Positions 1 to 64,000 of a stretch of DNA of 64,000 nt are shown here, in pieces. A program made the translations under genes and the position numbers. The DNA is from Methanobacteriota archaeon (GTDB lineage Archaea > Halobacteriota > Bog-38 > Methanoflorentales > Methanoflorentaceae). Numbering within the stretch: position 1 is the first letter of the stretch; every line of letters starts with the position of its first letter. The stretch spans positions 426,846-490,845 of the forward strand of contig CAVRAO010000002.1 of NCBI GenBank assembly GCA_963719035.1, in the 5' to 3' direction. The notes below the pieces were generated by a model. The model made no database searches and had not been told where the DNA came from. It was given only the letters and a program-made list of their open reading frames with translations.

Positions 1-41
1 AAAATGAAGTTTTAAGTGCTGAAACATCCCCTTTTGAGTTT

Positions 42-569
42 TTGTACAAAAAGGAAAGTTTAATAAAGTGCTTACAGTGCGGGAGATGTACAGCGGGATG
101 CCCAGCTGCAAAAGTATTCAGCGACTATAGCCCACGTGAAATCGTTAGGCGTGCACAAGAGTGCACGGCAGACGAGCTCGCAAAAGACCCCCTTATCTGG
201 CTTTGCGGTCAATGTTATACCTGCAATTCTCGATGTCCTCGAAATAACACTCCGGCCTCCATCATACTGAACGCGAGAAACAGAGCGTTCAAAGAGGGAT
301 ACGCACCAGATGAGATCTACAAAAAAGCTTCTTTGCTGCTTCAATCTTTAGAAAGTAACGGCGTAACCGTTTCACCTGAATTGTTCGAGCACGACCTTGG
401 CTTGTTGAGCAAACTCGTCGACCATAATAAGCTCACAACGCTGAGAGCTGAGCTGGGACTGCCTGCTCGAAACTCTCGAGACATACCAGTCCCAGCCAAA
501 GCGCTCAAAGAGATTAGGACCATTTTGAAATTAACTTGTAACAAAGGGGGGCTTTTCAACGACCACTGA
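42..569 (+). CDS. hdrC: heterodisulfide reductase subunit C (HdrC); possibly 5'-incomplete at window edge (TTG start)
   Basis: Two CxxCxxCxxxCP-type 4Fe-4S motifs (CLQCGRCTAGCP; CGQCYTCNSRCP) in 175 aa; immediately upstream of hdrB/hdrA. Confidence 0.8.
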   Translation: MYKKESLIKCLQCGRCTAGCPAAKVFSDYSPREIVRRAQECTADELAKDPLIWLCGQCYTCNSRCPRNNTPASIILNARNRAFKEGYAPDEIYKKASLLLQSLESNGVTVSPELFEHDLGLLSKLVDHNKLTTLRAELGLPARNSRDIPVPAKALKEIRTILKLTCNKGGLFNDH

Positions 570-606
570 TCGGCTAGTCTTAACGTCTTCCAAGCTGCCC
601 CAACGC

Positions 607-1485
607 TTGTACCTGTTCAAGAGTTGTGTCGCGGGGACTTTCTACCCGGGCATAGAACGATCATTCAGGTTCATACTGAATTCTTTAAACGTTGACTACT
701 TCGATGATCCTAACCAATCGTCGTGCACCGGATTTGCAGGGCACTGCGGCGTGGTTCCGCCTGAGGCCAATCTCAGCCTTAATGCCAGAAATCTTGCGCT
801 TGCTTACAATTCAGGGTACACCAATGTCGTCTGCACGTGCCCCACCTCATACGCGAATCTAAAGGAGTGTATTGGCGAACTTGACGACAACAAAACGCGG
901 GCAGCAGTAAACGACGTTTTGAAAGCAGTGAACTACGAGTATAAAGGAGGCGTGACGGTCTATCACGCTGCTGAGGTGCTTTATAGTCTGAAAGAAATCC
1001 TCGCAGAGCGTGCGAAATTCTCTCTTTCTAAGGTTAACATAGCAACGCATCACGGGTGCCATTATACAAAAGTATTTTACGACGAGGTAACTGGCGGGTT
1101 GTGGGAGTATCCTACTTTGCTTGATGAAATATGTGCGGCTTTCTCAGCGACACTCGTCGATTATTCTGAACGATCTTCTTGCTGTGGTCTTGGTTTTTCG
1201 CACCTTATCGGCGTAGACGAGTATACAGAATCAACAAGCTTTAGAAAGCTCGAGAGCGTACTCGCTGAAGAGCCCGACCTTATCGTAACGATGTGTGCTG
1301 GCTGCCAATTAATTCTCGATAGATTTCAGCGCCAGTTCGAAGAACGATTCGATCGGGTCGTACCTGTGTTAAACGTATCGCAACTCGTAGCATTGTTGCT
1401 TGGAGCCGATAAATCAAGAGACGCATGCCTCCAATTTGGGACGATCGATGTAGCTCCACTTGTTGAAAAGATGGAGGCCGTTTGA
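607..1485 (+). CDS. hdrB: heterodisulfide reductase subunit B (HdrB), two CCG (Cys-rich) domains
   Basis: CCG-domain signatures (…SCCGLGFS…, …CAGCQLILDRF…); 292 aa; sits between hdrC and hdrA. Confidence 0.85.
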   Translation: MYLFKSCVAGTFYPGIERSFRFILNSLNVDYFDDPNQSSCTGFAGHCGVVPPEANLSLNARNLALAYNSGYTNVVCTCPTSYANLKECIGELDDNKTRAAVNDVLKAVNYEYKGGVTVYHAAEVLYSLKEILAERAKFSLSKVNIATHHGCHYTKVFYDEVTGGLWEYPTLLDEICAAFSATLVDYSERSSCCGLGFSHLIGVDEYTESTSFRKLESVLAEEPDLIVTMCAGCQLILDRFQRQFEERFDRVVPVLNVSQLVALLLGADKSRDACLQFGTIDVAPLVEKMEAV

Positions 1486-3826
1486 AGTGTCGAAATTCGG
1501 AGTCTTCTTATGTCGATGCGATGGAAACATCTCAAACTCAATCGATATTGATAGGTTAGATAAGGATTTCAAACGCACCAACGTTGTAGACTCGGATCAA
1601 CACCTCTGTTCGCTACAAGGCCAGCAGAAGATCAAGAGATCCATTCACAAACACAACCTCGATGGCGTTGTGATCGCTGCTTGTTCGCCTAACAATCATG
1701 GTAAGACCTTCAGGGGCTGTATACGCGAAGCAGGACTTAACCCGTATCTTCTTGAGATCACAAATATTAGAGAACAATGTTCGTGGGTCACCGATGACAG
1801 AAAGAGCGCTACCAAGAAAGCGCGCGACCTCATCAATGCGTCTCTACAACGGCTCGAGCACGCGGAATCCCTTTCTGAGTTTCGTGTTGACGTTACAAAC
1901 GCCACTCTCGTGGTTGGCGGTGGCATCGCAGGAATCACTGCAGCGCTCGCCTTGGCAGAAAATGGCGTAAAAACGTATTTGGTTGAAAAAGAGCCCTCTA
2001 TTGGAGGCAACACGGTAAGAATCGGAAAAGTTTTTTCGCCACACAAGATGGTGGAAGAGTGCGCGATGTGCTCACTGAGCCCATTAATGAATGATGTTTA
2101 CGAAAATCAAAACATCGAACTCCTCACTGACGCTGAAATTGCCAACATAAACGGAACTGCTGGTCACTTCAACGTCGACGTCAAAATCAAACCACAAAGC
2201 GTTAGTGAACGATGTACGAGCTGCGGGGAGTGTGCGACCGTTTGTCCAATCGAAGTGCCAGATTGGTGGAACGCCAACACACGAAAAAGAAAAGCTATCT
2301 ATAAACCTTTTCCACAGGCCGTCCCTGATAGGTACACGATCGATGCAGAGCACTGTGTCAACTGTGGTAAATGCACAAAGGTATGCAAGTCCGATGCAAT
2401 TGTGCTCGAAGCCGAACCTTCTCTTAGAAAAATAGAAGTCGGAGCTATCGTCATAGCAACGGGCCATGATGAGTTCGATCCAAGTTTGCGGCCTGAATAT
2501 GGCTACGGTCGTTTTAAAGACGTTGTTACTCAGTTAGAGCTCGCTCGGATAATTGGCGTAAATGGGCCTACAAACGGTGAACTCTTAAGACCCTCTGACG
2601 GCACACAGCCCAAGCGAATAGTGATGATACAATGCGTCGGATCGAGGGACGAAAAGCCGAATGGATTGCCGTATTGCTCGTCCGTTTGTTGCATGGTCGC
2701 CCTCAAACATGCTAACTACATCACTGACTATTTTCCGGGAACTGATATAACAGTACTTTATACTGACATTCGAGCTCCGGGAATCTATGAAAACTATTAC
2801 AGGCACGTGCAAGAGAAGGGTGTCAAATTTATCCGCGGACGTGCGAGTGACGTGAAGCGTAAAGCGGACAAATTGTACGTAAGCGTTGAAGATACATTGC
2901 GTGGACAATGCCTCGAACTTGACGCAGACTTGGTGGTCCTTTCAACGGGCATCAAGCCTTCTCAAGGCACGATCCAAGTTGGGGAGACACTCGGTATCGA
3001 ACTAAGTGATGCCTTGTTTGTCAAGGAAAAACACCCAAAACTTGAAGGCGCTAGTACAAACACAAAAGGGATCTATGTATGCGGCACCGCCCAAGGTCCC
3101 AAAGATATCACCTATAGCGTTTTACAAGCAGATGCGGCCGCTCTCGAAGCGCTATCGCTTGTTGGTCAGGACTACGTCTCAATAGAACCGCTTTCGGCCT
3201 TTGTTAAGGATAGCTGCAATGGTTGCGGTATGTGTGTACGGCAGTGCAAGAACAATGCGATAAAGATGGTTGATCGCAGAGCGACGGTCGATCCGATGCT
3301 CTGCACCGGTGGCGGCGCGTGTGTACACGTTTGCCCTACTGCAGCACTTGATTTGCACGGGTGTACGGAAGCCCAACTTGAAGCTTCCATACGTGGAGTC
3401 CTTACAGGCAAGAGCGAAAAAGAGATAAGGAACATAGCGTTCTTAGATTCAAAAATTGGGTACGCAGCAGCTGACAATATTGGCGCAGCACGGCTCCGCT
3501 ACCCCCCTTCTATTCGGATCATAAGTGTGCCATCAGTGTTGCGACTCGCACCTCAACACATTGATCTGGCGTTCCAATTGGGCGCTGATGGCGTTTTTAT
3601 CGGACAAGGGTTCGAAGCCGAAAGTTGCGGTGAAAACTTCGAAAGTGTCGAAACGCGGCTCAACGATTTGAGCAAGAAAATTGTACAGCGTGGGATTGAT
3701 CCCGCGCGATTAAAGATTTACCGCGTTTACATCCCGCACTTTGTGGGCTTGCACAAGCGTCTCATGCAGTTTGATGATAAGATCAAAGAGACTGGGGAGA
3801 TGGAAGAGGAGCTCGCAACGCCTTAA
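1460..3826 (+). CDS. hdrA: heterodisulfide reductase subunit A with C-terminal MvhD-like domain (HdrA-MvhD fusion)
   Basis: N-terminal CxCxxNxxxxxD…, FAD-binding GGGIAGITAA, CVGSRD…YCSSVCC motif, several CxxCxxCxxxCP ferredoxin motifs. The C-terminal ~140 aa resemble MvhD; 788 aa. Confidence 0.85.
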   Translation: MLKRWRPFEVSKFGVFLCRCDGNISNSIDIDRLDKDFKRTNVVDSDQHLCSLQGQQKIKRSIHKHNLDGVVIAACSPNNHGKTFRGCIREAGLNPYLLEITNIREQCSWVTDDRKSATKKARDLINASLQRLEHAESLSEFRVDVTNATLVVGGGIAGITAALALAENGVKTYLVEKEPSIGGNTVRIGKVFSPHKMVEECAMCSLSPLMNDVYENQNIELLTDAEIANINGTAGHFNVDVKIKPQSVSERCTSCGECATVCPIEVPDWWNANTRKRKAIYKPFPQAVPDRYTIDAEHCVNCGKCTKVCKSDAIVLEAEPSLRKIEVGAIVIATGHDEFDPSLRPEYGYGRFKDVVTQLELARIIGVNGPTNGELLRPSDGTQPKRIVMIQCVGSRDEKPNGLPYCSSVCCMVALKHANYITDYFPGTDITVLYTDIRAPGIYENYYRHVQEKGVKFIRGRASDVKRKADKLYVSVEDTLRGQCLELDADLVVLSTGIKPSQGTIQVGETLGIELSDALFVKEKHPKLEGASTNTKGIYVCGTAQGPKDITYSVLQADAAALEALSLVGQDYVSIEPLSAFVKDSCNGCGMCVRQCKNNAIKMVDRRATVDPMLCTGGGACVHVCPTAALDLHGCTEAQLEASIRGVLTGKSEKEIRNIAFLDSKIGYAAADNIGAARLRYPPSIRIISVPSVLRLAPQHIDLAFQLGADGVFIGQGFEAESCGENFESVETRLNDLSKKIVQRGIDPARLKIYRVYIPHFVGLHKRLMQFDDKIKETGEMEEELATP

Positions 3827-3845
3827 GCCGATGCCATAAAATTTC

Positions 3846-5120
3846 ATGTCAAAATCAAACGCGCCCATAAGAAGCATAGACGAGATTAACGCCAAGATAA
3901 GAGCCGGAGAAGTCACAGTTTGCACTGCCTCCGAGTTTTGCAACAGGGTGCGGGCTCACGACGAACTGAATGAAGTAGACGTAGTTACCAGCGGCACGAT
4001 GGGCATTATGAGCGGAACCTACGCTACCTTGTCTTTTCGCGCCACGGCCCCAAATGTCTTCGAGACGGCCCAAATGGCGTGGCTCAATGATGTGCCAGCT
4101 ACCGTTGGTCCATGTCCGAACGAACGGCTCGGGTTGCTTGATTTGATGGTTTATGGGCCTACAGTGAGCCGGAGCGATACCAAATATGGGGGGGGCCATC
4201 TTTTTCGCGATATTGTGAAAGGGAACGATATCGACTTTGAAGTGCTAACAACGATGGGGCAGCTCATAAAGGGACAAACTAACCTTCAAGAGATGCAATT
4301 TGCGAGGCTCTCAGCTACTCGAAACGTTTTTAAGAATTATAATGCATTCGTTAACCCCAACGACGGTTGCGTCAAGTCCATTTTTTCTGTTACGTGTCTT
4401 GAGGGGCCATATAAAGAAGCAAGCTTCTGTGGATGCGGAGAGCTCAATCCTTTAGAGAAAGACCCTCACTTCGAAACTATCGGAGTTGGCACGAAAGCCC
4501 TGTTCAATGGTGCTGTAGGCTTCGTGACAGGGACGGGAACCCGTAGCTCTGCTCAGAAGCCGAACCTTTCAGGATATGCACCGCTAGAGGGTATGAACCC
4601 GAAATATGTTGGTGGCTTTAATACATCCGCAGGTCCCGACGTGTTCTGTTCGTGGGCAATCCCTATTCCAATTCTTAATACATCTATTCTTGAGCACGCA
4701 AGCCGGACAGATGATCAGATCCCCCTGCCAATCGTTGATGTGAATGGGCGCAAGCCGCTTGGTTATGCACGATACAGCGACGTCTGGCAGAAAGAATATG
4801 GGCGGATACGTTACTCAAAGAAAGAGTGCGCGAGTTGCGAAGAGTGTCAAGTCGCGAAGAATTGTCCAACCGCGGCATTCAAACCGAATGAAGGAATTGA
4901 TCGTAAAGAATGCGTGCGGTGCGGTGCTTGCTTATTCTCGTGTCCGTATGGCGCTCTCAAAGGTAATCTGGGTGCTATCGATCTAAATGGGCAACAGATT
5001 CCAGTAACGCTGAGACAATCAGATCGATACAATGCAGACAAACTGACGCGAGAGCTCAAAAAGAAGATCGAGCAGGGTGAGTTTCTGCTGAGTACGCCAG
5101 TGCAAAATATCAAACTCTAG
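3846..5120 (+). CDS. COG1900/DUF39-family protein with C-terminal 2x[4Fe-4S] ferredoxin domain (methanogenesis-marker-16-like metalloprotein)
   Basis: 424 aa; C-terminal CASCEECQVAKNCP / CVRCGACLFSCP ferredoxin motifs; directly follows hdrCBA. Family assignment is from memory of the domain architecture, not a search. Confidence 0.45.
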   Translation: MSKSNAPIRSIDEINAKIRAGEVTVCTASEFCNRVRAHDELNEVDVVTSGTMGIMSGTYATLSFRATAPNVFETAQMAWLNDVPATVGPCPNERLGLLDLMVYGPTVSRSDTKYGGGHLFRDIVKGNDIDFEVLTTMGQLIKGQTNLQEMQFARLSATRNVFKNYNAFVNPNDGCVKSIFSVTCLEGPYKEASFCGCGELNPLEKDPHFETIGVGTKALFNGAVGFVTGTGTRSSAQKPNLSGYAPLEGMNPKYVGGFNTSAGPDVFCSWAIPIPILNTSILEHASRTDDQIPLPIVDVNGRKPLGYARYSDVWQKEYGRIRYSKKECASCEECQVAKNCPTAAFKPNEGIDRKECVRCGACLFSCPYGALKGNLGAIDLNGQQIPVTLRQSDRYNADKLTRELKKKIEQGEFLLSTPVQNIKL

Positions 5121-5306
5121 TTGACTAACGTATTTCATCGTTTGCTTTTTTGTGCCTCTAATGTATATTAACGCCGAGCTCAAGGTCGACAAAGCCTGAC
5201 AAGCCCCGAGAGCTTGGTGAAAAAAGATCCATTGCAGTTGCAGAAAGAGCGATAACACGTCTTAGTGAATAGAAGTAATATAGGGTTACAGCATACTCAA
5301 TACGAA

Positions 5307-5380
5307 GGGGCCATAGGGTAGCCTGGTTATCCTTGGGGACTGGGGGTCCTCAGACCCGAGTTCAAATCTCGGTGGCCCCA
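5307..5380 (+). tRNA. tRNA-Pro (anticodon GGG), no encoded CCA
   Basis: Manual fold: 7-bp acceptor GGGGCCA/TGGCCCC, anticodon stem GGGGA/TCCTC with loop CTGGGGG, T-arm CCGAG-TTCAAAT-CTCGG, discriminator A. Confidence 0.75.
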
Positions 5381-5594
5381 CTGCTTAAATCTCACATTAA
5401 CTGAGGGAGGTCGCCCCTGCAAAAGTTATTAAATAGCGCGCGCAACATAAAGAAGTATAGAATCTAGAGATTGCCAGCAGCGTTTTATGTGCATTTAAAG
5501 GTGCTCCCGATTTGGATTGAGCATTGCAGACGCAACATATTTTGCTAATTTATTGAATCACAGAAGATCTGTTTAGGAGCAAAAAAAGTGCCGA

Positions 5595-6629
5595 TTGGGA
5601 TTACAACTGTACGGCGTGTACATACCCCGATACAGGATCAGAGTCGAAGAGATTGCACGAGTGTGGGGAGATGACCCCAACGACATTAAAAAAGGATTGC
5701 GCGTTTTAGAAAAATCAGTCCCAGACCGAGATGAAGATACTGCTACCATCGCGGTCGAAGCTGCTCGCTCAGCCCTACGTCGATCTGGCTTAGAGGGTGC
5801 TGACATTGGAGCGATATATGTCGGCAGCGAATCTCACCCTTATGCGGTCAAACCGACGGCGACGATCGTTGCTGAAGCGGTTCGGGCAACACCAGAGCTT
5901 ATGGCTGCTGACTTTGAATTCGCGTGCAAAGCGGGAACTGCTGCAATACAGACGTGCTTAGGGCTGGTCGCTGCTGATTACATCAAATACGGCATGGCGA
6001 TAGGAGCGGACACCTCTCAAGGAGCGCCCGCAGATGCCCTTGAATATACCGCAGCCGCAGGTGGTGCAGCTTACGTCATAGGAAAGAACCACGTCATTGC
6101 TGAAATTGAGGACACATATTCATTCACAACTGACACATTTGACTTTTGGAGGCGCGAAGGCCAGCAATATCCAAAGCACGGGGGGAGGTTTACGGGTGAG
6201 CCGGGCTATTTCAAGCACGTTTTGGCAGGAGCGCGAGGATTGCTGGAAAAGACACACAGCACACCAGAGGACTTCGACTATGTGGTCTTTCATCAACCAA
6301 ACGGCAAGTTCCCACGCTCGGTTGCCTCTACGCTTGGTTTTTCACAAGATCAGCTAAAACAAGGTCTCGTGGTAGAACGATTGGGCAATGCATACTCCGG
6401 GTCAGCGCTGATTGGATTAGCGTCGGTGCTAGATGTTGCTGAACCTGGGAGTCGCATCTTTATGACCGCGTTTGGATCGGGGGCGGGCAGTGATTCGTTC
6501 ACCATTAAGGTGACAAAGGAGATCAGCAGTATCCAAGGTCTTGCTCCAACTGTCGCAGAGCTGCTTGAAGCCCCAATTTATCTAGATTATGCACTTTACG
6601 CTAAACACAAGAATAAGATAGTGCTCTAA
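5595..6629 (+). CDS. hydroxymethylglutaryl-CoA synthase (archaeal type); non-ATG (TTG) start likely
   Basis: 344 aa; N-terminal …GVYIPRYRI…, catalytic-Cys region, thiolase-fold HMGCS signatures; followed by thiolase and DUF35 (the classic archaeal trio). Confidence 0.85.
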
Positions 6630-6658
6630 GGGTTAACCATACAACAAAACGATTTACG

Positions 6659-7822
6659 ATGAGAGAAGTAGCCATCGTCGGTATAGGATGCACAAAATTC
6701 GGCGAAATGTGGGATAAAAGCTTTCGCGACCTGTTTATCGAAGCAGGCTTGATGGCTCTTGCAGATGCCCGAGTGAGCGGTGCGCAGATAGAGGCACTTT
6801 ATGGCGGAAACATGAGCTCAGGAATATTCCTCGAGCAAGAGCACGTCGGGGCGCTTATCGCAGACTATTCCGGACTTACTGCAAATAATGTGCCAAGCAC
6901 CCGGGTGGAAGCGGCGTGTGCCTCAGGGGGCCTCGCGCTGCGGAGCGGGATAATCGCGGTCGCTTCAGGCTACCACGACGTCGTCATCTCAGCGGGTATA
7001 GAAAAGATGACCGACATCGGCGCGGAAAAAGCAATGGATGCGCTCGCGGCCGCTGCTGACAGGGAGTGGGAGGCTGCAGTCGGCGCTACTTTCCCTGGGC
7101 TGTATGCCATGATGGCCCGGGCGCATATGCATGAATTTGGGACCACGCGAGAGCAGCTCGCCCAAGTCGCCGTCAAAAACCATTACAACGGTTCGATGAA
7201 CCCTCGAGCACAATTCAGAAACAGAATCACGATAGAAACGGTAATCAATTCGCCACTCGTCGCTGATCCTCTTAGGCTTTTTGACTGCAGTCCTATAACG
7301 GATGGCGCAGCTGCCGTCGTATTAGTTCCTGCCGCAAGGGCGAAAGAATTCACAGACACACCTATTTATATCAAAGCAGCCGCTCAAGCAAGCGATAGTA
7401 TCTCTTTGCACGACCGAAGGAGCTTGACAAGCATAGACGCGACTACCGTTGCAGCGGATCGTGCCTTCAAGATGACAAAGCTGCAAAGGTCAAAAATAGA
7501 CGTGGCTGAAGTACATGACTGCTTTACTATCGCTGAAATAATGGCAATTGAAGATCTAGGATTCTTCGAAAAGGGGGCAGGTGGCCCTGCAACAATTGCA
7601 GGCGAGACGGCTATTGGTGGTAAGATTCCAATTAATACGAGTGGTGGGCTAAAGGCTTGTGGGCATCCCGTCGGTGCTACAGGGGTCAAGCAAGCTGTAG
7701 AGATCGTTGAGCAACTCAGAGGCGATGCCGGAAAAAGGCAGGTTGATGGAGCTGAAGTTGGGTTAACCCACAACGTTGGCGGCACAGGTGGCACTGTAGT
7801 CGTCCATATTCTAGCGAGGTGA
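6659..7822 (+). CDS. acetyl-CoA acetyltransferase (archaeal thiolase)
   Basis: 387 aa thiolase fold (…GIGCTKFGE…, …CASGG…, C-terminal …[17 protein letters not shown]…). Confidence 0.85.
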
Positions 7823-7826
7823 CTGG

Positions 7827-8216
7827 ATGACCGTCCCACGTTTTTGGAGAGAAATTCCGAATAGGTATAATCTTGTCGGCACAAAATGTGAAAATTGTAA
7901 CACCTACTACTTCCCTCCACGAACTATATGCCCTCCGTGCAGGCGGAAAGGATGGATTCGAGAATATGCATTCGAAGGCAGCGGAGAAATTGTGACGTAT
8001 ACTACAATATACACAGCTCCCGAAAGTTTCACCAAGATGACCCCTTACGTTCTAGCTATCGTCCAACTCGATGAAGGGCCTAAACTCACAGCTCAAATCG
8101 TTTGCGATCCGTCAGAAGTCAAGATTGGCGCGCGGGTTAGATCAGTATTTAGAAAACTTGGAGAGGACGGACCCGACGGCGTGATCTATTACGGCACGAA
8201 ATTCACGCTTGCTTGA
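7827..8216 (+). CDS. DUF35 OB-fold/zinc-ribbon scaffold protein of the thiolase/HMGCS complex
   Basis: 129 aa; CxxC…CxxC zinc ribbon (CENCNTYYFPPRTICPPCRRKG) followed by an OB-fold; conserved position after thiolase. Confidence 0.8.
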   Translation: MTVPRFWREIPNRYNLVGTKCENCNTYYFPPRTICPPCRRKGWIREYAFEGSGEIVTYTTIYTAPESFTKMTPYVLAIVQLDEGPKLTAQIVCDPSEVKIGARVRSVFRKLGEDGPDGVIYYGTKFTLA

Positions 8217-8380
8217 AAGTTCTCTCTTTACCATTTCTCACCTGAAAGCTTTTTTAAATAGATATTTTTGAATAATAAGTCGCGTCAAAAGTGACAGCGT
8301 TTTTCACAGCTTCAGCGACAACCGCTACTGCAGCCAAGTGAATCAAAGTCAATTGAGCTCTGATTGAGCAGGTTTTGTCT

Positions 8381-9580
8381 TTACCGACCGAGAGTTGCAT
8401 GCGCTCTCGCGAGGTGGTGAGTAGCAAGCGCAGCTAAAAGAGAGAGTTCCCCAGCAAGCACAGCGCAACAGGCTATCTCAGCGAATTTTTTGGCGTGGGT
8501 TCCCGGTGGCGTCCCCCCACCTGCTACGTTCATAATTGATAAACACTCTTGCTGCGTTTTGACGGTCGTTCCTCCCCCTACTGTGCCAACGGGTAATGAA
8601 GGAATGCTCACTGACGCGTAGAGTTCATCTCCGCGCGTAGAGAGACTTGTTATTGCCGTTGACGCCTCAACTACATGGGCAGCATCCTGACCGGTTGCAA
8701 TAAATATCGCAGCAACAACATTTGCTGCATGGGCGTTGAATCCTAGCGATCCGGCTTTAATAGACCCCAGCACGTTTTTTCGATAATGAACATCCGACAT
8801 GCTTTCAGGTGTCGTTTTCAGCGCACGCTTGAGAACGTCGCGAGGTATAGAAATTTCAGCAATGACATTTTTGCCTCGGCCTTCAATTAAGTTTAAGGCC
8901 GCGGGTTTCTTGTCTATGCACATATTGCCCGAAAGTGCAACGAGCCGTATGTTAAGCTCATCCACGATAACGTCAGCAAGTCGGTCAGTAGCAATCGTGA
9001 CCATATTCATACCAAGGGCGTCTTTGGTGTCAAACGCGCACCGTAAGAAGACGTTATCAGCTACGACATAAGGGTCTATCCTGATGAGTCTGCCGTGCTT
9101 AGTGGTCCCCTCTGTTGCTTTTTGCAGCTTAGCAAAGTTGGCTGGTTTTTTGACCCACTCAACAACGCGCTGCGCTTCACCTATATCACTAACTGCAAAG
9201 ACTGGAGCGCGAGTCATTTCATCGTTGAGAATACGAACGCACGCGCCGCCAGCTTCCGTTATCGCCTTACAGCCCCTGTTCACAGACGCGACAAGGGCCC
9301 CCTCAGTCGTAGCTAAAGGCACATAAAACTCCCCGTTAGCATATTGACCCGCAACACCTAAAGGCCCAGCAATGCCAACGGGCACTTGAACGGCCCCGAT
9401 CATGTTTTCTATGTTACGTTTTGAGGACGATTCAGCATCTATAACGTACGCGCTTATTCCGCCTAAGTCAGCGCCAGTCAGCTTTTCGACCGCCTTGCGC
9501 CTGATTTCGACGGCCTCGGAGGCGGGAAGGTCAACCTGATGCATTCCTAACTTACCCGCTATTATTTTATTAACAAGCAA
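8381..9580 (-). CDS. 3-hydroxy-3-methylglutaryl-CoA reductase (class I)
   Basis: 399 aa; HMGR signatures (…VPLATTEGALVAS…, …DAMGMNMV…, …GTVGG…). Confidence 0.85.
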   Translation of the reverse strand: MLVNKIIAGKLGMHQVDLPASEAVEIRRKAVEKLTGADLGGISAYVIDAESSSKRNIENMIGAVQVPVGIAGPLGVAGQYANGEFYVPLATTEGALVASVNRGCKAITEAGGACVRILNDEMTRAPVFAVSDIGEAQRVVEWVKKPANFAKLQKATEGTTKHGRLIRIDPYVVADNVFLRCAFDTKDALGMNMVTIATDRLADVIVDELNIRLVALSGNMCIDKKPAALNLIEGRGKNVIAEISIPRDVLKRALKTTPESMSDVHYRKNVLGSIKAGSLGFNAHAANVVAAIFIATGQDAAHVVEASTAITSLSTRGDELYASVSIPSLPVGTVGGGTTVKTQQECLSIMNVAGGGTPPGTHAKKFAEIACCAVLAGELSLLAALATHHLARAHATLGR

Positions 9581-9763
9581 CTCCGCATCTCTAATGGAGA
9601 GTCCCCCTCTAGTTTGTGCCAGCCAGTACTTCAGACGAAAACATGGCGCCTATAGTGAATAAGCCTAAAAGCTTGTTTTTTAGCCTCTGTCTGAGCTTAA
9701 CGGCGTCATCCTTCGACTCAAAATATTTATAGAGTAACCTAGTATATAAATGTGAATTTCGAT

Positions 9764-9860
9764 GCCTCAGTGGCTAAGCCTGGTATAGCGCGTCCTTGGT
9801 ACGTTTCTACAATCGAACACAGAAAGGACGAGGTCGCGGATTCGAATTCCGCCTGAGGCT
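9764..9860 (+). tRNA. tRNA-Thr (anticodon GGT) with ~23-nt intron at canonical 37/38 position
   Basis: Manual fold: acceptor GCCTCAG/CTGAGGC, D-stem GCTA/TAGC, anticodon stem CGTCC/GGACG with loop TTGGTA. Intron CGTTTCTACAATCGAACACAGAA precedes nt38; T-arm GCGGA-TTCGAAT-TCCGC. Confidence 0.7.
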
Positions 9861-9890
9861 TTTTCTTCGTCCTAAAAAAATGCTAAAACC

Positions 9891-10793
9891 ATGTTCATAG
9901 GCGTTGACCACGGCACCCAAGCTGTTCGTTTTGCCACCCTAGATAACAGAAAGCTTGAACTTCCGAGAGAGAACATAGTCGAATCTTCCGTCATAAACGA
10001 TGTCGAAGAGGGGTTAAATCTCAAACTTGAGTTCGTCAACCTTATTGGTCTCACGTACTCTATGGGAGACGGTATTACCAACATCACTAACATCAAAAAG
10101 GTCAGCAACAGGGGCCTCAAAGCTTCCGGCGGAGCCGGAACTTATGTTGGGGGAGGTACAGCGGTCTATGATGCGATTTACAGTTCGGATGCGCCTGCTA
10201 TCGTATTGCCGGGAATCCACGATGAGTCAAATATAGACTCTCGAATGAAGTTCTTCTCTCACGGTGCTTCACCAGAAAAAGTTGGCTTGGCCTACTACGC
10301 CTTAAAGCATCACAATGAACAAGACTTCATTCTTTGCGACATAAGTTCGAACACGGTATCTCTCGCCGTCGCTGAATCGCGTATCATCGGAGCAATTGAT
10401 GCTGCAATATTTGCCCCTGGAGTTGTGCAAGGGCCATTGGACCTCCAAGCGATAAGGGACGTTGACAGCGGATTTATGACCGCTAACGAAGCTTTTTCTC
10501 ACGGCGGTCTTTTAAAACGTCACCTTGATGAGAGCGGTATGATAGAGACCTTAGCATTGTTTGCAGCTATGGAGATCAGCGCATTGCAGGTTCTCCTGCG
10601 CGATTATACGACAGATGGCTCGATATTCTTGGCGGGTTCCGCATCGCCTAACATTAAGGATCTGTTGGAAGAGCACCTTAGCATTCCTTCAATTGTACTT
10701 GAGCCTTGGAGCGCTGCAAAGGGTTGCGCCACTGTCGCCAAAGACGTATGGGAGGGCGCCTCCGACATTTTAGGGATCCCGGTCGATCTCTGA
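9891..10793 (+). CDS. ASKHA-superfamily (sugar-kinase/Hsp70/actin fold) protein, function unknown (possibly an H4MPT-linked C1-pathway or methanogenesis-marker-like ATPase)
   Basis: 300 aa; N-terminal MFIGVDHGTQ… phosphate-1-like motif; no specific family recognised. Confidence 0.3.
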   Translation: MFIGVDHGTQAVRFATLDNRKLELPRENIVESSVINDVEEGLNLKLEFVNLIGLTYSMGDGITNITNIKKVSNRGLKASGGAGTYVGGGTAVYDAIYSSDAPAIVLPGIHDESNIDSRMKFFSHGASPEKVGLAYYALKHHNEQDFILCDISSNTVSLAVAESRIIGAIDAAIFAPGVVQGPLDLQAIRDVDSGFMTANEAFSHGGLLKRHLDESGMIETLALFAAMEISALQVLLRDYTTDGSIFLAGSASPNIKDLLEEHLSIPSIVLEPWSAAKGCATVAKDVWEGASDILGIPVDL

Positions 10794-10976
10794 CCGAACT
10801 GATCATACATCGCTTTAACAACAAAGCATCCAGTCGCACCTCTTAAACTGCGGAAACTGATCAAATAATTGTTTCAAATTACTCGAAATCGTTAAAAGAG
10901 CGTTTATATCACAAGACAACGTTAGAAAAAATTAAAGCAGATTGAACGTCTAAAGATGAGCAATGGAGGCCATTAA

Positions 10977-11927
10977 GTGAAAGAGGTACGCATACATGGC
11001 AGAGGCGGTCAGGGCTCCGTCACCGCCGCTGAACTACTCGCAGTCGCAGCTTTCGAGGATGGAAAATTTAGTCAAGCATTCCCCTTTTTTGGCGTTGAGA
11101 GACGCGGTGCACCGGTCACAGCATTTGCACGCCTAAGTGATAAGAAAATTCGACTGAGAAGCCAGATCTACGAACCTGACTATGTTATCGTTCAAGACGC
11201 AACGCTGATTTCAGCCGTTGATGTTACCGCTGGACTAAAGCCTGACGGAATCGTAATCGTTAACTCCGAAAAATCAGCTGAAGACGTTGGACTCGACGCA
11301 GGGATCGATGTACGGACGATCGATGCTACAGGATTAGCTTTGGATATTATCGGCAGGCCGATCGTTAACACAACCTTGCTAGGCGCATTCGCAGGCGGCA
11401 CCGGTGAGATCGGTATCGATTCGATCAAGCAATCGATTCTTGCTCGATTTCCTGGAAAAATCGGCGAAGTGAACGTGCAAGCTGCCGAAAAAGCCTACCA
11501 GCTTACGGCGTCCGCCAAAAGAAAGCCGCATAAAAAGATTAAATCTCGGAAAAAGGTCGCTGTTACAAAGGAATCGGAAAAAATCCAGATGGGGGCAATC
11601 GGAAAGCCCGGAACCTCAGAAGTCACACGAACTGGCGATTGGCGAACTTTTTACCCTGAATTTGACATGGAGCAATGCACTCGCTGCGGCAAATGTCAAG
11701 AGAGTTGTCCTGACGCGGCCATCCATGAGCGAGAGTTAAGCGGTCGCGAAGCCACAGAGGCCCTAAAGAGAGCAGAAGATCTTGAAAAAGCGGGTAAAAT
11801 AAAGAAGGCTGCTGCTAAGAAGGCACATATTCGGTATGAACTAGATCCGACATATTGCAAAGGGTGTGGGATATGCGCTAACGAGTGCCCGATTCAAGGT
11901 ATCAAGATGAAGCTGGAGGAAAAGTAG
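10977..11927 (+). CDS. porGD: pyruvate:ferredoxin oxidoreductase gamma subunit fused to delta (ferredoxin) subunit (PorG-PorD), Lys-rich linker
   Basis: N-terminal PorG (…[16 protein letters not shown]…); linker [18 protein letters not shown]; C-terminal 2x[4Fe-4S] ([12 protein letters not shown]; [12 protein letters not shown]); followed by porA, porB. Confidence 0.8.
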
Positions 11928-11928
11928 C

Positions 11929-13113
11929 ATGATAGATATAATGGAAGGCTCTCACGCAATTGCACTCGCAGTTAAAGCAGCGAGGCCAAACGTCGTGGCC
12001 GCTTATCCCATAACCCCTCAGACGCACATCGTTGAAGACATCTCCCAACTAATTGCCGATGGAGATCTCGAGGCGGAATACGTGAAAGTTGAGTCCGAGC
12101 ATTCTGCGATGTCAGTGTGTGTTGGAGCAAGCGCAACAGGGGCTCGAACGTATACTGCAACAACTTCACAAGGTCTAGCACTGATGCACGAGGTACTGTT
12201 CAACGCGGCAGGGATGCGATTGCCAATCGCTATGACAGTCGCCAACAGAGCGCTCTCCGCACCCCTTAACATATGGAATGACCATCAAGATTCTATTTCT
12301 GAGCGCGATTCAGGCTGGATTCAAATCTACGTAGAGGATAACACTGAAGCAAGCGATCTCACGATACAAGCATACAAAATCGCAGAAGATAAGAGAATTC
12401 AAGTCCCTATCATGGTGTGTATGGACGGCTTCACGCTCACACATACCTACGAACCCGTAGAACTCCTCGACCAAGATCTAGTTGATGATTTTTTGCCACC
12501 TTATGCACCGACAGACTACCTAACTGTTGACGATCCAAAGACCTTCGGCATGTTTGCTGATCCGAATTATTACACCGAGTTCCGCTACCAGAATCACCAA
12601 GCGCTAGAGGCAGCCAAAACGGTCATCGCAGAAGTGTCGAGAGAATTCGGTGAAGTTTTTGGAAGAGATCATGGTGGACTTATCGAAGAGTACCGCTGTG
12701 ATGGCGCCGAATACGTGTTGATGGCGATGGGATCTGTAGTCGGCACTTTGAAGGACACCGTTGACGATCTTCGAGACGCCGGTATTCGAGCAGGTGCTAT
12801 TAAGCTACGTTCATACCGTCCTTTTCCGGCCGAGGATGTTCGAAGCGCATTGGCTGACATAGAAGCCGTCGGCATTTTGGACAAAAACATCTCGCTTGGT
12901 TCTGGAGGGGCACTTTCTGCCGATGTGAAATCTGCCCTTTATCGCGGCAAGAGCACTCCAAAGGTGTTCAGCTTCATTGCGGGTCTTGGAGGGAGGGACA
13001 TACCGAAAGGAATGTTCGTTAAGATGTTTGACTGCATGCGCGAGAACAAGAAGATATCAACGAGTGAGTTTTTCGACTTAAGAACGGAGATTCTGGAGTT
13101 CCAAGAGGTTTAG
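11929..13113 (+). CDS. porA: pyruvate:ferredoxin oxidoreductase alpha subunit
   Basis: 394 aa; PFOR domain I signatures; operon position. Confidence 0.85.
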   Translation: MIDIMEGSHAIALAVKAARPNVVAAYPITPQTHIVEDISQLIADGDLEAEYVKVESEHSAMSVCVGASATGARTYTATTSQGLALMHEVLFNAAGMRLPIAMTVANRALSAPLNIWNDHQDSISERDSGWIQIYVEDNTEASDLTIQAYKIAEDKRIQVPIMVCMDGFTLTHTYEPVELLDQDLVDDFLPPYAPTDYLTVDDPKTFGMFADPNYYTEFRYQNHQALEAAKTVIAEVSREFGEVFGRDHGGLIEEYRCDGAEYVLMAMGSVVGTLKDTVDDLRDAGIRAGAIKLRSYRPFPAEDVRSALADIEAVGILDKNISLGSGGALSADVKSALYRGKSTPKVFSFIAGLGGRDIPKGMFVKMFDCMRENKKISTSEFFDLRTEILEFQEV

Positions 13114-13115
13114 AC

Positions 13116-14039
13116 ATGCAAGCAAAATACGATGAGGGATCGATAGACCTTTTAGCGTCCGGTCACAAAGCGTGCGCCGGATGTGGCGCGGCACTCACGA
13201 TACAGGCGATTCTAAGAGCGACCGGTGCAAAAGTACTTGTTGCAAACGCAACCGGCTGTATGGAAATCATTTCGTCGCAATATCCGCAATCCGCCTGGAA
13301 AGTACCGTGGATCCACTCTCTCTTTGAAAACACTGCGGCAGTCGCCTCTGGAATTGAAGTTGCGCTCAAAGCACTGGGCAGGAGCGAAGAGGGCAATGTG
13401 GTTGTAATAGCGGGTGACGGGGGGACTGTCGATATTGGCATGCAGGCTATCTCCGGAATGCTCGAGAGAGGTCACGACGTCTGCTATGTTTGCTACGACA
13501 ATGAAGCCTATATGAACACGGGAAACCAGCGAAGTGGCTCTACGCCGTTAGATGCGTCCACTACAACGAGTCCATTCGGCAAGAGATCGTTCGGAAATGA
13601 TCGACCGAAAAAGAACATGCCGGCTATAGCGGCAGCTCACGGGATTCCCTACGTAGCGACTACCTCTGTCGGCTATCCACGGGACTTAACAAAGAAAGTG
13701 CAAAAGGGCATTTCTGTCAGCGGCCCAGCGTATCTGCAAATTCACGCTCCCTGTAACATTGGATGGGGCTTCGACAGCGCGAAGACGATAGAAATCGCAC
13801 GACTCGCAGTAGACACCGGGCTTTGGATGATGTACGAAATCGTCAATGGGGAGCTCGTCAACGTAATGAAGGTGCGCAACCAACAACCCGTTGAAGACTA
13901 TCTCAAGCTCCAGAAGCGATTTGCTCACCTCTTCAAAATGCCTGGAGGCGACGCCCAGATCAAACTCATACAAGAGCTTGCAAATGATAACCTGAAGAGG
14001 TACACTCAGAAAGAAGCCGGTGACATTCAGACATCATAA
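13116..14039 (+). CDS. porB: pyruvate:ferredoxin oxidoreductase beta subunit (TPP-binding)
   Basis: 307 aa; GHKACAGCG… Cys cluster and TPP-binding GDGG motif. Confidence 0.85.
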   Translation: MQAKYDEGSIDLLASGHKACAGCGAALTIQAILRATGAKVLVANATGCMEIISSQYPQSAWKVPWIHSLFENTAAVASGIEVALKALGRSEEGNVVVIAGDGGTVDIGMQAISGMLERGHDVCYVCYDNEAYMNTGNQRSGSTPLDASTTTSPFGKRSFGNDRPKKNMPAIAAAHGIPYVATTSVGYPRDLTKKVQKGISVSGPAYLQIHAPCNIGWGFDSAKTIEIARLAVDTGLWMMYEIVNGELVNVMKVRNQQPVEDYLKLQKRFAHLFKMPGGDAQIKLIQELANDNLKRYTQKEAGDIQTS

Positions 14040-14129
14040 ATACTTCAACGAGGCGTTACCTGTCCCTAAACTGTTAACTGACGATTCAAAGCTGAAGGGG
14101 CGATTGAGAGTCACACGTCTTATTCAAAC

Positions 14130-15356
14130 TCATTCAAGCTCTGAGAGGGTAGAATAAAGCGCATCAAAATTCGCATCTACCTCAATAGGTGGGTGGCAGG
14201 CTTTCATAATGGCTTCTGGGTCTTTCAGAAGATGGCCTGTTGCAACGCAAACAACAACCTCATCGCGATCTACGGTCCCTTGCGCAATGAGCTTCCGCAG
14301 TCCTGCGAGAGAAGCTGCACTTGCCGGTTCAACGCCGATGCCCTCTAACCGTGCCAAGTCTTTTTGAGCTTTGAGGATCTCTTGATCTGTTACAGATTCT
14401 GCGGTGCCGTTAGATTGTCTGATCGCTCGTAAGGCTTTTGGAGCGTTGATAGGGTCGCCAATTCTGATCGCTGTCGCAACGGTTTTGGGTTCAGCCACTG
14501 GTTCAATCCGATCCAACCCACGGCGAAAAGCGTTCACAATCGGAGCAGAACGGCTTGCCTGTATTCCTGTCATCATCGGGACGTTGTGAATGATATCTAG
14601 TTCGCGGAATTCTTTAAACCCTTTATAAATTGCGCTGATATTTCCTGCGTTGCCAACGGGCAAGATTACCCTGTCCGGGACGTTCTCCTTCTCATTCTTA
14701 ATTGTGGCAAGTTGATCAATCGTTTCAAATGCAATCGTCTTTTGTCCTTCGAGCCTGTAAGGGTTTACTGAGTTTAACAAGTAGAACCCTTTTTCTGAGC
14801 AGACTCTTTGAATGAGAAGGAGAGCATCGTCGAAGTTGCCTTTAACGGCCACCACAATAGCACCGTGCATGAGTGCTTGGGCGACCTTTCCTAATGCTAC
14901 ATAGCCACTGGGTAAGAGGACAAGTGCCTTCATACCGGCTTTTGCAGCGTAAATCGCCATAGAGGCTGACGTATTCCCGGTAGAAGCACACGCTAATATC
15001 TTCATCCCGAGTTCCGCGGCCCTCGAGACCCCCACTGTCATGCCCCTATCTTTAAACGACCCCGTTGGATTCATCCCTTCGTGTTTAACGTAAAGCTCCT
15101 TGACACCGCATTCTGCTTCAAGCCGTTTACACCTATAGAGGGGCGTGCCCCCCTCCATTAGCGAGATGGGAACTCCTGAAATCGGAAGGAGTTCGCGATA
15201 TTTCCATACGTGTGGCGGAATAGCTGTGCGGTCTCTTAAACTGAAGTTAATTTCCGACAGGTCATACCTGATTTCAAGGAGGCCATCGCAACTGCATGTA
15301 TTCACGACGGTCGAGAGGTCGTGTTTCTTGCCGCACTCGATACATTCTAAATTCAT
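14130..15356 (-). CDS. thrC: threonine synthase
   Basis: 408 aa; N-terminal zinc-ribbon (CIECGKKHD…CSCDG), PLP-fold signatures (…SFKDRG…). Confidence 0.85.
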   Translation of the reverse strand: MNLECIECGKKHDLSTVVNTCSCDGLLEIRYDLSEINFSLRDRTAIPPHVWKYRELLPISGVPISLMEGGTPLYRCKRLEAECGVKELYVKHEGMNPTGSFKDRGMTVGVSRAAELGMKILACASTGNTSASMAIYAAKAGMKALVLLPSGYVALGKVAQALMHGAIVVAVKGNFDDALLLIQRVCSEKGFYLLNSVNPYRLEGQKTIAFETIDQLATIKNEKENVPDRVILPVGNAGNISAIYKGFKEFRELDIIHNVPMMTGIQASRSAPIVNAFRRGLDRIEPVAEPKTVATAIRIGDPINAPKALRAIRQSNGTAESVTDQEILKAQKDLARLEGIGVEPASAASLAGLRKLIAQGTVDRDEVVVCVATGHLLKDPEAIMKACHPPIEVDANFDALYSTLSELE

Positions 15357-15360
15357 TTCG

Positions 15361-18185
15361 TCAACCTGTTTGCTCGATTTCCTCGAGCTTGTCGCTTACG
15401 AGCCTCAACGCTTTGTCCACGGCCTCATAGATCTTGTCAGCGTCTGGGCCGCCTCCCTGCGCTCTCTCAAGCCGCCCACCCCCATTGCCGCCGAGTATAC
15501 TACTCGCCTCTTTTGCTATCAAAGCCGCGTTTAAACCTTTTTTCGCTATATCAGAGCGAACTGTAATAACGATATGTGCTTGGCCTGAACTTACACCTCC
15601 AAGGATGGCCACTGTATTGTCGTTTACCAGTCCCTGCGAGGTATGCAGTAGCTCTTTTATATCAGCGTCAATTATCCAGCTTAAGATCTTAATGTATTCG
15701 GTCCCAAGCTTCATTTCTTTTACTAACGGCTTTGATGCTTTAACCTCACTATCCTTAACTTCCACTTCCGCAGAGGTTTTTTTTGCGGCCTGAAGTCTAA
15801 CCTCAGTCAGTTTCTTCTTTAGTTCAGCATTCTCTTTGCCTCTTTGTTTCCACTCCTGAAAAAAGCGACCTGCTGTTAACGGAAGTTGTTCTGTTGGGAC
15901 TCGCAGCACGCGAGAGGATTCGCTAAGGATCATATCGCGCTGCTGATCGTATAAAACGGCAGCTACACCAGCAGCAAATTCAAAGCGTTCAACTCCATCT
16001 TGTATTCGCTCTGTCCTGATGATTCGCAATGGTCCGATTTTTCCAGGTACTGGTCATATGGGTTCCAGCGCATGCCTGGACGTCGCTGCCGACTCTGACG
16101 ATTCGAATAACCTCTCCCGGCGGCACGCCACCCTGGTAAAGACCAAATCCGTATGTCTGTTCTGCTTCGTTGCGGTCCATCCACTTCTGCTCTACCGCGG
16201 TGTCGGTCATAATCAATTCATTTGCTCTGAGCTCAATCTTTTTCCTTTCGTCATCAGTCACTTTCTTGTAGTGCGAAACGTCAAGACGCGAGCTTTTGAC
16301 ACCCTTCTGTGCTCCTTCCTGCCAGATGTGACCCCCTAGTTCGTCTCTAATAGATGCAAGCAGAACGTGTGTTGCAGTATGATGGCGGGCGAGAGACTGC
16401 CTTCTTTTTACGTCTATATCACCTGTTACTTGATCGCCAACCGAAAAAGGCGCGACGTCCTCAACTTCATGTATAATCGCATGCCCCTGAAGTCGTGCTA
16501 GACGCACTCGAACTTTCTTTCCCGATTGTGCCGTAAAATAGCCCGTGTCTTCTGGCTGTCCACCGCCACCAGGGTAGAACAACGTTTTATCCAGAATTAT
16601 GCCGTCTTCCAGTATCCCAACTATATGAGCTTCAAAGGTCACCTGTTCAGGTTCATCGTAGAATAATCGACGGGTCACAGGCAAGCTTTGAACAGCTTCG
16701 GGGGTTAATTCTTCGACTTCTTCAAACCGTTCATGTGTCGCTGCGACTAGCGAATAAAAATCGTCCAGCAGTTCAACGCGCGCACCAATTTCCGTAGCTA
16801 CTTCTTTAACAATCTCTGGAGGCACACCATGGGAGTCGTACATCTTAATGACCTCAGCAGTTGGAAAACTCTGCCCTCGATAACGCTGCGCCAAGCTTGA
16901 CACACGTCTCCTACCCTTATCTATGGTGCTGCTATACTTCTCAGTTTCATTTCGTATTATGTCAATTACGGTGTCTGCCCGCTCTGTGTATTTAGGAAAA
17001 GCGTTAAGGCCCTCTATCTGTTTCACGATGATCTTTTCTAACGGGATAACAGAACTCAAACTCTGCAACGAGCGGAGTAACCTTTCTTATTACTAGACGA
17101 GCGAGATATCCAGCTTTCACGTTAGAAGGGACTACCCCATCACCTAACATGAAAACAAGACACCGCGAGTGATCGGCAATTGTGTATAACGTCTCAATAG
17201 GTTCCACAATTCTTACCAGCTCGTCAACATCGATGCCTATACTCCTAGCAACTCTTTTCCGAAGATCGAGCAAGTTGGAAGCGTTCAAGTCAACCATGCC
17301 AGCAAATCGCGCATTTTGGGCTAAAATATGTGAATAATAGGGGTCTTCAAGCGAGTGCTCAAGGCCGGTACATTCGATCAGATAGTTTACAATGTCTGGC
17401 ATTACAGCGTCGTATATCGTAGGCATGCCGTTACCTGCCCATACCATACGTTCTAAACCATAACCTGTATCAACGATCGAATTTTTCATGTGCGTATAGC
17501 ACTCACCTTTGATCGTTGTCCCGGTTTTTGACCGCTCCATGTCCATAAAAACGAGCGTAGCAAGCTCTAAACCACCAACAAGCACCTCTAAAGAGATTCC
17601 AGCATTACCACCGCCTGCCCAAGGGGTCTCCTTATAAGTAACGGACGCGGGTGCTGCTCCAAGCTCGTGCAACAGACTATCGCAATACTGCACGGTTTCA
17701 TTTTTCCAATAGATGTGATTATCAAGATCGTTAAACGCGTGATGGGCCATCATTTCAAAGTTAGTTAAGTGCCTACCACTTTTACCGACCGTATCAATAT
17801 CCTTTAGCCGAATGCAAGGCTGTGATATCGTGAGTGGGTTGGCAGGTGGGGGAACCTTTCCTGAGGTTACAAGCGGCTGAAAATCGTAAATAGAAGCGTT
17901 TACTAACAGCACATCTTCCCTCCACCGAGCAATTACGGGGTACGGAGAGATGCGCACATGCCCCCGGCGCTCAAAAAACGATAGATAGGCTTCCCTAAGT
18001 GCATCAGGCTCATGCTTTTTCAAAACGGGAGCTCCGATAAACGTATATGGCGCGCACGGTGCGTCACCACACGTATCTTGCTCTTCTCGCGCCCAAAAGC
18101 GACTACCGCAGCTGCTGCATGATCTTGATTCGAAGTTGTTGTTTAAATATTCAAGAGCACCAAGGCTTAACTGCTTGTTTACCAT
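15361..18185 (-). pseudogene. alaS: alanyl-tRNA synthetase split into three overlapping ORFs (17004..18185, 15989..17068, 15361..16029) by two apparent single-nt frameshifts
   Basis: N-terminal archaeal AlaRS catalytic domain, middle editing domain (HTATHVL… / CAGTH…), C-terminal DHHA1-like domain (GGNGGGRLERAQGGG) are in three different frames. Junctions near 17030-17100 and 16041-16050. Confidence 0.8.
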
Positions 18186-18288
18186 TTAGCACCGTCACGT
18201 GACAATATCAGCTTAAAAAGGCTGGATTGCCCTTTTTTAAGTAACTGGGTAGAAAGTATTAAAACGTTGCGCAGCTTAGTAAGAGCAT

Positions 18289-18492
18289 ATGAGTGAAGAG
18301 AGAGCCACCGAAGACGCTCAAGACGTTATAAAGAGGCTCAAGAAGCTAGTCGAGGCGGAATGTGGCCCCATCTTTATTTCTAAAATGCAGATTAGGGACC
18401 TCGCAGATTTATATAAGACGTATAAAAAGGAGTACGGACCAGATTTTGCAGCTGAAGAGATACAAAACAGGATTAAATCACAGTTGCGGTAG
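18289..18492 (+). CDS. small hypothetical protein (67 aa)
   Basis: ORF only; charged helical sequence upstream of pdxS. Confidence 0.25.
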   Translation: MSEERATEDAQDVIKRLKKLVEAECGPIFISKMQIRDLADLYKTYKKEYGPDFAAEEIQNRIKSQLR

Positions 18493-18552
18493 ACGGCTAC
18501 ATAAGGTTTATCTGTTCAAATGTTTATAACCTCGACCAAGAGAGTGATTTAA

Positions 18553-19449
18553 GTGGACATTGAAAAACTGCATCGCGGCACTGAATTGCTGAAAAGGGGT
18601 TTCGCCAAAATGCAGAAAGGCGGGGTCATAATGGATGTGACCACCGCAGAACAAGCGATTATCGCCGAAAAAGCCGGAGCTGTTGCAGTAATGGCGCTCC
18701 ACGCTGTTCCTGCAGATATACGCAAGGCCGGGGGTGTTGCACGAATGGCCGACCCCTTAATTATCTCAGAGATTATTGATGCAGTTTCTATACCTGTCAT
18801 GGCCAAGACAAGGATAGGCCATTTCGTAGAGGCTGAGATCTTAGAAGCGCTAGGCGTCGATATGATTGACGAGTCCGAAGTACTAACTCCTGCCGACGAG
18901 CAATTTCATATTGAGAAGCTTCATTTTACCACTCCTTTTATATGCGGAGCGCGAGACCTTGGAGAAGCCTTAAGGCGGATTAACGAAGGAGCAGCAATGA
19001 TCCGCACGAAAGGCGAAGCAGGAACTGGAGACGTATCAGAAGCCGTGAGACACATGCGGGCAATAATGAGTAAGATCAGAGAACTCAAAGGCAAAACCGA
19101 GCAAGAAATCAACCGCGTCGCCCGTGAAATCGAAGCACCCTATGAATTAACAGCCGAAACAGCTGAAATGCAGAGGTTGCCTGTAGTTAATTTCGCCGCC
19201 GGAGGAATCGCTACACCGGCCGACGCCGCACTTATGATGAAAATGGGCGCCGACGGTGTTTTCGTTGGTTCTGGAATCTTTAAATCAGAACAACCGGAAG
19301 TGATGGCTAAGGCTATCGTTGAAGCGGTCAATAACTTCGACGATCCTAAAGCATTGGCAGAAATCTCCAAAGGTTTAGGGCTGCCTATGAAAGGTATGTC
19401 AATAGGTCAGATACCGAAGGAAGAAATCTTGCAGACTCGTGGGTGGTAA
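18553..19449 (+). CDS. pdxS: pyridoxal 5'-phosphate synthase lyase subunit PdxS (GTG start)
   Basis: 298 aa; near-complete PdxS/SNZ signature (…GGVIMDV…AEQA…AEKAGA…, …[16 protein letters not shown]…[12 protein letters not shown]…). Confidence 0.9.
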
Positions 19450-19723
19450 GCAGATCCTCAAAGGCCCATCAGATTCGCACACAGACTCATTAGAGTCAGA
19501 ATTGAACATTTTTTCGAGTGAAGAATTCTCTTTCTGCTTGACCTTTCTATCTGTGAATTTTAGAGATGCAAAAACCTGCTAAAAAATCAGCTTGCTAACA
19601 TAAAGCGGTCAAGCAAAAACGCTGCTATATAAGGCTCTGCAGCTTTGAAAAATGCCTGGCAGGTAACCTATAAGAAATTACGTGTAACCAAACAGTCGCA
19701 AGCACCACTTGCTGAAACTCGCT

Positions 19724-20731
19724 CTACAGCGACTTTATGAAATCATAAGTTAGCTTTCTTACTTCAGCGAGTAGATCCAAGTAATCTTTTGTTGAAAAAG
19801 TCAGTGGTATCAGTTCTCCCAAGGATGCAGTGCTAGGCCACTGGGCTGGTGCTGGCGTGTTTAGCACAACATAGTCCTCATTTTGAATATTCGATTCCTC
19901 TAGTATTTTCTCAAGTGCGTATACTGAGCGGTTCTCAAATACAGGGATCTGATAATATTCTTCAATCGTAGGGTATGTGTCGCCGTCACGCGTGTAGTTT
20001 ACGTACGTCGTTGCATTGATCAAACGATATGGAGGGAATACCTCTTCCCTGCTTACGTCGAGATAATCCGCATCATCCCATTCGACAGAGCCAAACAGCT
20101 CACGATGTATCCACTTGAGATCAGCTCTTCGGTGCAACGACCTCGCGATGTCGATACATTTTAGCAGTATGACGCTGAGCGTTTCATTAGAATCGAGATC
20201 ATCTTTTACTTCGCTTATCTTCTTCGTCAGACCCTGTTGATCAAGCACAGACTCATTGGGTGTGATCGCCTCATTGTAACTTAATGCAGTAAGCTCCTCA
20301 TGAATCTCCGCAGCCTGATCAGCACTCGCTGTAACTGCTGCCACATTAACGTTACCCTTAATTATTATGGTAGTATCATGAGGAAGTTGCGGAGCTGGCA
20401 TTTGCTCCCTTTCCTCTAAATGTAAATCGTGAAAAAGGTCAGATGTAGGTGGGACAACCTCTTTCTCCGATGCCTCCGAAAGCGGTATCGCCGTTGTTTC
20501 TCTAAATGCTTCGGGGGTAGCTATCTCTTCAAAGCTTTCGGTATTAGGGGCTTCCTGATCGACGGACGTTCTTGCTTCTTGTGCCGTCGCACTCCGCCGA
20601 CGGGCTCTTATTACTAATGCAACAGCAATGATAATTATCAAAACAGCCAACCCAATTGCTATAATGACACCCGTACTTTGAGAGAGTTGCAAGTTACTGG
20701 GCAGTTGGGGGACAGTTTGTAAGATTGACAT
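19724..20731 (-). CDS. single-pass membrane-anchored hypothetical protein (335 aa) with acidic linker and C-terminal globular domain
   Basis: N-terminal TM (VIIAIGLAVLIIIIAVALVI) followed by RARRR; no recognisable domain. Confidence 0.45.
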   Translation of the reverse strand: MSILQTVPQLPSNLQLSQSTGVIIAIGLAVLIIIIAVALVIRARRRSATAQEARTSVDQEAPNTESFEEIATPEAFRETTAIPLSEASEKEVVPPTSDLFHDLHLEEREQMPAPQLPHDTTIIIKGNVNVAAVTASADQAAEIHEELTALSYNEAITPNESVLDQQGLTKKISEVKDDLDSNETLSVILLKCIDIARSLHRRADLKWIHRELFGSVEWDDADYLDVSREEVFPPYRLINATTYVNYTRDGDTYPTIEEYYQIPVFENRSVYALEKILEESNIQNEDYVVLNTPAPAQWPSTASLGELIPLTFSTKDYLDLLAEVRKLTYDFIKSL

Positions 20732-21286
20732 CAGATCACCTCAGAAACTACTTATGAGTATAGATAGATGCTCATAGATAAACCCTCTGGTGCGTTGTAT
20801 TACGCTACAGCAAGCAGCTCGTCCGGTGAAGGTGTTTACCGTATTCGCCTTAAGCATCCGAAAGTTAAGGTTAATCTGAAGTCAAAGGTTACTAAGTGAA
20901 TTCATGCAAGGGGACTTTCCTCTGCACGACCAAAGATAAAAAAGTGACCCTTCACTAACCACGACAAAACGATCTTGAACGCTGCGTATTTGAGGAGTCA
21001 GTTTCAACTTTGCTAATATCAAGCTTTTAGCTTAAAGTCAGTCTTCTTGTTGCTGGAAGCAGCAAAAGACACACAATGCCTTTTATTTCGTCAAACTGTA
21101 AGATCTTGGAGCTTAGAGTCGCCCATCTATTCATTTTCAGCTTCTCAAATCACTGCAGAATGACAGATTAGCTGGTCGGCCTGTGAAAAGACAAGCGTTG
21201 CGATATGGAAACGTTTTTAGACTAGAAGAGCCTAACCGAAGGGGTGGCCTTTCTACGGGGGTTTCTACTGAATTGGCAGGTGCGCA

Positions 21287-21514
21287 ATGACATTTAAGGA
21301 TTCGCTTATCTCAGCGTTACTGATTGTCGCAGTAATTGTTATACTGATCCTCTTTTTACTGCTTGGTTGGTGGATTGGTAGTCTGATACTCCCCATGCTA
21401 GCGTTCAGCGGCTGGCTTAACATCTTCGCCATCATCATCCAAACCGTGGTCGGCTTGCTCATAATTGGGGTCGTAATCGTAATTGTCGGCTACATCGCTT
21501 TGAAACTTATATAG
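21287..21514 (+). CDS. small two-TM membrane protein (75 aa)
   Basis: Entirely hydrophobic ORF; uncertain. Confidence 0.3.
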   Translation: MTFKDSLISALLIVAVIVILILFLLLGWWIGSLILPMLAFSGWLNIFAIIIQTVVGLLIIGVVIVIVGYIALKLI

Positions 21515-21604
21515 CCGAAGCGGGCTTTCAAAGCTCCTTTTTTTATTTTTTTAAGCTGCAAACGACGCTGTGTCAGCTCATAGATGATGCAACGTAACAG
21601 GTCG

Positions 21605-22708
21605 TCAACTCTGTTTCTGTCGCAATGCGCGTTCCCACCCCACCTTCAAAATATTCACGTCAATCTTGAACGGCAGGCCCTGCAATGCCTGGATTTGCTC
21701 TGGTGACATTGGTGCTGGCAGATTCGGCGGAACCGCTTTAATTTTTGACACGGCAAACACGGATCCCCACACATCCATCATTTCTGAGCTTTCGATGAAT
21801 GCTCCTTTAGCAACGCCCTCTTTGTAAGTCTCATCGCCGACGAACATATTCAAGTCAAACGGTTCATACAACTTCATATCAGCAGCGTAATTTTGAAATA
21901 GGTCCCACATCAGTTTCTCAACTTTACGCTCTGGATCGCGCACGTTCAAACCGATGACCTTGCGCGCTTCACGCCTGTTAATGAAATGCGTGTGTGTGTA
22001 GAGTTTCTCGGTCATGATTTCAACGATCTGCGTAACTTTAGCCTCGTTTTTCTCACCTTTCATATGGCTCTTGAGGAGATTAGTAGCCAACATGCGGATA
22101 CGCGTATGCTGTCGATAGACGTTTCCAAGCGCGAGTGGATGCACTTGCTTCGAGAGCTCGTTAAAGACATCAATAATGTGATCTTGCTCGCTGATCTTCG
22201 CCGCTTCCCGAGCGAGAGAGATATAAGCAGTAACGTCTTCGACGCTAATTCCCAGCGGAATTGCTGGATTCAACGGATCGCGAGGATTAAATTGATTCGC
22301 CGTAGTGGGGTCGACTGAACTCAGTGTGCCACCAGTCCCCATCAGTATTTCGTCTGCTCCGAGACAAATAAGAGTTCCTGCACTATGGCAATGGTAGGGT
22401 ACGAGCGCTGAGAACTTAGTAGCATACTCTCGAACAAAGTTGACTAGTGGCCACGGTACATCAGCATCTCCACCACGAGTATATATGAACAAATCTAAGT
22501 GATCTATCTCTCCCAAATGATCTAAGTGATCGTAAACGAAACGCAAATGCTCTTGCGAGACTTGGCTACTCATGCCGGGGATGTTAGCATTCGTAGGACG
22601 ATCCCCGGTGACATAGCAAATAACCTCGCTCCCTCGCAACTCTTGCAGTTCTTTAATGATGTCAAGTCGCTGCTTTGTTAGCTCCGAGGCCTCTGTGAGA
22701 CTGCTCAT
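21605..22708 (-). CDS. ClpP/crotonase-fold serine protease, SDH ('serine dehydrogenase proteinase', SppA-like) family
   Basis: 367 aa; …IYTRGGD…, …YHCHSAGTLICLGADEILMG… resembles ClpP-class active-site context. Confidence 0.5.
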   Translation of the reverse strand: MSSLTEASELTKQRLDIIKELQELRGSEVICYVTGDRPTNANIPGMSSQVSQEHLRFVYDHLDHLGEIDHLDLFIYTRGGDADVPWPLVNFVREYATKFSALVPYHCHSAGTLICLGADEILMGTGGTLSSVDPTTANQFNPRDPLNPAIPLGISVEDVTAYISLAREAAKISEQDHIIDVFNELSKQVHPLALGNVYRQHTRIRMLATNLLKSHMKGEKNEAKVTQIVEIMTEKLYTHTHFINRREARKVIGLNVRDPERKVEKLMWDLFQNYAADMKLYEPFDLNMFVGDETYKEGVAKGAFIESSEMMDVWGSVFAVSKIKAVPPNLPAPMSPEQIQALQGLPFKIDVNILKVGWERALRQKQS

Positions 22709-22985
22709 GTTTCACCCTATCAAGAATGTCGTATATAAATCTGTCATCTTTACGAGCACAATTGCAACGACGACACTTAGCGAAGACAGATTGTTGCACG
22801 TTCGCTAGAAATCGGATTTTTGCTTTCCTCGCACATAAAGCGTTTCAAGTTGAGACGTTTAAGTGAGTGTAATGTCTGAACATGTTTTTGAGATTGGCGT
22901 AAATGATGCTCCCGCGTCACAGCGAGAGAGAGAGTGCGCATAATCATTTTGGCCCCCTCAAAAGATATTGTGCTCACATGTTACT

Positions 22986-25799
22986 TCAATTATGCCAGAA
23001 CCGACGTGTCCGCGTATAATGGCGCTCATTCCTCAAAATATCGCGGTAAAATCCTTCCTCATCCACGCGTGACTTCCGTATAACTCTAGAAGCTGCTTCA
23101 GGACCAAGTCCTCGAGAGGCTAACGCTATAACACCTTTTTTCCCGTGTGAAAGCACTAGGTTGGCATTTCTATAAACGCGCTTTGTCCGCGCTTTATCTT
23201 CAGCCGTCTTAGCCTTTTCAGATTTTTTCACGATGACAACTTCTTCGTCTTCCCACGGTTTTAGGGCGGCGATCAATTTTGAGTTACATAACGGACATTG
23301 TGGCTGTTCAGGCACGCTTGCTACGTTAATTTTTGATTTCCATTTCTTGCAAGTGAGACAAAAAAGGATAACCCGATCGTTTAAAATCCTATTTTTGAGC
23401 GCCATGAGGATTGATCTATCGGGGTTGTCGGTTACGAGTAGCTCGCGAGTGCCATAATGGCGTTGCCTGCTGAGGGGGCTTAATTTCGATGTGACGACCT
23501 GTATTTTATTTTCCTGTATTTGTCTTAGCACGTCACTGGTGCGCTCAAAATCGAGCTTAGTGTTTGCTATGTCGTGTATAGCTTCCTCGTAAACGGGGGT
23601 ATCTTTGAGCAATTCGGTCAGTTTATTGATATTTAGATACTTGTGTTCCACATCACGCTCTATTACGCCAAACTTGCGGGCTACATGAACGAGCTTCCAC
23701 TTCAACAGCATGCTGTTTTTTAACGTCATTTCAATCAATGGCTTAACAAACTCTGGTTTTAATTGTTGCACCAATGCAACAATCTGCTCAGCGCTCACAA
23801 CATTAGGGAGCTCAAGCTGTATCCAATACGGATTGACCTCCATCGCAACACTCGCGCCCAAACGTGCAGCAAGCAATGAAGTGATGACCCGGCCTAACGT
23901 CTCGTTAATCTTATGACCAAAGCAAGCGTGAATGATTGCTGTTTTCGCGTCGACTTCAACAACAAGCCTTTTGTCAGTCGGAATCGCGAATTCTTTTTGG
24001 CGTTCAAATAGGTCAACGACACGTCGCACCGTATGGGGATCTGTGCGATAATCCTGCAGAAGACGACTGTTTGCAGCCTTGGAGGAAGCTTTGGCTATTT
24101 GCTCCCTAAGTTTCCCCACATCAGCAGCGACTTCGTAAGGCACAGGTATCTGCTCGCCCACCCAGCTCGGAATTTCACCTGTAGAGCGTTCTATAGGCTC
24201 AACTTTAACGCGCTCATCATCGATGTCTAAAATGCGCCACATCTCTCCTTTTGTAACGAAAACGGCGCCAGGCTCAGCAAAAGCAACTACAAATGTCTCG
24301 TCAAGAGTTCCGATCCACTTCCCATCAATCGTGTCATAGATGCCATAAGTTTTTTCATCTGGGATCATGGAGAGGTTCTCGTAGCAATACCGTCGGGTTT
24401 TACCCATCTTTTTAATGATCGGTTCTCTTTCTTCACCCTCAACTTTTAACAGCCATTGTTGCTGTAAGAGCTTCACCGTCTCAACGAACTCATCCAATGC
24501 CAAGTTTCGATACGGGTAGGCTTTTTTGATAATTCTTAAAGCCCTCCCAGCCGGTACAGCCCCGTTCAAGATCAAGAAACACAACTGGTTTGCTAGAACG
24601 TCTAAAGCTTGATAATTAACTAAAACAGGCTCAATCTCGTTTTTTCGCGCTCGGCGCGTTATCACCCACGACTCCATAATATCATCAACGTGAGCGGTGA
24701 TAATGGTGCCCTCTGATGTTTCTCCGATCCGATGTCCAGCGCGGCCGACACGCTGCAGCAGTCTCGTAACTTCGCGCGGTGAATTGTATTGAACGACGTG
24801 TTCGACGTCCCCTATGTCTATCCCTAGTTCCATTGACGAGGTACAGATTAAGCCCTTTTTTTTGCCGGCCTTAAACTCGTTCTCTGCCTCTATGCGTGCC
24901 TCCTTCGAAAGAGATCCGTGATGAACACCGACGTCAGTACCACGAAAAAGAGAACCGAGCGCCTCAGCTGCTTGTCGTGTGTTAACAAATATAAGTGTGG
25001 ATTTGTGGTCGTCCACAATGTTGCGAAGAACGCGAAAATGACTTGCGAGTTCCAGCGCAATTTCCCTTGATTTGGCCACAGCTTCATCTGCTCTAGTGAT
25101 CTCGGGTTTTGTAACGACAAAATTCGACGTTCTTGCAGCAGGAGCCTCGAGAACTGAGACTGCCCTTCCATTTCCGACAAGAAAGTGGCCCATCTCCTGT
25201 GGACTTCCAACGGTAGCAGAAAGCCCTATCCTTTGAAACTCTCCGACTAAGTCTGCCAAGCGCTCAAGGCCTAAACTCAGCTGGGCTCCGCGTTTAGAAC
25301 TCGCAAGGTCGTGGATTTCGTCAATAACAACGAACTTGACGGATTGTAAATTCTCTCGCAGCCGTCGACCCATGAGCATTGCTTGTAGCGTTTCAGGGGT
25401 CGTAATTAGCAGGTCAGGCGGGGCGAGAGTCTGTCGCCGCCTCTCAGATTTGGACGTATCACCATGTCGAACGGCGATCGAGAACCCTAACTTCTCGCTC
25501 CACCAATCAAGCCTCGCCAGCATGTCCCTATTCAGCGCTCGAAGTGGGGTGATATACAGAATAATTATTCCCTTTCGCTGTTGGACTTCGAGCAGCTTGC
25601 TGAACACCGGGAGCATCGCTGCTTCTGTCTTACCTGTTCCCGTTGGGGCGATGAGAAGGACGTTTTTCTCCTCGAGCACGCTTGGAATTGCCAAGCGCTG
25701 CACTTCTGAAAGCGGACCAAATCGGCTGACAAATGCATCCTTCACGTGGGGATGGAGTGAGTCAACTATAGATTTTTCGAGGCTTTTGCTAGCGACCAT
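22986..25799 (-). CDS. lhr: Lhr-type (large helicase-related) superfamily-2 DEAD/DEAH-box helicase with C-terminal zinc ribbon
   Basis: 937 aa; Q-motif/Walker A (…APTGTGKTEAA…), DEIH box (VVIDEIHDL), helicase C motifs, C-terminal CxxC…CPLC. Confidence 0.85.
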   Translation of the reverse strand: MVASKSLEKSIVDSLHPHVKDAFVSRFGPLSEVQRLAIPSVLEEKNVLLIAPTGTGKTEAAMLPVFSKLLEVQQRKGIIILYITPLRALNRDMLARLDWWSEKLGFSIAVRHGDTSKSERRRQTLAPPDLLITTPETLQAMLMGRRLRENLQSVKFVVIDEIHDLASSKRGAQLSLGLERLADLVGEFQRIGLSATVGSPQEMGHFLVGNGRAVSVLEAPAARTSNFVVTKPEITRADEAVAKSREIALELASHFRVLRNIVDDHKSTLIFVNTRQAAEALGSLFRGTDVGVHHGSLSKEARIEAENEFKAGKKKGLICTSSMELGIDIGDVEHVVQYNSPREVTRLLQRVGRAGHRIGETSEGTIITAHVDDIMESWVITRRARKNEIEPVLVNYQALDVLANQLCFLILNGAVPAGRALRIIKKAYPYRNLALDEFVETVKLLQQQWLLKVEGEEREPIIKKMGKTRRYCYENLSMIPDEKTYGIYDTIDGKWIGTLDETFVVAFAEPGAVFVTKGEMWRILDIDDERVKVEPIERSTGEIPSWVGEQIPVPYEVAADVGKLREQIAKASSKAANSRLLQDYRTDPHTVRRVVDLFERQKEFAIPTDKRLVVEVDAKTAIIHACFGHKINETLGRVITSLLAARLGASVAMEVNPYWIQLELPNVVSAEQIVALVQQLKPEFVKPLIEMTLKNSMLLKWKLVHVARKFGVIERDVEHKYLNINKLTELLKDTPVYEEAIHDIANTKLDFERTSDVLRQIQENKIQVVTSKLSPLSRQRHYGTRELLVTDNPDRSILMALKNRILNDRVILFCLTCKKWKSKINVASVPEQPQCPLCNSKLIAALKPWEDEEVVIVKKSEKAKTAEDKARTKRVYRNANLVLSHGKKGVIALASRGLGPEAASRVIRKSRVDEEGFYRDILRNERHYTRTRRFWHN

Positions 25800-25996
25800 C
25801 GGTAACGTTCAACGGGAAGCTTCCGCTTCGCATACCTTTACGACACTCATCACTCACGAACAAAGGATTATTCGACTAGAGCGACAATCTCCGCTCTTCG
25901 ACATGGCTCCATAATCTGATCCAAAAAAAGAAAAGGAATCCCCAATTTGCCTTAAAAGCAAGTTGGGGTTGATAGACTTTTGACCTGTTCTCTCAA

Positions 25997-27049
25997 CTAA
26001 CAGCGTCCCGCGAACGATGGGATAACATCCTTTCCGCAAATATTTATTGCCGCTTCAACGTCCGGACCTGTGGGGCTGCCAATTATAACCTGCGTCACTC
26101 CAGTGTCGAGCAACGCTTCGATCTTCTTGTTGCAGGTATCTGCGTCGCCCGCTATGACGAATGCGTCGATCATGTTGTCATCCACTAACGGCCCGACATC
26201 ACCCCACTTACCAGCGCCGATAGCGTCAGCGATGGCTTTAGCCGTTGCGAGTGGAATACCGTGTCGCTCGAGCACAGGCGGCGGAGAGCCCATCGTAATA
26301 AACGCAGCAACCATTTTGGCTGATTTGCGTGCCTTCGCCAAATCAGGCCCGATAGAAAACGCCGTGTATGCACCCACGTCGAAGTCGCTCATAGACCTTC
26401 CACTCGATCCAACTCCCTCTTGGATGTGTGGCATCGCCGCTACGTAGTCTTTCTCATTGGACGCGTTGATAAGCACTCCGTCAGCAATTTCTCCAGCAGT
26501 TTTAAGCATGCCAGGACCTTGCGCGCCCATGTAAAAGGGCACCTTGTCCTTCTGCGGGCCAGTAAAGTCAAGCTTTGCACCCGTAACTTTTACTGTCTCA
26601 CCAGCAAAATCAACGCTTTCACCGGCCAGCAGCTTGTAGACGACTTCTTTGGCCTCTTTAATTGCACTCAGGGGCTTCTTGATGCTCCAGTCGCCGCTCC
26701 AGATTGCGGGCGCTGGGAATCCAAATCCCATACGGTCAAACGTCGCCTTGTCGCCAGGACCCATGCCTAGATTGACACGCCCACCTGATATTTCATCAAT
26801 TGTAGCTATCGCGTTCGCAGTCAGCAAGGCATTTCGCGTGAAGGGATTCGTAATGCCCGTACCGGGGCGTATAGTCGATGTCTTCAGTGATATGAGTGTG
26901 AGCATTGGATAGACATTTCGGTTGTTATAGTGGTCAGTAATCCACGCGTACTTAAAGCCGTTGTCTTCCGCTAACTTTACCCTATCCGCACACTGATTCG
27001 GCGGCATATTAGGGACAAACTCTATGCCAAAATTTATTTCCTTAGCCAT
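25997..27049 (-). CDS. mer: F420-dependent 5,10-methylenetetrahydromethanopterin reductase (Mer; luciferase-like monooxygenase family)
   Basis: 350 aa; N-terminal …FGIEFVPN…, …AWITDHYNNRNVYP…, …GPGD… closely resembles characterised Mer. Confidence 0.8.
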   Translation of the reverse strand: MAKEINFGIEFVPNMPPNQCADRVKLAEDNGFKYAWITDHYNNRNVYPMLTLISLKTSTIRPGTGITNPFTRNALLTANAIATIDEISGGRVNLGMGPGDKATFDRMGFGFPAPAIWSGDWSIKKPLSAIKEAKEVVYKLLAGESVDFAGETVKVTGAKLDFTGPQKDKVPFYMGAQGPGMLKTAGEIADGVLINASNEKDYVAAMPHIQEGVGSSGRSMSDFDVGAYTAFSIGPDLAKARKSAKMVAAFITMGSPPPVLERHGIPLATAKAIADAIGAGKWGDVGPLVDDNMIDAFVIAGDADTCNKKIEALLDTGVTQVIIGSPTGPDVEAAINICGKDVIPSFAGRC

Positions 27050-27481
27050 TTTTTCACAACCATTACTTGGTTTATGTAACCCTCGAATATGTCAAAAAGG
27101 AAGTACGAGAGGTTATCTTCAAATTCTTTTTCCTCAATATTAATATATCGGTCTTTAAAAACACGGTGTTTTTCGCAATAAAAATAGGAATTCTGATTTC
27201 GCAAGCTAGGAGCCGCTGCAACTTATTTAAGGGGGTTAGACCACACCAATTGTTTTCACGATAAACAACGAAGAACATACGATACGCGCGTCGCTCCGCG
27301 TGTAAAAACAGAAATAACAGGTGATTATCGCCTCAGAAAAGAATACAGAACACCCTACGAGAAAAGTGCGGCTAAATCCATCTTAATCTTTATTTATAAT
27401 CTGAATCTTAAATAGATTCCAAAGAAAAGAACGCCGAGAAGCTAAAGAACTGAACACGTTTTTTGTGGAGTCCGAACGCCA

Positions 27482-28375
27482 TTACATTGAAGGAACTCCG
27501 AAAAACTGGATAAGATACGTTCCCGCAAAGATCGCAATAAGTCCGAGCACTTTCAAGGCGACATCCATCTTTGTGAGTTCCTCCCTGAGCACCCGGGGAA
27601 ATCGATAGGACAGAATCGTTGCGAATAACAACACGAAGAGCGGCTGTGTCGCGCCGACGGAGCTTATCAGTGTTATGGGGCCGTGCGCAATCGCATAGTT
27701 GTAGGCAAATACGGCGACGTATGCTACTGCCTGTTCAGCGACGATTATAACGCCAATTTGCCTGCTTGTTATCTTATATGTCGTGATAAGTGAACTCCTA
27801 AAGGGCTTAAATGGGATAAACTGAAAGAAGGTTATGAACCCTGCGATTTGCACCCAAATGAAGATAGTATAAAAGTCCTGCACCGAAAACAAGTATTTCA
27901 AAGCGACGCTGTACAACGCCAATAAGAACGATGCGAGGATCATCAGATAAAAAGCTAGTGAGATGCGAATTCCCTTAGTTAGTCTAATGGCGAACAGCGT
28001 CCCTCCAAGAACTAACAGCCCGAATGCGACGTAATCCTGTGGTCTAAGTGCTTCGTGCAGAACCACGCTCGAGAGGATCAACACGAATACGGGAGTCAGC
28101 TGAAGAAGGGGGATAACTCGCGACACCTCTTCAACCATGAGTGCCTTGAAATAAGGCAAGGTGTAGTAGATGCGGACGAAGCCGACAAGAATTGTAAACG
28201 CGAGTATTCCTAGCGGTAACGGTGTTAAATGAAAGAAGGCAAGTGTTACTAGCGGCATGAGGCTTGTGGCACTTATTACTAACACATAGACTAGCGGTGG
28301 TATTTTGTAGTCGGAAATCAGGATCTTATCAATGATGTTTACGCCAGAAATGAGTACCTGACGACAGCAATGCAA
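27482..28375 (-). CDS. DMT-superfamily (EamA-like) transporter
   Basis: 297 aa, ~10 predicted TM helices in two repeated halves. Confidence 0.55.
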   Translation of the reverse strand: MHCCRQVLISGVNIIDKILISDYKIPPLVYVLVISATSLMPLVTLAFFHLTPLPLGILAFTILVGFVRIYYTLPYFKALMVEEVSRVIPLLQLTPVFVLILSSVVLHEALRPQDYVAFGLLVLGGTLFAIRLTKGIRISLAFYLMILASFLLALYSVALKYLFSVQDFYTIFIWVQIAGFITFFQFIPFKPFRSSLITTYKITSRQIGVIIVAEQAVAYVAVFAYNYAIAHGPITLISSVGATQPLFVLLFATILSYRFPRVLREELTKMDVALKVLGLIAIFAGTYLIQFFGVPSM

Positions 28376-28552
28376 AATAGAACCACTCTACTGCCATAAG
28401 GGGGGGCCTGTAGCCTCGTGTTAGCTTTTAAGCTACTTACAGTTTGCGAGTTTCCTTCCGCTTAGCCGTCTGCAAAGAATGGCAGCCGGAGCATATTTAG
28501 CGTGAAACACCGAGAATATAGTTTGGTAGAAGCTCGTTAGATCAGCGCGAGT

Positions 28553-29413
28553 TTATTTTTCGCTCCGACGAGTCCTTCTTGATTTGCCGCTTTCTCGCGC
28601 GAGGTTTCTCAGTTGCCCTACAGTTCCCAGATATGTGCCGTCCAGCATGTAGACTTCCGCTTGTTTGAGCAATATCGCGCGATTGGCAAAAAGTGGCCCT
28701 AGCAGGGTTTCATAAGTGGCTTCGTTGAAAGCGATTCCCCCAACAAGCTCATTAAAAGCGGGCATAATGATGACACGCGGGTCGTTATAGCGTTCGAGTT
28801 TTGGATATCGTTTTCGAAAAACGCCCTCAACAAAGCAGGCCCGAATCCAAACCGGCTTCGAACTTACATAGCCCAGCGGGTCAGCAAGGCGAACGATTGG
28901 ATGGTTGTGCCCCATAATAACATGACTACAACCTAAGAGCTCTGTGGAAGGCCACGTGTGGCCGTGTACTAGGCCCATATCGTTGATTCTACACCCTTTT
29001 GATGGATGGATTCTGATTCCGAACCGTGTGTCGCGAGGAATCAAATATTCGATGCCCCCGTCATGATTACCTGGAAGTACGTCCACGGGAACGCACTCAG
29101 CTATCGATCGCAGAAAATACGGGACGTCGTGTCGCTCCAACGGCGAGGTTTTTGAGATGCAATGCTTTATATCTCCCAGAAGCACAACACGTCGCGCTTT
29201 GACCTTGCTCAAAAACCGTAAGACCCGTTCAATGCGTCGCTCTATTTGTGATGGAATATGTATACCGCTTAGCGATAGCTCATGCTCAATTCCGATATGC
29301 AGATCAGCCAACACGAGCGCATCGCCAACGGTCAGCGCAGGTTCATTAACAACAGGCTGCGGTTCAGCAAAGCCAATCCGATTGCTGCGTCCAAATCCAT
29401 CGTTTTGCTCCAT
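28553..29413 (-). CDS. calcineurin-like metallophosphoesterase
   Basis: Motifs DLHIG, GDIKH, GNHD, GHNH in canonical order. Confidence 0.7.
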   Translation of the reverse strand: MEQNDGFGRSNRIGFAEPQPVVNEPALTVGDALVLADLHIGIEHELSLSGIHIPSQIERRIERVLRFLSKVKARRVVLLGDIKHCISKTSPLERHDVPYFLRSIAECVPVDVLPGNHDGGIEYLIPRDTRFGIRIHPSKGCRINDMGLVHGHTWPSTELLGCSHVIMGHNHPIVRLADPLGYVSSKPVWIRACFVEGVFRKRYPKLERYNDPRVIIMPAFNELVGGIAFNEATYETLLGPLFANRAILLKQAEVYMLDGTYLGTVGQLRNLARESGKSRRTRRSEK

Positions 29414-29543
29414 CTTCGCTCAAAATGCTTTCCTTGGTAACTTCAAAAAAGAAGTGGTGTCCTAGCTCCGGGAACAAAATAAGTGCGCGACAAACAACTG
29501 AATTTAGCGTGATGACCGAAAGAATGTCCAACCAATCTGCGTC

Positions 29544-29945
29544 CTAACGCTGAAACGAGGTGCGAACTAGCATGCTCGTTTGGCCATTATTCATTCCGAC
29601 CGCGACCCACACTATGTCTTGTCCCTTCGCGAACGTGATCAAACCCCCGGTTTCATTAGTGCTCGTGAAGCTTACGTTGTAGCCTCTTTCTTGCATTTGA
29701 GATTTATAGAACTCTAGAACCTGTGTCGGAGTATCGTTCGTTTGGTAGGTTATGATTTGCCCAGCGAACGGAAAACTCGAGTACGACGTTCTGTTCGCGT
29801 TGGGAAATTCGGGCACGTTAAGTGGCTCTTTGCCGGGTTGCGTAACATTTTCTATTTTGACGGTGCAGCCGGAGCACGCCAGAGCCAAGCCTGCGACAAT
29901 GAGAACTATCAGAACGGCCTTCAAAAAATTCATTAGCACCCCCAT
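29544..29945 (-). CDS. secreted/lipoprotein-like hypothetical protein (133 aa)
   Basis: Signal peptide with lipobox-like LALACSGC. Confidence 0.45.
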   Translation of the reverse strand: MGVLMNFLKAVLIVLIVAGLALACSGCTVKIENVTQPGKEPLNVPEFPNANRTSYSSFPFAGQIITYQTNDTPTQVLEFYKSQMQERGYNVSFTSTNETGGLITFAKGQDIVWVAVGMNNGQTSMLVRTSFQR

Positions 29946-30122
29946 TGCTCAGGTTTGAAATAAATCTTGTGGTGGATGTTTGGTTTGCCCAGTTAACTGG
30001 CGCTCGTTTCTCAAAATTGCGTAACTCTGCTCAAAGCGCCTTATGAAGCGACTTATTCTGCAGGTCAACGTATATCGATAAGTTTTACGTTATCGGTGCG
30101 TATATAGTGCGAGGTTAATCAC

Positions 30123-30404
30123 ATGTTATCAACCATTCCTATAGATTTGAATGAGATTGACAAAAAAAATATTGATAAAGAAATCTTGCGAGCAGGCATC
30201 ATTGCAGAGCTTGATGCTGTTAATCTGTACGAACAGATGGCCGCTATGACAAAAAACGCAGCGATACTAGCTACTCTGTTGGACATTGCTAAGGAAGAAA
30301 AAACCCACGTGGGCGAATTCCAAGCGCTTCTCTTACAGCTAGATCAAGAACAGGCCGATGAGCTAGAGCATGGAAAAAGAGAAGTGGAGGAGTTGGCAGA
30401 ATAA
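30123..30404 (+). CDS. ferritin-like/rubrerythrin-like small protein (EncFtn-like four-helix-bundle half)
   Basis: 93 aa; E…Y…E…H spacing typical of di-iron ferritin-like fold. Confidence 0.45.
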   Translation: MLSTIPIDLNEIDKKNIDKEILRAGIIAELDAVNLYEQMAAMTKNAAILATLLDIAKEEKTHVGEFQALLLQLDQEQADELEHGKREVEELAE

Positions 30405-30528
30405 GAGCTTGGATAAAAATAGTTGCTAAACCCTACAGTAGTTAAGCGAGAACAGAAGAGACGAACACTAAGCGAAAGCTGCAAAAAAATAATTCAAAAA
30501 AAAGGCGGCTTAGGCAAAACCTTCAGAT

Positions 30529-30822
30529 TTGCTGATGTCGTACAAAACGGCAAGAATGATCGATGGCAATCTAGCTGCATTGGTAGCTCTTCCTATTTTA
30601 GCAGCATTTTTGATCATATATTTGCTGAGAATAGACGACAACGTCGGGCATCTTTTTATGCTAATGGGTGGTGGTTTATGCGCCATAGCGCTGCTCCCAT
30701 ATGTGTTCAACACGCCAAGTGACATCACCACCGTACTTCTCATTCTTGGCCTCGGATGCATAGCATGGGGTCTGACTTTGAGGAAAAAGAGATTCAGACC
30801 GCAAAAAAAACGCGCTTGGTAA
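30529..30822 (+). CDS. small membrane protein (97 aa)
   Basis: Three hydrophobic segments; uncertain. Confidence 0.3.
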   Translation: MLMSYKTARMIDGNLAALVALPILAAFLIIYLLRIDDNVGHLFMLMGGGLCAIALLPYVFNTPSDITTVLLILGLGCIAWGLTLRKKRFRPQKKRAW

Positions 30823-31161
30823 CTATGGGTCCTTGCTTAAATGCTCTTTGCTTATAGCCTTCTCCTCAAACCGTGCTGGCGTCTTGAGTGCAACGCTAGC
30901 GAAGCTGAGATCATATCGTTTCAACACTCAAAGTTCAAGCATAGCTGCTTAGCATTTTTGGTGGGAGTCAGCTTCACAACTTGATGTGAATCGTCGTTTT
31001 GAGTGAGAACGTAGCAGGACTTCTATAGCACCCAAATCCTGAGACTTTGAAAAACAAATCAAGTAAGCTTTATAGCGCTGCTTGCAAATATTACATGAGG
31101 GCCATTTAGTTCGTATCATTGCGTTATTATTTTAGATCAATTCTTCAGAGTGGATATTTGA

Positions 31162-32535
31162 ATGGAGCAACTCTTAAAACGTGCACGAGAGTGTGCGCAT
31201 GCGCTTGAAAAGCAAGACGAAGTATTAATCGTCTCTCACGTCGACGCAGATGGACTTGCGTCTGCTGGAATAATATGCCGTGCGCTTGACAGAATTGAAA
31301 AAGGTTACGAAGTTAAAATCGTTAAGAAACTAGACCCTTCAGTTTTCCAGGATGTCTCAAGCGCAGAAGCCGTGATATTCACTGACCTAGGAAGCGGAAG
31401 CCTCGATTTGATAGACGATCTCGGGCCCCTGTGCGTAATTGCAGATCACCACCAGCCAGCAGGCAGATCTGACACGGCGCTGCACTTGAATCCGCATCTA
31501 TTCGGTTTTAATGGGGCTACCGACTTGAGCGGATCCGGGGCCACATATTTGATTGCTAGGGCCCTTGGAGAGAACGCTGACCTTTCAGATTTAGCTGTAG
31601 TCGGTGCCGTCGGGGACCTCCAGCACGTGAGAGAAGGGCGACTTCGAGGAGTGAACAGACTTATCCTCGACGAAGCTGAAAAATACGCTACAGTCGCAGT
31701 CGAAAAGGATTTGCAGGCTTTTGGCAAACAAACGCGACCCATTCATAAGCTCCTTGAATATGCATCAAATCCATATATACCCGGGATCACCGGAAACAGC
31801 GAACAAATTTTGGGATTCTTGACTTCTTTAAACATTGAGCTTCAAGAAGAAGGCAAATGGAAGAAGTGGATCGATCTCAGCAGCGTCGAAAGGCGCACAA
31901 TAATATCTGCCCTCATCCAACGATGCTTAGCGCAAGGTATGCCCCCTGAAACAATCCAGAACCTCGTTGGCGAAGTCTATACTCTGTTAAAAGAAGAACG
32001 CGGGACCGCCCTTCGAGATGCGTCGGAGTATGCCACACTGCTCAACGCTACTGCACGATATGGCTTCGAAAAGATCGGTATTGCCGTTTGCATGGGTGAT
32101 CGAGAAGGTAGTTACCGGAAATCCAACGAACTTCTGTTGATGCACCGAGAGAACTTAGTACGAGGCCTCAACTACGTTAGACAGTCAGGCGTGACAACGC
32201 TTTCGAACTTGCAGTACTTCCACGCAGGAGACAATATACTCGAAACGATTGTTGGGATCGTTGCTGGAATGTGTAAGAACTTAGATGGCGTAAATATGCA
32301 CCTGCCAATCGTCGGTTTGGCAAACTCTGACGAGGGAGTGAAAGTGTCTGCTCGAGGAACCCAAACTCTTGTTCGGCGCCGTTTGAACTTGGCAAGAGCT
32401 ATGAGTGAAGCTGCTAACTCAGTTGGAGGGGTGGGAGGTGGCCATGATATCGCCGCTGGAGCAACGATTCCCGAAGGGACTGAAACAGAGTTCCTCAAGC
32501 ATCTGAACCAATTGGTTGGACTGCAGCTTTCGTAA
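31162..32535 (+). CDS. DHH-family phosphoesterase, archaeal RecJ/GAN (Cdc45-like) type
   Basis: 457 aa; DHH motifs (…HVDADGLAS…, …IADHHQP…), DHHA1-like C-terminus (…GGGHDIAAGA…). Confidence 0.75.
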   Translation: MEQLLKRARECAHALEKQDEVLIVSHVDADGLASAGIICRALDRIEKGYEVKIVKKLDPSVFQDVSSAEAVIFTDLGSGSLDLIDDLGPLCVIADHHQPAGRSDTALHLNPHLFGFNGATDLSGSGATYLIARALGENADLSDLAVVGAVGDLQHVREGRLRGVNRLILDEAEKYATVAVEKDLQAFGKQTRPIHKLLEYASNPYIPGITGNSEQILGFLTSLNIELQEEGKWKKWIDLSSVERRTIISALIQRCLAQGMPPETIQNLVGEVYTLLKEERGTALRDASEYATLLNATARYGFEKIGIAVCMGDREGSYRKSNELLLMHRENLVRGLNYVRQSGVTTLSNLQYFHAGDNILETIVGIVAGMCKNLDGVNMHLPIVGLANSDEGVKVSARGTQTLVRRRLNLARAMSEAANSVGGVGGGHDIAAGATIPEGTETEFLKHLNQLVGLQLS

Positions 32536-32544
32536 CGCATTTAC
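32473..32544. repeat. 72-bp direct repeat, copy 1 (3' end of RecJ-like gene)
   Basis: Identical to 35548..35619 (gaagggactgaaacagagttcctcaagcatctgaaccaattggttggactgcagctttcgtaacgcatttac). Confidence 0.95.
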
Positions 32545-33117
32545 TTGCTTTTTTGAGCTTTCTGCTATGTTTTCCTGTAACTCATTTGAATCTGTACCGC
32601 TGCTGAGACCACAACAAGAAAAGCAAGTGCACCATCGTGAACCGTTTGATAAATGCGCGTTGAAAGTCCAGCAAGATTTGAGAAAGAGTGTGGTAAGCGG
32701 ATTGTGGGATAATCTGTAACCTGCTTTTGCGTGATGGAGCGATATCTTGCTGCTGTGAATCTCCAATAACTCGTGTTTGGGCAATGCAGCCTCAGCGAAA
32801 AGCTCTGAGTAATGTTCACCCACTAACATAATAGAGAACGAAGCCGATGCTAGTCACTTAAGCGTTGTGATTAGCCGCAGTGGACAAAGTTCGGCGGCAA
32901 CACGGTGACATAATTCAGTGGGATCAATCAAACCGAGCGTACATTATGACGCATGGCGTGAGTGGAATAGATTGAAAGCACTACAAGCATCCGCTGCCGG
33001 AGAACGTGTACGATGTGTATCTGCGGTATTGGGGGGACGTGCGGTTCTAGCATCCGAGAGAGCTAACGCGCCGATATTGTGGTAACTTTATTAGGGGCAA
33101 ATGTAAACGTGAGTATC

Positions 33118-33898
33118 TTACAGTGCAAACTTCTCTTCGTCTGACAAACTGCCTGCTAGCTCGCTAAAAAGTTCGTTTCTAATCAGATCCTCTTCTCCCC
33201 CCAACTCATGATAGAACTCGTAAATGAAATTTGATGATTCTGTTTCCCGTTTCTCGTTATTAGCCCGTTGACGCCTCATCCAGTCAATAGATCCTTTTCT
33301 TAGTTTTTCTATATCAAGCGCGTAAATTCCGTCATATAATCTTTCAATGTAAATACCGTGCATGTAAATCGTGAATAGCCTCGCCTTGATCTTCCGGTAG
33401 TGCTCTACCTCCCGCTGCTTCCGAAAAGTCCCTCGCTCCCGCTGCTCGCAAATCAATCTGCTTTAATAACTCCTGTATAGCTCGATAAAAAGCCTCTATA
33501 GCATATGCGTCTTCAAGTTCATAGAAGCGGTTCGGGTTTGTGCGAGTGTAATCATAAACGTCTGTGCTGACATCCTCAGATACTCTCGTCTTTAGTTCGT
33601 CCCAATTTGTCCAAAAGAACTTCTTAACGGTCTGCTCCGACGTGGGTCGATCTTGAGCCACAATGGCGAGAATAATAACACGAACCATCCAGCCAATCTC
33701 ATTGTAGAGTGCGTTTCTCAGCGCTTCTTTTTCTGTTTCGCGTATTCTTTTTTGACGTCTCGTCTCAAGAAGTGTTGCACCTAAAAAAGCTACAAGTATA
33801 GAACCAGCCAAAGCTAGAATCGGTCCAAAAAATGTTATTGTCTGTGCATCAATTTGCCGATCACGCTGCAATTCACTCCTTTTTTCGATTCGCTTCAC
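33118..33898 (-). pseudogene. hypothetical membrane-anchored protein split in two frames (33344..33898 + 33118..33456)
   Basis: N-terminal TM then soluble domain; frame switch near 33440. Confidence 0.3.
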
Positions 33899-34625
33899 AC
33901 AATCATTGAGGTAAGCGTGTCAACTATATACTTACGATCGATAGTTGATGACGGTTGAATCGTGAATCGGTTCCATTGCCACGCTCGCGCCGTACAGCCC
34001 ACTATAGACAGCGATACTATCACGGCAATCAATATAATGGCGAAGAACTTTTTTTCCATACAAATGCCTTCTTTGACTTAAAATCTTAAACATACCGATA
34101 GGAGCGAGCACGTTTAAATTTTCGCATTTAAAGCTGCGAATTAAGCCGCTATCATCCAGACGCAGAAAGACGAGTAATCTTACAAATAAGTCTATAGCCG
34201 ATCAATTGTAGTCCTATGATGCTGAGGCCGGTAGTAGTTTTAGGTTAAAACAAATCGAATCTTCATGACCGTGGCCTGCTTGAGGCCATTACCCGAAAGA
34301 GTGAAATGACAAAACAATATTCAAGCAATGATTAGTTCTTTTTCCAAGTCCGTACTTTCACTCTCTCGTAAAGAGGTCACACTCCGAGGTAAACTCTAGC
34401 GGACACGTTCGGCGTCTCGTACATCCTAAACATAATGGTATAATATAATCAGCAACGCACTTGTCAAACTCAGTGCAAGGGCAGTTTGCAGATCGCGGCT
34501 TGCCTCCGTGAATCGGACAGTCCAAACCCAAGCCATAATCAACCTCGCTCATGCTCAGTCCTCCCTTATTTTCATCCAATACCCAGCATCCTACCGCTGT
34601 TGCCGTAACTGGCTTTAATAAAAGT

Positions 34626-35139
34626 CTAAAGCTTCCCAAAGGCTACCCCTTGGTATGTCCAGCCGCATTTAGTGACCGCCTCCTGCAGCGGTCCCTTGAT
34701 CTCGCGCGTATCGAAACGATATTTGTACACCTGGCCTGGTTCTAATTCTTCCGTAAAGGCATATGCCGTGCCGAACTCAACCTTTTGCATCTGACCTTTG
34801 AAAGCAGTCGCAGACAGCGAAAGACTCGGCACCCCCGCAGACCATCAGACACAGGTACTCGCGATCCGAAGCACGCACGCTGTGGTTCATCTCATCGAGT
34901 TTCATGTAGATCTTGAAAACCTTGGTTAGGCCGGCTTTAGCAAAGATTTCGTACCACTGGGCGTCGACTATCTTCCATTCCGCAATCAGGTCAACGCCTT
35001 CGCTAGTGCCGTCTATGATCCGGTAGGGTGCGCTGGCACGGTTTAAACTCAAGAGCGCAGCACGCACCTGTGAATCCGGCAAGACTGTTATACCTGGCTG
35101 TGGTCGCTTGGTAGATGAAAGCCTATCTAAGAACCCCAT
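34626..35139 (-). pseudogene. hypothetical protein split in two frames (34777..35139 + 34626..34832)
   Basis: Overlapping ORFs in different frames that read as one ~185-aa protein. Confidence 0.3.
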
Positions 35140-35142
35140 TGT

Positions 35143-35586
35143 TTACCTCCAAAAATAATCTGTGTTGTTGTATCTTAGCTTTATAATGCTCACACTTAGC
35201 GAGTTGAGGAGTAGCCCTTCTTTTCGGTGCGCGACATATTGATCGAGTTCATCTTTAGTAAAAGAGTGAGGGTTATTCGGTTCAACGGGTTGTCGTTGTT
35301 GTTGCAGCTGCAGCCATCCCTCCAACGCTTCAACATTCCTTCTTTGCAGATCCCGCTGTTCTGCTTCGTGCTTGTATGCCTCAAGACCCTGCTTGATAAC
35401 GATATCCTGCAAAGATGTGGATGCGATTTTTCTTTTTTCTGCATCCGTCAGCGTGCCAGAGTTGTGCAACTTTTCAGCAGAGTTGTGCAACTTCTTGCCT
35501 TTAGACCGGATGTTATCCGTTATAATTTTCGCGTCCGATTGTAAAAAGAAGGGACTGAAACAGAGTTCCTCAAGCATCTGAACCAA
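35143..35586 (-). CDS. hypothetical coiled-coil protein; 5' end lies inside DR copy 2; contains 21-bp tandem duplication (KLHNSAEKLHNS)
   Basis: ORF only. Confidence 0.3.
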   Translation of the reverse strand: MVQMLEELCFSPFFLQSDAKIITDNIRSKGKKLHNSAEKLHNSGTLTDAEKRKIASTSLQDIVIKQGLEAYKHEAEQRDLQRRNVEALEGWLQLQQQRQPVEPNNPHSFTKDELDQYVAHRKEGLLLNSLSVSIIKLRYNNTDYFWR

Positions 35587-35619
35587 TTGGTTGGACTGCA
35601 GCTTTCGTAACGCATTTAC
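35548..35619. repeat. 72-bp direct repeat, copy 2
   Basis: Perfect copy of 32473..32544. Confidence 0.95.
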
Positions 35620-36359
35620 GATGACAACAAATTGTAGTCCATATCGTGCACATCTGCTAAGCCTGAAATCGCACTTGTCTGTATCTCTATGCCACTCTCC
35701 TTGACCGCTGCCATAGAGTTTATTCCACCAATTATCGCAACTCCAACGTGGCCCCTATTCACTGGCATTTCCAACAGATCTGAGTTAGGCTCACCAACCT
35801 CCAATATCCCTTTAAACCCAATGTCCATCAACTCTGAAAGTAGATTCTCAAGCTGCGTCCCGGCTGCCATCGGCACTTCTCGGACGCTTGCCAATACCTT
35901 ACCAGATCCCGTATTGATCATCTCTAAAACAGAGGTGAGTTCCTGAGACATAAACACGTCAAGGGGGTCCAGCGTGGTCGAATCATAACGCAGAATGTCC
36001 GTGAACCTCACTGGCATCTTTTCGGTCACCTGAACTATGCCTCCACACAGTGGTTTTACTGGGATGCCTGCCTTAAGCAGCACGCCGTCAATCGTGATGC
36101 TACAAATGGTGAGTATGCCGTTGAAACCTCTTTGAATTGAGACGCCTTGAAAACTCTCGCCACCTTCGATAATTCGCACATAGGGACCAACGTTGAGTCC
36201 AGCGGCATACACGCGCTTAAATATACCCAATGCTTGTTCTAAATCACGTTCAGCAACAACCGCCGTGTTAAAAGCTATTGTGCCGTCACCCGACCGCGGG
36301 TTGAAAGTTATACCATATATAACTTCACCGATTCTTGACGACATGAATTTGAGCTTCAT
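35616..36359 (-). CDS. conserved archaeal hypothetical protein (possibly DUF128/NrpR-like regulatory domain)
   Basis: 247 aa globular; family call is a weak recollection. Confidence 0.3.
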   Translation of the reverse strand: MKLKFMSSRIGEVIYGITFNPRSGDGTIAFNTAVVAERDLEQALGIFKRVYAAGLNVGPYVRIIEGGESFQGVSIQRGFNGILTICSITIDGVLLKAGIPVKPLCGGIVQVTEKMPVRFTDILRYDSTTLDPLDVFMSQELTSVLEMINTGSGKVLASVREVPMAAGTQLENLLSELMDIGFKGILEVGEPNSDLLEMPVNRGHVGVAIIGGINSMAAVKESGIEIQTSAISGLADVHDMDYNLLSS

Positions 36360-36874
36360 TCAATGCACCTCTTGGACTTGACGGGTAAAGGTCGCTCAAA
36401 AAGGCCCTCGACCGCATATTTTCCATCACTACGGGGTATGAGCTTAGATCCTTTTATTTCTTCAATCGAGAAACCAACTTGCCCTTCAACGTAGCGACGC
36501 CAAACATCTGGCCAGTTTACGAAATATGCAGCCTTGGATTTGCCAGACCCCATTCTCAATTCCACGGCGAGATATCCTGTTCGACCAGATTTCTGTATAA
36601 ATTCCTGCATTTTAGTTGCCTGATGCTCGCCTCGCTTATTAACTGAAAAGTGCTGTGAGAAATATAAAGCAGTCGCACCTTTGGCAGCTGAGATGCTTTT
36701 GCATTCAATGCCGAGATACAGTCGGCGATCTGACGAATCTACCAAGACATCAAGCATCTGTTGCGAAAACTGATGTTGTTTCATCCTATATGCAATCGCA
36801 TCGAGGCCACTTTCGCTAAAGTAATTGTTAAATGATCTAACGAGCTCTCTTTCAAAATTGCTCATTGGCCGCAC
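36356..36874 (-). CDS. PD-(D/E)xK nuclease, Holliday-junction-resolvase (Hjc)-like
   Basis: 172 aa; …FERELV…, …DVLV…LGIECKS… resembles Hjc catalytic core. Confidence 0.45.
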   Translation of the reverse strand: MRPMSNFERELVRSFNNYFSESGLDAIAYRMKQHQFSQQMLDVLVDSSDRRLYLGIECKSISAAKGATALYFSQHFSVNKRGEHQATKMQEFIQKSGRTGYLAVELRMGSGKSKAAYFVNWPDVWRRYVEGQVGFSIEEIKGSKLIPRSDGKYAVEGLFERPLPVKSKRCIE

Positions 36875-36965
36875 TTTATCTTAGTACTATAAAGGATATC
36901 CGCTGGTTAACCGAAGCACAGACCGTAGGGGCAAAATGGTGCTTGTCTTTAACTCTGCGCACCCC

Positions 36966-38000
36966 TTACGCTATGAAGAATTTAGTTTGGTGACGCTTTA
37001 AAAAGCCTTCTGCTTCGAGTTTTTGAAGATTGCTCGAAATTAAGTGAGGATCGACGTTAAGCTGTCGCATTAAATCAGTTTCAGTGATCCCAGAATGAGT
37101 GACTATCAAAGAGATTATCTTACCACGCAATTGCCTATTGGAGCCTTCAAAAGGCACTTGTTTCTTATATTGAGCGCTATTTCGGCTTGGATTTTTATGC
37201 AGCTTCTTCAACATCGCACCATAATCCATGAGCGCGTAATACCAACTACGAGGGTTTGACCGATCAAGCGTGCACTCGACTAGCGGATAGAGTTTATCGT
37301 CTTCTACGCCTTGTTCATCGGCGTAAAAGGCGTGGATGAACACTGTTCTTATATTTGTCTCTATAAAAACCGACGGTATGTCGAACGCAAAAGTTCGTAT
37401 CGCACATGCAGTCGCGTTTCCTACACCCGGCATGCCTACGAGGGCCGAGTAGTCAGATGGCAGCTTTCCTCCAAATTGTGCTTCAACGGTTTGAGCTATT
37501 CGTTTGAGAGCGATTGCTCGCTTATTATATCCTAAACCGTGCCAAACCTCGAGCACATTTTTTAGCGGAGCGCGGGAAAGCGCTGAAAAACTCGGAAAGT
37601 TGTTTAAAAACAACTGATACTTGACAAGTACTCGCTCTACTTGGGTTTGTTGTAACATAAGCTCGGAGACGAGAATTTTGTATGGATCGCGAGTCTCTCT
37701 CCATGGAAGGACTCGACCTTCACTCCGGTAATGTCGATAAATCCGTTCTTGAAAACTTGTGATCTGAGCAGCACTTAAATCGCAAATTGTTCGGCGACGT
37801 CGTCCGTTGTGTTTGATAATACCAACTCCAACTATAGACATAGGAGCAAAGGCCGGTATTTTCGTCGTTCTATCTATAAGCTTCTTAAGGGAATTCGAAA
37901 GGCTGCGAAGTAAATGGCTTGAGGATGGACTCCTGCCTGCGAACTCTGAGACACTTGTTCTGTGGCGCTCTTGATATAAACCCGACAAGAGATGTTTCAC
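36966..38000 (-). CDS. HhH-GPD DNA glycosylase, MutY/EndoIII-like, lacking the FeS Cys cluster; C-terminal winged-helix-like domain
   Basis: …LPWRETRDPYKILVSELMLQQTQVERV…, HhH …VGMPGVGNATACAI…; no CxnCxxCxnC after the glycosylase core. Confidence 0.65.
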   Translation of the reverse strand: MKHLLSGLYQERHRTSVSEFAGRSPSSSHLLRSLSNSLKKLIDRTTKIPAFAPMSIVGVGIIKHNGRRRRTICDLSAAQITSFQERIYRHYRSEGRVLPWRETRDPYKILVSELMLQQTQVERVLVKYQLFLNNFPSFSALSRAPLKNVLEVWHGLGYNKRAIALKRIAQTVEAQFGGKLPSDYSALVGMPGVGNATACAIRTFAFDIPSVFIETNIRTVFIHAFYADEQGVEDDKLYPLVECTLDRSNPRSWYYALMDYGAMLKKLHKNPSRNSAQYKKQVPFEGSNRQLRGKIISLIVTHSGITETDLMRQLNVDPHLISSNLQKLEAEGFLKRHQTKFFIA

Positions 38001-38270
38001 GCAAGAAAAGAGACCATCAACGCTTCTAATAAACGGTATTATAGCTATTATCTGATTAACGTATTAACACCGGTAAGCGAAGGCACGTGCGCTCATTTTA
38101 AACAAAAAAGAGGCATCACACGGAGTGTTGCTCTATATGACAGCAACTGCTTTAACCGACTTCTGCTAGTACTATCAAAAACCGTGACATTACGATGCTC
38201 TCAAAACACTGGTTCAGTCGAATTTCAAGGAGAATTCACATTTTTTGCGAGTCTTTTGCTAGTCTTATTA

Positions 38271-38774
38271 TTACAACAAAAAAACTGCGACTGACAAAAC
38301 AGTAGTCCACGAGCTGTCTGCGCCAACGACCGCAGTTGTAGCAACGTTAAACGTTTCCTTCGGTTTAGAATCGGTCCCGGTCTCGTACATGCTCGACGCC
38401 AATCTCTCAGCGTAGGCGCCTGAGCTCTCTGTCGCCTCGCCAAACGCGTGGTGCTCTGAAATATAGCCAAAATCATCAGGATTCTTGGGAATTGCACAAC
38501 CTAATGACGCTGAGATTCTCCTATTCGGTTCATTAGACGCCAGTCTAGACATTACGCAGAAAACTATTTCTCCGGGAAGTAGTCGGCTGAGCCCGTTATC
38601 CTTAGGGATAATTTCGCAATTCGGCGGCAATATTGAACTCACAGTGACAAGATTGAATTTCTCTATACCTGCATCTCTCAAAGCTTTTTCAAAACTCTCT
38701 AAGTTCTCTCGGTGTGTTCCAACACCGGTTGAAAAAAAGATCTTTTTTGGCAATAACCTCATCTTGACTATCAC
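38271..38774 (-). CDS. pdaD: pyruvoyl-dependent arginine decarboxylase
   Basis: 167 aa; …FSTGVGTH…, self-cleavage-site context VSSILPP, …GYISEH…. Confidence 0.8.
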   Translation of the reverse strand: MIVKMRLLPKKIFFSTGVGTHRENLESFEKALRDAGIEKFNLVTVSSILPPNCEIIPKDNGLSRLLPGEIVFCVMSRLASNEPNRRISASLGCAIPKNPDDFGYISEHHAFGEATESSGAYAERLASSMYETGTDSKPKETFNVATTAVVGADSSWTTVLSVAVFLL

Positions 38775-39075
38775 GCCCCTTTAAATCTCGTATATAGCAA
38801 AACATATCACACTGTAAGTGTTTTTAACCTTTATGCAAAGAATGGTACTCGAAGTAGTGACTTTGATTGTTTCTGTTGCCTTTTTCATAGCCTTACTGCT
38901 CGCCGTTCATCTATCGAACGCTGGATCGCTCGGATATATACTTGGGATCCTTGTATTTGTTTTGATTGTTAGTGTCGCCGGGACCAGAATTGCCTCTTAC
39001 GAATAGAATTGCCGCCGGACTGGAGCGAGGTTTAGGCTACTAAAGCCGATATTTCCTTAATATTAGGGGTTTTTC

Positions 39076-39495
39076 ATGAAAACAAAAACAGACCGCATAA
39101 AAATGGACACTTTAGGCGGCGTCCAGATCATAGACATAACAAACCATGTCCAAGAACTTCTTACAAAAAGCAACTTAAATGATGGCTTGGCTACGGTTTT
39201 TGTTCCAGGCTCAACTGCATCTGTAACGACGATAGAATACGAGCCTGGCCTCATCGCGGACATCAAAAAGGCACTTGATCGGATAGCTCCAAGAGATGGT
39301 CACTATGAGCACGACCAACGATGGCATGACGGTAACGGACATTCACATGTAAGAGCAGCGTTTTTGAAACCAAGCGTCGCAATTCCATTCTCTGACAAAA
39401 CCTTAATGCTCGGTACCTGGCAACAGCTTGTGTTCATTGAACTCGACGTCAGGCCTCGCAACAGGACTATCGTTGTCCAGCTTATGGGCGACTAA
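39076..39495 (+). CDS. YjbQ/UPF0047 family protein (secondary thiamine-phosphate synthase-like)
   Basis: 139 aa; …GHYEHD…, …HDGNGHSH…, …LGTWQ…. Confidence 0.7.
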   Translation: MKTKTDRIKMDTLGGVQIIDITNHVQELLTKSNLNDGLATVFVPGSTASVTTIEYEPGLIADIKKALDRIAPRDGHYEHDQRWHDGNGHSHVRAAFLKPSVAIPFSDKTLMLGTWQQLVFIELDVRPRNRTIVVQLMGD

Positions 39496-40063
39496 GCATG
39501 CTTAAGTCGAATGTTAACTGAGCGGCACGTTCGATATCTTCTGCCACGATGAACGCTTGCTCGAGGTTGGCCCCGACAGCAATCAACCCATGATTCTGCA
39601 GAAGGGCCCCTTTGCACCCCGAAATCCCGCGAGATACTGCGTCACCCAAGTCGGAAGTACCTGGTTCTTCATAAGGAATCAACGGAACGCGACCTAAGAG
39701 GTATTTTCCCTCAACATCAGGTGATTCTAGATCACGCCCCAAGCATGATAATGCTGTTGCAAAGCGTGAATGAGCGTGCACAATTGCAGAACATTCCGTC
39801 GCGTTATAAATCGCTAGATGTGTCGGCAACTCGCTCGAAGGACGTTTTCCTTGAAGATGTTCCCCCGCCATTGTTACGACAGACACATCATCCGGCCGAA
39901 TTCGATAGCGAGGAACCTTTGTTGGAGATATGAACACGATTTGTTCGGCCCGTACGCTTATGTTACCGCTTAATGACGATGTAAGGCCGCGCTCATATAA
40001 CAGGCCCGTGTATTTCGTGATTTCCGTTTTCAATAGCAGCGCCCGCGTTTCTGTCGTTGCCAA
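39482..40063 (-). CDS. class II aldolase/adducin-family protein (L-fuculose-1-P aldolase / MTRu-1-P dehydratase-like)
   Basis: 193 aa; …SGNISVR…, His-rich metal site (…HLAIY…, …VHAHS…). Confidence 0.7.
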   Translation of the reverse strand: MATTETRALLLKTEITKYTGLLYERGLTSSLSGNISVRAEQIVFISPTKVPRYRIRPDDVSVVTMAGEHLQGKRPSSELPTHLAIYNATECSAIVHAHSRFATALSCLGRDLESPDVEGKYLLGRVPLIPYEEPGTSDLGDAVSRGISGCKGALLQNHGLIAVGANLEQAFIVAEDIERAAQLTFDLSMLSRP

Positions 40064-40119
40064 TAAAGAGCCTCCGTTTTAGCTTTCGCGCTTTCAGACT
40101 CGCTTCAGAAGTCTGATCA

Positions 40120-40650
40120 CTACACTAAATGAACGATTCTAAGCAGTTCGACGGTTATAATGATTAACGTTCCAAGTCCAACCATCTTGGCCACCGACAT
40201 TATGTAGTTTTGTCTCGAAATGTATCCTGAATATACACCTAAGGCAACTAATGTTATCAAGCTTAAAACGACGGAAACGAACGCCGAACCTACCCCTAAT
40301 ATCCACGGCGCTAACGGGACAAGGCTTGCCAGAAAGCTGGCGCCGCCGTGAGTTAATGCATCCTTTAGGATTCTTTTTTTACTTTGCGATTCGACATACG
40401 TATTGCTTAGCTTCCTCAGAAGGGATTTCTCGGTCTTAACGAGCTTTCCATGCTCAATTGTACTCTCCGCTAAATACGACCCCATGCCGTTGGTTAACGC
40501 CAGCGCAATCGCGCCTCCAAAACCGGCACTAACGACAATCACGTTAGAAGCGCTTACTACTGAAACGCCTAAAATTATTCCAAGCGTGGCAAGAAGTCCG
40601 TCAATAGATCCGAGTATTAAGTAACGCCCTTCCTCAATATTAAAGCTCAT
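40120..40650 (-). CDS. VIT1/CCC1-family membrane transporter (iron/manganese)
   Basis: 176 aa; …DGLLATLGIILG… and C-terminal TM pair. Confidence 0.55.
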   Translation of the reverse strand: MSFNIEEGRYLILGSIDGLLATLGIILGVSVVSASNVIVVSAGFGGAIALALTNGMGSYLAESTIEHGKLVKTEKSLLRKLSNTYVESQSKKRILKDALTHGGASFLASLVPLAPWILGVGSAFVSVVLSLITLVALGVYSGYISRQNYIMSVAKMVGLGTLIIITVELLRIVHLV

Positions 40651-40712
40651 GGACGTCTTATTACTGAAAAAACTTCTGTGCAGAGGTTAAAAACTAAATT
40701 TCCGGCTGGAAT

Positions 40713-41030
40713 TCATCCGCGATCGTGAAGCGTTTCGTCTTCTTCGACGATTTTTTTCCCAGCAATGATCTCGTCGACGCTATGAACAACCCCGCCCAAA
40801 TTCTCAATAGTCTGTAGTACAAGGTTGTAATTAACGTTGGTGCCCTCAACAGTGATCTTTACGTTTTCAGTTTGCTGATCGACCTCATAGAGGCTCAAAT
40901 TTACGCCGTCGACGTCTTGCAGATCCCCTATCGCACTAGCCACCTCGACGTTTGTAGGCTCATGAGGTTTCAGTACGTCGAGCACTAATCGCCTGATTTG
41001 AGACATTTCTCTACCGATCACCGTAGTCAA
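40713..41030 (-). CDS. DUF211-family archaeal protein
   Basis: 105 aa; conserved …VLDVLKPH…. Confidence 0.5.
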
Positions 41031-41054
41031 TAAACAGACTTATTCTTTATAATG

Positions 41055-41537
41055 CTATTTATGGTCCAGAATTAGCGCATTTAACGAATCGCGCCACTTT
41101 GAGAGATTATGGCCGTTGCATTGTAGCAGAATAATCCGATCTTCTTGCATAAACGTAACGTTGAGTGTACCGTTCACAATCGATACTGCTTTAATATCGC
41201 TGTTTTGTACGAGATATGCACCGGACGAAAAATAAGGCTTTACATAAAAGCACTTCTGATACAGCCTCATTGCCGCTGGTCTCTTAAAGGTGGTCAGCAA
41301 GCGATTTGATTCCACATCTTTTAAATTAAGCAGCACGGCTGTCATTGTCGCTAAGACAGGACGAAACTTTGCGACCTTTTTTACGTTCTTCTTGCTAAAA
41401 ACCGAGCCGATATAACGGTGGCGTACAATAGCCCGAGCTTGCGAGAGGAGCGATACCGCCGTGAAACTAACCAAGAGCACCGTAAAAAGCACCGTTATGA
41501 TGAAGACGTAGAGCAGCCCCGGAAATAATTGAACCAT
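41055..41537 (-). CDS. membrane-anchored hypothetical protein (160 aa)
   Basis: N-terminal TM; no domain recognised. Confidence 0.4.
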   Translation of the reverse strand: MVQLFPGLLYVFIITVLFTVLLVSFTAVSLLSQARAIVRHRYIGSVFSKKNVKKVAKFRPVLATMTAVLLNLKDVESNRLLTTFKRPAAMRLYQKCFYVKPYFSSGAYLVQNSDIKAVSIVNGTLNVTFMQEDRIILLQCNGHNLSKWRDSLNALILDHK

Positions 41538-41692
41538 GCGGGCTATTTACCCTCCTGACATGTTTCCTCGGACAGTTCGTCACACTATTGCGAGCGTACT
41601 TCGTTCTGCAGATTTGTAGCGTAGTTAAGCTAGGTCTTTGCAAAGCTGTCCCGACAACTATCAAGATCTGACAGTCTTCATCTCTTCTGCTT

Positions 41693-42286
41693 GTGGCTCT
41701 CGCGGTTAACCTTTTCTATTTGTCGACGCATCAACCGTATATGCTCGAATTGCGACGCAACACGGCGCATCTGTTGCTTGGCTCGTTTTTTGCGTTTTTG
41801 GTAGTGACGCTACCGCGCGAAATAGTTATTGCCTGCAACGTGTTGCTCATCAGCGGGCTAATTGTTGCTTCTTTTCTGTATCAGAAACATAAAATTGCTT
41901 TGTTAACATGGCTATTCACGCGCTTTGATCGGCCCGGAAAATTCACCGCGAGGGGTGCCATCATTTTTTTTGTAGGAACCCTGATCGCTGTGTTACTCTT
42001 CCCGCCTTTGTTTGCTGCACTAAGCATCCTTGTGCTTGCTATTAGTGATAGTCTTGCAACGATTGCTGGCCATTATGCAGGAAAACATATGCTGTTCAAA
42101 AAAAAGACAATTGAAGGCACTTTAGTTTTCTTCGCGTGCACGTTAGTTATACTCGTTTTGTTTATTGCGCCGATGAAAGCACTAGTAATTGCTCTGATCG
42201 TGTCTGCTACAGAACTTGTTACTCCAACATATCTCGATGATAACCTCACCATCCCGTTCGTAACCGGGCTGCTTCTCAGTCTGTAA
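41693..42286 (+). CDS. polyprenol/dolichol kinase-like membrane protein (CTP-transferase-1/DUF92-like)
   Basis: 197 aa, 6 TM, Ser/Asp-rich cytoplasmic loop (…AISDSLATIAG…). Confidence 0.4.
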   Translation: MALAVNLFYLSTHQPYMLELRRNTAHLLLGSFFAFLVVTLPREIVIACNVLLISGLIVASFLYQKHKIALLTWLFTRFDRPGKFTARGAIIFFVGTLIAVLLFPPLFAALSILVLAISDSLATIAGHYAGKHMLFKKKTIEGTLVFFACTLVILVLFIAPMKALVIALIVSATELVTPTYLDDNLTIPFVTGLLLSL

Positions 42287-42423
42287 CCGCTTCTTCTGAG
42301 ACGCATAACGGAGAAAGTGTCGAACGTGCACGCGATAATCTGCTTTTGCAGAACCAAGCTCCATATAAAACGACACCAACAGCGTCATTATATGAAAACG
42401 GTTCTACCGCTTAAAAAAACGTT

Positions 42424-42912
42424 TCAAGGCCCACCAGAGGAGGGCTCCTCAAACTGTTCGGGGAACCCCTTTTTAAGCGCTGCCAAAACGCGAAACATCT
42501 TGACATCTATGGCGTCCTCTGGATTATCAAGAAAAAGCCCTAGAGAGACTGCGTAAGCAATATCGTCAATCAGATTCGCCGCGATATTTAAGCGACCCTT
42601 TTCAGAGAGCTCAGATAGAATAAGGGAGATGTCGAACGCACGGTCCATTATGTAGTCGGCCCCGACTCTGTTGACTCTTTTAGCGACGTTATCCATTTGT
42701 GAGCCCAAAATAGCTTTTGGATCTTCTACCGCCGGGATGTCCAGATTCTTGTATACGAGATCGCCTTGGTTCTGGACCAAAAGATAAAGGTGCTCACAAT
42801 ACGTGTCCGAACCTGCATGATTTGTACAGTCTTCGCCACATAGCACCTCGCAGTGGGGAAGCATGCCTCGTGCTTGATAAGCGTCCATTTGAAACTTAGC
42901 ACACATGAACAT
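42424..42912 (-). CDS. Cys/His-rich hypothetical protein (162 aa)
   Basis: N-terminal CEVLCGEDCTNHAGSDTYCEH. Confidence 0.4.
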   Translation of the reverse strand: MFMCAKFQMDAYQARGMLPHCEVLCGEDCTNHAGSDTYCEHLYLLVQNQGDLVYKNLDIPAVEDPKAILGSQMDNVAKRVNRVGADYIMDRAFDISLILSELSEKGRLNIAANLIDDIAYAVSLGLFLDNPEDAIDVKMFRVLAALKKGFPEQFEEPSSGGP

Positions 42913-43067
42913 AACTATTACAATTTAGATGCAACTAATATAAATCTAAATTCTAACGATGATGTGTTTGTCTTGTGCGTTATCTGCAAAAACGGCCAAG
43001 AAATAAACTGCACAATAACGCAACTTATGATTACTCCCCTAGGTTGTTTTATCTGAAAGGTGGCTGT

Positions 43068-44288
43068 TTAGTTCAAGTTCTTTTCAAGAAAACTGTTAAA
43101 CCGTTCAGAAGCATTATATTGGCTGAATACATATTTCATTCTCTGGGCTGCTTCATAATAGGCTGGTGCGTCAAGTATCATGCTCACAGCCTGCCTAGTT
43201 TTCTGTGAGGTGAGAGCCCCCCCGCGCAGCAATATACCGCAGCCGGCCTTTTCAATAGCGGTCATTGACAGGTACTGGTCGAAATTTGTTGGAATGCCCA
43301 AGACCGGAACACCTTCATTCAGAGCCTGGTATGCTGTGCTTGCGCCACCGCTGCAGATCACCAGCGCCGAACGCTGTGCCACACTATCACCGGGGACAAA
43401 TTCACATTTATAGACATGCTTTTGATGAATTTTTGTGTCCAATCTTCCGGCTGTGGCAGCTATGACGGTTACGGGGAGGTCTCTAAGGCCTTTTAAAATT
43501 GCTGGTAGCAACTTCACATTTCCAGATGAACCCATGTTTACATAAATCAGGGGACGGGATAAATCAATATCATTCCACCATACAGGCGGCTCTATATCTG
43601 GTGACCATAGAATCGGGCCAAGAAATATGTGCGTGTCGGGCTTATTCTTAAGCGGTATAAGCTCGATCGGATCGGGGTAGAGGGTATAATTCCCCCAAGT
43701 AAGCATTTCAAGCAAACTGCCAACCGGCGGCAGCTCAAACTGCTGACGTATCCGGTTGAGCGGTTGTGCAAAACGATCAAATACGGCAGGAAGTGCCTTC
43801 GGGAAATAACGTGTCGCAATTTTTTCACTCAACAGCCGCACTATGGGATGGTCAGGCATAGGAAAGGAATCACGCACTGCAAAGGGGCTCCAATATGCAT
43901 TAATTACGGGAGCATAGGGAACGTTACAGACCGGCGCACTCACTGCAAGGGAGAAACGTGCATCACCGATAATGATCTCGGGCTTAACGGACTGTATTAA
44001 CTGAATCTCTGCATCAACGTACCGCCTAAGCAGCTTTTGGGTATAAAACGACTTGCCATTTTCAGCAGATGATAAGAACGTTTTTTTATCCATCGTGAAA
44101 AGCTGCCAGTGCCGAAAGTCTGTCCGGCTGAAGATCTCAGGGTCAAAGGCTGAAGAGGCAAAATGCACTTCGTACTTCTTTTGATCAAGTGCGCGCGCCA
44201 GCACCAGGAGGCGTACCACCTGTGAGAGGGTGGTGTTCTCTACAACAAACAAAATCCGTTTTAACTGCTTCGCTTGTTCTTCTGTCAT
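43068..44288 (-). CDS. GT1-family UDP-glycosyltransferase (MGT/CrtX-like)
   Basis: 406 aa; C-terminal nucleotide-sugar motif (…HGGAST…/…GVPVLGIPTNFDQ…); adjacent to carotenoid genes. Confidence 0.75.
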   Translation of the reverse strand: MTEEQAKQLKRILFVVENTTLSQVVRLLVLARALDQKKYEVHFASSAFDPEIFSRTDFRHWQLFTMDKKTFLSSAENGKSFYTQKLLRRYVDAEIQLIQSVKPEIIIGDARFSLAVSAPVCNVPYAPVINAYWSPFAVRDSFPMPDHPIVRLLSEKIATRYFPKALPAVFDRFAQPLNRIRQQFELPPVGSLLEMLTWGNYTLYPDPIELIPLKNKPDTHIFLGPILWSPDIEPPVWWNDIDLSRPLIYVNMGSSGNVKLLPAILKGLRDLPVTVIAATAGRLDTKIHQKHVYKCEFVPGDSVAQRSALVICSGGASTAYQALNEGVPVLGIPTNFDQYLSMTAIEKAGCGILLRGGALTSQKTRQAVSMILDAPAYYEAAQRMKYVFSQYNASERFNSFLEKNLN

Positions 44289-44683
44289 ACTATATCAGCT
44301 GATAGCTCATTCCGATGATGTTGTACGTTCAATATGGTGTACCTGTGGAGGCCACGACGCGGGTTCGAATCTCGCCCGCGACCTTTTTTTTCTTTATAGG
44401 CGTCAGCTTCGCTTGCTTTTTGTAAAATAAGTGATTTTAGCTCGGCGATTTGAGATTCTAGCTGATATAAGCGATTTTCTACGTCAGGATTCTGCATAGT
44501 TGTGCAACAGTTGTCTACTACTTTATAAGCTACGACTAAGAAAGCCAACTTTCTGTCAAGAACAGTTTGATAAATTTCCGCTTTAGACCCGATCAGTTCT
44601 TGAAATTCCCGCGGCAATCGAATAATAAGATAAATGTGTGAAGGCTTCGAGCTTTGGACGCTAATTTTGTGCGTGCAGATCAT
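44285..44683 (-). CDS. ORF reading through the tRNA-derived sequence; AbrB/SpoVT-like N-terminus + coiled coil; possible Int(N) remnant of a partitioning (SSV-type) integrase
   Basis: Translation …KKGRGRDSNPRRG… is antisense of the tRNA fragment. Shares segment RLxxLESQIxxLKxLIL with the 49.5 kb locus. Confidence 0.35.
   Translation of the reverse strand: MICTHKISVQSSKPSHIYLIIRLPREFQELIGSKAEIYQTVLDRKLAFLVVAYKVVDNCCTTMQNPDVENRLYQLESQIAELKSLILQKASEADAYKEKKGRGRDSNPRRGLHRYTILNVQHHRNELSADIV
44350..44382 (+). other. orphan tRNA 3' fragment (T-arm + acceptor 3' strand + discriminator), then TTTTTTTT; att-core-like
   Basis: GCGGG-TTCGAAT-CTCGC + CCGCGAC + C; no matching 5' acceptor strand (GTCGCGG) within 100 nt upstream. 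Confidence 0.5.
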
Positions 44684-44815
44684 CTCAGCACCACACTCAG
44701 GGCACGAGACAGCGCACTTTATGTTTTCATTGTGCTCGTCCCTCTGTCATTGTTCCACCTCTTGTTAACTACTAATTAAAGCGTAGCGGAGTATAAAATA
44801 GTGTTTTAAATCCAG

Positions 44816-45301
44816 CTACCGTTGGCGGTAATCAGCAGGCACCCCCCATCTTTCTGTTACATTATACCGAGACACTGTTGACTCGAAGTGAACCCAGATG
44901 GGTGCATTATCTAACTGAGGATGCGCTGCAAAAAAAGAACTATCGCCGTAGCGTAGGGCTTCAAGAACTAAGGGCAATTCATCTTGAAAGATTTCAAATC
45001 GAAATTGAGCAGATCCAAAAACAAACCCGCCACTCACGTGACAATAGACGTGTAACGCCGGCCCTTCATCAGTGTTTTTCCACTCAGCAAGCACTTCATC
45101 TCTCATGAGCCTTGTATACCAACCACATACCTGTGATTCATTACAATCTGGGCCAATTGTCAAAAAGAGCTCGCCTGTGATATCGGAGTGGGTTAGCGTA
45201 TAACGGCGCGGGGAGATCGGATCCGTGGGTCCAATCCCAGCCACGTGTTTGACATGCAACTTTTCCGGTCGCAATCTATTCTCGCGTCTGTGCGTATCCA
45301 T
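44816..45301 (-). CDS. hypothetical protein (161 aa) within carotenoid cluster
   Basis: ORF; no domain recognised. Confidence 0.45.
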   Translation of the reverse strand: MDTHRRENRLRPEKLHVKHVAGIGPTDPISPRRYTLTHSDITGELFLTIGPDCNESQVCGWYTRLMRDEVLAEWKNTDEGPALHVYCHVSGGFVFGSAQFRFEIFQDELPLVLEALRYGDSSFFAAHPQLDNAPIWVHFESTVSRYNVTERWGVPADYRQR

Positions 45302-45934
45302 TGGTTCGCCTGCCCTTCAAATGTCCTTAAATTCCATCTCGTAGATGAATTGGGAGCCTATATCCTTATCAAAAGGGTATTGTCAAATCTTTGACGTCGT
45401 CTGTGTTCATTGATCGTGATTGTGTGCGACACCACGAAAGGTGAGGTAGACTCACTTCTTGATCCTATATTGTTGCCACACGGTCTCTCAACGTAAAGTT
45501 TATCTTTTGTTACCGTTTTTGGAGGAGTGCTTAGCTTTCACTTATAGGAGGGCAAAATGTTAGGCAAACTTCTACTAATTAAGATGCTAACGATAGCAGG
45601 GTTTGTGGTCATGCTGCTGCACGTCTTATTTTTCGTCGCCACCTTAGCGTTGCATGCCCTGTTCTTAGCTCCTCGACTTGGAAAGATAATGAAGCGTAAC
45701 TCGTCGCGGGACGCTTGTTGCTGAGCTAACCGTGCGAGGACCTGCCTCTAGGAAGAAAGAAAACCCCATCGACAGGGATGATGGCGCCTTGAACATAGCT
45801 TGCTAAGTCACTCGAGAGAAAGAGGACGACTTTTGCCGCCTCGTCAGGCGCAGCCCATCGTCCTTTGGCAAGCCGTTGGTGAAAATCATATCCACTGTTG
45901 ACAAGATCAAGCTGTACGTTTAAAATGGCACCCT

Positions 45935-46846
45935 TCACCAGAACGGGGGAAAAACTGCGGGCATCTTCAGAAGGGTAAAGACAGCAAAGGCCAGCCCGCC
46001 AAGTGCTGTGTTGACATACGGGAGATACCAGTAGAGACGGTCGATGGAAACCTCTTCGCGGAAAAGAAGTACTGCTGGAAAAAGCGGATATATGATTACT
46101 AGAAAGCTGAGCGGGTACAAGCCCGCAAGTAGGAGCACCAGCAGAGAAAATAATGTCCAAAAAGCTGTGCATAATAGGAGCGAAGAGCGCCTTCCGAGCC
46201 AGACTGCTGTCGTAGTGATCCCGGCAGCCCGGTCGTACCGGATATCCGGTATTGCGGAAAAAATGTGCATCGCCGATATATGCAAATACCCGGCGATAAC
46301 TAACAAGAGCGGGGGGGTCTGGCCTGCTGCAAGATAATAACCAAAGATTCCCGGCATGATATAGAGCATATTTGAGGAGAAATCAAGAACCGGGTGCTGC
46401 TTGAAACGGAGCGGCGGAGCAGAATAAAAATATGCAAGAAACAGAAATATAAGAAAAATCACCTGCTCGGTACGATCTTGCGTAACGAGGAGCGCCAGGG
46501 AAAAAGCAGCAAAGATAGTGAGCAGGAGCAGCGTTTTCCGGTGTTCGTTTGCTTTTAATTTGTGCTCTTTTCCCACTTTCTTGGGATTCTGCCGGTCGGT
46601 CTCCTCGTCCCAGTAATCATTGACGCCGTAGATAAACAGGTTTGCTGGGAAGAAGAAATAAAAAAGGTAGAGATAGTAGAGCGGAGAAAAAAAAATCTGC
46701 CAGTTTTCCATGCCGAGCGCGACACCCAAAACAAAGGTGCCACCGGTATAAATCCAGAATCTGAAGCGCGATATGGTAAAAGCGAGAGGGAGCAGGGATA
46801 TGGAAAGTATCCGGTTTCCCACGTTAGATTTCATACCGTGGTGCAC
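45935..46846 (-). CDS. UbiA-family prenyltransferase (lycopene-elongase/CrtEb-like by context)
   Basis: 303 aa, multi-TM; NDxxDxxxD motif (NDYWDEETD); overlaps crtB by 23 nt. Confidence 0.7.
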   Translation of the reverse strand: MHHGMKSNVGNRILSISLLPLAFTISRFRFWIYTGGTFVLGVALGMENWQIFFSPLYYLYLFYFFFPANLFIYGVNDYWDEETDRQNPKKVGKEHKLKANEHRKTLLLLTIFAAFSLALLVTQDRTEQVIFLIFLFLAYFYSAPPLRFKQHPVLDFSSNMLYIMPGIFGYYLAAGQTPPLLLVIAGYLHISAMHIFSAIPDIRYDRAAGITTTAVWLGRRSSLLLCTAFWTLFSLLVLLLAGLYPLSFLVIIYPLFPAVLLFREEVSIDRLYWYLPYVNTALGGLAFAVFTLLKMPAVFPPFW

Positions 46847-47693
46847 CCGGGAACTGAATCCTGCATAACGGGATATGCACGCTGTTGTAAAGGATTCTCA
46901 TGATAATTCGCGAGATCGAAGGGCGAACAAAAGTCCTGTAAATGACAAATGGGTCCCTTGCTATCAAAGTAGCGGTCCATTTGTACATTTCTGCAGCAGT
47001 CCTGATGGGTATCAGGTACCGGTATGGTATAAACCGGTAGCCCCGTTCCCCTTCCTCCTGCCAGCGGTAATACTGGGCGATCTGTTCCCTGATAAAGAAC
47101 CGGAACTGTTCGGGTGCGTCCCGGGCGTCTGACTCTTCCAGCCCGGAAAGACCGCACCGTCGAATATATTCTTGCGAGAAATACACCCGGCCTAATTTCA
47201 GATCTTCTGCAATGTCGCGGACGAAATTGATATACTGCATGGACCTGCCCAGCAACCGGGCATAAGGAAAGGACTTCTCGGGTAGATCAAGGATCCGTGC
47301 CATCATAAGACCTATCACCTCTGCAGAACCGTAGAGGTACTGATCGAGTTCCAGCTGCGTCTCGTACCGACTCTTGCTGAGATCAGCACGCATTGAAGAG
47401 AGGAAAGCATCAATCCACTCGCAGTCGAACTGTTTCAAGGCAGCAAGTCCTGCAAACCCGTCAATTACGACATCCCCGGTGATGCGGCCATCCGCTGCAC
47501 ACTTCCATCGATCGCAGAATGCTTTAAATTCCTGCTTCTGCTGAGGGATGCTGTCAACAAAATCGTCTGCCTGGCGGACAAAGGCATAGAGCATAAAAAC
47601 GTCCTTTCTCACTTCGGGCGGGAAAAAAAGGCTGGAATGGAAATATGTTCTACTCCCTTTTCTGAAGATCTGGTAGTGTATGGACTGCCCCAT
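46824..47693 (-). CDS. crtB: phytoene synthase (squalene/phytoene synthase family)
   Basis: 289 aa; …YAFVRQADDFVD… Asp-rich motif 1 and second DxxxD region. Confidence 0.8.
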   Translation of the reverse strand: MGQSIHYQIFRKGSRTYFHSSLFFPPEVRKDVFMLYAFVRQADDFVDSIPQQKQEFKAFCDRWKCAADGRITGDVVIDGFAGLAALKQFDCEWIDAFLSSMRADLSKSRYETQLELDQYLYGSAEVIGLMMARILDLPEKSFPYARLLGRSMQYINFVRDIAEDLKLGRVYFSQEYIRRCGLSGLEESDARDAPEQFRFFIREQIAQYYRWQEEGERGYRFIPYRYLIPIRTAAEMYKWTATLIARDPFVIYRTFVRPSISRIIMRILYNSVHIPLCRIQFPGAPRYEI

Positions 47694-47708
47694 AGTAGGA
47701 TACCTACA

Positions 47709-49202
47709 TTACTTATGGTATTTATCTGTAAGTTCAGCGGCCACTATTGTCGATGATATAATGGTCATGGGTACACCGATACCGGGGTGAGTGTAGTGGC
47801 CGGAGTAAAAGAGATTGTCGACCTTTTTGCTTTGGTGGGCAGGTCGCCATAGGGCAGTCTGGAAGAGTGTATGCGAGAGGCCCAGCGCCGTGCCCTTGTA
47901 CGCGTGATAGCGCTCTTTGAAATCATTGAGGGCAAACGCCTTTTTCACCACCACTGCATCCCGGATCCTGTCACCGGTCGAGGCTTCCAGTTTGTCCATG
48001 ATGAGGGTGTAGAACCGTTCGCGGATTTCTGGTGAATCTTCAAGCCCAGGTGCGAGAGCCACGAGGATAAACAGGGTGTCGCAGCCAGGAGGGGCAGCCG
48101 TCGGATCGGTCATCGAGGGAACATTGACGTAATAGGAGGGATTTTTTGGCCATGCGGCCTTTTTTGGGTCAAATATCTCATCGAAGTTATGCTCCCAGTT
48201 CTTATCCAGAAAGAGCGTATGGTGTGCTAAGCTCTCAAAGCGCCTGTTTACGCCCACATAAAAGACTATGGCTGAAGGGGCCATCACGCGGCGCTCCCAG
48301 TATTTCCTGTCATAGGTCCGGTACTCCGGATTGAGGAGCTCGAGTTCTGCAAACGCATAATCCGCATTCACGAGAACGATATCGGATTCATAGGTTCCTC
48401 CGGAGGTCCGGACTCCCTGTGCTTTGCCGTCTCTGACAATAATTTCCGTCACCGGTTCGTTGAACTTGAATTCTGCGCCATAGTTCTCTGCAAGATCTCT
48501 AATTACCGTTGCCACTTTCCGCATTCCCCCGACCGGATAAAAAACTCCGAGCGTAAGGTCGATGTGTGACATTATGTGGTAAAACGAAGGGGTGTTCTTA
48601 GGTGAGCCGCCTAAAAATCCGATTGAATACTCGACGATCTTTTTTGCCTCGTCACTCGTAAAGTGCTTCGAAACAAATGTGTCAAGATTCTCAAGGATGT
48701 GCATTTTCCTGCCTTCGATCAGCATGCGGCCGGAGAAGAAATCAAAAATGGATTTATAATCCCTGTAGAGCATCTCGTTGATCGAGAGGTCGTATTTTTC
48801 TTTGGCAGATGCAAGGTATTTCTTTAGTTTTTGGCCGCCACCTTGCTCAAGAGAATCAAAAAGTGCAATATTTTTATCAAGGTCAGCGGCAATGTCCAGC
48901 ACCTTGCCGTTGCCAAAATAGATTCGGTAGGAGGGGTCAAGTCGCGGTAATTCCATCAGATCGTTAGCTTTCTTTCCGAACTCCATGAAAAATTTTTCAT
49001 AAACATCCGGCATCAGGTACCAGGAAGGCCCCATATCAAATATGTACCCTTTTTCAGAATAGACACTGGCCCGTCCGCCGGGTCCTTCATTTTTCTCCAG
49101 TACAAGAACGTCGAACCCATTTTTTGCGAGCAGCGCAGCAGCTGATAGTCCCCCAAATCCTGCCCCGATAGTAATTACCTTTTTGCCGTTTTTTTCCGCC
49201 AT
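47709..49202 (-). CDS. crtI: phytoene desaturase (CrtI family)
   Basis: 497 aa; N-terminal FAD fold (…ITIGAGFGGLSAAALLAKNGFDV…), CrtI-family C-terminal signature. Confidence 0.85.
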   Translation of the reverse strand: MAEKNGKKVITIGAGFGGLSAAALLAKNGFDVLVLEKNEGPGGRASVYSEKGYIFDMGPSWYLMPDVYEKFFMEFGKKANDLMELPRLDPSYRIYFGNGKVLDIAADLDKNIALFDSLEQGGGQKLKKYLASAKEKYDLSINEMLYRDYKSIFDFFSGRMLIEGRKMHILENLDTFVSKHFTSDEAKKIVEYSIGFLGGSPKNTPSFYHIMSHIDLTLGVFYPVGGMRKVATVIRDLAENYGAEFKFNEPVTEIIVRDGKAQGVRTSGGTYESDIVLVNADYAFAELELLNPEYRTYDRKYWERRVMAPSAIVFYVGVNRRFESLAHHTLFLDKNWEHNFDEIFDPKKAAWPKNPSYYVNVPSMTDPTAAPPGCDTLFILVALAPGLEDSPEIRERFYTLIMDKLEASTGDRIRDAVVVKKAFALNDFKERYHAYKGTALGLSHTLFQTALWRPAHQSKKVDNLFYSGHYTHPGIGVPMTIISSTIVAAELTDKYHK

Positions 49203-49394
49203 GCCAAGACACCGAATCCATATCGGGGCATCCTTTTAATATAGATTTGGCAGAGAACATTTGTAATCCAGGAATAATCAGCTATCCGCAGGCAACGCAT
49301 TTTGGCGCCATTACTCGGCAAATTTGCTTAGTGGATTTGTAGACGGATAGTAAATCCTAGAAGTAGTAAAAACGTCTAAATAAGCCCTTTCGAG

Positions 49395-49532
49395 GCTCTG
49401 AATCGGGTTAAAATCCCGAACCGGGCGTTCTTTTTCAATATAAGGGTAAAAATTAATCTCTTTTTCTAAAATAAGCTTTTTTAGATCAACGATTTGAGAT
49501 TCGAGAGCGGAAAGGCGATGGTCGTAGCCTGG
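49395..49532. repeat. degenerate att-like repeat (T-arm-like + T-rich + coiled-coil-coding segment), partner of 44350..44480
   Basis: Shared anchors: taaaataag, gatttgagattc, CGGGTT-AAATC-CCG. ~70% identity by eye. Confidence 0.4.
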
Positions 49533-49535
49533 TCA

Positions 49536-49655
49536 AAACTGCACGTTAGCATACACTTCCTGTACGTCCTTATCAATAAACTGCATGTAGATTGCTGTTA
49601 TCTTTATACTAGAGTGACCCAGCACCTGCTGCACTGCCGAACGAATGACCCACAA
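49536..49655 (-). pseudogene. tyrosine-recombinase (integrase) C-terminal remnant (~40 aa)
   Basis: Translation …IRSAVQQVLGHSSIKITAIYMQF… matches the LLGHSSIxTTxIY catalytic-Tyr box; flanked by stops. Confidence 0.55.
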
Positions 49656-50129
49656 CTATAGTTCTTGCAACCCCTCAACAAACTGGCGTAGCTTGTCTTG
49701 ATAAACGCCTTTCTTGACCTCTTTTTCCTGGAGAGCAAGGATGCTTACCGGGCGTCTTTCACAGAGTGCTTCCATCTCAGCAAATAACTGCTGACTCTCA
49801 CCACCGCCATTTGTGCAAAAAAATGCTACCCGTGTGAACTTCGACTTATTGTTGGTGATGTAGGTCCGCGGAGCACTCGACAACGTGCCTGCCCAAATGG
49901 GCGTGCCGAGTATTACTAAATCGTATGACGCGGGATCACGTTTGATGTCTGTGAGCTTGGTGAGCTTCTTTGCCTTTGCGTCCCTTCCAGCCGACACAAA
50001 GCCCAGAGGCCCGCTGCGTTTTTTTGTATCAATAAGTTCTTCACTGTCGCAGTTGAGCGACTCAGCAAGCGCTTCCGCTACCTGTTTGGTCGCACCTGTT
50101 CGCGAATAAAATACCACTAAAGCCTTCAT
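49656..50129 (-). CDS. flavodoxin-like protein
   Basis: 157 aa; …VVFYSRTGATK… FMN-binding loop. Confidence 0.65.
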   Translation of the reverse strand: MKALVVFYSRTGATKQVAEALAESLNCDSEELIDTKKRSGPLGFVSAGRDAKAKKLTKLTDIKRDPASYDLVILGTPIWAGTLSSAPRTYITNNKSKFTRVAFFCTNGGGESQQLFAEMEALCERRPVSILALQEKEVKKGVYQDKLRQFVEGLQEL

Positions 50130-50220
50130 TATAAGTTCCTTCCGTAAGTTAATTCGGTTTACCGGCTTAAGGCTTTTTGCGGCAGTTCATCATTTTAATC
50201 TAGTGGATTGAAATACCCTT

Positions 50221-52095
50221 TTAACTATTTATTAAGTGCATCACTATTTTTTCAACTTCGACTGCCTTGCCATTCTTAAGATTTTTGATGCAACTATGCT
50301 GCGCTTCACGAATTTCAGCAGTAGGCTCATTAGCAATAGCCGTGAACTGAGAAACCAGCCGCTTAGCCCCGACAAAATTCCCGACACTTACCCGCCGATT
50401 AACTCCGCGGACATCTAAAACCGTCCCGTCCATACAAGGCGGGTGCTCACAATACAGACATTCAGAAGCAAATCGCATCACCTCGCGAATAGCCTCAGGC
50501 TCATCAGTAAATAGCTCAGACCTCTTAAACGGATGCGGTACAATCTCAACATAGTTGGGCATATCCTTCTTATAGGTGAATGGCTCCAAGCCGCGTTTCT
50601 TCAAAATGGCGTTGGCGGCGGTGAGGCCTGAGACGGTGACAGCGGGGGTTCCGGTGCCCATGCAGGTAGATTCGCCGCAATAGAACAAAGTGTCCCAAGG
50701 GCTTCTGATGTGCAGTCTTTTGAACATGTGTTGCCCGAGCATTTGTTTGGGGCCGGCGACGGCGCCATCATTCTTATTCGTGTAGCGCTCGATGGTGAGG
50801 GGGGAGGCTAGTTCGGCGTAGCGGACGGCTTGGCGGAAGCCGGAAAAGCGTTTTTCAATGACGTCCAGGATGCGTTGGACTTCGAGGTCTTTGCGTTGGC
50901 TGTAGGCTTCGGGGGAGAGGGATTCCCAGTTTTCGAAGGAGGGACCTATGGCGATGACGGTGTGGACGTCATCATCGCAAAGGGTTTGGTCGTCGATGCT
51001 CATGATATAAAGGGTGACTTCGCTTTCGTCGATTTGGTCGGGATTGCCGATGAGCATTTCGATAGGCAGGGTATCAGAAGGAATCACGCTTTTATCGACC
51101 GTAGTATAAAGAACGACGCTCGGGTACGTTGGAACAAGGTTCCGCGCCCATTCATTCAACGAGGGGGGGAGGTAAGAGGTGTCGATGAGTTTTCCATAGA
51201 GGTTCCAAACAGTGCCAGAGTAAATGATATCATCGCCGTAGAAGCGTTTGCCGGTCGTGATTTCGACGCCGCAGGGTTTTTCGCCGTCAAACAATATTTG
51301 GCAGACTTCGCTTTCGTAGTGAATTTCACCACCGTTTTCTTCGATACTTTTTTCGAGTTTGCCGGGCAGGAAGAGGGTGGAGCCGGCCGGGTAGTAGCTG
51401 CCGCCGAAGTGGTTGTCCACGAACATGACGGCTGCAAGAATGGCTGGGGCTTCTTCGACCGTGGCGTAGCAGTAGGTGGAGGTGAGTTTGTCGAAGAACT
51501 TGAAAATTTCAGGGTCTTTGAAATACTGCCTCAGGAGGCTTCTGGCTGATTTGTTCATATAACTCAGGAAACGTGCGTAGGAAACCGGATGGCGTAACAG
51601 GCTTTTCAGAGACTCGACTTTGTCGGTTTCGTCGGGGGAGGAGAAAACCGGATTTTCGACCATGACGTGGTGGTAAATTTCGTTGAGGTCGTAGTAGAAG
51701 CGTTTGATGTTGGCTTTTTCAGAGGGAAAAACTATGCTGAGTTCTTCAGCAAAGAGGTCAAGGTCTTCGTGAAATATGATGCGGTGGCCCTTATAGACAA
51801 CGGCGTAAAGCTGGTCGTGCTTGATGATGCGGATGGGTTCCTCCAGGCAGTTAAAAACTAAGCGGTGGGGGCTGAAGCCTTTCTCGCCGAAGCCGTAGAG
51901 CATGGCGGCGCCTTGGTCGAAAGTGGTTATGGCAGCTTGGTCAGAGGTAGCGGTGTCACGTTTGAAAACCCCGCAAGACCCGCCCGGGGTGAAAGTCTTT
52001 TCGAAGAGAAGCACTTTTTCGCCGCGTTTGGCCAGAAGGGCGGCAGCGGTTAAACCGGAGAGGCCGGAGCCGATGATGAGGGTGGTTTTGGACAC
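50221..52095 (-). CDS. CrtD/CrtI-family carotenoid desaturase-like FAD oxidoreductase with ~120-aa Cys-containing C-terminal extension
   Basis: 624 aa; N-terminal …IIGSGLSGLTAAALLAKRGEKV…; C-terminal …CLYCEHPPC…. Confidence 0.6.
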   Translation of the reverse strand: MSKTTLIIGSGLSGLTAAALLAKRGEKVLLFEKTFTPGGSCGVFKRDTATSDQAAITTFDQGAAMLYGFGEKGFSPHRLVFNCLEEPIRIIKHDQLYAVVYKGHRIIFHEDLDLFAEELSIVFPSEKANIKRFYYDLNEIYHHVMVENPVFSSPDETDKVESLKSLLRHPVSYARFLSYMNKSARSLLRQYFKDPEIFKFFDKLTSTYCYATVEEAPAILAAVMFVDNHFGGSYYPAGSTLFLPGKLEKSIEENGGEIHYESEVCQILFDGEKPCGVEITTGKRFYGDDIIYSGTVWNLYGKLIDTSYLPPSLNEWARNLVPTYPSVVLYTTVDKSVIPSDTLPIEMLIGNPDQIDESEVTLYIMSIDDQTLCDDDVHTVIAIGPSFENWESLSPEAYSQRKDLEVQRILDVIEKRFSGFRQAVRYAELASPLTIERYTNKNDGAVAGPKQMLGQHMFKRLHIRSPWDTLFYCGESTCMGTGTPAVTVSGLTAANAILKKRGLEPFTYKKDMPNYVEIVPHPFKRSELFTDEPEAIREVMRFASECLYCEHPPCMDGTVLDVRGVNRRVSVGNFVGAKRLVSQFTAIANEPTAEIREAQHSCIKNLKNGKAVEVEKIVMHLINS

Positions 52096-52370
52096 GACAT
52101 CAAATGTTCGTTTCTTATTTAGGTATTTTTTCGAAAATCCTTATCCGCCATTTTCACTTGGGAAATAGGTACTCACTGCCAATCCCACGTTGCGAATTTC
52201 AAAAGCATTCATCTCTCCAATACTTCATATATTTATCATACGCGCCGTAAGGCAAAGAGTGCTGACAACTACTCTACTCGATTCCACGAACCCCATGGTG
52301 AGGATGTACGCGCGATTGGATTTATTCCACCCCACTACATCGCCATGCTGCTCGGCACACTTCCACAGCT

Positions 52371-53228
52371 GTGCAGGTCAATCCCACGACAAGTTCAACG
52401 AATGCTAGCGCGCTCAACGCGACTCGCCTTAGCGCACCGTCCTCACAAGCTCAGAGCAACAATACTAACGCTACGCCGGCCGCAGTTATACTGAAAGTCG
52501 ATGAATCATCCACAAACGCCCCTGTGATAAGCGGAGTCCTGAGCAGCATAGCGAATGGTTTCAATTCGCAACTTACAGGTTCGACGCAAATCGTCGGCGT
52601 CGAGAACCAACAAGTTCTTTCATCGCAGTTCAAATATATCGATTTCTTTGTGCCAGGGATCATAGGCTTGACGGTCCTCACAACCGGCGTGCTTGGCACC
52701 GTTGGAACGAACACTCAGTATCGCAACAACGGAATCCTACGGAAACTCGCGACGACACCTCTCGGAAAGTCTGAGTGGATTATATCTAAAATGTTGTATC
52801 AAACTGTCGTTATATTCATTTCAGCAACCTTAATTATCGTCGTAGCCAAGCTCGTATATAACGTAACAGTAGTGCCCAATGAAGTTACCCTACTGCTCCT
52901 TTTTGTCGGCACTATATGCTTTACCGGAATTGGAATGATCATCGCGCGTTTTATAAAAGACGAGGACGCGGCAAATGCAGCAGCAAGCGCGGTCACTTTC
53001 CCAATGCTGTTCCTTGCCGGCACTTTCATCCCACTTGAAACGATGCCTGAATATCTCCAAATAGTTGCAAGGTTTCTTCCGCTTACTTATTTAAACTACG
53101 GGCTCAGAGACGCAATGATCCTCGGAGACACAGCAAGTGCATTGTATAACATGATGATAGTATTAATCGCAGGGGCCATCTTCTTTGTAATCGGCTCAAT
53201 TATAACCGATTGGCGCGAGGGCGGTTGA
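52371..53228 (+). pseudogene. ABC-2-type transporter permease, apparently 5'-truncated (C-terminal four TM helices + part of the extracellular loop)
   Basis: No N-terminal TM1; low-complexity start; no ATPase partner gene nearby. Confidence 0.45.
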
Positions 53229-53402
53229 ACGGCGTTATGAAAAATATCCGACTCACGCACGGAATAGATAGAGAAAACATCTGCCCTACCAACGCTTGTT
53301 GCTGAAGCGGTCCAATGAAACGCTTCAATTGCCGCTAGAATAAAAAAAGCTTTCGCTAGACAAAGAAGTAGCTAACACAAAAAAAGAAGACGCGGAGCGT
53401 TC

Positions 53403-54182
53403 TTACGCTCCCGCGTAGTACAATGTACCTTTTCCTCCCTCGCCGCGATCTCCTTGGTAGACCTTGACAGCATATTGCGTACCATCATAGTCGATTTGGT
53501 CGTCTTTCTTGTAAATAAAGCCAGTCAGCCAATACCCAATCTTACCGAGGACAATAATCTCGCCCTTCGTCATTTGAGCACCAACTCGACTCTCTGCATC
53601 CCCTTCGATGACGATCTTACCACCGTGCGCGTGAATGCCGGCCTGGAGATCAACGTTACCTTTGACGACGATTTCGCCGGCTACCATAGCTTCGCCTAAG
53701 TCGCTCCCGGCATTGCCGCTTACGACGATCTTACCACCTTTCATGCCGCGCCAGTCACCGCGATAGCTAGCGCCGAGGTAATCACCTGCGTTTCCGTCGA
53801 TGACCAATTCGCCGCCTTCCATGCCTATGCCAGCGTATGCACCGGCGTCACCGTTTACGCGAAGTCTACCTCCGATCATCCAGCCGCCTGCATACATGCC
53901 GACTGAGCCTTTTACCAGAAGCTTACCCGCGGACATTTTCATGCCTATATACTTCACCTTCGGAACTGATCCATCGATGATGATGCCGATCTCGTTCGGG
54001 TCGGGGTCGGTTTCTCCAATTACGTCAAAATAGTCTCCGAGGGCGTACGTTCGGTTGCCCTCGTAGATCTCAACCGCTCGGACTTCGTCAAGCGTCTTGC
54101 CAGCAAAGTCGTCAGGCGTGACGTTATCCGCGTCGAGGAACATATACTCTTTGTCTTTAGGCCGAAGCGTGATCTTTTTCAC
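53403..54182 (-). CDS. fwdC: formylmethanofuran dehydrogenase subunit C
   Basis: 259 aa; repeated G-x-x-G beta-helix repeats characteristic of FwdC. Confidence 0.8.
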   Translation of the reverse strand: MKKITLRPKDKEYMFLDADNVTPDDFAGKTLDEVRAVEIYEGNRTYALGDYFDVIGETDPDPNEIGIIIDGSVPKVKYIGMKMSAGKLLVKGSVGMYAGGWMIGGRLRVNGDAGAYAGIGMEGGELVIDGNAGDYLGASYRGDWRGMKGGKIVVSGNAGSDLGEAMVAGEIVVKGNVDLQAGIHAHGGKIVIEGDAESRVGAQMTKGEIIVLGKIGYWLTGFIYKKDDQIDYDGTQYAVKVYQGDRGEGGKGTLYYAGA

Positions 54183-55886
54183 TTACGCCACCCCCGGTTT
54201 GATAACTAGACCGCGTGCAACGTACTCGTCTTGGACTGGATAGTTGTTCTTCGTGACGCTGTAGAACCTTAAGAACTTCTTTTCGATGTCCTGCATGATC
54301 GCTGGGTCCAGAACGCCGTCCGTGGCATCGACCCAAATCGTACGCTTGTTGCCCTTACTCACAACCTCTCCGTCTATGACGACGATGTCGCCACCTTTAA
54401 TCGTGCAAGCCGTGTCTTTAAACGCCTTTTCAATGCCTGCAGGGTCCGTTGTGGGATCCATGGTCTTCGGGTTGTAGTTGAATATCGCAACATCGGCGTC
54501 AGCGCCGACTCCCAGATGGCCCTTCATATCACCAAGTCCGAGCGCTCGAGCAGGACCCGCGCGTGTCATCTTAGCAATGTCGTAGAAATCAAAAACGCGA
54601 GAGATACCGCCAATAGCGACCCGATCAGGCACTACCTTATGCAACGTCTCAAGTCGGTCCAGCCGAGCTTGATTTGACATAAGCCAGCTAATTATGCGTG
54701 GATAGCGCCTGAAAGGCCCAGCATTGGGATGATCTGTCGTAATGAACGCCTGCATTGGATCATCGATCAGAAGCGCGAGCTCAAGTCCTATGGCCCACTG
54801 GATGCCGCACACACTAATCTTTGGGCTGTATATGTATGGAACGACGCCAGCAGCGGTTTCGAGTTCGATATCGGCATTTGACCACTTGAGGTGGTTCGTG
54901 TTATGGAGATAGAACTCCATCGGGCCGTCAGCGGTCATCGTTGTGGTCTCGTCAAGCGTGACAAACCCAACGTCGACCGTCATATTCTTATTCTTGTTTA
55001 TGCTGTCAGCGATCGTTTGGGCTTCGGTTTCAAAGTCTTTCCACGTGGTACCACCATACGAGTGGAACTGCATATGGGCAAAGTTGATCACTTGGTCCCT
55101 TTTTCCGTTCTTTGGCAAGATCCCTTCAAGGAGTTTGATGGAATCAAGAGTAGTTTGGTAGTTACCTGGATGCCCTAAGTTGTTGGGGTGGAGGTGAATC
55201 GAAGTCGGCAGGTTCAAAGCCTCATTCGCCTCGGCAAGCCCGCTGATAATCTCAGATGGCATTACATCGAAATACGGAACTGGATCGTAAACGTTGACAC
55301 AATTCATGCCCCATCCCCAGGCTTCTGAACCGCCTGGATTGACGAGCTTGATGGCGTATCCCTTCGTCGCATTGAGCATCCACGCTACGAAGGCGTTTAG
55401 TTTGTCCTGCTCTCCACGCTTAACGTACTCCATCACGAGCCAGTTGTTGCCGAGCAGTGTGTAGGCCGACTGGTCAATCAGCGGTGTGTCTGCCATTTCC
55501 TCATGCGTGTGCCGAGCTAATAGCGGCGGCATTGCCGCTTCGTTCACCTGGGTGTAGCCCATGCGCGAATATACGTAGCCGGTCTCAAACACAGAAGGAA
55601 CTGAGAACCCGCCACCCGACCGCGTAAATTTGCCGCGCTTTGACGTATTAAACAGCTTATCCTCGGGCCTCATGTTGCGGCCAACGTTTACCTTAGGCCC
55701 TGCTACGTGGGCGTGTATGTCAATCCCACCTGCCATTACTACTTTGCCGCTCGCATCGATGACTTTGGCGTTAGGAGAGACTTTGTCTACTATCTTGTCG
55801 TCTCGAATAGCGATGTCCATAACATCGCCATTTACGCCATTTTTAGGATCGTAGACGTATCCATTTTTAACTATTATTTCACTCAC
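54183..55886 (-). CDS. fwdA: formylmethanofuran dehydrogenase subunit A (amidohydrolase)
   Basis: 567 aa; amidohydrolase metal-binding …GGIDIHAHV…. Confidence 0.85.
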   Translation of the reverse strand: MSEIIVKNGYVYDPKNGVNGDVMDIAIRDDKIVDKVSPNAKVIDASGKVVMAGGIDIHAHVAGPKVNVGRNMRPEDKLFNTSKRGKFTRSGGGFSVPSVFETGYVYSRMGYTQVNEAAMPPLLARHTHEEMADTPLIDQSAYTLLGNNWLVMEYVKRGEQDKLNAFVAWMLNATKGYAIKLVNPGGSEAWGWGMNCVNVYDPVPYFDVMPSEIISGLAEANEALNLPTSIHLHPNNLGHPGNYQTTLDSIKLLEGILPKNGKRDQVINFAHMQFHSYGGTTWKDFETEAQTIADSINKNKNMTVDVGFVTLDETTTMTADGPMEFYLHNTNHLKWSNADIELETAAGVVPYIYSPKISVCGIQWAIGLELALLIDDPMQAFITTDHPNAGPFRRYPRIISWLMSNQARLDRLETLHKVVPDRVAIGGISRVFDFYDIAKMTRAGPARALGLGDMKGHLGVGADADVAIFNYNPKTMDPTTDPAGIEKAFKDTACTIKGGDIVVIDGEVVSKGNKRTIWVDATDGVLDPAIMQDIEKKFLRFYSVTKNNYPVQDEYVARGLVIKPGVA

Positions 55887-55905
55887 GTTCTCTCACTCTC
55901 CTTCC

Positions 55906-57285
55906 TCACGTTGCCCGCTGCAATATACTGTCAAACGCTCTGACTTCTTCCGGCTCCTTGACCGCTGTGACTTCTGGGACTTCGAGCCCCTGAAGTTCCA
56001 TTACGCGTCTGTGGATGCGCTCAATGATTTCTTTGTCAGTTAGAACCCCTTCAGGCGGTTCAACGACCTTTCTCATTCTTATGGGAACGTTGTCCATGCG
56101 ATATGCGCTGCCTGCGTCCTCAATGCCCACGATCGCGCTTGGAATATACACGGATGCTATCTCCGTCGTTGGAGTCACGTGTGGATCGATGGCTATCATC
56201 GGTATTGAGGCAAGCGTCCGCACCATGTTAATTGGGAAATGCGCTCCCGGATCCGCAGCAATGATCAGTGCCGCATCGGCTTCTTTACGTGCTAAGATGT
56301 CGGTTGCGGAGGTTTCGCCTGGATTGTACCGCGGGAACCCTCGGGCGAAGTCGACCGCGTACGGAAACCCACATTCCCACAACGAAACTTGATCGGCTCC
56401 AGCAACGTTATAATGTCCTCGCATGGCCATAATGAGGAACTTTGTGTACGTGTTCAAGTCCCGCGTTAAGCTTATGGCGATGTCGATATTCCGATGCTTT
56501 CCTCGCGTCATCGTAAGGCCCATACCGAAGAAGATGATTCCAAATCGGCTGTCTTTCATCGTTTGCGCGACCTTTTCAATATCGGCTCTTGGGATCTCTG
56601 CCACAGATTCCGGAAGCGGTTCGCCTCTGAGAGCCACACGCAGCGCATTCATAAGCTCGTAGTCTCTTCCCTGCTCGGGTTGGATGAAGATATCAGCGTT
56701 CTTAGCCGTTTCGGTGTTACGGACATCGACAACGATTTCAGTTCTGTCGGACTTACCCCGCTCGGTGAAGAAGCCGCGCTTGTACAACGAGTACCGGCTC
56801 ATGTGGCGCGGATGTGCGTTTACGGGGTTGCACCCCCAGTAAAGCACCGTATCTGCGCGATTGATGATCTCGCCGAGAGTGCAGCTTGGAACGCCGACCG
56901 TGTGTATCGCCAACATCGACGGCCCGTGGCAACACACTGATGTGTTGTCCATCGTGCCGCCTACGTCTTCGGCAAGCGCCATGCCAGCCTCCTGCGCCTC
57001 ACAATGAGTCGAGCTCCACCCATAGAGAAGCGGGTGTTTGGCGTTAACGAGAATCTCTGCTGCCTTGTTTATCGCCTCGTCCATCGTGCACTCGACGAGC
57101 TCCCCTCCTCTGCGCATGCGCGGATGCAAGTGCCGATCAGGCGCTTGAGCCGTCATAAACTTATTGTCGCCGATGATGCATGCATTTCGTGTCGCGATGA
57201 TCTTCTCGGCATCATCGATATCTACTTCGAGGTCATCACATAACGTTCCACAAAATGGACACACGACGTCTGTTGCGGTTCTCAT
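55906..57285 (-). CDS. fwdB: formylmethanofuran dehydrogenase subunit B (Mo/W-bis-PGD)
   Basis: 459 aa; N-terminal CPFCGTLCDD FeS motif, molybdopterin oxidoreductase fold. Confidence 0.8.
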   Translation of the reverse strand: MRTATDVVCPFCGTLCDDLEVDIDDAEKIIATRNACIIGDNKFMTAQAPDRHLHPRMRRGGELVECTMDEAINKAAEILVNAKHPLLYGWSSTHCEAQEAGMALAEDVGGTMDNTSVCCHGPSMLAIHTVGVPSCTLGEIINRADTVLYWGCNPVNAHPRHMSRYSLYKRGFFTERGKSDRTEIVVDVRNTETAKNADIFIQPEQGRDYELMNALRVALRGEPLPESVAEIPRADIEKVAQTMKDSRFGIIFFGMGLTMTRGKHRNIDIAISLTRDLNTYTKFLIMAMRGHYNVAGADQVSLWECGFPYAVDFARGFPRYNPGETSATDILARKEADAALIIAADPGAHFPINMVRTLASIPMIAIDPHVTPTTEIASVYIPSAIVGIEDAGSAYRMDNVPIRMRKVVEPPEGVLTDKEIIERIHRRVMELQGLEVPEVTAVKEPEEVRAFDSILQRAT

Positions 57286-57731
57286 GCCTCTACTCCTCCT
57301 TGTGTCGTCATCTTTATGAGGGCGATGGCGCCTAAAACCTTCTTTCCTGGCGCAGGGGTTATGGTAACCATTATACCTTTGTATGAAGGCATCCCCGTCG
57401 TATTTGTCTCAGGATCGACGACTTGATTTGCCCATGGCCCCATCGGAATGAATACGATTCCTGGATGCGGCCCATACGGCGATTTAATTGCTCGTACCAC
57501 CACTTCACCGTAGTCAGACTTGACCAAGACGCTCGATCCCGGCCAAACGTTGAGCGTTTTGAAGTCGCTGGGATCGATATGCACGAACCCAGCAGCATCA
57601 ATGTACTCTTGCTTGTCCTTCCATCCTTCGATGGCAACGCCCTGTTCAATGGTCCGTCCGGTGATGAGGTTAGCCGTAAAAACTGGGTCAGAACTCGTCA
57701 TCCGCCGCGACACCTTCCTGCCCTGCTGCAA
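57282..57731 (-). CDS. fwdD: formylmethanofuran dehydrogenase subunit D
   Basis: 149 aa; molybdopterin-dinucleotide-binding beta-barrel. Confidence 0.75.
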
Positions 57732-58158
57732 CTGCCTGCTTCAACGGATTGGGGCCCAGTTTCTTAATGGTGTTGACCATATCCTGGACCACCTCTGCCC
57801 AAATGGCACCTTCTGAAGCGGATATCATTGTCATGCGCAAGCGCTCACGGTCGTAACCGTACTCTTCAATGAGCTTTCTTAGGAGCGCAACGCGACGTCG
57901 CGACTTGAAGTTGCCAGCAAGATAGTGACAGTCACCAATGTGGCAACCCGATATAAGCACGCCATCCGCTCCAACGCTCAGGGCCTTCAGCACGAACGCT
58001 GGATCGAGTCTGCCTGTGCACATGATGCGGATGACTCGTACGTTCGTCGGGTACTGCATTCTCGAGGTACCAGCGAGGTCAGCCCCCGCATAGGTGCACC
58101 AGTTACAGAGTATACCTAAGATGTTTGGTTCAAATTCCTCTGCCATTGCTATCACCAC
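57688..58158 (-). CDS. mvhD: MvhD-like subunit (F420-non-reducing hydrogenase delta / Hdr-associated)
   Basis: 156 aa; …[13 protein letters not shown]…, …CTGR…, …GCHIGDCHY…. Confidence 0.8.
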
Positions 58159-60132
58159 CCCTGGGCAAACGCTTCTATTTCACTCATAATCTGCTCATTC
58201 GTGAAGTGCTGCATCTTTATGGCGCCGCTTGGACACGCGGAACCGCACGTGCCGCAACCCTTACACTTCGCCTCATTGACGCTCGCAACAAGCTTGTCGT
58301 CAACTTGGTGCAGCTCAGTCGCGCCGTATGGGCACAGACCGATGCACGTGGCACAGCCCCCGCAGTGTTCCTGGTCTACGATAGCGTAGATCGGTTCGAG
58401 GGTGACTGATCCCCTGTGTATCGGGATTGATGCTGCTGCCGCTGCTGCCGCTGCGTGACTCACGACATCCGGAATATCTCTCGGTCCTTGGCACATCCCT
58501 GCTAAGAATACCCCATCAGTGGTCGTCGACATGGGGTTAAGCTTCGGGTGCGCTTCTAGCAAGAACCCATCCGGACTGTTAGAAAGCGTCAGAAGCGTCT
58601 TTATCTTCGATGTGCTCTCAGCGGGCACCACTGCATTTGCCAACACTACCATGTCAAGTTCCATCTCGAGGGTTTGTCCAAGGAGCGTATCCTCAGCCGT
58701 TACGGTAAGGTTCTTTGTGACCGGATCTTCGGTGATCCTCGAAACGCGACCTCGGATAAACTTGCCGCCTTCATTCTGAATGCGGTAGTAGAACTCCTCG
58801 TACGCCTTGCCAAAGGCTCGTATGTCCATGTAGAACAAGTAGGGCACACATCCCGGCATCTTCTCGATCAACTGGTGAGCGTGCTTCAAGCTGTACATGC
58901 AGCATACACGCGAGCAGTACCGGCTTAGCACCGTCCTCTTCATCCTGATCACGCGAGCCTGCGCAGAGCACAAAGCCAACGCTCTTAGGCTTCTGACCGT
59001 CAGAAGGCCTGACGACGTTTCCACCTGTCGGACCGGATGCGCTGATCAACCGTTCTAACTCGAGCCCAGTCAAAACGTTGTCGAAGACCTTATAACCCCA
59101 CTCTTCCTTGCGCTCAACGTCGTACATATCGAACCCAGTGGCGACGATAATCGTGCCCACCTTGACCGTCACGAGCTCGTCGGGCTTGTCGAAGTCAATT
59201 GCCTCAAGGTCGCCGCACGCTTCCTGGGTTTTACAGAGGTCACACTTGATACAGCTGTCCATGTCAATGGTGAACTTGAGCGGCACTGCCTGTGGGAACG
59301 GCACATAGGCCGCCTTTCGAGGCTGCAAGCCCAGGTCAAACTCGTTTGGCCGTGAAACAGGACATACCTCTTGGCATTTGCCACAGCCGTTACACTTGTC
59401 TTCGTACACATATCGCGACTTCTGGCGAATGGTAACGTCGAAGTTTCCTATGTAACCGCTTACGTCTTCGACCTCCGAGTAGGTCATCAGCTCAATATTT
59501 GGATTGCGCTCAACGTCGACCATCTTGGGTGTCAGTATACATTGCGAGCAGTCGAGTGTGGGGAACGTCTTGTCGAGACGGGACATCATGCCGCCGATGG
59601 ACGGCTCCTTCTCCACTAAATACGTCTTTATTCCCGCATCGGCAAGCTCCAGTGAGGCTTGGATGCCGGCGATACCTGCGCCGATAACGAGCGCAGCCTT
59701 TTCAACCGGCACTGTCTTTGCAGTGAGGGGCTCCAGCATTGATGCCCGCGCGACCTCCATTCTGACTACATCCTTTGCCTTTTGCATTGCCTTTTCTGGC
59801 TCTTCCATGTGAACCCACGTGTTCTGCTCTCGGATGTTCGCCATCGAAAACAGGAACTGGTTTACTCCGCCCTCTTCAGTCGCTTTCCTAAACGTAGGTT
59901 CGTGTAGCCTTGGTGAACAAGCCGCTACGACCGTCCCGTTGAGGTTGTGTTCCTTGATGGCGTCTCTGATCATGGTTTGGCCGGGCGTTGAACACACATA
60001 CGTATAATCCTCGGCGTATGCAACGTTCGGCAGCGTCTTTGCGTACTCAGCCAACGCCTTAACGTCTATGACGCCTGCGATGTTAGTACCGCAGTGACAT
60101 ACGAATACGCCGATTCTCTTCTCTTCGTCCAT
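58152..60132 (-). pseudogene. hdrA: heterodisulfide reductase subunit A, second copy, in two overlapping frames (58771..60132 + 58152..59024)
   Basis: Frame 1 carries the N-terminus through …LCAGSRD…; frame 2 carries …YCSRVCCMY… through the C-terminal ferredoxin. A +1 shift sits within ~58918-58960 (ccgg). Confidence 0.8.
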
Positions 60133-60150
60133 TTGTGTTTACCTCCTCCC

Positions 60151-61035
60151 TCACAGTAGTTTTGCGAGCAGTGGCTCAACGCTTATCTCGTGGGCATCGA
60201 GGCCCAACTCTTCAGGGTTCATGCCCTGTGCTAAGCCAAGAAGCTGGTTGTAGTGGAGAACCGGCAGGTCGTACACATCCCCAAACTTCTCCTTGATTTC
60301 AACCTGTCCACGATCTAACTGGAGGTGACAAAACGGGCAGACATTTACTACGACGTCTGCGTTTGCTTGCATCATATTGTAGAGCTTTTCGTTAACCATA
60401 TCGAGCGCGAGATCGACCTTATACGATCGAACACCGCCTCCCGCCCCACAACACATCATCTTTTCCTTGTAATCGACCGATTTGGCCCCTAGTGCCTCAA
60501 CCAGCTCATCGAAGAATACCGGTCTTTCTGAAGAACCGAACGTCCTGTCGAACTTTGGCTTTAGCAAGTGACACCCGTAGTGAATGGCCACGTTCAAGCC
60601 GGTCAGTGGCAGTTCAACCGATTCCTTCACTTTCTCAGTTCCGACATCGTTGTATAGAATGTCGATTAGGTGTCGAACCTCAATTGATCCTTGAAACTCA
60701 GTATCTATGTTTGCAAGAATCGAATTGATTTTGTCCTTCAACTCCGGATTGCCTTTAAGCCGGTGATTCGCCTCGAACAGCGACTTATAACAGCCGTTAC
60801 ATATTAGGGCTATGTCTTTGCCTTCCTTTTCAGATAGGCAAATATTTCGCGCTCCGAGCGCAAGCCACGCATCCACATCCATTGATCCGAATGCGCCAGG
60901 TGCGGGGCAGCACGACGCTCCTTTGAAATCTTGTAGATCGATATCGAACTTTCTTGAAGTCTTCACTGCAGACGATTCAATGCCGGGATATCTGTTAGGA
61001 GCGATACAGCCTAGGAAGAAATTATACTCCTTCAT
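60151..61035 (-). CDS. hdrB: heterodisulfide reductase subunit B
   Basis: 294 aa; two CCG domains (…SCCPAPG…, …CCGAGGG…, …CPFCHLQLD…). Confidence 0.85.
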   Translation of the reverse strand: MKEYNFFLGCIAPNRYPGIESSAVKTSRKFDIDLQDFKGASCCPAPGAFGSMDVDAWLALGARNICLSEKEGKDIALICNGCYKSLFEANHRLKGNPELKDKINSILANIDTEFQGSIEVRHLIDILYNDVGTEKVKESVELPLTGLNVAIHYGCHLLKPKFDRTFGSSERPVFFDELVEALGAKSVDYKEKMMCCGAGGGVRSYKVDLALDMVNEKLYNMMQANADVVVNVCPFCHLQLDRGQVEIKEKFGDVYDLPVLHYNQLLGLAQGMNPEELGLDAHEISVEPLLAKLL

Positions 61036-61589
61036 TGACTTTCCGCCTCCATCTCCTCTCTGATTTTAAGTAGTCCCGTAACCTCGAGTATCTTGTTAAT
61101 GTCTTTAATGTACTCTGGGTACGTGTGTGTCGTCGGGGGGTTCTCGGGCAGTCCGAGCAAAACGCGTTTTTTCATGTTACCCTCGCTGTTCGGAACTCCG
61201 TGACCCGTCTTGGAGATCGCGCCCATGATCTTTATCATGCTCATCGGCACTTTGTGCTCCCGGGTCGCAATATTCCGCAGCGCAATGATAGCATCGGTTG
61301 CGATGATCCGGCGCGGGCACCTATCAGAGCACGTATAACACGTTGTGCAGAGCCACAGGTCTGGATCGTCGAGCACCTCTCTCATGCCTAGATTAGCCTT
61401 TCTCATTATCGTTCTAACTCGCAGCCCGCTTCTTTGAGTCATTGGGCAGCCTGCAGTGCACGTTCCACACTGGTAACACATTTGCGCGTTCTTGCCGCCG
61501 CGGGCTTCGACCTCTTTGATGAGATCCGGGTCAAATTGAGTTTTACCAAGCTGATAGTGCTTTGGGTCTCTCATTCCTTCGCTTGTCAT
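61032..61589 (-). CDS. hdrC: heterodisulfide reductase subunit C
   Basis: 185 aa; CYQCGTCTAGCP / CTTCYTCSDRCP. Confidence 0.8.
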   Translation of the reverse strand: MTSEGMRDPKHYQLGKTQFDPDLIKEVEARGGKNAQMCYQCGTCTAGCPMTQRSGLRVRTIMRKANLGMREVLDDPDLWLCTTCYTCSDRCPRRIIATDAIIALRNIATREHKVPMSMIKIMGAISKTGHGVPNSEGNMKKRVLLGLPENPPTTHTYPEYIKDINKILEVTGLLKIREEMEAESQ

Positions 61590-61591
61590 CT

Positions 61592-62704
61592 TTATGTCCC
61601 CAGCTTTTCGATCGTCGGAGTCTTAAGCTCCATCATCTTGCCAGCCGTTTTCTTGTAAAGCTCCGTCTCCGTGCCTTCGATGTGTATCACGTCGCGCTTG
61701 ACCTCAATCGTGTTAGCGACCGGACAAACGTTCACACAGGCACCGCAGAGCACACAGAAGTCGTCGTTAACTTCAAGCTTCGCTGCGATTTCTCCGGGCT
61801 CTTTTTGAGGTGGCAAATACAGTGCGTTACACGGACAGATCTCTACGCATGCAGAACATCCTGCTGGGCAGTTTTCCGTCTTTATGTCAATAGAGCCTTC
61901 AAAGATCTTCTTAATATCAATGGTGTTCTCGATAGGGCACGTCTTTGCGCACCACGTGCAGAACATACACTCATCTTTGTTGATCGTGACCTCGCCCTGG
62001 AGCTTGGCCTCAGCGATCGTACGATCTATTTTTATTGAGTCCGTCGGACAGATCTCCTCACAGATCTTGCACCCATCGCACTCAGCAGAGTCAAACTTCA
62101 CTTCGCCGGCTGCTTCGATGTTGATGGGGGTCGCCTCTTCATGCTCCACCGTCAACGCGTCACAGATCTCACCACAAAGACCACAATAGGTGCACTTGTT
62201 TTCACTTCCCGGGTCCTCGTCGAGTTGCATCTCGGCGGTGTACGTGATCGCTTGCTGTCGCCCAGTGACCTCTGGCACGTTTCGCTCTATCGCGTTGTCG
62301 CGTGGACACATCTCTTCGCAAACCTTGCATCTCACGCACGTGTCTAGGTTTATCTCAGCTACCTTTAGGTAGTGTGGGAATCCTTCCTGGTCAATGAGAT
62401 CGGTCTTCGGCTCACCGTTCTCGGTGAGTTTTAGCGCAGTAAATGGACACAATTCCACGCATACGCCGCAATATGAGCACTTCTTCTGATCGAAGACCAT
62501 CTCGGGGACTTCCATCTCCTTAAAGCCCACAGCGCCGACTGGACCCTTCTCTATGGCCTCTTCTGGACATACTTCTTTACAAATGCCGCAGCCAGTACAT
62601 CGCTCCATGTCAAGAGCGAGGTTGAGGACCTGTACCAGCGTTTTCTGTTCTATGATCGATTTTCGTCCTTCCTCTCTTTTAGAGTATATCGGAAACAAAG
62701 CCAA
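61592..62704 (-). CDS. fwdF: polyferredoxin (FwdF/MvhB-like), ~8-10 [4Fe-4S] motifs
   Basis: 370 aa of tandem CxxCxxCxxxCP motifs. Confidence 0.7.
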   Translation of the reverse strand: MALFPIYSKREEGRKSIIEQKTLVQVLNLALDMERCTGCGICKEVCPEEAIEKGPVGAVGFKEMEVPEMVFDQKKCSYCGVCVELCPFTALKLTENGEPKTDLIDQEGFPHYLKVAEINLDTCVRCKVCEEMCPRDNAIERNVPEVTGRQQAITYTAEMQLDEDPGSENKCTYCGLCGEICDALTVEHEEATPINIEAAGEVKFDSAECDGCKICEEICPTDSIKIDRTIAEAKLQGEVTINKDECMFCTWCAKTCPIENTIDIKKIFEGSIDIKTENCPAGCSACVEICPCNALYLPPQKEPGEIAAKLEVNDDFCVLCGACVNVCPVANTIEVKRDVIHIEGTETELYKKTAGKMMELKTPTIEKLGT

Positions 62705-62719
62705 AGCTCATTCCCTCCT

Positions 62720-62944
62720 TTATTGTGTTAGCTGGATGCAATCTCTCGGACATGCCTGAAGGCAAACGCCGCACGCTTCGCAGACATCCTCGTCTACGGC
62801 GAGGGATTTGCCACCCTGCACTTTGTACGTCTTCTTGGTCGTCGCGGGCTCATCAAAGACGAGTTCAAGCGCGTTGACTGGACACGCCACGACGCAGTTG
62901 TTGCAGCCAGTGCAGCTCTTATCTATGTGTAACGCAAATGTCAC
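62720..62944 (-). CDS. fwdG: 2x[4Fe-4S] ferredoxin, FwdG-like
   Basis: 74 aa; CTGCNNCVVACP / CEACGVCLQACP; first gene of the operon. Confidence 0.6.
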   Translation of the reverse strand: MTFALHIDKSCTGCNNCVVACPVNALELVFDEPATTKKTYKVQGGKSLAVDEDVCEACGVCLQACPRDCIQLTQ

Positions 62945-63697
62945 TTATTTCACCAGCCTCGTATCAACTAAAAAGTCAACTAGTTCACTCGTAGGTTCAA
63001 AATGTGTAATATAAAAAGCTTATTATTTCGTTCGATTATCAAAGCCATTTTGTCGCTTTAAACCTACCCATCACTTCGTTTAGCGCATCGACAAACGGCG
63101 TTCGCCGTTCCTCGTACGCTAGCATTCATATATTATTTAGTCTGATTATATATTATTTACTTCAATAAATCAAATTCTCGCGTAAGTTTATACCTTTCAA
63201 AACTAGCGAATTAGCAAGATTTTTTAGGCATAAACTGCGTGTATTATTTTTAAAAATATACATATATATATTTGTCATTTGAAGATGATAAAGCTGCTGG
63301 CAACGTCACCAACCCAGCAGCTAGTCACGTTCGTTTAACGATAAAGCGTCGAACTCGCGCGCCAAACGGGAAGTCTGTACGGTTTCAGCCCTTCCAGCGC
63401 GTTTAAAGAGCCAAGAATATCTCGCGTTCAAATAGAGCTATAACAATTTTATATATTAGTAATTTCATATAAATACCTAGTTAGAATTGATAGCAGTTTT
63501 GGCACTTCGGTGTAGAATATTTTTGAATTGAACTTCTTTATAACATCTGTTCAAAATATTTTATATAGAGGGAGCCAAAATACAAGTGGGTCAAGAGTGT
63601 GAGGCAATTTTGCATATCTCCGAGAGGTCATGGCTTATGTGACATTCTAATTGACTCTCACTGCTTTTCCAGATTTTAGACACGAGGTGACTCATAA
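62945..63697. promoter_or_regulatory. AT-rich divergent intergenic region likely holding archaeal TATA/BRE promoters for the fwd-hdr operon (-) and the mvhG-like gene (+)
   Basis: Very AT-rich; TATA-like tttatatta (minus sense) ~70 nt upstream of fwdG ATG; SD-like gaggtga 7-13 nt before the 63698 ATG. Confidence 0.3.
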
Positions 63698-64000
63698 ATG
63701 GGAGATAAGGTAAAGGTCCAAGAAGACTGGCTAGCTGTTTGTTCTGGTTGCGAAATAGCCGTTCTAGATCTGCACGAAGCGCTTCTAGATGTGCTGCAAG
63801 CAATAGAGTTCGTTCGCATTCCAGTTTTAATGGATATTAAGGACTTTGATCAACATACTACGGTCGGCATACTGACTGGTGGCATTCGCAATGAAGACAA
63901 CTTGCACGTTGCTCAGAAAGTTCGCGAGACTTCAGACATCGTAGTTGCGCTCGGCAGTTGCGCGGCGTTCGGTGGCGTTCCAGGTTTGAACAACATCAAC
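63698..64000 (+). CDS. mvhG: [NiFe]-hydrogenase small subunit, MvhG-like (partial, runs off window)
   Basis: Open frame: MGDKVKVQEDWLAVCSGCEIAVLDLHEALLDVL…GGIRNEDNL…ALGSCAAFGGVPGL, like MvhG/Vhu small-subunit N-termini; not in the supplied ORF track because there is no stop inside the window. Confidence 0.6.
   Translation, partial: MGDKVKVQEDWLAVCSGCEIAVLDLHEALLDVLQAIEFVRIPVLMDIKDFDQHTTVGILTGGIRNEDNLHVAQKVRETSDIVVALGSCAAFGGVPGLNNIN

Follow-up and report, generated by a model that had tools for sequence, protein, structure and literature searches.

The bacterioruberin pathway of Haloarcula japonica comprises CrtB, the bifunctional CrtI/CrtD enzymes C0507 and D1086, LyeJ, CrtD and CruF; the CrtID function was shown genetically in this archaeon (PMC11946383), and the roles of LyeJ, CrtD and CruF have been summarised (PMC9258230). 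An archaeal CrtI clade (CrtIb) was already recorded as a lateral transfer in a phylogenetic survey of 2022 (PMC9907078). Methanogens were listed as unstudied for carotenoids in a 2022 review (PMC9410494), and no experimental report of a carotenoid from any methanogen was found in the literature searched. CrtX-type glycosyltransferases, e.g. the zeaxanthin glucosyltransferase of Pantoea, have a GT1/GT-B fold and are encoded next to carotenoid genes. As to mobility, tRNA-site tyrosine-integrase islands of the bacterial P4 type and of the archaeal pNOB8 and SSV types show direct repeats derived from tRNA 3' ends, the end of an integrase gene beside one repeat, cargo between the repeats, and sister genomes that lack the island.

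The DNA analysed here is a 64-kb stretch of the genome of an uncultured methanogen (the window), whose FwdA has Methanocella as its nearest named taxon. The first-pass annotation of this DNA had described a methanogenesis context, and HdrA, methanogenesis markers 12 and 16, Mer, FwdA and FwdC are indeed encoded in it, as are the mevalonate trio (HMG-CoA synthase, thiolase and HMG-CoA reductase) and an archaeal tRNA with an intron (at about 9763-9860, read by eye); its mention of Mvh held for an MvhD/FlpD gene, identified by synteny, which is the only Mvh gene that was verified. All six co-directional minus-strand genes that it had listed in a putative carotenoid block are present, together with a Staygreen gene that it had overlooked. 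We favour, with moderate confidence, the explanation that this block is a mosaic island carrying a Methanoregula-like crtI-crtB-ubiA operon of the C50-carotenoid type in a Methanocellales-related methanogen. The features on which this explanation is based are the following:

42946..52370, inserted segment (genomic island); no block at the same locus in five related lineages
43068..44288, minus strand, GT1-family (GT-B fold) glycosyltransferase, candidate carotenoid glycosyltransferase (PF06722, PF04101, PF00201)
44285..44683, minus strand, orf132; N-terminal domain AbrB-like by eye, fused to the repeat A coiled-coil and tRNA-derived sequence
44342..44488, repeat A, att-like; plus-strand tRNA 3'-end-like sequence at about 44340-44385, then a T-run
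44459..50196, strain-variable module of 5.7 kb; an unrelated 677 bp in its place in contig L063
44816..45301, minus strand, Staygreen (SGR, Mg-dechelatase family) homologue of the stand-alone prokaryotic type (PF12638, E = 3e-52)
45726..45884, minus strand, C-terminal remnant of a short-chain dehydrogenase (SDR; PF13561 positions 194-233 of 236, E = 2e-7)
45935..46846, minus strand, UbiA-family prenyltransferase, putative lycopene elongase/hydratase (LyeJ-like); start probably at 46834
46824..47693, minus strand, phytoene/squalene synthase, putatively CrtB-type (PF00494, E = 5e-48)
47709..49202, minus strand, CrtI, phytoene desaturase of the haloarchaeal bifunctional CrtI/CrtD ('CrtID') type (NF058655)
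49386..49532, repeat B, att-like, degenerate copy of repeat A with a tRNA-like end
49536..49655, minus strand, tyrosine integrase remnant (C-terminal 40 codons), in frame with repeat B across one stop codon
49656..50129, minus strand, flavodoxin (Pfam Flavodoxin_5, _3, _4)
50221..52095, minus strand, 624-aa CrtI/CrtISO-superfamily flavoprotein with an FAD-binding amine-oxidase fold and a Cys-rich C-terminal extension
52371..53228, plus strand, N-terminally truncated ABC-2 permease at the right edge of the island

The crtI-crtB-ubiA genes form the core of the block; in haloarchaea, sets of this kind produce red C50 pigments. The CrtI protein scored 676 bits (675.9) against the equivalog model NF058655 ('CrtID'), above its cutoff of 640. 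The CrtB-type synthase remained below the cutoff of every NCBIfam equivalog, including those for CrtB, HpnC and HpnD, and its assignment is backed by its conserved position between crtI and ubiA; its C40 rather than C30 specificity is assumed. The UbiA protein scored 350 bits against NF009516 (cutoff, 205), a model named simply 'prenyltransferase', and its homologues at 58-69% identity carry the automated JGI/UniRef label lycopene elongase/hydratase, a family assignment that supports the earlier suggestion of an elongated carotenoid at the level of predicted function. Identical copies of crtI and crtB and a near-identical (99%) ubiA are found in the Logan contig L001, which derives from an independent sample.

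The same cassette was found at 38 archaeal loci with CrtI proteins 60-77% identical to that of the window, and the gene order crtI-crtB-ubiA is kept in all 35 whose contig covers the three genes. Thirty-three of the 38 were attributed to Methanomicrobiales, Methanobacteriaceae, Methanomassiliicoccales, Methanofastidiosa or Ca. Methanosuratincola, and homologues of the cassette occur in cultured Methanobacterium, Methanoculleus, Methanofollis, Methanocalculus and Methanogenium. The claim that carotenoid genes are foreign to the methanogen repertoire was thus overstated; the gene set is of a known kind, already annotated automatically in databases. Across these methanogens the three proteins, in the same order, are 49-77% identical to those of the window. 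The canonical arrangement, as seen in locus L068, is ABC1 kinase-crtI-crtB-ubiA-cruF-flavodoxin, and cruF (PF04240), which encodes the C50 carotenoid 2'',3''-hydratase and completes the bacterioruberin gene set known from haloarchaea, adjoins the cassette at 23 of the 38 loci. In contrast to the Methanomicrobiales cassettes, that of the window lacks the flanking ABC1 kinase and cruF; unlike the other methanogen cassettes, it lies in a Methanocellales-related genome whose relatives do not have it at this site, and it is bracketed by att-like repeats. No match to cruF was obtained in the 64-kb window either by tblastn or with the HMM on the six-frame translation (best E = 0.93), and the gene may lie elsewhere in the genome, beyond the window. 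The spot where cruF follows ubiA in Methanomicrobiales cassettes is occupied by the SDR remnant, which was seen in the window only. Frameshifts are present in two core genes of the window, those for HdrA and AlaRS, and the assembly may contain indel errors, which weakens the calls of those remnants seen only here.

A neighbour-joining tree (without support values) placed the CrtI of the window as sister to Methanoregula-type sequences, so that the gene, grouping with Methanoregula/Methanomicrobiales, conflicts with a host whose FwdA is near that of Methanocella. The only bacterial CrtI matches, from Flavobacteriia, were 40-43% identical, versus 60-77% for the methanogen copies. An origin in bacteria or haloarchaea, which the first-pass annotation had proposed to check by best matches, did not hold for the core genes, which match those of methanogens best.

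From the families of these proteins we infer all the chemical steps and the product. CrtB would condense two molecules of geranylgeranyl diphosphate to phytoene, the CrtID-type flavoenzyme would convert phytoene to lycopene and later add the 3,4 double bonds, and the LyeJ-like UbiA enzyme would attach a C5 unit and water to each end. Because no cruF hydratase is present, synthesis is predicted to stop at a C50 diol of the bisanhydrobacterioruberin type and not to reach bacterioruberin. The window is similar to Haloarcula japonica in having a putative CrtB-type synthase, a CrtI above the 'CrtID' cutoff and a UbiA protein with LyeJ-labelled homologues, and the chemistry expected is likewise that from geranylgeranyl diphosphate via lycopene to C50. 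It differs from Haloarcula japonica in having neither cruF nor a separate crtD, in its strictly anaerobic host, in being known from its genes alone, and in the arrangement of these genes as one tight operon within a mobile island, with GT1, flavodoxin and Staygreen genes adjacent.

CrtI-type desaturases are known to use oxygen or quinones. In an anaerobe that has neither, the flavodoxin, which moves with the cassette, may act as the redox partner that re-oxidises CrtI. This gene is missing from L063 along with the cassette, and at five other loci (L002, L003, L008, L024 and L068) the cassette ends in a distant flavodoxin, about 30% identical to that of the window; this low identity to the flavodoxins of Methanoregula-type cassettes counts against the proposal. 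Flavodoxin was also considered as the partner of the CrtISO-like 624-aa enzyme and rejected as such, since L063 has this enzyme without the flavodoxin and the neighbours of its bacterial homologues, in the three contexts examined, include no flavodoxin.

It could also be argued that the cassette yields no pigment but a membrane lipid, namely a C40-C50 isoprenoid that is colourless or reduced; hydrocarbons of the phytoene or lycopane type and elongated diols would be examples. Methanogens contain tail-to-tail isoprenoid hydrocarbons, the literature searched describes no pigment from the cultured carriers of the cassette, and the hosts are strict anaerobes with no known electron acceptor for CrtI. 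However, CrtI exceeds the cutoff of an equivalog model that takes its name from a desaturase whose polyene products are proven, the products of cruF and LyeJ-type genes need substrates with desaturated ends, and the CrtI of the window is similar enough to those of all 38 archaeal loci (60-77% identity) to suggest that its catalytic role is conserved. A colourless product appears unlikely to us, and we keep to the C50-carotenoid assignment of the operon.

The block is a lineage-specific insertion of 9.4 kb, with fwdC on one side and a group of conserved hypothetical genes on the other. At its left boundary, blastn homology to the loci L049 and L053 stops at position 42945 and restarts inside the ABC-2 permease gene, and at its right boundary protein homology begins at permease residue 125. 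The 285-aa permease ORF corresponds to residues 125-410 of the intact 410-aa orthologue in L049 (77% identity), and the gene for its ATPase partner is missing from the locus. The synteny comparison proposed earlier showed the same flanks without the block in five related lineages, with FwdA proteins 88-90% identical to that of the window, and in two of the five the permease and its ATPase gene are intact. About 2.2 kb, i.e. the N-terminus of the permease, the ABC ATPase gene and a gene for a 158-aa protein, were displaced by the island, and the insertion itself would have taken out the 5' end of the permease gene and the ATPase gene. No repeats were found at the outer edges of the island. Composition does not set the block apart as foreign: its tetranucleotide distance z-score is at most +1.6, versus +2.9 for the native fwd operon, and its GC content of 0.46-0.49 is near the window mean. 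The acquisition is real but not unique, as the three core genes are shared by many other methanogens.

This island is a mosaic of at least three modules, one of which differs between strains. The metagenome contig L063 is 93-94% identical to the window outside the variable module, and it retains the GT1 and CrtISO-like genes without crtI-crtB-ubiA, flavodoxin or Staygreen. The module that it lacks contains the N-terminus of orf132, the SGR gene, the SDR remnant, ubiA, crtB, crtI, repeat B, the integrase remnant and the flavodoxin gene, and its junction, at 44458, falls within repeat A.

Repeats A and B were detected by translation followed by targeted alignment. Each of about 147 nt, they are 47% identical as peptides, share a 46-nt core that is 83% identical, and both finish in a sequence resembling a tRNA T-arm and acceptor on the plus strand; repeat A resembles the 3' end of the tRNA-Thr(CGT) of locus L007 (79% over 38 nt). 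No additional copies of the A/B repeat were found, a repeat scan revealed no long exact repeats between 40 and 54 kb, and ARAGORN and Rfam detected neither a tRNA within or close to the block nor additional tRNA fragments. The integrase remnant bears the C-terminal motif of tyrosine recombinases, LGHSSIKITAIY, and matches PF00589 (E = 0.005) and PHROG integrase families (phrog_216, E = 2.7e-5). The first-pass annotation was right about this remnant, about both tRNA-derived repeats and about the truncation of the permease. As for orf132, it gave no match in Pfam or PHROG, and it has a divergent variant in L063 and a paralogue at 32568-32819 (54% identity over 39 aa); no intact relatives of the integrase or of orf132 were found in the fetched loci or in viral contigs. 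The orf132 paralogue belongs to another element elsewhere in the window, with a perfect 72-bp repeat on its flanks; this element supports active integration in the host genome.

The window resembles the P4-, pNOB8- and SSV-type islands in the four features mentioned above, with the repeats degenerate and the integrase gene reduced to a remnant; it differs from them in that it has no intact tRNA gene or integrase, the similarity of its repeats is limited to about 50-80%, its composition gives no signal, and the insertion lies inside an ABC transporter operon rather than in a tRNA gene. We infer that the island may have been assembled stepwise by site-specific recombination at a tRNA-derived att-like sequence.

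The view of the block as one unit, a single acquired island from bacteria or haloarchaea whose six genes all belong to one carotenoid pathway, would account for the co-directional orientation of all the genes within one inserted segment and for the presence of GT1 and CrtI-family genes, which are typical of carotenoid clusters. We consider it quite unlikely, as the units are separable, L063 holding the GT1 and CrtISO-like genes without the cassette, the core genes are nearest to the methanogen copies, and the family of the CrtISO-like protein is found, among unrelated genes, in anaerobes that make no carotenoids. The 624-aa protein shares with the CrtISO/CrtD/RetSat branch the FAD-binding amine-oxidase fold over its first 500 residues, and its best NCBIfam match is a carotenoid isomerase model. 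Nevertheless, its scores are less than half the equivalog cutoffs (254 versus 586.9 for TIGR02730 and 145 versus 549.7 for TIGR02733), and it has a C-terminal extension of about 120 residues with a CxxCxxxxC...C pattern. Unlike that of CrtISO and CrtD, its family has many members in Acetobacterium, Anaerolineae, Dehalococcoidia and Thermotogota: matches over the full length, at 59-68% identity, occur in Acetobacterium, Anaerolineaceae, Dehalococcoidia and Thermotogota, the named carriers are non-pigmented anaerobes, and the three gene contexts examined contain no crtB, crtI or ubiA. Judging from these comparisons, the 624-aa protein is probably not a dedicated carotenoid enzyme, and the earlier call of carotenoid-type genes stands for crtI-crtB-ubiA but probably not for the second desaturase.

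The GT1 protein has the GT1 family fold and the nucleotide-sugar binding domain, and its nearest solved structures are the antibiotic and flavonoid glycosyltransferases CalG1, YjiC and GtfD (E = 1e-13 or weaker). Although it is like the CrtX-type enzymes in its fold and in its position next to carotenoid genes, it matched no specific model and no characterised close homologue. In 84%-identical relatives (L066 and L065) the GT1 gene lies downstream of a fragment of an FA_hydroxylase (CrtZ-like) gene. Its link to carotenoids is one of gene adjacency, from which it is plausible that GT1 glycosylates carotenoid hydroxyl groups, in this case those of the C50 diol; of the two modifications suggested earlier, glycosylation is hence plausible only. 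The Staygreen protein belongs to a small family, of 812 clusters at 50% identity, and is unremarkable among its prokaryotic members; its gene was found beside the cassette at none of the 38 other archaeal loci. In the mosaic island that we favour, the Staygreen homologue and the 624-aa protein would be separate cargo.

Some traits of the locus, namely the integrase and SDR remnants, the truncated permease, the missing cruF and the loss at strain level, would be expected if the block were decaying cargo without current function. However, its seven protein genes are all full-length ORFs that match their homologues end to end, crtI and crtB are identical in another sample, and the dN/dS values of GT1 (0.15-0.17) and of the CrtISO-like gene (0.25) reveal purifying selection, all of which makes decay very unlikely. 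An assembly or binning artefact joining the DNA of different organisms, as might be suspected from the error-prone assembly that the HdrA and AlaRS frameshifts suggest, is extremely improbable, since the same archaeal flanks adjoin island genes in four independent metagenome contigs (L062, L063, L064 and L067), the identical permease truncation recurs in L063 and the composition of the block fits that of the window.

A wider proposal, which we advance tentatively as possible rather than probable, is that strictly anaerobic methanogens of several orders, including cultured ones, make bacterioruberin-type C50 carotenoids, that a dedicated flavodoxin takes the place of oxygen or quinones in re-oxidising their CrtI, and that the cassette moves on small tRNA-site integrative elements, the window being a strain-variable state of such an element. 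The window adds direct evidence for the mobility of the cassette, which is present or absent between sister strains that are about 93% identical, with recombination scars alongside. The occurrence of these genes in cultured strains already puts the question of carotenoids in methanogens within reach of a test. An active cassette would place methanogens beside haloarchaea and a few actinobacteria among the producers of C50 membrane carotenoids, pigments linked to protection against oxidative stress and to membrane stiffening; its activity would raise the question of which electron acceptor serves a CrtI-type desaturase without oxygen and quinones, and it would bear on the oxygen tolerance of peat and soil methanogens and on the reading of isoprenoid biomarkers.

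Every large ORF from 43068 to 52095 lies on the minus strand, and Pfam and NCBIfam searches recovered, all co-directional, the six genes named in the first-pass annotation, which had read them as one carotenoid pathway (GT1, ubiA, crtB, crtI, flavodoxin and a second desaturase).

Features of the carotenoid block (ORFs identified by Pfam and NCBIfam)
43068-44288, minus strand: GT1 glycosyltransferase
44285-44683, minus strand: orf132 (132 codons), no family match
44342-44488: repeat A, a single degenerate copy of repeat B, making up the 3' half of orf132
44816-45301, minus strand: Staygreen/Mg-dechelatase homologue between ubiA and the GT1 gene (PF12638, E = 3e-52)
downstream of ubiA: C-terminal remnant (40 residues) of a short-chain dehydrogenase (SDR)
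45935-46846, minus strand: UbiA prenyltransferase (NF009516, 350 bits vs cutoff 205)
46824-47693, minus strand: phytoene/squalene synthase (crtB)
47709-49202, minus strand: CrtI desaturase (NF058655 'bifunctional phytoene desaturase/3,4-desaturase CrtID', 676 bits vs cutoff 640)
between crtI and the flavodoxin gene, minus strand: integrase remnant, '...VQQVLGHSSIKITAIYMQFIDKDVQEVY'
49386-49532: repeat B, 147 nt, coiled-coil-like peptide plus tRNA T-arm/acceptor-like sequence
49656-50129, minus strand: flavodoxin
50221-52095, minus strand: CrtI-superfamily protein, 624 aa (CrtISO-like gene)

Because crtI, crtB and ubiA are separated by a 15-bp spacer or joined by a 23-bp overlap, this cassette looks like a single operon. 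The Staygreen gene had been overlooked in the first pass; its linkage to the cassette is seen in this lineage and in none of the other loci examined, and Staygreen homologues are widespread in prokaryotes (PMC8531759).

Elsewhere in the window, HdrA, methanogenesis markers 12 and 16, Mer, FwdA and FwdC are encoded, as well as pyruvate synthase and the mevalonate trio of HMG-CoA synthase, thiolase and HMG-CoA reductase, a gene content typical of a methanogen. The window FwdA is 84-90% identical to those of uncultured 'Halobacteriota archaeon' genomes, 62-66% to Methanocella and about 59% to Methanomicrobiales, and the host probably belongs to an uncultured lineage related to Methanocellales. 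When the fwd locus of five related lineages was compared with the window, the flanks were in the same order in all five, with fwdB and fwdA (and fwdC in two lineages) on one side and three hypothetical genes, DUF211, VIT1, aldolase, arginine decarboxylase and glycosylase genes on the other, and none of the block genes was present at this locus in any of them. Where the window has the block, two lineages retain a complete ABC-2 permease (408-410 aa) with its ATPase and a small gene, and the other three have lost this transporter. The nucleotide homology of the relatives to the window ends at 42945 and restarts within the permease gene, and the window permease ORF (285 aa) aligns to residues 125-410 of the intact protein. 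The missing block, the homology breakpoints and the permease alignment together indicate that about 2.2 kb gave way to an insertion of 9.4 kb (42946-52370), in agreement with the proposal that a horizontally acquired island abuts a truncated permease. Composition, in contrast, lent the island reading no support, since the GC content of the block matches that of the window and its tetranucleotide deviation (z at most +1.6) is below that of the native fwd operon (+2.9).

Three of the related lineages (loci L053-L058) have no fwdC directly after fwdA and either a 262-bp permease remnant or none, which marks the interval from the fwd operon to the hypothetical genes as a rearrangement hotspot irrespective of the carotenoid block. 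Although truncated and partnerless, the permease ORF (52371-53228) shows a dN/dS of 0.11 at a dS of 0.25 between the window and the sister-strain contig L063, and may still be expressed and under selection.

The integrase remnant and tRNA-derived repeats said to interrupt the block were both found. The remnant corresponds to the C-terminal catalytic motif of tyrosine integrases (PF00589, E = 0.005; PHROG integrase families, E = 2.7e-5), and past one stop codon its frame runs into the coiled-coil-like peptide and tRNA T-arm/acceptor-like sequence; the integrase and SDR remnant calls come from the window only, and possible assembly indels bear on both. The tRNA-like part of repeat A is terminated by a T-run and is similar to the 3' end of a tRNA-Thr that lies close to the cassette in a Methanomicrobiaceae genome. 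No intact tRNA, intact integrase or additional repeat copy was found with these two degenerate 147-nt repeats. Read as scars, these features suggest a recombination mechanism.

A metagenome scan with the GT1 protein yielded six contigs (83-97% identity). The 13.6-kb contig L063 is 93-94% identical to the window over fwdA, fwdC, the truncated permease and the CrtISO-like gene, and equally similar over repeat A, the GT1 gene and the left flank, but 44459-50196 of the window is swapped there for an unrelated 677 bp encoding a divergent variant of the orf132 N-terminal domain. The island of this sister strain therefore lacks the flavodoxin gene, integrase remnant, repeat B, crtI, crtB, ubiA, SDR remnant and Staygreen gene, and one junction of the strain-variable module falls within repeat A. 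In contrast, the Staygreen-orf132-GT1 arrangement is common to the window and contigs L062 and L067, and a Logan contig carries crtI-crtB identical to the window and a partial ubiA 99% identical to it, so that forms of the island with and without the cassette both occur naturally. In the comparison of the window with L063, dS is 0.04-0.06 for the GT1 and CrtISO-like genes of the island and 0.25-0.29 for fwdC and the permease in the flanks, a contrast suggesting that the common ancestor of the two copies lies closer in time for the island DNA than for its flanks. Independent contigs show both the truncated permease and the junctions of the island.

Between recJ and nrpR, which are adjacent in two relatives (L057, L058), the window has another lineage-specific insertion, about 3.1 kb long (32545-35620). 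A direct repeat of the recJ 3' end, 72 bp long and perfect, lies on either side of it (approximately 32473-32544 and 35549-35620), and it carries at one end a paralogue of the orf132 N-terminal domain (32568-32819); by these features it looks like a small element that integrated recently and is of one family with the element that shaped the carotenoid island. An intron-containing tRNA at about 9763-9860 (plus strand), by eye tRNA-Thr(GGU), was missed by both ARAGORN and the Rfam tRNA model; its acceptor arms are GCCTCAG/CTGAGGC, and its anticodon loop is followed by an intron of about 23 nt. Residues 659-755, at the C terminus of the 788-aa HdrA (1460-3826, plus strand), match the MvhD/VhuD iron-sulfur subunit, making it an HdrA-MvhD fusion type. 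A further HdrA gene (58152-60132; 659 aa in relatives) is split by a 1-nt insertion at about 58921, and that of alanyl-tRNA synthetase (15361-18185) is divided over two or, more probably, three ORFs at the least count; either the breaks in these essential genes are genuine or they come from the assembly, which may contain indel errors.

The first-pass annotation had placed carotenoid pathways outside the canonical repertoire of methanogen-like archaea, a view that the distribution of the cassette shows to be overstated. A CrtI scan using one genome per species, which finds close relatives only and did not sample haloarchaea, matched 38 archaeal loci at 60-77% identity. According to record titles, these belong to Methanomicrobiales (Methanoregula, Methanogenium marinum DSM 15558, Methanoculleus, Methanofollis and others), Methanobacteriaceae, Methanomassiliicoccales, Methanofastidiosa and Ca. 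Methanosuratincola (including two complete genomes), and a few are titled merely Thermoproteota, Thermococci or Methanobacteriota. The next-best matches were from Flavobacteriia at about 42% identity; the nearest relatives of the core are methanogen copies. The crtI-crtB-ubiA order is kept in 35 of the 38 loci, that is, in all whose contig reaches far enough, and the C50 carotenoid hydratase gene cruF (PF04240) adjoins the cassette in 23; it is the gene next after ubiA in Methanomicrobiales and Methanosuratincola, and in Methanobacteriaceae it immediately precedes crtI. Four Methanomicrobiales loci have an adjoining flavodoxin gene, and the complete series ABC1 kinase-crtI-crtB-ubiA-cruF-flavodoxin is seen in a Methanoregula-like contig. 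UbiA homologues (58-69% identity) from cultured Methanobacterium formicicum, Methanoculleus taiwanensis, Methanofollis and Methanocalculus are labelled lycopene elongase/hydratase by JGI and UniRef. Besides M. marinum DSM 15558, M. formicicum and M. taiwanensis, cultured strains with the cassette include Methanofollis sp. W23 and Methanocalculus alkaliphilus.

An ABC1/UbiB-type atypical kinase gene adjoins the cassette in 16 loci, including Methanobacteriaceae L016, L018-L021, L025, L033 and L034 and Methanomicrobiales L002-L004, L007, L008, L024 and L068, and Hsp20 and DUF5518 membrane protein genes are also conserved alongside the Methanobacteriaceae cassettes; these neighbours hint at a stress-linked regulon. 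Four Methanomassiliicoccales loci (L026, L027, L029, L037) have a second, divergent UbiA-family gene and lack cruF, so the final chemical steps may not be the same in all methanogen orders.

In a neighbour-joining tree without support values, the window CrtI is sister to the copies from Methanoregula and other Methanomicrobiales, a placement that conflicts with the affinity of the host to Methanocella and would fit transfer from a Methanoregula-like donor. A 2022 survey likewise described a monophyletic archaeal group of this CrtI subfamily, with Methanobacteria and Methanomicrobia among its members, which it interpreted as lateral transfer (PMC9907078). CrtI of four Ca. Methanosuratincola/Thermoproteota loci (L005, L006, L009, L010; 70-73% identity to the window) nests inside the Methanomicrobiales clade, implying that the cassette has passed from one archaeal phylum to another within a shared methanogenic habitat.

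All three genes of the core are intact and conserved, and as a set they are probably of bacterioruberin type. In Haloarcula japonica the bacterioruberin gene set consists of CrtB, a CrtI/CrtD-type desaturase, LyeJ and CruF (PMC11946383; PMC9258230), and cruF is absent from the 64-kb window. CrtB would convert GGPP to phytoene, CrtI would form lycopene and carry out 3,4-desaturation, and UbiA would add C5 units and hydrate both ends, so that the whole route would probably yield a bisanhydrobacterioruberin-type diol as a possible substrate for glycosylation by the GT1 enzyme. In two contigs with a GT1 84% identical to that of the window, the gene has different neighbours, namely a DUF2141 gene and a fatty-acid-hydroxylase-family fragment with CrtZ-like histidine motifs, and the latter gives independent, indirect support to a carotenoid as candidate substrate. 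Flavodoxin co-varies with the cassette in the window lineage and closes it in the nearest clade, where the proteins are about 30% identical to that of the window; speculatively, it might be the electron acceptor of CrtI in oxygen- and quinone-free cells.

Of the six genes first assigned to a single pathway, two have a questionable part in it, that of flavodoxin being unproven and that of the CrtISO-like gene doubtful by equivalog scores and gene contexts. The 624-aa protein scores below half of the CrtISO and CrtD equivalog cutoffs and has numerous full-length homologues (59-68% identity, 100% coverage), the named carriers being strictly anaerobic bacteria (Acetobacterium bakii, A. paludosum, Parasporobacterium, Anaerolineaceae, Dehalococcoidia and Thermotogota). 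None of the three gene contexts examined had crtB, crtI or ubiA near these homologues, and the 2022 survey makes a like point on CrtI-family oxidases in clades without phytoene synthase (PMC9907078). Its C-terminal extension of about 120 residues has a CxxCxxxxC...C pattern, and some homologues have a faint precomputed match to the iron-sulfur domain PF14691. We infer a redox enzyme of bacterial origin, fed by low-potential carriers and acting on an unsaturated substrate, that would be no dedicated part of the pathway.

Taken together, the finding is real and the island reading right, but less exotic than first proposed, because the core belongs to a cassette family found in several methanogen groups, its closest relatives are copies from methanogens, and the flavodoxin and CrtISO-like genes have an unproven or doubtful part in the pathway. 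No report of a carotenoid from any methanogen was found in the literature searched, and a 2022 review lists methanogen carotenoids as unstudied (PMC9410494). The window provides evidence for the mobility of the cassette, caught in a strain comparison, and whether methanogens make C50 carotenoids, and how, is now a testable question.

Follow-up and report, generated by a model that had tools for sequence, protein, structure and literature searches.

tRNA-derived attachment relics and split-integrase fragments beside methanogen carotenoid genes: probable remains of at least two related integrative elements

RESULTS

A carotenoid block between two diverged repeats

The window, that is, the whole stretch of 64,000 nucleotides that was analysed, comes from a methanogen. 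On its minus strand it carries a crtI-crtB-ubiA cassette (45935-49202; Pfam, and NCBIfam with 676 bits for CrtID and 350 bits for prenyltransferase PRK12875), which lies between the two attachment (att) modules described below. Between the left-hand module and the cassette sit, on the same strand, a Staygreen-family gene (44816-45301; PF12638, 3.3e-52) and the C-terminal relic of a short-chain dehydrogenase (45765-45884; Pfam adh_short_C2, 7e-7, profile positions 194-233 of 236). The Staygreen-family neighbour is also found in a 96%-identical sister strain (contig L135) and may be element cargo; the dehydrogenase relic marks another junction in the block. To the right of the second module come a flavodoxin gene and a gene for a 624-aa CrtD/carotenoid-isomerase-like oxidoreductase (49656-52095, minus strand; Pfam, NCBIfam), bounded in turn by an integrase relic. 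An ABC permease gene is present at 52371 and a glycosyltransferase gene to the left of the first module.

A preliminary description of this DNA had pointed out a long repeat, an ORF that reads through tRNA-derived sequence and a peptide resembling the catalytic-Tyr box of tyrosine recombinases, and each of these three features is real. The repeat had been given as a resemblance of about 130 bp between 49395-49532 and 44350-44480, and it aligns significantly (score 44 against a null of 10.5 ± 1.3). By local alignment it is a single ungapped block of 120 nt, 44342-44461 against 49386-49505, with 82 of 120 positions identical (68%). Its score of 44 compares with a mean of 10.7 (sd 1.4, maximum 16) for 500 shuffles and of 10.5 (sd 1.3, maximum 17) for 1436 real chunks of the window. 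MAFFT showed weaker similarity out to about 44478/49522, and GATTTGAGATTC occurs in the window in these two repeats only.

Two att modules derived from different tRNAs

The left-hand repeat (locus 1) starts with the last (3') 42 nt of tRNA-His(GTG), anticodon loop through acceptor end (core 1, 44342-44383, plus strand). Nucleotides 44342-44377 are 100% identical to positions 33-68 of tRNA-His(GTG) of relatives (L002), and the acceptor strand has two mismatches with the L002 tRNA. Core 1 lacks the tRNA 5' half and is therefore not a tRNA gene. A run of eight T (44384-44391, plus strand) directly follows the tRNA end; on the minus strand it forms a poly-A tract just ahead of the core, whose length fixes the frame in which the core is read. 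The tract is A8 in the window versus AAAACAAAA in L135, which results in different frames ('GRGRDSNP' versus 'RSRARFEPAS'). The sequence beyond core 1 does not match the tRNA, and its match to an attP-type linker was unconvincing (9/20 nt, by eye).

Core 1 is read in antisense ('GRGRDSNPRRGLHR') by a 132-aa ORF (44285-44683, minus strand) that encodes, in this order, a beta-rich N-domain, a coiled coil 'LESQIAELKSLILQK' and the antisense translation of the tRNA-His core. The family HMM matched it at 44288-44746 with E=3e-59. It had 132 homologues at E<=0.01 (best non-self 5.5e-72), and the N-domain motif was present in 114 of the best 120. The earlier suggestion that this ORF runs through tRNA-derived sequence as in SSV-type partitioning integrases thus held: it is the N-terminal moiety, Int(N), of a split type I integrase, with a tRNA 3' half serving as attP inside the gene. 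In comparison with L135, int(N) differs by one synonymous and six non-synonymous codons, and core 1 in L135 carries a 1-nt deletion and one substitution. A Pro with at least 90% conservation is Leu in the window. The int(N) of locus 1 is complete, shows decay and evolves neutrally.

The right-hand repeat (locus 2, 49372-49523) shows this int(N)-plus-core module again, in a decayed form of tRNA-Asp type. Core 2 (49383-49428, plus strand) is the decayed 3' 46 nt of tRNA-Asp(GTC): nucleotides 49383-49419 are 89% identical to positions 29-65 of the tRNA-Asp(GTC) of L005 and L007, the anticodon now being TTC and the T-loop TTAAAAT. Its extent (tRNA-Asp 29-74) equals a segment that is perfectly conserved inside an intact int gene of a relative (L137, see below). 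The next 11 nt (49372-49382, plus strand) are an attP-type continuation toward Int(C), TTATTTAGACG in the window versus TTATTTAGGCG in L137, whereas tRNA-Asp itself runs on as TCCATGATAGG. That this continuation was kept points to an ancestral int gene that was unsplit or had been re-joined and that lost its int(C) by a later deletion. Of int(N), only the coiled coil ('RLSALESQIVDLKKLILEKE') and the linker remain (49429-49523, minus strand; family HMM E=1.2e-7 at 49314-49532, model positions 83-136), the N-domain having been deleted. This relic is nearest to a tRNA-Asp subfamily (P0009/P0017/P0025).

The T-stem differences between the two cores are compensatory, each core fitting its own real tRNA. 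From each core, similarity runs on for about 90 nt, in both cases on the Int(N) side, which makes them junctions of one type. A canonical int(N) junction should include a tRNA 5' half, and this is absent from both loci. ARAGORN reported no tRNA at either core (the sole tRNA reported was tRNA-Pro, 5307-5381), and Rfam in E-value mode found none in 30-56 kb.

In a sister strain (contig L138), the core at locus 2 is a His/Asp hybrid that switches within at most 7 nt, an indirect sign of recombination activity on att substrates. The crtI side of locus 2 is conserved between L138 and the window, while the opposite side is variable. This suggests that the locus-2 relic site was reused for a later integration by an element of different tRNA specificity, in which case the comparison would offer a natural example of such reuse.

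Relatives document an integrase gene that encloses its own attachment site

Metagenomes supplied the relatives, as did MAGs with the label Halobacteriota or Methanoregula. Their Int(N) ORFs run antisense into complete tRNA-His (L002-L004), tRNA-Asp (L005, L007) or tRNA-Val (L099) genes. Two intact genes disclosed the unsplit state. In L137, a 449-aa ORF (P0165) encloses a 46-nt segment 100% identical to tRNA-Asp positions 29-74, with no tRNA gene within 10 kb. In L139, an ORF (P0125) passes through a tRNA-His core (positions 34-74) and then a complete Int(C). The coiled-coil segment singled out in the preliminary description exists in intact integrases: P0125 has '...LESQI.ELKSLILQK...', and P0165 has the same segment, its letters being divergent ('LSSLESKTDTIFQFIEANN'). 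For the family, P0165 and P0125 document an attP within the int ORF; this comes from relatives rather than from an intact gene of the window.

The two moieties occupy opposite ends of an element. In L139 about 8 kb lie between direct core repeats, in the order core plus Int(C) (5129-6430, with the core at 5343-5383), cargo, Int(N) plus tRNA-His (12901-13521 and 13291-13364); in L002, an Int(C) relic (5944-6129) is found with Int(N) and tRNA-His at 9968-10573. Cores extend from tRNA position 29-34 to the 3' end and are read in antisense, that is, int is antiparallel to the tRNA; in a minority subfamily the tRNA sequence is apparently read in sense. Stops in all frames break up the Int(N)-core-Int(C) order in L005 and L006, and the core is read in three different frames across family members. 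A continuous ORF is therefore documented in a few members only.

Int(C) is predicted to be a tyrosine recombinase

Int(C) had 494 homologues at E<=1e-3, many of which, among the best 120 of the 494, are named 'integrase' by JGI. The AF2 model of P0165 (pLDDT 79.8) shows the att-encoded linker as disordered (residues 103-134). Its top Foldseek matches were Tn1549 Int, lambda Int and Cre (E 2e-5, probability 1.0), XerH also reaching probability 1.0, and in BFVD it matched phage integrases with probability 1.0. Residues R296, K328, R388, H411 and Y421 are invariant or nearly so (57-60 of 58-60 aligned sequences); the HxxR box has another residue instead of its canonical His and reads G-D-L-R. The model thus places the protein in the tyrosine recombinase superfamily, with a predicted core-binding and catalytic fold and an R-K-R-H-Y set.

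Sequence libraries did not reveal this. PF16795 and PF00589 gave no match to P0165 (E<=0.1) or to a 277-aa protein of L006 (E<=1), NCBIfam none to P0165 at E<=1e-5 and PHROG none to the L006 protein at E<=1; a profile search of PDB sequences found no recombinase. The integrase assignment of the Int(C) family consequently rests on fold, motifs and context, with no Pfam, NCBIfam, PHROG or PDB-sequence match.

Further integrase fragments and a separate XerA-like relic

The family HMM matched the window at two more places. At 52202-52377 (minus strand) lies a relic of about the last 58 codons of the catalytic half (Int(C) HMM E=4e-8 and 5e-3, model positions 280-333). It is frameshifted, with H->M in the 'THG' box, and its C-terminal end points toward the carotenoid block, which is the polarity of the far end of an element starting at locus 1 or 2. 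No core copy survives beside it, so it could be paired with either locus by polarity only. The other match, at 32568-33047, comprises an int(N) N-domain relic that adjoins the recJ 3' end (32568-32822, minus strand; E=1.9e-16, model positions 27-71) and an int(C) C-terminal relic with an in-frame TGA at a conserved Trp (32871-33050, plus strand; E=6.7e-14 and 3.9e-10, model positions 283-336). The latter is homologous to 52212-52362 within the coding relic only.

The Tyr-box peptide, placed in the preliminary description at 49536-49655, proved to be a genuine relic of a tyrosine recombinase unrelated to the partitioned integrase. It is what remains (49533-49655, minus strand) of a separate XerA-like protein of about 175 aa, the 'E' family: its last 40 codons and native stop (49533-49535), cut off on the 5' side by the end of the flavodoxin gene. 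Against Pfam Phage_integrase the peptide reached only E=0.028, across 20 residues. Among 1.84 billion proteins, a full HMMER search gave 18 matches (best E=3.6e-8) that extend upstream into HxxRH boxes, and in full-length relatives the C-terminal LGH...Y box is continuous with the HxxR box. An intact 174-aa relative scored 2.4e-33 with Phage_integrase and 3.8e-45 with XerA. The single match of the E-family HMM in the window was the relic (E=4e-21), and the Int(C) family HMM did not match the relic, which speaks against a part of the partitioned integrase. E-family proteins share the LGH...Y box with XerA and Phage_integrase (PF00589) but have no N-terminal core-binding domain, and they are not the integrase acting on the tRNA core. 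Their genes are cargo-like; five related loci (L002, L006, L058, L099, L139) have one upstream of int(N).

DISCUSSION

We conclude, with a probability of about 0.85, that this region preserves what is left of two or more related integrative elements belonging to a type I ('SSV-type', 'suicidal') tyrosine-integrase family common in Halobacteriota methanogens. The two repeats are worn attachment sites, each made of a tRNA 3' half and the front of an archaeal integrase with an internal att. They come from two different mobile elements inserted beside the carotenoid genes rather than from the two ends of one, and the relics mark the carotenoid block as an integration hot spot.

In the free element, int is a single gene. 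In its product a beta-rich N-domain and a coiled coil are followed by a linker and then by the core-binding and catalytic domains; the DNA for the linker, some 42-46 bp, has the same sequence as the 3' part of a tRNA gene and is the attP, which runs antiparallel to the tRNA. When it recombined with the tRNA gene, int would be split, leaving int(N) beside the rebuilt tRNA at one end and int(C) with a core copy at the other. Locus 1 is a complete int(N) with its tRNA-His core; locus 2, with its tRNA-Asp core, would be an int(N) relic of far greater age. The XerA-like recombinase gene, recurrent upstream of int(N) in related elements, would have had its tail moved against the int(N) relic by a deletion. 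Homology, tRNA origin, gene architecture, polarity and decay are shown directly, whereas the sequence of events, the choice of genes as cargo and the later use of the locus-2 core as a secondary attachment site in a sister strain are inferred.

A less probable reading is that a single element some 8 kb long, reaching from core 1 (44342) as far as the int(C) stub (52377), imported the Staygreen, ubiA, crtB, crtI, flavodoxin and CrtD-like genes together, with locus 2 as a nested or older second insertion. The polarity is exactly that of L139, core and int(N) on the left and int(C) on the right with its C-terminal end inward; the intervening genes are all on one strand, and the patchy, cross-phylum distribution of the crt cassette suggests horizontal transfer. 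We nevertheless regard such an import as doubtful. The right-hand core is absent, the glycosyltransferase gene left of core 1 falls outside and GC content is not distinct. At locus 2 it is the crtI side that is conserved between strains, the other side being variable. Moreover, the cassette is conserved in 37 other methanogen genomes, and in none of these do its surroundings, out to 10 kb, contain parts of Int(N), Int(C) or E.

Quite improbable is that the 132-aa ORF is a free-standing host gene, for instance a small DNA-binding regulator, situated by tRNA genes and overlapping them as an artefact of ORF calling. Most database members are indeed short stand-alone ORFs with no Pfam match, and the stops in L005 and L006 and the variable frame through the core fit such a gene. 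Yet fused full-length genes exist (P0165, P0125), copies adjoin both partial and whole tRNAs, with several at one locus in L005, and they border strain-variable segments (L002 vs L003; L138 vs window); the neutral evolution of the window copy likewise argues against a host function.

Least probable is the bracketing proposed in the preliminary description, in which 44.3-49.66 kb is one integrated element carrying crtI-crtB-ubiA between its decayed attL and attR: the repeats are direct, significantly alike and on both sides of the cassette, with an integrase-like relic at the right end, but the same core twice with differing arms would be expected, the right end being Int(C) plus core as in L139, and we found a His and an Asp core, Int(N) arms at both, 68% overall identity despite intact flanking genes, a right-end relic foreign to the split-integrase family and the polarity-fitting Int(C) stub outside the proposed boundary of 49.66 kb.

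Returning to the reading of at least two related elements, their mechanism is already known, here in a family unseen by Pfam and NCBIfam. Suicidal integrases of the pT26-2 family have been described in Thermococcales, Archaeoglobales and, for five of them, Methanosarcinales (Badel et al. 2020, PMC7253208), and there att begins 2 nt upstream of the anticodon with int antiparallel to the tRNA (PMC7253208), a geometry with which ours agrees. Both families have attP inside the int ORF, an att made of the tRNA 3' part from just upstream of the anticodon, integration that yields int(N) and int(C) stubs, target switches between close relatives and mosaic N and C parts. In contrast, the present family has no detectable sequence similarity to PF16795, its hosts are mesophilic methanogens, and its N-terminal module of a beta-rich domain and a long coiled coil has no described counterpart in pT26-2. 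The Pfam domain Phage_integr_3 (PF16795) is common to the SSV, pTN3 and pT26-2 families (review PMC8371274); as it was not detected here, we call the family SSV-type in its working and do not file it as a sequence member of those families. Like the SSV1/SSV2 integrase (type I archaeal), it combines a partitioning architecture and the tyrosine recombinase fold with a core of about 44 bp that derives from a tRNA, but the SSV catalytic domain (PDB 3UXU) was a weak match (Foldseek E=0.9, TM 0.47 on target), behind Tn1549 Int, lambda Int and Cre.

Self-splitting integrases have so far been known almost entirely from hyperthermophilic archaea, plus the five Methanosarcinales cases, and were recognised through one Pfam domain. 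The same design here has hundreds of members in mesophilic methanogens, missed by every curated library searched, and annotation pipelines therefore label the halves 'hypothetical protein' and overlook the islands that they delimit. We tentatively propose, as a possibility with odds somewhat against it, that this large family plays a major part in building the genomic islands of mesophilic methanogens and that its relic att cores keep their capacity to recombine, which would let a tRNA-His-type element enter a mutated tRNA-Asp-type relic. If so, core reuse would give rise to mosaic blocks, among them the carotenoid cluster here and the defence islands of L005, and self-splitting would be no adaptation of hyperthermophiles.

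Bacterial genomic islands offer a parallel in their tRNA-fragment arrays, relics of tandem integration in which direct, diverged tRNA 3' fragments record successive integrations and relic cores are reused. Here, by contrast, each fragment lies within an integrase reading frame, and the fragments of one array derive from two different tRNAs. The relics of the window account for the tRNA-like fragments and odd ORFs among the carotenoid genes.

Two repeats of different tRNA origin

The preliminary description had read the crtI-crtB-ubiA segment as one decayed integrated element, bracketed by tRNA-derived repeats and accompanied by a peptide resembling the catalytic-Tyr box of tyrosine recombinases. 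An ungapped alignment of 120 nt between 44342-44461 and 49386-49505 contained 82 identical positions and had a Smith-Waterman score of 44. Shuffled sequences scored 10.7 ± 1.4 (maximum 16) and 1,436 real chunks of the window 10.5 ± 1.3 (maximum 17); the observed score lies so far over both nulls that the similarity is real and not an effect of low complexity. A fainter likeness of the two loci extended to about 44478/49522. ARAGORN predicted no tRNA at either locus. By BLAST with tRNAs from related loci, however, 44342-44377 was 100% identical to positions 33-68 of tRNA-His(GTG), and 49383-49419 was 89% identical to positions 29-65 of tRNA-Asp(GTC). These stretches belong to what we call core 1 (44342-44383) and core 2 (49383-49428). 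Where the T-stems of the two copies disagree, tRNA-His and tRNA-Asp disagree in exactly the same way, and therefore copy 2 is not a decayed copy 1. Rfam, run in E-value mode over 30-56 kb, revealed no further tRNA fragments.

A family of self-splitting integrases

The 132-aa ORF at locus 1 (44285-44683, minus strand) had 132 homologues, found in metagenomes and in MAGs labelled Halobacteriota. Common to them are three parts: a highly conserved N-domain ('ICTHKISVQSSKPSHAYPIIRLPREFRELAGSKAEIYQT..KLAFLV'), the coiled-coil stretch 'RLSALESQIxELKSLL' and a tail that is an antisense-translated tRNA ('GRGRDSNPRRGLHRA' or 'ERPSRDLNPSRSLDRA'). In the loci that we fetched, this ORF, hereafter Int(N), runs antisense into complete tRNA-His, tRNA-Asp or tRNA-Val genes; elsewhere (L005, L006, L137 and L139) it enters only a 41-46-nt tRNA 3' segment. 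When the read-through peptide was used as query in a word-indexed protein search, no match emerged. A subfamily (P0047-P0120) has the same N-domain without the coiled coil, and its tails ('EVAGSNPAEPI', 'GGRRFESGRAH') resemble tRNA T-arms translated in sense, which suggests relatives whose int gene may lie parallel to the tRNA.

The catalytic half of the integrase, Int(C), was recognized in L006, where a 277-aa ORF comes right behind a bare core and is encoded on the same strand; in L005 this place is taken by a relic of that gene. The L006 protein had 494 homologues at E≤1e-3. Among the best 120 of these, many were named 'integrase' by JGI and none carried a precomputed Pfam domain. The two halves are joined in P0165, a 449-aa protein consisting of the N-domain, the coiled coil, 'KKERPSRDLNPSRSLDRAY' and then the catalytic half. 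At its locus (L137), a perfect 46-nt tRNA-Asp segment lies within the ORF, and no tRNA gene was found within 10 kb of it. P0165 and the L006 protein gave no match to Pfam or to PDB sequences, nor did the L006 protein alone to PHROGs or P0165 alone to NCBIfam.

P0165 was modelled with AlphaFold from an alignment of 72 sequences (mean pLDDT 79.8). The model has a beta-rich N-domain, then a long helix (residues 76-101), disorder at residues 103-134, that is, exactly the att-encoded part, and two well-predicted domains at residues 143-437. The top Foldseek matches of this model in the PDB were all tyrosine recombinases (Tn1549 Int, lambda Int, Cre and XerH; E from 2e-5, probability 1.0), and its structure matches in BFVD were phage integrases. 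Among 58-60 aligned family members, R296, K328, R388, H411 and Y421 show no or almost no variation.

The mechanism is a known one, that of type-I, self-splitting integrases with a tRNA-derived att inside the gene. In pT26-2, att begins 2 nt upstream of the anticodon and extends beyond the tRNA's 3' end, int runs antiparallel to that tRNA, and the tRNA target has been switched among relatives (PMC7253208). The geometry of the present family agrees with this paradigm (PMC7253208; review PMC8371274). The known suicidal families have PF16795 in common (review PMC8371274), whereas this domain was not found here, and the catalytic domain of the SSV1 integrase was only a weak Foldseek match to the P0165 model (E=0.9). 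Because the PF16795 test fails, we describe the family as working like an SSV-type integrase and do not place it in those sequence families. Of moderate interest is that this family is large, is hosted by mesophilic methanogens and goes undetected by the curated libraries searched.

Two left-type junctions rather than attL and attR

The unsplit gene implies the order of an integrated element, in tRNA sense: tRNA 5' half, core, int(N) pointing left, cargo, int(C) pointing left, core, chromosome. L139 shows this integrated form, with a His core and a complete Int(C) (5129-6430), then ~6.5 kb of cargo and, at the far end, a complete Int(N) (12901-13521) reading into a tRNA-His (13291-13364). Since a coiled-coil relic of an earlier element lies upstream of its left core, L139 is a tandem junction.

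In the window, both locus 1 and locus 2 (49372-49523) read core then int(N), so both are left-type junctions, and the tRNA 5' half is absent at each. The 11 nt past core 2 (TTATTTAGACG) match the attP-type continuation of L137 (TTATTTAGGCG) and not the tRNA (TCCATGATAGG). The ancestor of locus 2 was therefore an int gene, unsplit or joined again, from which Int(C) was lost. Beyond core 1, 9 of 20 nt agree with the attP-type continuation in a by-eye comparison, too few to be informative. The repeat pair, its tRNA-derived sequence and the Tyr-box peptide of the preliminary description were borne out by the alignment score, the tRNA identities and the recombinase homologues presented below, and an integrase with a tRNA-type att inside its gene was the right kind of element. 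The two loci cannot be kept as the two ends of one element, since their cores come from different tRNAs and both are left-type.

Decay and a hybrid core in sister strains

A sister-strain contig (L135/L136) was 96% identical to the window over 2.5 kb and had the same gene order, namely glycosyltransferase, core, int(N) and Staygreen-family gene. The two int(N) copies differ by one synonymous and six non-synonymous codons, and core 1 by one deleted nucleotide and one substitution. Where at least 90% of the family have a conserved Pro, the copy in the window has Leu. The counts are small, but such changes at locus 1 are the pattern of a relic. The poly-A tract before core 1 (44384-44391) is A8 in the window vs AAAACAAAA in L135, which changes the frame through the core. 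Across the family, the His core is read in each of the three frames (30, 7 and 5 members), which makes the tract look like a hot spot of slippage in genes already split.

A second sister-strain contig, L138 (708 nt, the first 24 of which are Illumina adapter), was compared with 49150-49800 and matches the window at ~98% identity between crtI and mid-core 2. Past this point comes a sudden change to a tRNA-His-type core half and another int(N), with a coiled coil similar to that of locus 1. No more than 7 nt contain the switch ('A(G)CCCG', in the 5' strand of the T-stem), a sequence common to both core types, and the core half on the anticodon side has the two derived mutations also seen in the window. 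On the simplest interpretation of this one short contig, a His-type element integrated, by strand exchange in the T-arm, into an Asp-type relic that would already have been mutated. An assembly artefact could also have generated the hybrid core. A de Bruijn chimera is unlikely, since no long word at the junction is common to the two sequence types.

The Tyr-box relic belongs to a separate recombinase family

The Tyr-box peptide (49533-49655, minus strand) matched the Pfam Phage_integrase model at E=0.028 only. Scanned in full with HMMER, 1.84 billion proteins yielded 18 matches, the best at 3.6e-8, with HPHTxRHS boxes upstream and the same '...YLQFNDxDxQxxYxxVPF' tail followed by a stop. These homologues, the E family, are ~175-aa recombinases made of the catalytic domain only; an intact member matched Phage_integrase at 2.4e-33 and XerA at 3.8e-45. 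The family is abundant in metagenomes (368 loci confirmed, 80 fetched). In five related loci (L002, L006, L058, L099 and L139), an E gene or relic is found upstream of Int(N) and on its strand, and thus the position of the window relic is the usual one. A deletion has placed it directly against the int(N) coiled coil.

The peptide and the coiled coil are in frame with one TGA between them. They are not one integrase gene with a C-terminal att overlap (Mx8-like), as this TGA is the native stop of the E family, and DNA homology to that family stops exactly there. Nor is the relic the Int(C) of the split integrase: the stretch 49536-49655 had no Int(C) HMM match even at E≤10.

Integrase relics across the window

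The window was searched in six frames with HMMs built from both homologue sets. Int(N) was complete at locus 1 (44288-44746, minus strand, E=3e-59), reduced to coiled coil and linker at locus 2 (49314-49532, minus, E=1.2e-7) and to the N-domain at 32568-32822 (minus, E=1.9e-16). C-terminal relics of Int(C) were found at 32871-33050 (plus; HMM match 32871-33047, E=7e-14 / 4e-10), with an in-frame TGA, and at 52202-52377 (minus, E=4e-8 / 5e-3), with a frameshift. The start of both is near model position 280, which would reflect either a recurrent breakpoint or a tail that alone is conserved enough to be detected.

The 52202-52377 stub has its C-terminal end turned towards the block, and its core and first ~280 codons are gone. 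An element that started at locus 1 or 2 would have a right end of this appearance; an ABC-2 permease gene starts directly after the stub (52371, plus). The two Int(C) stubs, at 32.9 and 52.3 kb, are not inverted repeats of a larger unit, their homology being limited to the coding relic (~65% identity). Just downstream of recJ, the N-domain relic and the Int(C) relic are 48 nt apart on opposite strands, a divergent pair that cannot have arisen by one simple integration. The NrpR, pyruvoyl arginine decarboxylase and class II aldolase genes at 33-41 kb look like ordinary chromosome, so the relics at 32.6-33.05 kb are a separate scar.

Related modules also occur around other genes. In L005 (1-10732), Cap4-nuclease/nSTAND NTPase, MmeI-like restriction-modification and Mrr genes lie between three Int(N)/core modules, one with a tRNA-Asp and two with tRNA-His fragments, so that defence islands too are framed by this integrase family. 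In two unrelated elements, a 59-aa DUF7557 gene lies directly upstream of Int(N) (L002 9780-9959, L007 9780-9959), and its product could be a small regulator or directionality factor.

The carotenoid cassette and its neighbourhood

A methanogen is the source of the window, in which HdrA, methanogenesis marker 16, both formylmethanofuran dehydrogenase A and B, and archaeal RecJ are encoded; its GC content is ~47%. The ubiA, crtB and crtI genes (45935-49202, minus; CrtI is NCBIfam CrtID, 676 bits, and UbiA is PRK12875) have their nearest CrtI homologues in Methanoregula and Methanoregulaceae MAGs (75-77% identity). They form a compact cassette in 37 methanogen loci (L008-L044), at 60-77% CrtI identity, in Methanoregulaceae, Methanomicrobiaceae, Methanobacteriaceae, Methanomassiliicoccales, Methanofastidiosa and Ca. 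Methanosuratincola. Because these loci span at least six lineages in two phyla and have unrelated flanks, they suggest that a carotenoid-type pathway spread horizontally among strict anaerobes.

The cassette may well be mobile among methanogens. That it travels with this integrase found no support, since no Int(N), Int(C) or E match lay within 10 kb of it in any of the 37 loci, whose ±10 kb flanks held only a few unrelated tRNAs. Nothing connects its movement with this integrase family, and in the window the cassette may just be the neighbour of an integration hot spot or an insertion within one.

The genes surrounding both repeats are all on the minus strand. Locus 1 follows a glycosyltransferase gene (43068-44288), and beyond the Tyr-box relic lie a flavodoxin gene (49656-50129) and a gene for a 624-aa CrtD/isomerase-like oxidoreductase (50221-52095), both minus. 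Between the Staygreen-family gene and ubiA, a short-chain dehydrogenase C-terminal relic (45765-45884, minus; adh_short_C2, 7e-7), near a small ORF (45557-45724, plus), marks a further junction inside the block. The Staygreen-family gene itself (44816-45301, minus; PF12638, Mg-dechelatase family, E=3e-52) is a homologue that, in this methanogen, adjoins carotenoid-type genes.

Follow-up and report, generated by a model that had tools for sequence, protein, structure and literature searches.

In methanogenesis the last step is linked to the first (the Wolfe cycle), and in cytochrome-free class II methanogens a ten-gene operon of the order fwdGF-hdrCBA-mvhD-fwdDBAC is the standard encoding of that link. 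The structure of such a complex has been solved for Methanospirillum hungatei, with an Fdh donor module (7BKB). In this complex HdrA passes low-potential electrons through FmdF to the site of CO2 reduction, with no free ferredoxin, and the complex reduces free ferredoxin too (PMC13580544). FmdF proteins of Group 2 are defined as the class II type, which lacks the loop-2 cysteine pair for a bridging FF9 cluster; they contain eight clusters in four ferredoxin domains, and wire HdrA straight to Fmd without MvhB (PMC13580544). A class II-type supercomplex with Mvh is still without a solved structure, having so far been predicted (PMC13580544).

For the Methanocella cluster with this gene order, a bifurcating Mvh-Hdr-Fwd complex has already been proposed (PMC6046458, PMC12054007), and the orthologous cluster of M. 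conradii, Mtc_2468-2479, is reported to form one large transcript unit that is induced in syntrophy (PMC6046458). Clustering of Fwd and Hdr genes has been noted in Methanocorpusculum parvum (PMC5563889), and in a 2025 survey of HdrA, Bog-38 is listed as one of the lineages that have hdrA-fwdB clusters. Neither the arrangement nor its interpretation is new: both have been published for Methanomicrobiales and for Methanocella, the sister lineage, and the arrangement is described in the Bog-38 peat lineage.

Here we analyze a 64,000-nucleotide stretch of DNA (the window) from Bog-38 (Ca. Methanoflorentaceae/Rice Cluster II), peat methanogens that rank, in northern peatlands, among the most abundant methanogen lineages; an operon from this lineage thus bears on the biology of methane flux. 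The region very probably represents the conserved class II fwdGF-hdrCBA-mvhD-fwdDBAC operon of a Bog-38 peat methanogen, with mvhGA divergent and a mechanism of the supercomplex type. It is one further instance, and leaves the published picture unchanged.

Organization of the fwd-hdr-mvhD cluster

Searches against Pfam, NCBIfam and the PDB identified ten genes on the minus strand between 53403 and 62944, in the order fwdG-fwdF-hdrC-hdrB-hdrA-mvhD-fwdD-fwdB-fwdA-fwdC. All ten lie where a preliminary description of this DNA had placed them, with the small or overlapping gaps that it had reported. Neighbors overlap or sit at most 19 nt apart, the extremes being a 44-nt overlap and a 19-nt gap. 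From fwdG to fwdC, the junctions measure 15, 2, -4, 18, -7, -44, -4, 19 and 0 nt, and the mvhD/fwdD junction changes from -44 to -14 nt when fwdD is started at its ATG codon. The gene order is identical in 14 related Bog-38 MAGs, and the comparison with other loci that had been suggested as a check recovered it in Methanocella paludicola (Methanocellales) and in Methanomicrobiales as well; it is thus kept over three methanogen orders.

A TATA box at 63009-63016 (minus strand; TTTTATAT, with AAGC before it) lies some 65 nt upstream of the start codon of fwdG; it is the probable operon promoter and is invariant across 12 aligned Bog-38 sequences. The coding strand of the operon body contains no TTTATA[TA], the sole other match between 53300 and 63700 being intergenic, at 63473. 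In the coding strand from 63700 to 53300, runs of six or more T are likewise absent, except for two T7 runs after fwdC. The operon probably ends at 53342-53411 (minus strand), where a terminator-like hairpin (53394-53411) lies over the fwdC stop codon and is followed by these T7 runs, at 53379-53385 and 53342-53348. The operon prediction called for earlier therefore yields operon-like packing, i.e., tight junctions, a single conserved TATA box, and neither an internal TATA-like motif nor a T6 run. Judging from these sequence features, the ten genes would be carried on a single transcript.

Identity of the Fwd, Hdr and MvhD subunits

The operon opens with fwdG (62720-62944, minus strand), which encodes a 74-aa ferredoxin with two [4Fe-4S] CxxCxxCxxxCP motifs. 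Its start codon is GTG, with an SD-like GGTGA upstream, and its product matches FmdG of M. hungatei (7BKB_L, 80 bits) and FwdG of M. wolfeii (5T5I_G). The polyferredoxin gene fwdF (61592-62704, minus strand) follows; its product has 33 cysteines, of which 32 belong to eight [4Fe-4S] motifs. The best PDB match of FwdF is M. hungatei FmdF (7BKB_K, 355 bits over residues 2-365), compared with 188 bits for M. wolfeii FwdF. Loop 2, which we took as residues 134-170, between cluster motifs 3 and 4, contains no cysteine, and FwdF is therefore of the Group 2 type. The preliminary description had allowed that the polyferredoxin and the small ferredoxin might be unrelated to Fwd; the former is a true FwdF/FmdF, and the latter matches FmdG/FwdG.

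The remaining fwd genes, all on the minus strand, lie on the other side of the hdr genes. For fwdD (57282-57731; PF01568; NF042908 FwdD, E 1e-35), the probable start is the ATG at 57701, which gives a product of 139 aa (57282-57701); this codon is preceded by an SD-like sequence, and the orthologues in L085-L087 were called at the same length. The CO2-reducing pterin subunit is encoded by fwdB (55906-57285; TIGR03129, 605 bits, cutoff 328). The best PDB match of FwdB is the tungsten FwdB of M. wolfeii (5T5I_B), at 554 bits; M. hungatei FmdB, at 464 bits, is less close. In the alignment to 5T5I_B the N-terminal [4Fe-4S] cysteine motif CPFCGTLCDD is conserved, and the catalytic, metal-ligating Cys118 of M. 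wolfeii aligns with Cys119, a Cys and not a Sec. Next come fwdA (54183-55886; TIGR03121, 799 bits, cutoff 393; PF07969), for the amidohydrolase-type subunit that forms formyl-methanofuran, and fwdC (53403-54182; TIGR03122, 265 bits, cutoff 131; PF01493 GXGXG), which closes the operon. The NCBIfam 'tungsten-dependent' models rank first for FwdA, FwdD and FwdF and second for FwdC, with all four scores below cutoff (FwdA 900/950, FwdD 123/175, FwdF 249/375, FwdC 237/340); metal specificity is unreadable from sequence.

Between the two groups of fwd genes, hdrC (61032-61589, minus strand; TIGR03290, 176 bits, cutoff 160) encodes a protein with two [4Fe-4S] motifs, and hdrB (60151-61035, minus strand; TIGR03288, 474 bits, cutoff 345) the catalytic subunit, in which the CCG domain occurs twice (two PF02754 matches). 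Both CX31-39CCX35-36CXXC motifs of HdrB are there, at C10/C42-43/C79/C82 and C155/C195-196/C233/C236. The mvhD gene (57688-58158, minus strand; PF02662 FlpD, E 2.4e-51), which overlaps the end of hdrA, encodes the [2Fe-2S] adaptor that links HdrA to the electron donor, and its product matches VhuD and, in the HdrA2 fusion model, positions 643-774.

A second hdrCBA set with an HdrA-MvhD fusion and a COG1900-ferredoxin protein, reported in the preliminary description, was found at 42-5120. It comprises hdrC, hdrB, a gene for an HdrA-MvhD fusion of 788 aa, and one for a COG1900/HcyBio protein whose C-terminal domain is ferredoxin-like and which is named 'methanogenesis marker 16' in NCBIfam. The HdrA of this cluster is 40% identical to that of the fwd operon. 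A carotenoid-type gene cluster also lies within the window. Some Bog-38 genomes keep fwdA alone of fwdDBAC with the hdr operon, with fwdDB and fwdC outside it, and peat contigs contain fwdDBC as a unit of its own; this split fwdA/fwdDBC layout may merit a study of its own.

The divergent mvhG gene and the proposed electron donor

The control region from which fwdG and mvhG diverge (62945-63697, 753 bp) is AT-rich and matches no Rfam family. Alignment of 12 relatives reveals, within it, a TATA box for mvhG at 63560-63567 (plus strand), an invariant 21-nt element at 63587-63607, and conserved AT-rich blocks at 63131-63169 and 63449-63472. The 21-mer occurs once in the window, the chance expectation being 0.

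The mvhG gene (63698-64000, plus strand), for the small subunit of the [NiFe] hydrogenase associated with Hdr, extends past the window edge, so that the window contains only its first 101 codons. The open reading frame matches residues 1-99 of 286 in NF045875 (VhuG/MvhG; E 1.4e-29), which bears out the divergent MvhG-like small subunit recognized earlier. The mvhA gene of the source genome lies beyond the window; at the equivalent place both M. paludicola and the relative L013 have a full-length mvhG and mvhA. In L013 their products have 302 and 473 aa, and after mvhA there is no mvhB-type gene, RFC coming next. In this genome mvhG(A) adjoins the cluster in divergent orientation, and the same holds for the 11 Bog-38 relatives with contigs that extend this far.

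By homology to the solved complexes, the donor would be H2. MvhAG would take electrons from H2 by oxidation, and MvhD would relay them to the FAD of HdrA, where bifurcation would occur. The high-potential electron would travel via HdrC to HdrB, at whose non-cubane clusters it would reduce CoM-S-S-CoB. The low-potential electron would leave through the ferredoxin domains of HdrA and enter the polyferredoxin wire of FwdF, together with FwdG; on its arrival at the pterin site of FwdBD, CO2 would be reduced to formate, which FwdA would then join to methanofuran.

The same complex might instead receive its electrons from formate or F420H2, via Fdh or Frh docked on MvhD, as the physiological donor in place of H2 and MvhAG. 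This reading is compatible with, and not exclusive of, the explanation that we prefer. It finds some support in the solved class II complex, in which FdhAB is associated with MvhD (7BKB), in M. paludicola, whose second identical cluster (L081) lies directly before fdhAB, and in M. conradii, in which fdh is induced more than mvh in syntrophic co-culture (PMC6046458). Nevertheless, we consider it unlikely here, for the gene that diverges from the shared control region in this genome and in the 11 relatives is mvhG(A), no fdh gene adjoins the cluster within the window, and Bog-38 is described as obligately hydrogenotrophic (10.1101/2025.08.21.671631).

Predicted coupling between Hdr and Fwd

The preliminary description likened this locus to the Fwd-Hdr(-Mvh/Fdh) supercomplexes. 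This interpretation is supported by homology, since the nearest solved structures of HdrA and FwdF are the M. hungatei supercomplex subunits, i.e., chains A and K of 7BKB; on the same grounds, a physical complex with direct, ferredoxin-independent transfer from HdrA to Fwd is predicted. As to the further claim of ferredoxin-free coupling, the homology to the 7BKB wire speaks for it, but the M. hungatei complex reduces free ferredoxin too, and coupling therefore need not be strictly ferredoxin-free.

Clustering could also serve only matched co-expression, with Hdr/Mvh and Fwd as separate enzymes and diffusible ferredoxin between them. The activity of the purified M. hungatei complex toward free ferredoxin (PMC13580544) would fit such a scheme, as would the Bog-38 relatives with fwdDB and fwdC outside the operon, from which it follows that operon membership is not essential. 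However, FwdF and HdrA are nearest to the direct-wire subunits of 7BKB; the hdr genes stand between fwdGF and fwdDBAC, an interleaving kept over three orders; and supercomplexes have been isolated from each methanogen class examined to date. We thus judge separate enzymes to be very unlikely, and retain the supercomplex-type mechanism as the preferred reading.

The interrupted reading frame of hdrA

The gene for the bifurcating flavoprotein, hdrA (58152-60132, minus strand), lies in the operon as the preliminary description had it, but not as one open frame. It consists of two overlapping ORFs in different frames (58771-60132 and 58152-59024) because of one extra G at 58920/58921, where the DNA alignment gives CCGGTAC here versus CCGTAC in 6/6 aligned relatives. 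With the extra G removed, HdrA has 659 aa, matches 7BKB_A over residues 3-658 (969 bits), and contains GxGxxG and 28 Cys, including three CxxCxxCxxxCP motifs. The essential gene alaS, also in the window, is read in three frames, and a single-base insertion accounts for at least one of its breaks. Since the six relatives lack the extra G and alaS is split as well, the hdrA break most likely reflects a one-base assembly error, and not biology. The assembly probably carries indel errors, and its frameshifts are not to be taken as pseudogenes.

A real frameshift, by which the Fwd-linked Hdr would be inactive or HdrA would be made in two pieces while the 42-5120 cluster takes over, is highly improbable: the extra G is there in the sequence as given and the window does hold a complete second hdrCBA set, but the frame is intact in every aligned relative, the rest of the operon is without signs of decay, the two breaks in alaS point to indel errors in the assembly, and two HdrA halves are unlikely to give a working protein because the break falls inside the Cys-rich stretch Cys390-Cys428, just ahead of Cys406. 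The chance is slimmer still that the extra G is genuine, the Fwd-linked HdrA is inactivated, and the population relies on the HdrA-MvhD-fusion/HdrBC/marker-16 cluster at 42-5120. If true, this would mean, together with the moving out of fwdDB and fwdC in relatives, that 'hard-wired' Fwd-Hdr coupling is being lost in parts of Bog-38.

Comparison with known systems

M. paludicola SANAE has the identical ten-gene order at two loci, one of which (L082) has mvhG-mvhA divergent, as here; the window shows one copy only, corresponding proteins being 47-71% identical (HdrA, 71% in the N-terminal and 67% in the C-terminal segment). Methanocella differs in lineage, belonging to Methanocellaceae and not to Bog-38/Methanoflorentaceae, and the hdrA described here is frameshifted as sequenced. 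Methanofollis formosanus (L083) also has the same ten-gene order, but there mcrBDCGA and mtr come after the cluster and, unlike here, no mvhGA adjoins it; MvhAG is missing in many Methanomicrobiales, whereas mvhG adjoins here.

[quoted passage not shown] Its donor module is FdhAB, however, while the adjoining donor genes in this lineage are mvhGA, and its FmdG has 146 aa, compared with 74 aa for FwdG.

The class I complexes, (Mvh-Hdr)2-Fmd4 of M. marburgensis and Hdr-Vhu-Fwd of M. maripaludis, use the same H2-driven bifurcation chemistry and, like the system proposed here, supply CO2 reduction from bifurcation via polyferredoxin wires. Class I nonetheless needs the polyferredoxin MvhB and an FmdF of Group 1, which forms tetramers and has cysteines in loop 2; FwdF here is without these cysteines, and in the relative L013 no mvhB stands beside mvhGA. 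Lastly, class I genes are distributed over separate mvhDGAB, hdr and fwd/fmd operons, whereas here they are interleaved in one.

Gene content of the fwd-hdr operon

The preliminary description of the window had given the gene order fwdG-fwdF-hdrC-hdrB-hdrA-mvhD-fwdD-fwdB-fwdA-fwdC on the minus strand, and ORF listing together with profile searches confirms this arrangement; the ten genes all run in one direction, at 53403-62944. Five of the ten genes exceed the curated NCBIfam equivalog cutoffs, namely fwdA (TIGR03121, score 799 against a cutoff of 393), fwdB (TIGR03129, 605 against 328), fwdC (TIGR03122, 265 against 131), hdrB (TIGR03288, 474 against 345) and hdrC (TIGR03290, 176 against 160). 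MvhD matches Pfam FlpD with an E-value of 2e-51, and FwdG matches M. hungatei FmdG. HdrB carries two CCG motifs, both with canonical spacing, while [4Fe-4S] motifs number two in HdrC, two in FwdG and eight in FwdF. FwdB aligns with the tungsten FwdB of M. wolfeii (5T5I_B) at 554 bits; the N-terminal cluster motif is kept, and the metal-ligating Cys118 of 5T5I_B corresponds to Cys119 in the window protein.

The gaps between these genes are small or overlapping, as had been claimed; the junctions measure, in gene order, 15, 2, -4, 18, -7, -44, -4, 19 and 0 nt. If fwdD is taken to start at the ATG at 57701, which is preceded by a Shine-Dalgarno-like sequence, the mvhD-fwdD junction is -14 nt. Promoters and terminators were inspected as TATA boxes and oligo-T runs; a scan for sigma-70 (i.e., bacterial-type) promoters is uninformative for an archaeon. 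A TATA box, TTTTATAT, at 63009-63016, precedes fwdG by about 65 nt and does not vary among 12 related sequences. Within the operon, neither TTTATA[TA] nor a run of six or more T was found on the coding strand, and the stop codon of fwdC is followed by a hairpin and two T7 runs. The layout thus fits a single transcription unit, without proving it.

The interrupted hdrA reading frame

As sequenced, hdrA consists of two overlapping ORFs in different frames, at 58771-60132 and 58152-59024. Alignment with six relatives locates a single extra G at 58920/58921, where the window reads CCGGTAC instead of CCGTAC. Deletion of this G yields an HdrA of 659 residues, of which residues 3-658 align with M. 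hungatei HdrA, and hdrA is in one frame across the break point in all 12 relatives that span it. A second gene in the window is also broken: the essential alanyl-tRNA synthetase gene alaS, on the minus strand at 15361-18185, is broken up into three ORFs, each in a different frame (17004-18185, 15989-17068 and 15361-16029), and at least one of these breaks resembles another single-base insertion. The split alaS suggests indel errors in the assembly. Because the extra G is absent from the relatives and alaS is split as well, we interpret the interruption of hdrA as an indel in the assembly; a real mutation is the less likely reading. Programmed frameshifting was rejected, since the +1 insertion is missing from all relatives and thus unconserved, and so was selenocysteine, as the break is a +1 insertion with no TGA codon.

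Conservation among Bog-38 relatives

The Bog-38 family of GTDB corresponds to Ca. Methanoflorentaceae, or Rice Cluster II, a lineage of obligate hydrogenotrophs that abound in northern peat (10.1101/2025.08.21.671631). When species-representative genomes were scanned with the N-terminal part of HdrA, 14 MAGs from peat, bog and fen matched at 88-99% identity, the isolate 'bog_38' among them. At the DNA level, the locus is 76-93% identical between the window and these relatives over the aligned stretches. The order fwdG-fwdF-hdrC-hdrB-hdrA is found in all 14; mvhD follows hdrA in each of the 12 whose contigs extend past that gene, and the divergent mvhG is present in each of the 11 whose contigs reach that side.

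Five related MAGs (L001, L003, L004, L005 and L006) have a reduced operon, fwdGF-hdrCBA-mvhD-fwdA, located for example at 11974-14186 of L003. Absent from it are exactly fwdD and fwdB (55906-57671 in the window) and fwdC. Of these five, L005 is the complete genome OY970393.1, and L003, L004 and L006 come from draft MAGs. A separate fwdD-fwdB-fwdC unit occurs in the peat metagenome contigs L085-L087 (e.g., L085 8585-11199); its FwdD, FwdB and FwdC are 90%, 86% and 94% identical to those of the window. Beside this unit lie three moeA-like genes and a regulator of the HTH_1 type, and a remnant of mvhD, about 30-50 nt from its 3' end, persists upstream of the unit's fwdD. In a neighbor-joining tree of the shared 5 kb, the relatives without fwdDB and fwdC are not monophyletic, and no simple single-loss history is therefore proposed for them.

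The divergent mvhG and its upstream region

The divergent MvhG-like ORF reported at 63698 proved to be the N-terminus of MvhG/VhuG (E-value 1e-29), truncated by the end of the window. At the equivalent position, the close relative L013 encodes a full-length mvhG (302 residues) and mvhA (473 residues), next to which lies an unrelated RFC gene; no mvhB adjoins mvhGA there. The intergenic region between fwdG and mvhG (62945-63697, 753 bp) contains two TATA boxes and strongly conserved blocks. Two of these blocks are AT-rich, at 63131-63169, with a tandem TAAATAATATAT repeat, and at 63449-63472. An invariant 21-mer, TGGGTCAAGAGTGTGAGGCAA, occupies 63587-63607, close to the predicted transcription start of mvhG. 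Exact matches to its 15-nt core occur only upstream of mvhG, in eight Bog-38 loci, with none in the other loci compared, including those of Methanocella. Considered as a candidate regulon motif, the 21-mer occurs only once in the window. The sole Rfam match across the window is a tRNA, and the 753-bp region has none.

The second hdr cluster and other genes in the window

A second hdrCBA set had also been described at 42-5120, with an HdrA-MvhD fusion and a COG1900-ferredoxin protein, and it is indeed present. It comprises hdrC (42-569), hdrB (607-1485) and a fusion of 788 residues (1460-3826) sharing 40% identity with the HdrA of the operon. The HcyBio/COG1900 protein, of 424 residues, has a C-terminal ferredoxin-like domain with two Cys motifs and is methanogenesis marker 16 in NCBIfam (486 bits; cutoff 364). 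A tRNA gene follows this cluster at 5307-5380.

Between the two hdr clusters, at 5595-14039, lie genes of the archaeal mevalonate pathway (5595-9580), i.e., an ACP_syn_III_C-domain protein that is possibly HMG-CoA synthase, a thiolase and HMG-CoA reductase, and three genes for a 2-oxoacid:ferredoxin oxidoreductase (10977-14039). The nitrogen regulator NrpR is encoded at 35616-36359. In this genome of a methanogen lineage, a carotenoid-type cluster resembling haloarchaeal bacterioruberin genes occupies the minus strand at 43068-52095. It encodes a glycosyltransferase (43068-44288), a Staygreen-family protein (44816-45301; PF12638, E-value 3e-52), a UbiA prenyltransferase (45935-46846; PRK12875, above cutoff), a phytoene/squalene synthase (46824-47693), a CrtI/CrtID-type desaturase (47709-49202; NF058655, 676 against a cutoff of 640), a flavodoxin (49656-50129) and a CrtD/isomerase-like protein (50221-52095).

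Proposed function

In the M. hungatei complex, FmdF carries low-potential electrons directly from the bifurcating HdrA to the CO2-reducing site (PMC13580544). Class II methanogens, i.e., Methanomicrobiales and Methanocellales, have a Group 2 FmdF without loop-2 cysteines, and no MvhB (PMC13580544). Because FwdF in the window has no cysteines between its third and fourth cluster motifs, which we assume to be loop 2, and no mvhB lies beside the mvhGA genes of relatives, its sequence fits the Group 2 type.

The best-supported model, judged from homology, is an electron path through MvhAG, HdrABC and Fwd. H2 would be oxidized by MvhAG, and MvhD would hand the electrons on to the HdrA FAD for bifurcation. 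One branch, through HdrC to HdrB, would reduce CoM-S-S-CoB; the other would lead from the ferredoxin domains of HdrA through FwdF and FwdG to FwdBD, reducing CO2, and FwdA would make formyl-methanofuran. The analysis shows what the genes are, how they are ordered and which proteins they resemble; we infer the assembly of a complex, its donor and an exclusively direct transfer. In the solved class II complex the donor is Fdh, and free ferredoxin can also be reduced (PMC13580544). The parallel drawn in the preliminary description with Fwd-Hdr supercomplexes is supported by homology and conservation.

Comparison with known systems

Around FwdB homologues, the ten genes recur in this order in Methanocella paludicola and Methanofollis formosanus. 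M. paludicola (AP011532.1) has the ten-gene order twice, within 1573785-1593152 (L081) and 2703080-2722447 (L082), and the encoded FwdB proteins are identical. One copy has a divergent mvhG-mvhA, whereas the other is followed by fdhAB, which suggests that the two are donor-specific versions of one supercomplex. In M. formosanus, of the Methanomicrobiales, the shared order is followed by the mcr operon. The window HdrA is 71% and 67% identical to that of Methanocella in its N- and C-terminal segments, respectively, and 65% and 64% identical to that of Methanofollis. The genome-contig scan, which finds hits by exact peptide words, gave as next best to the N-terminal part of HdrA hdrA-mvhD loci of Bathyarchaeia and Asgard archaea, at 55-59% identity and without fwd genes. 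Direct comparison with these hits gave about 58% and 44% for the two segments; a 'Bathyarchaeia-like' Hdr was therefore rejected, Methanocella and Methanofollis being closer.

In M. conradii, Mtc_2468-2479 is reported to be a large transcript unit covering Fwd, Hdr2 and MvhD, and a bifurcating Fwd-Hdr-Mvh complex has been proposed for its products (PMC6046458), a proposal restated in a 2025 survey of 1,152 HdrA sequences. Judged by locus tag, its order is the same as that in the window. Clustering of Fwd and Hdr genes has also been noted in Methanocorpusculum (PMC5563889). Given these precedents, the fwd-hdr-mvhD arrangement was correctly read and is already known.
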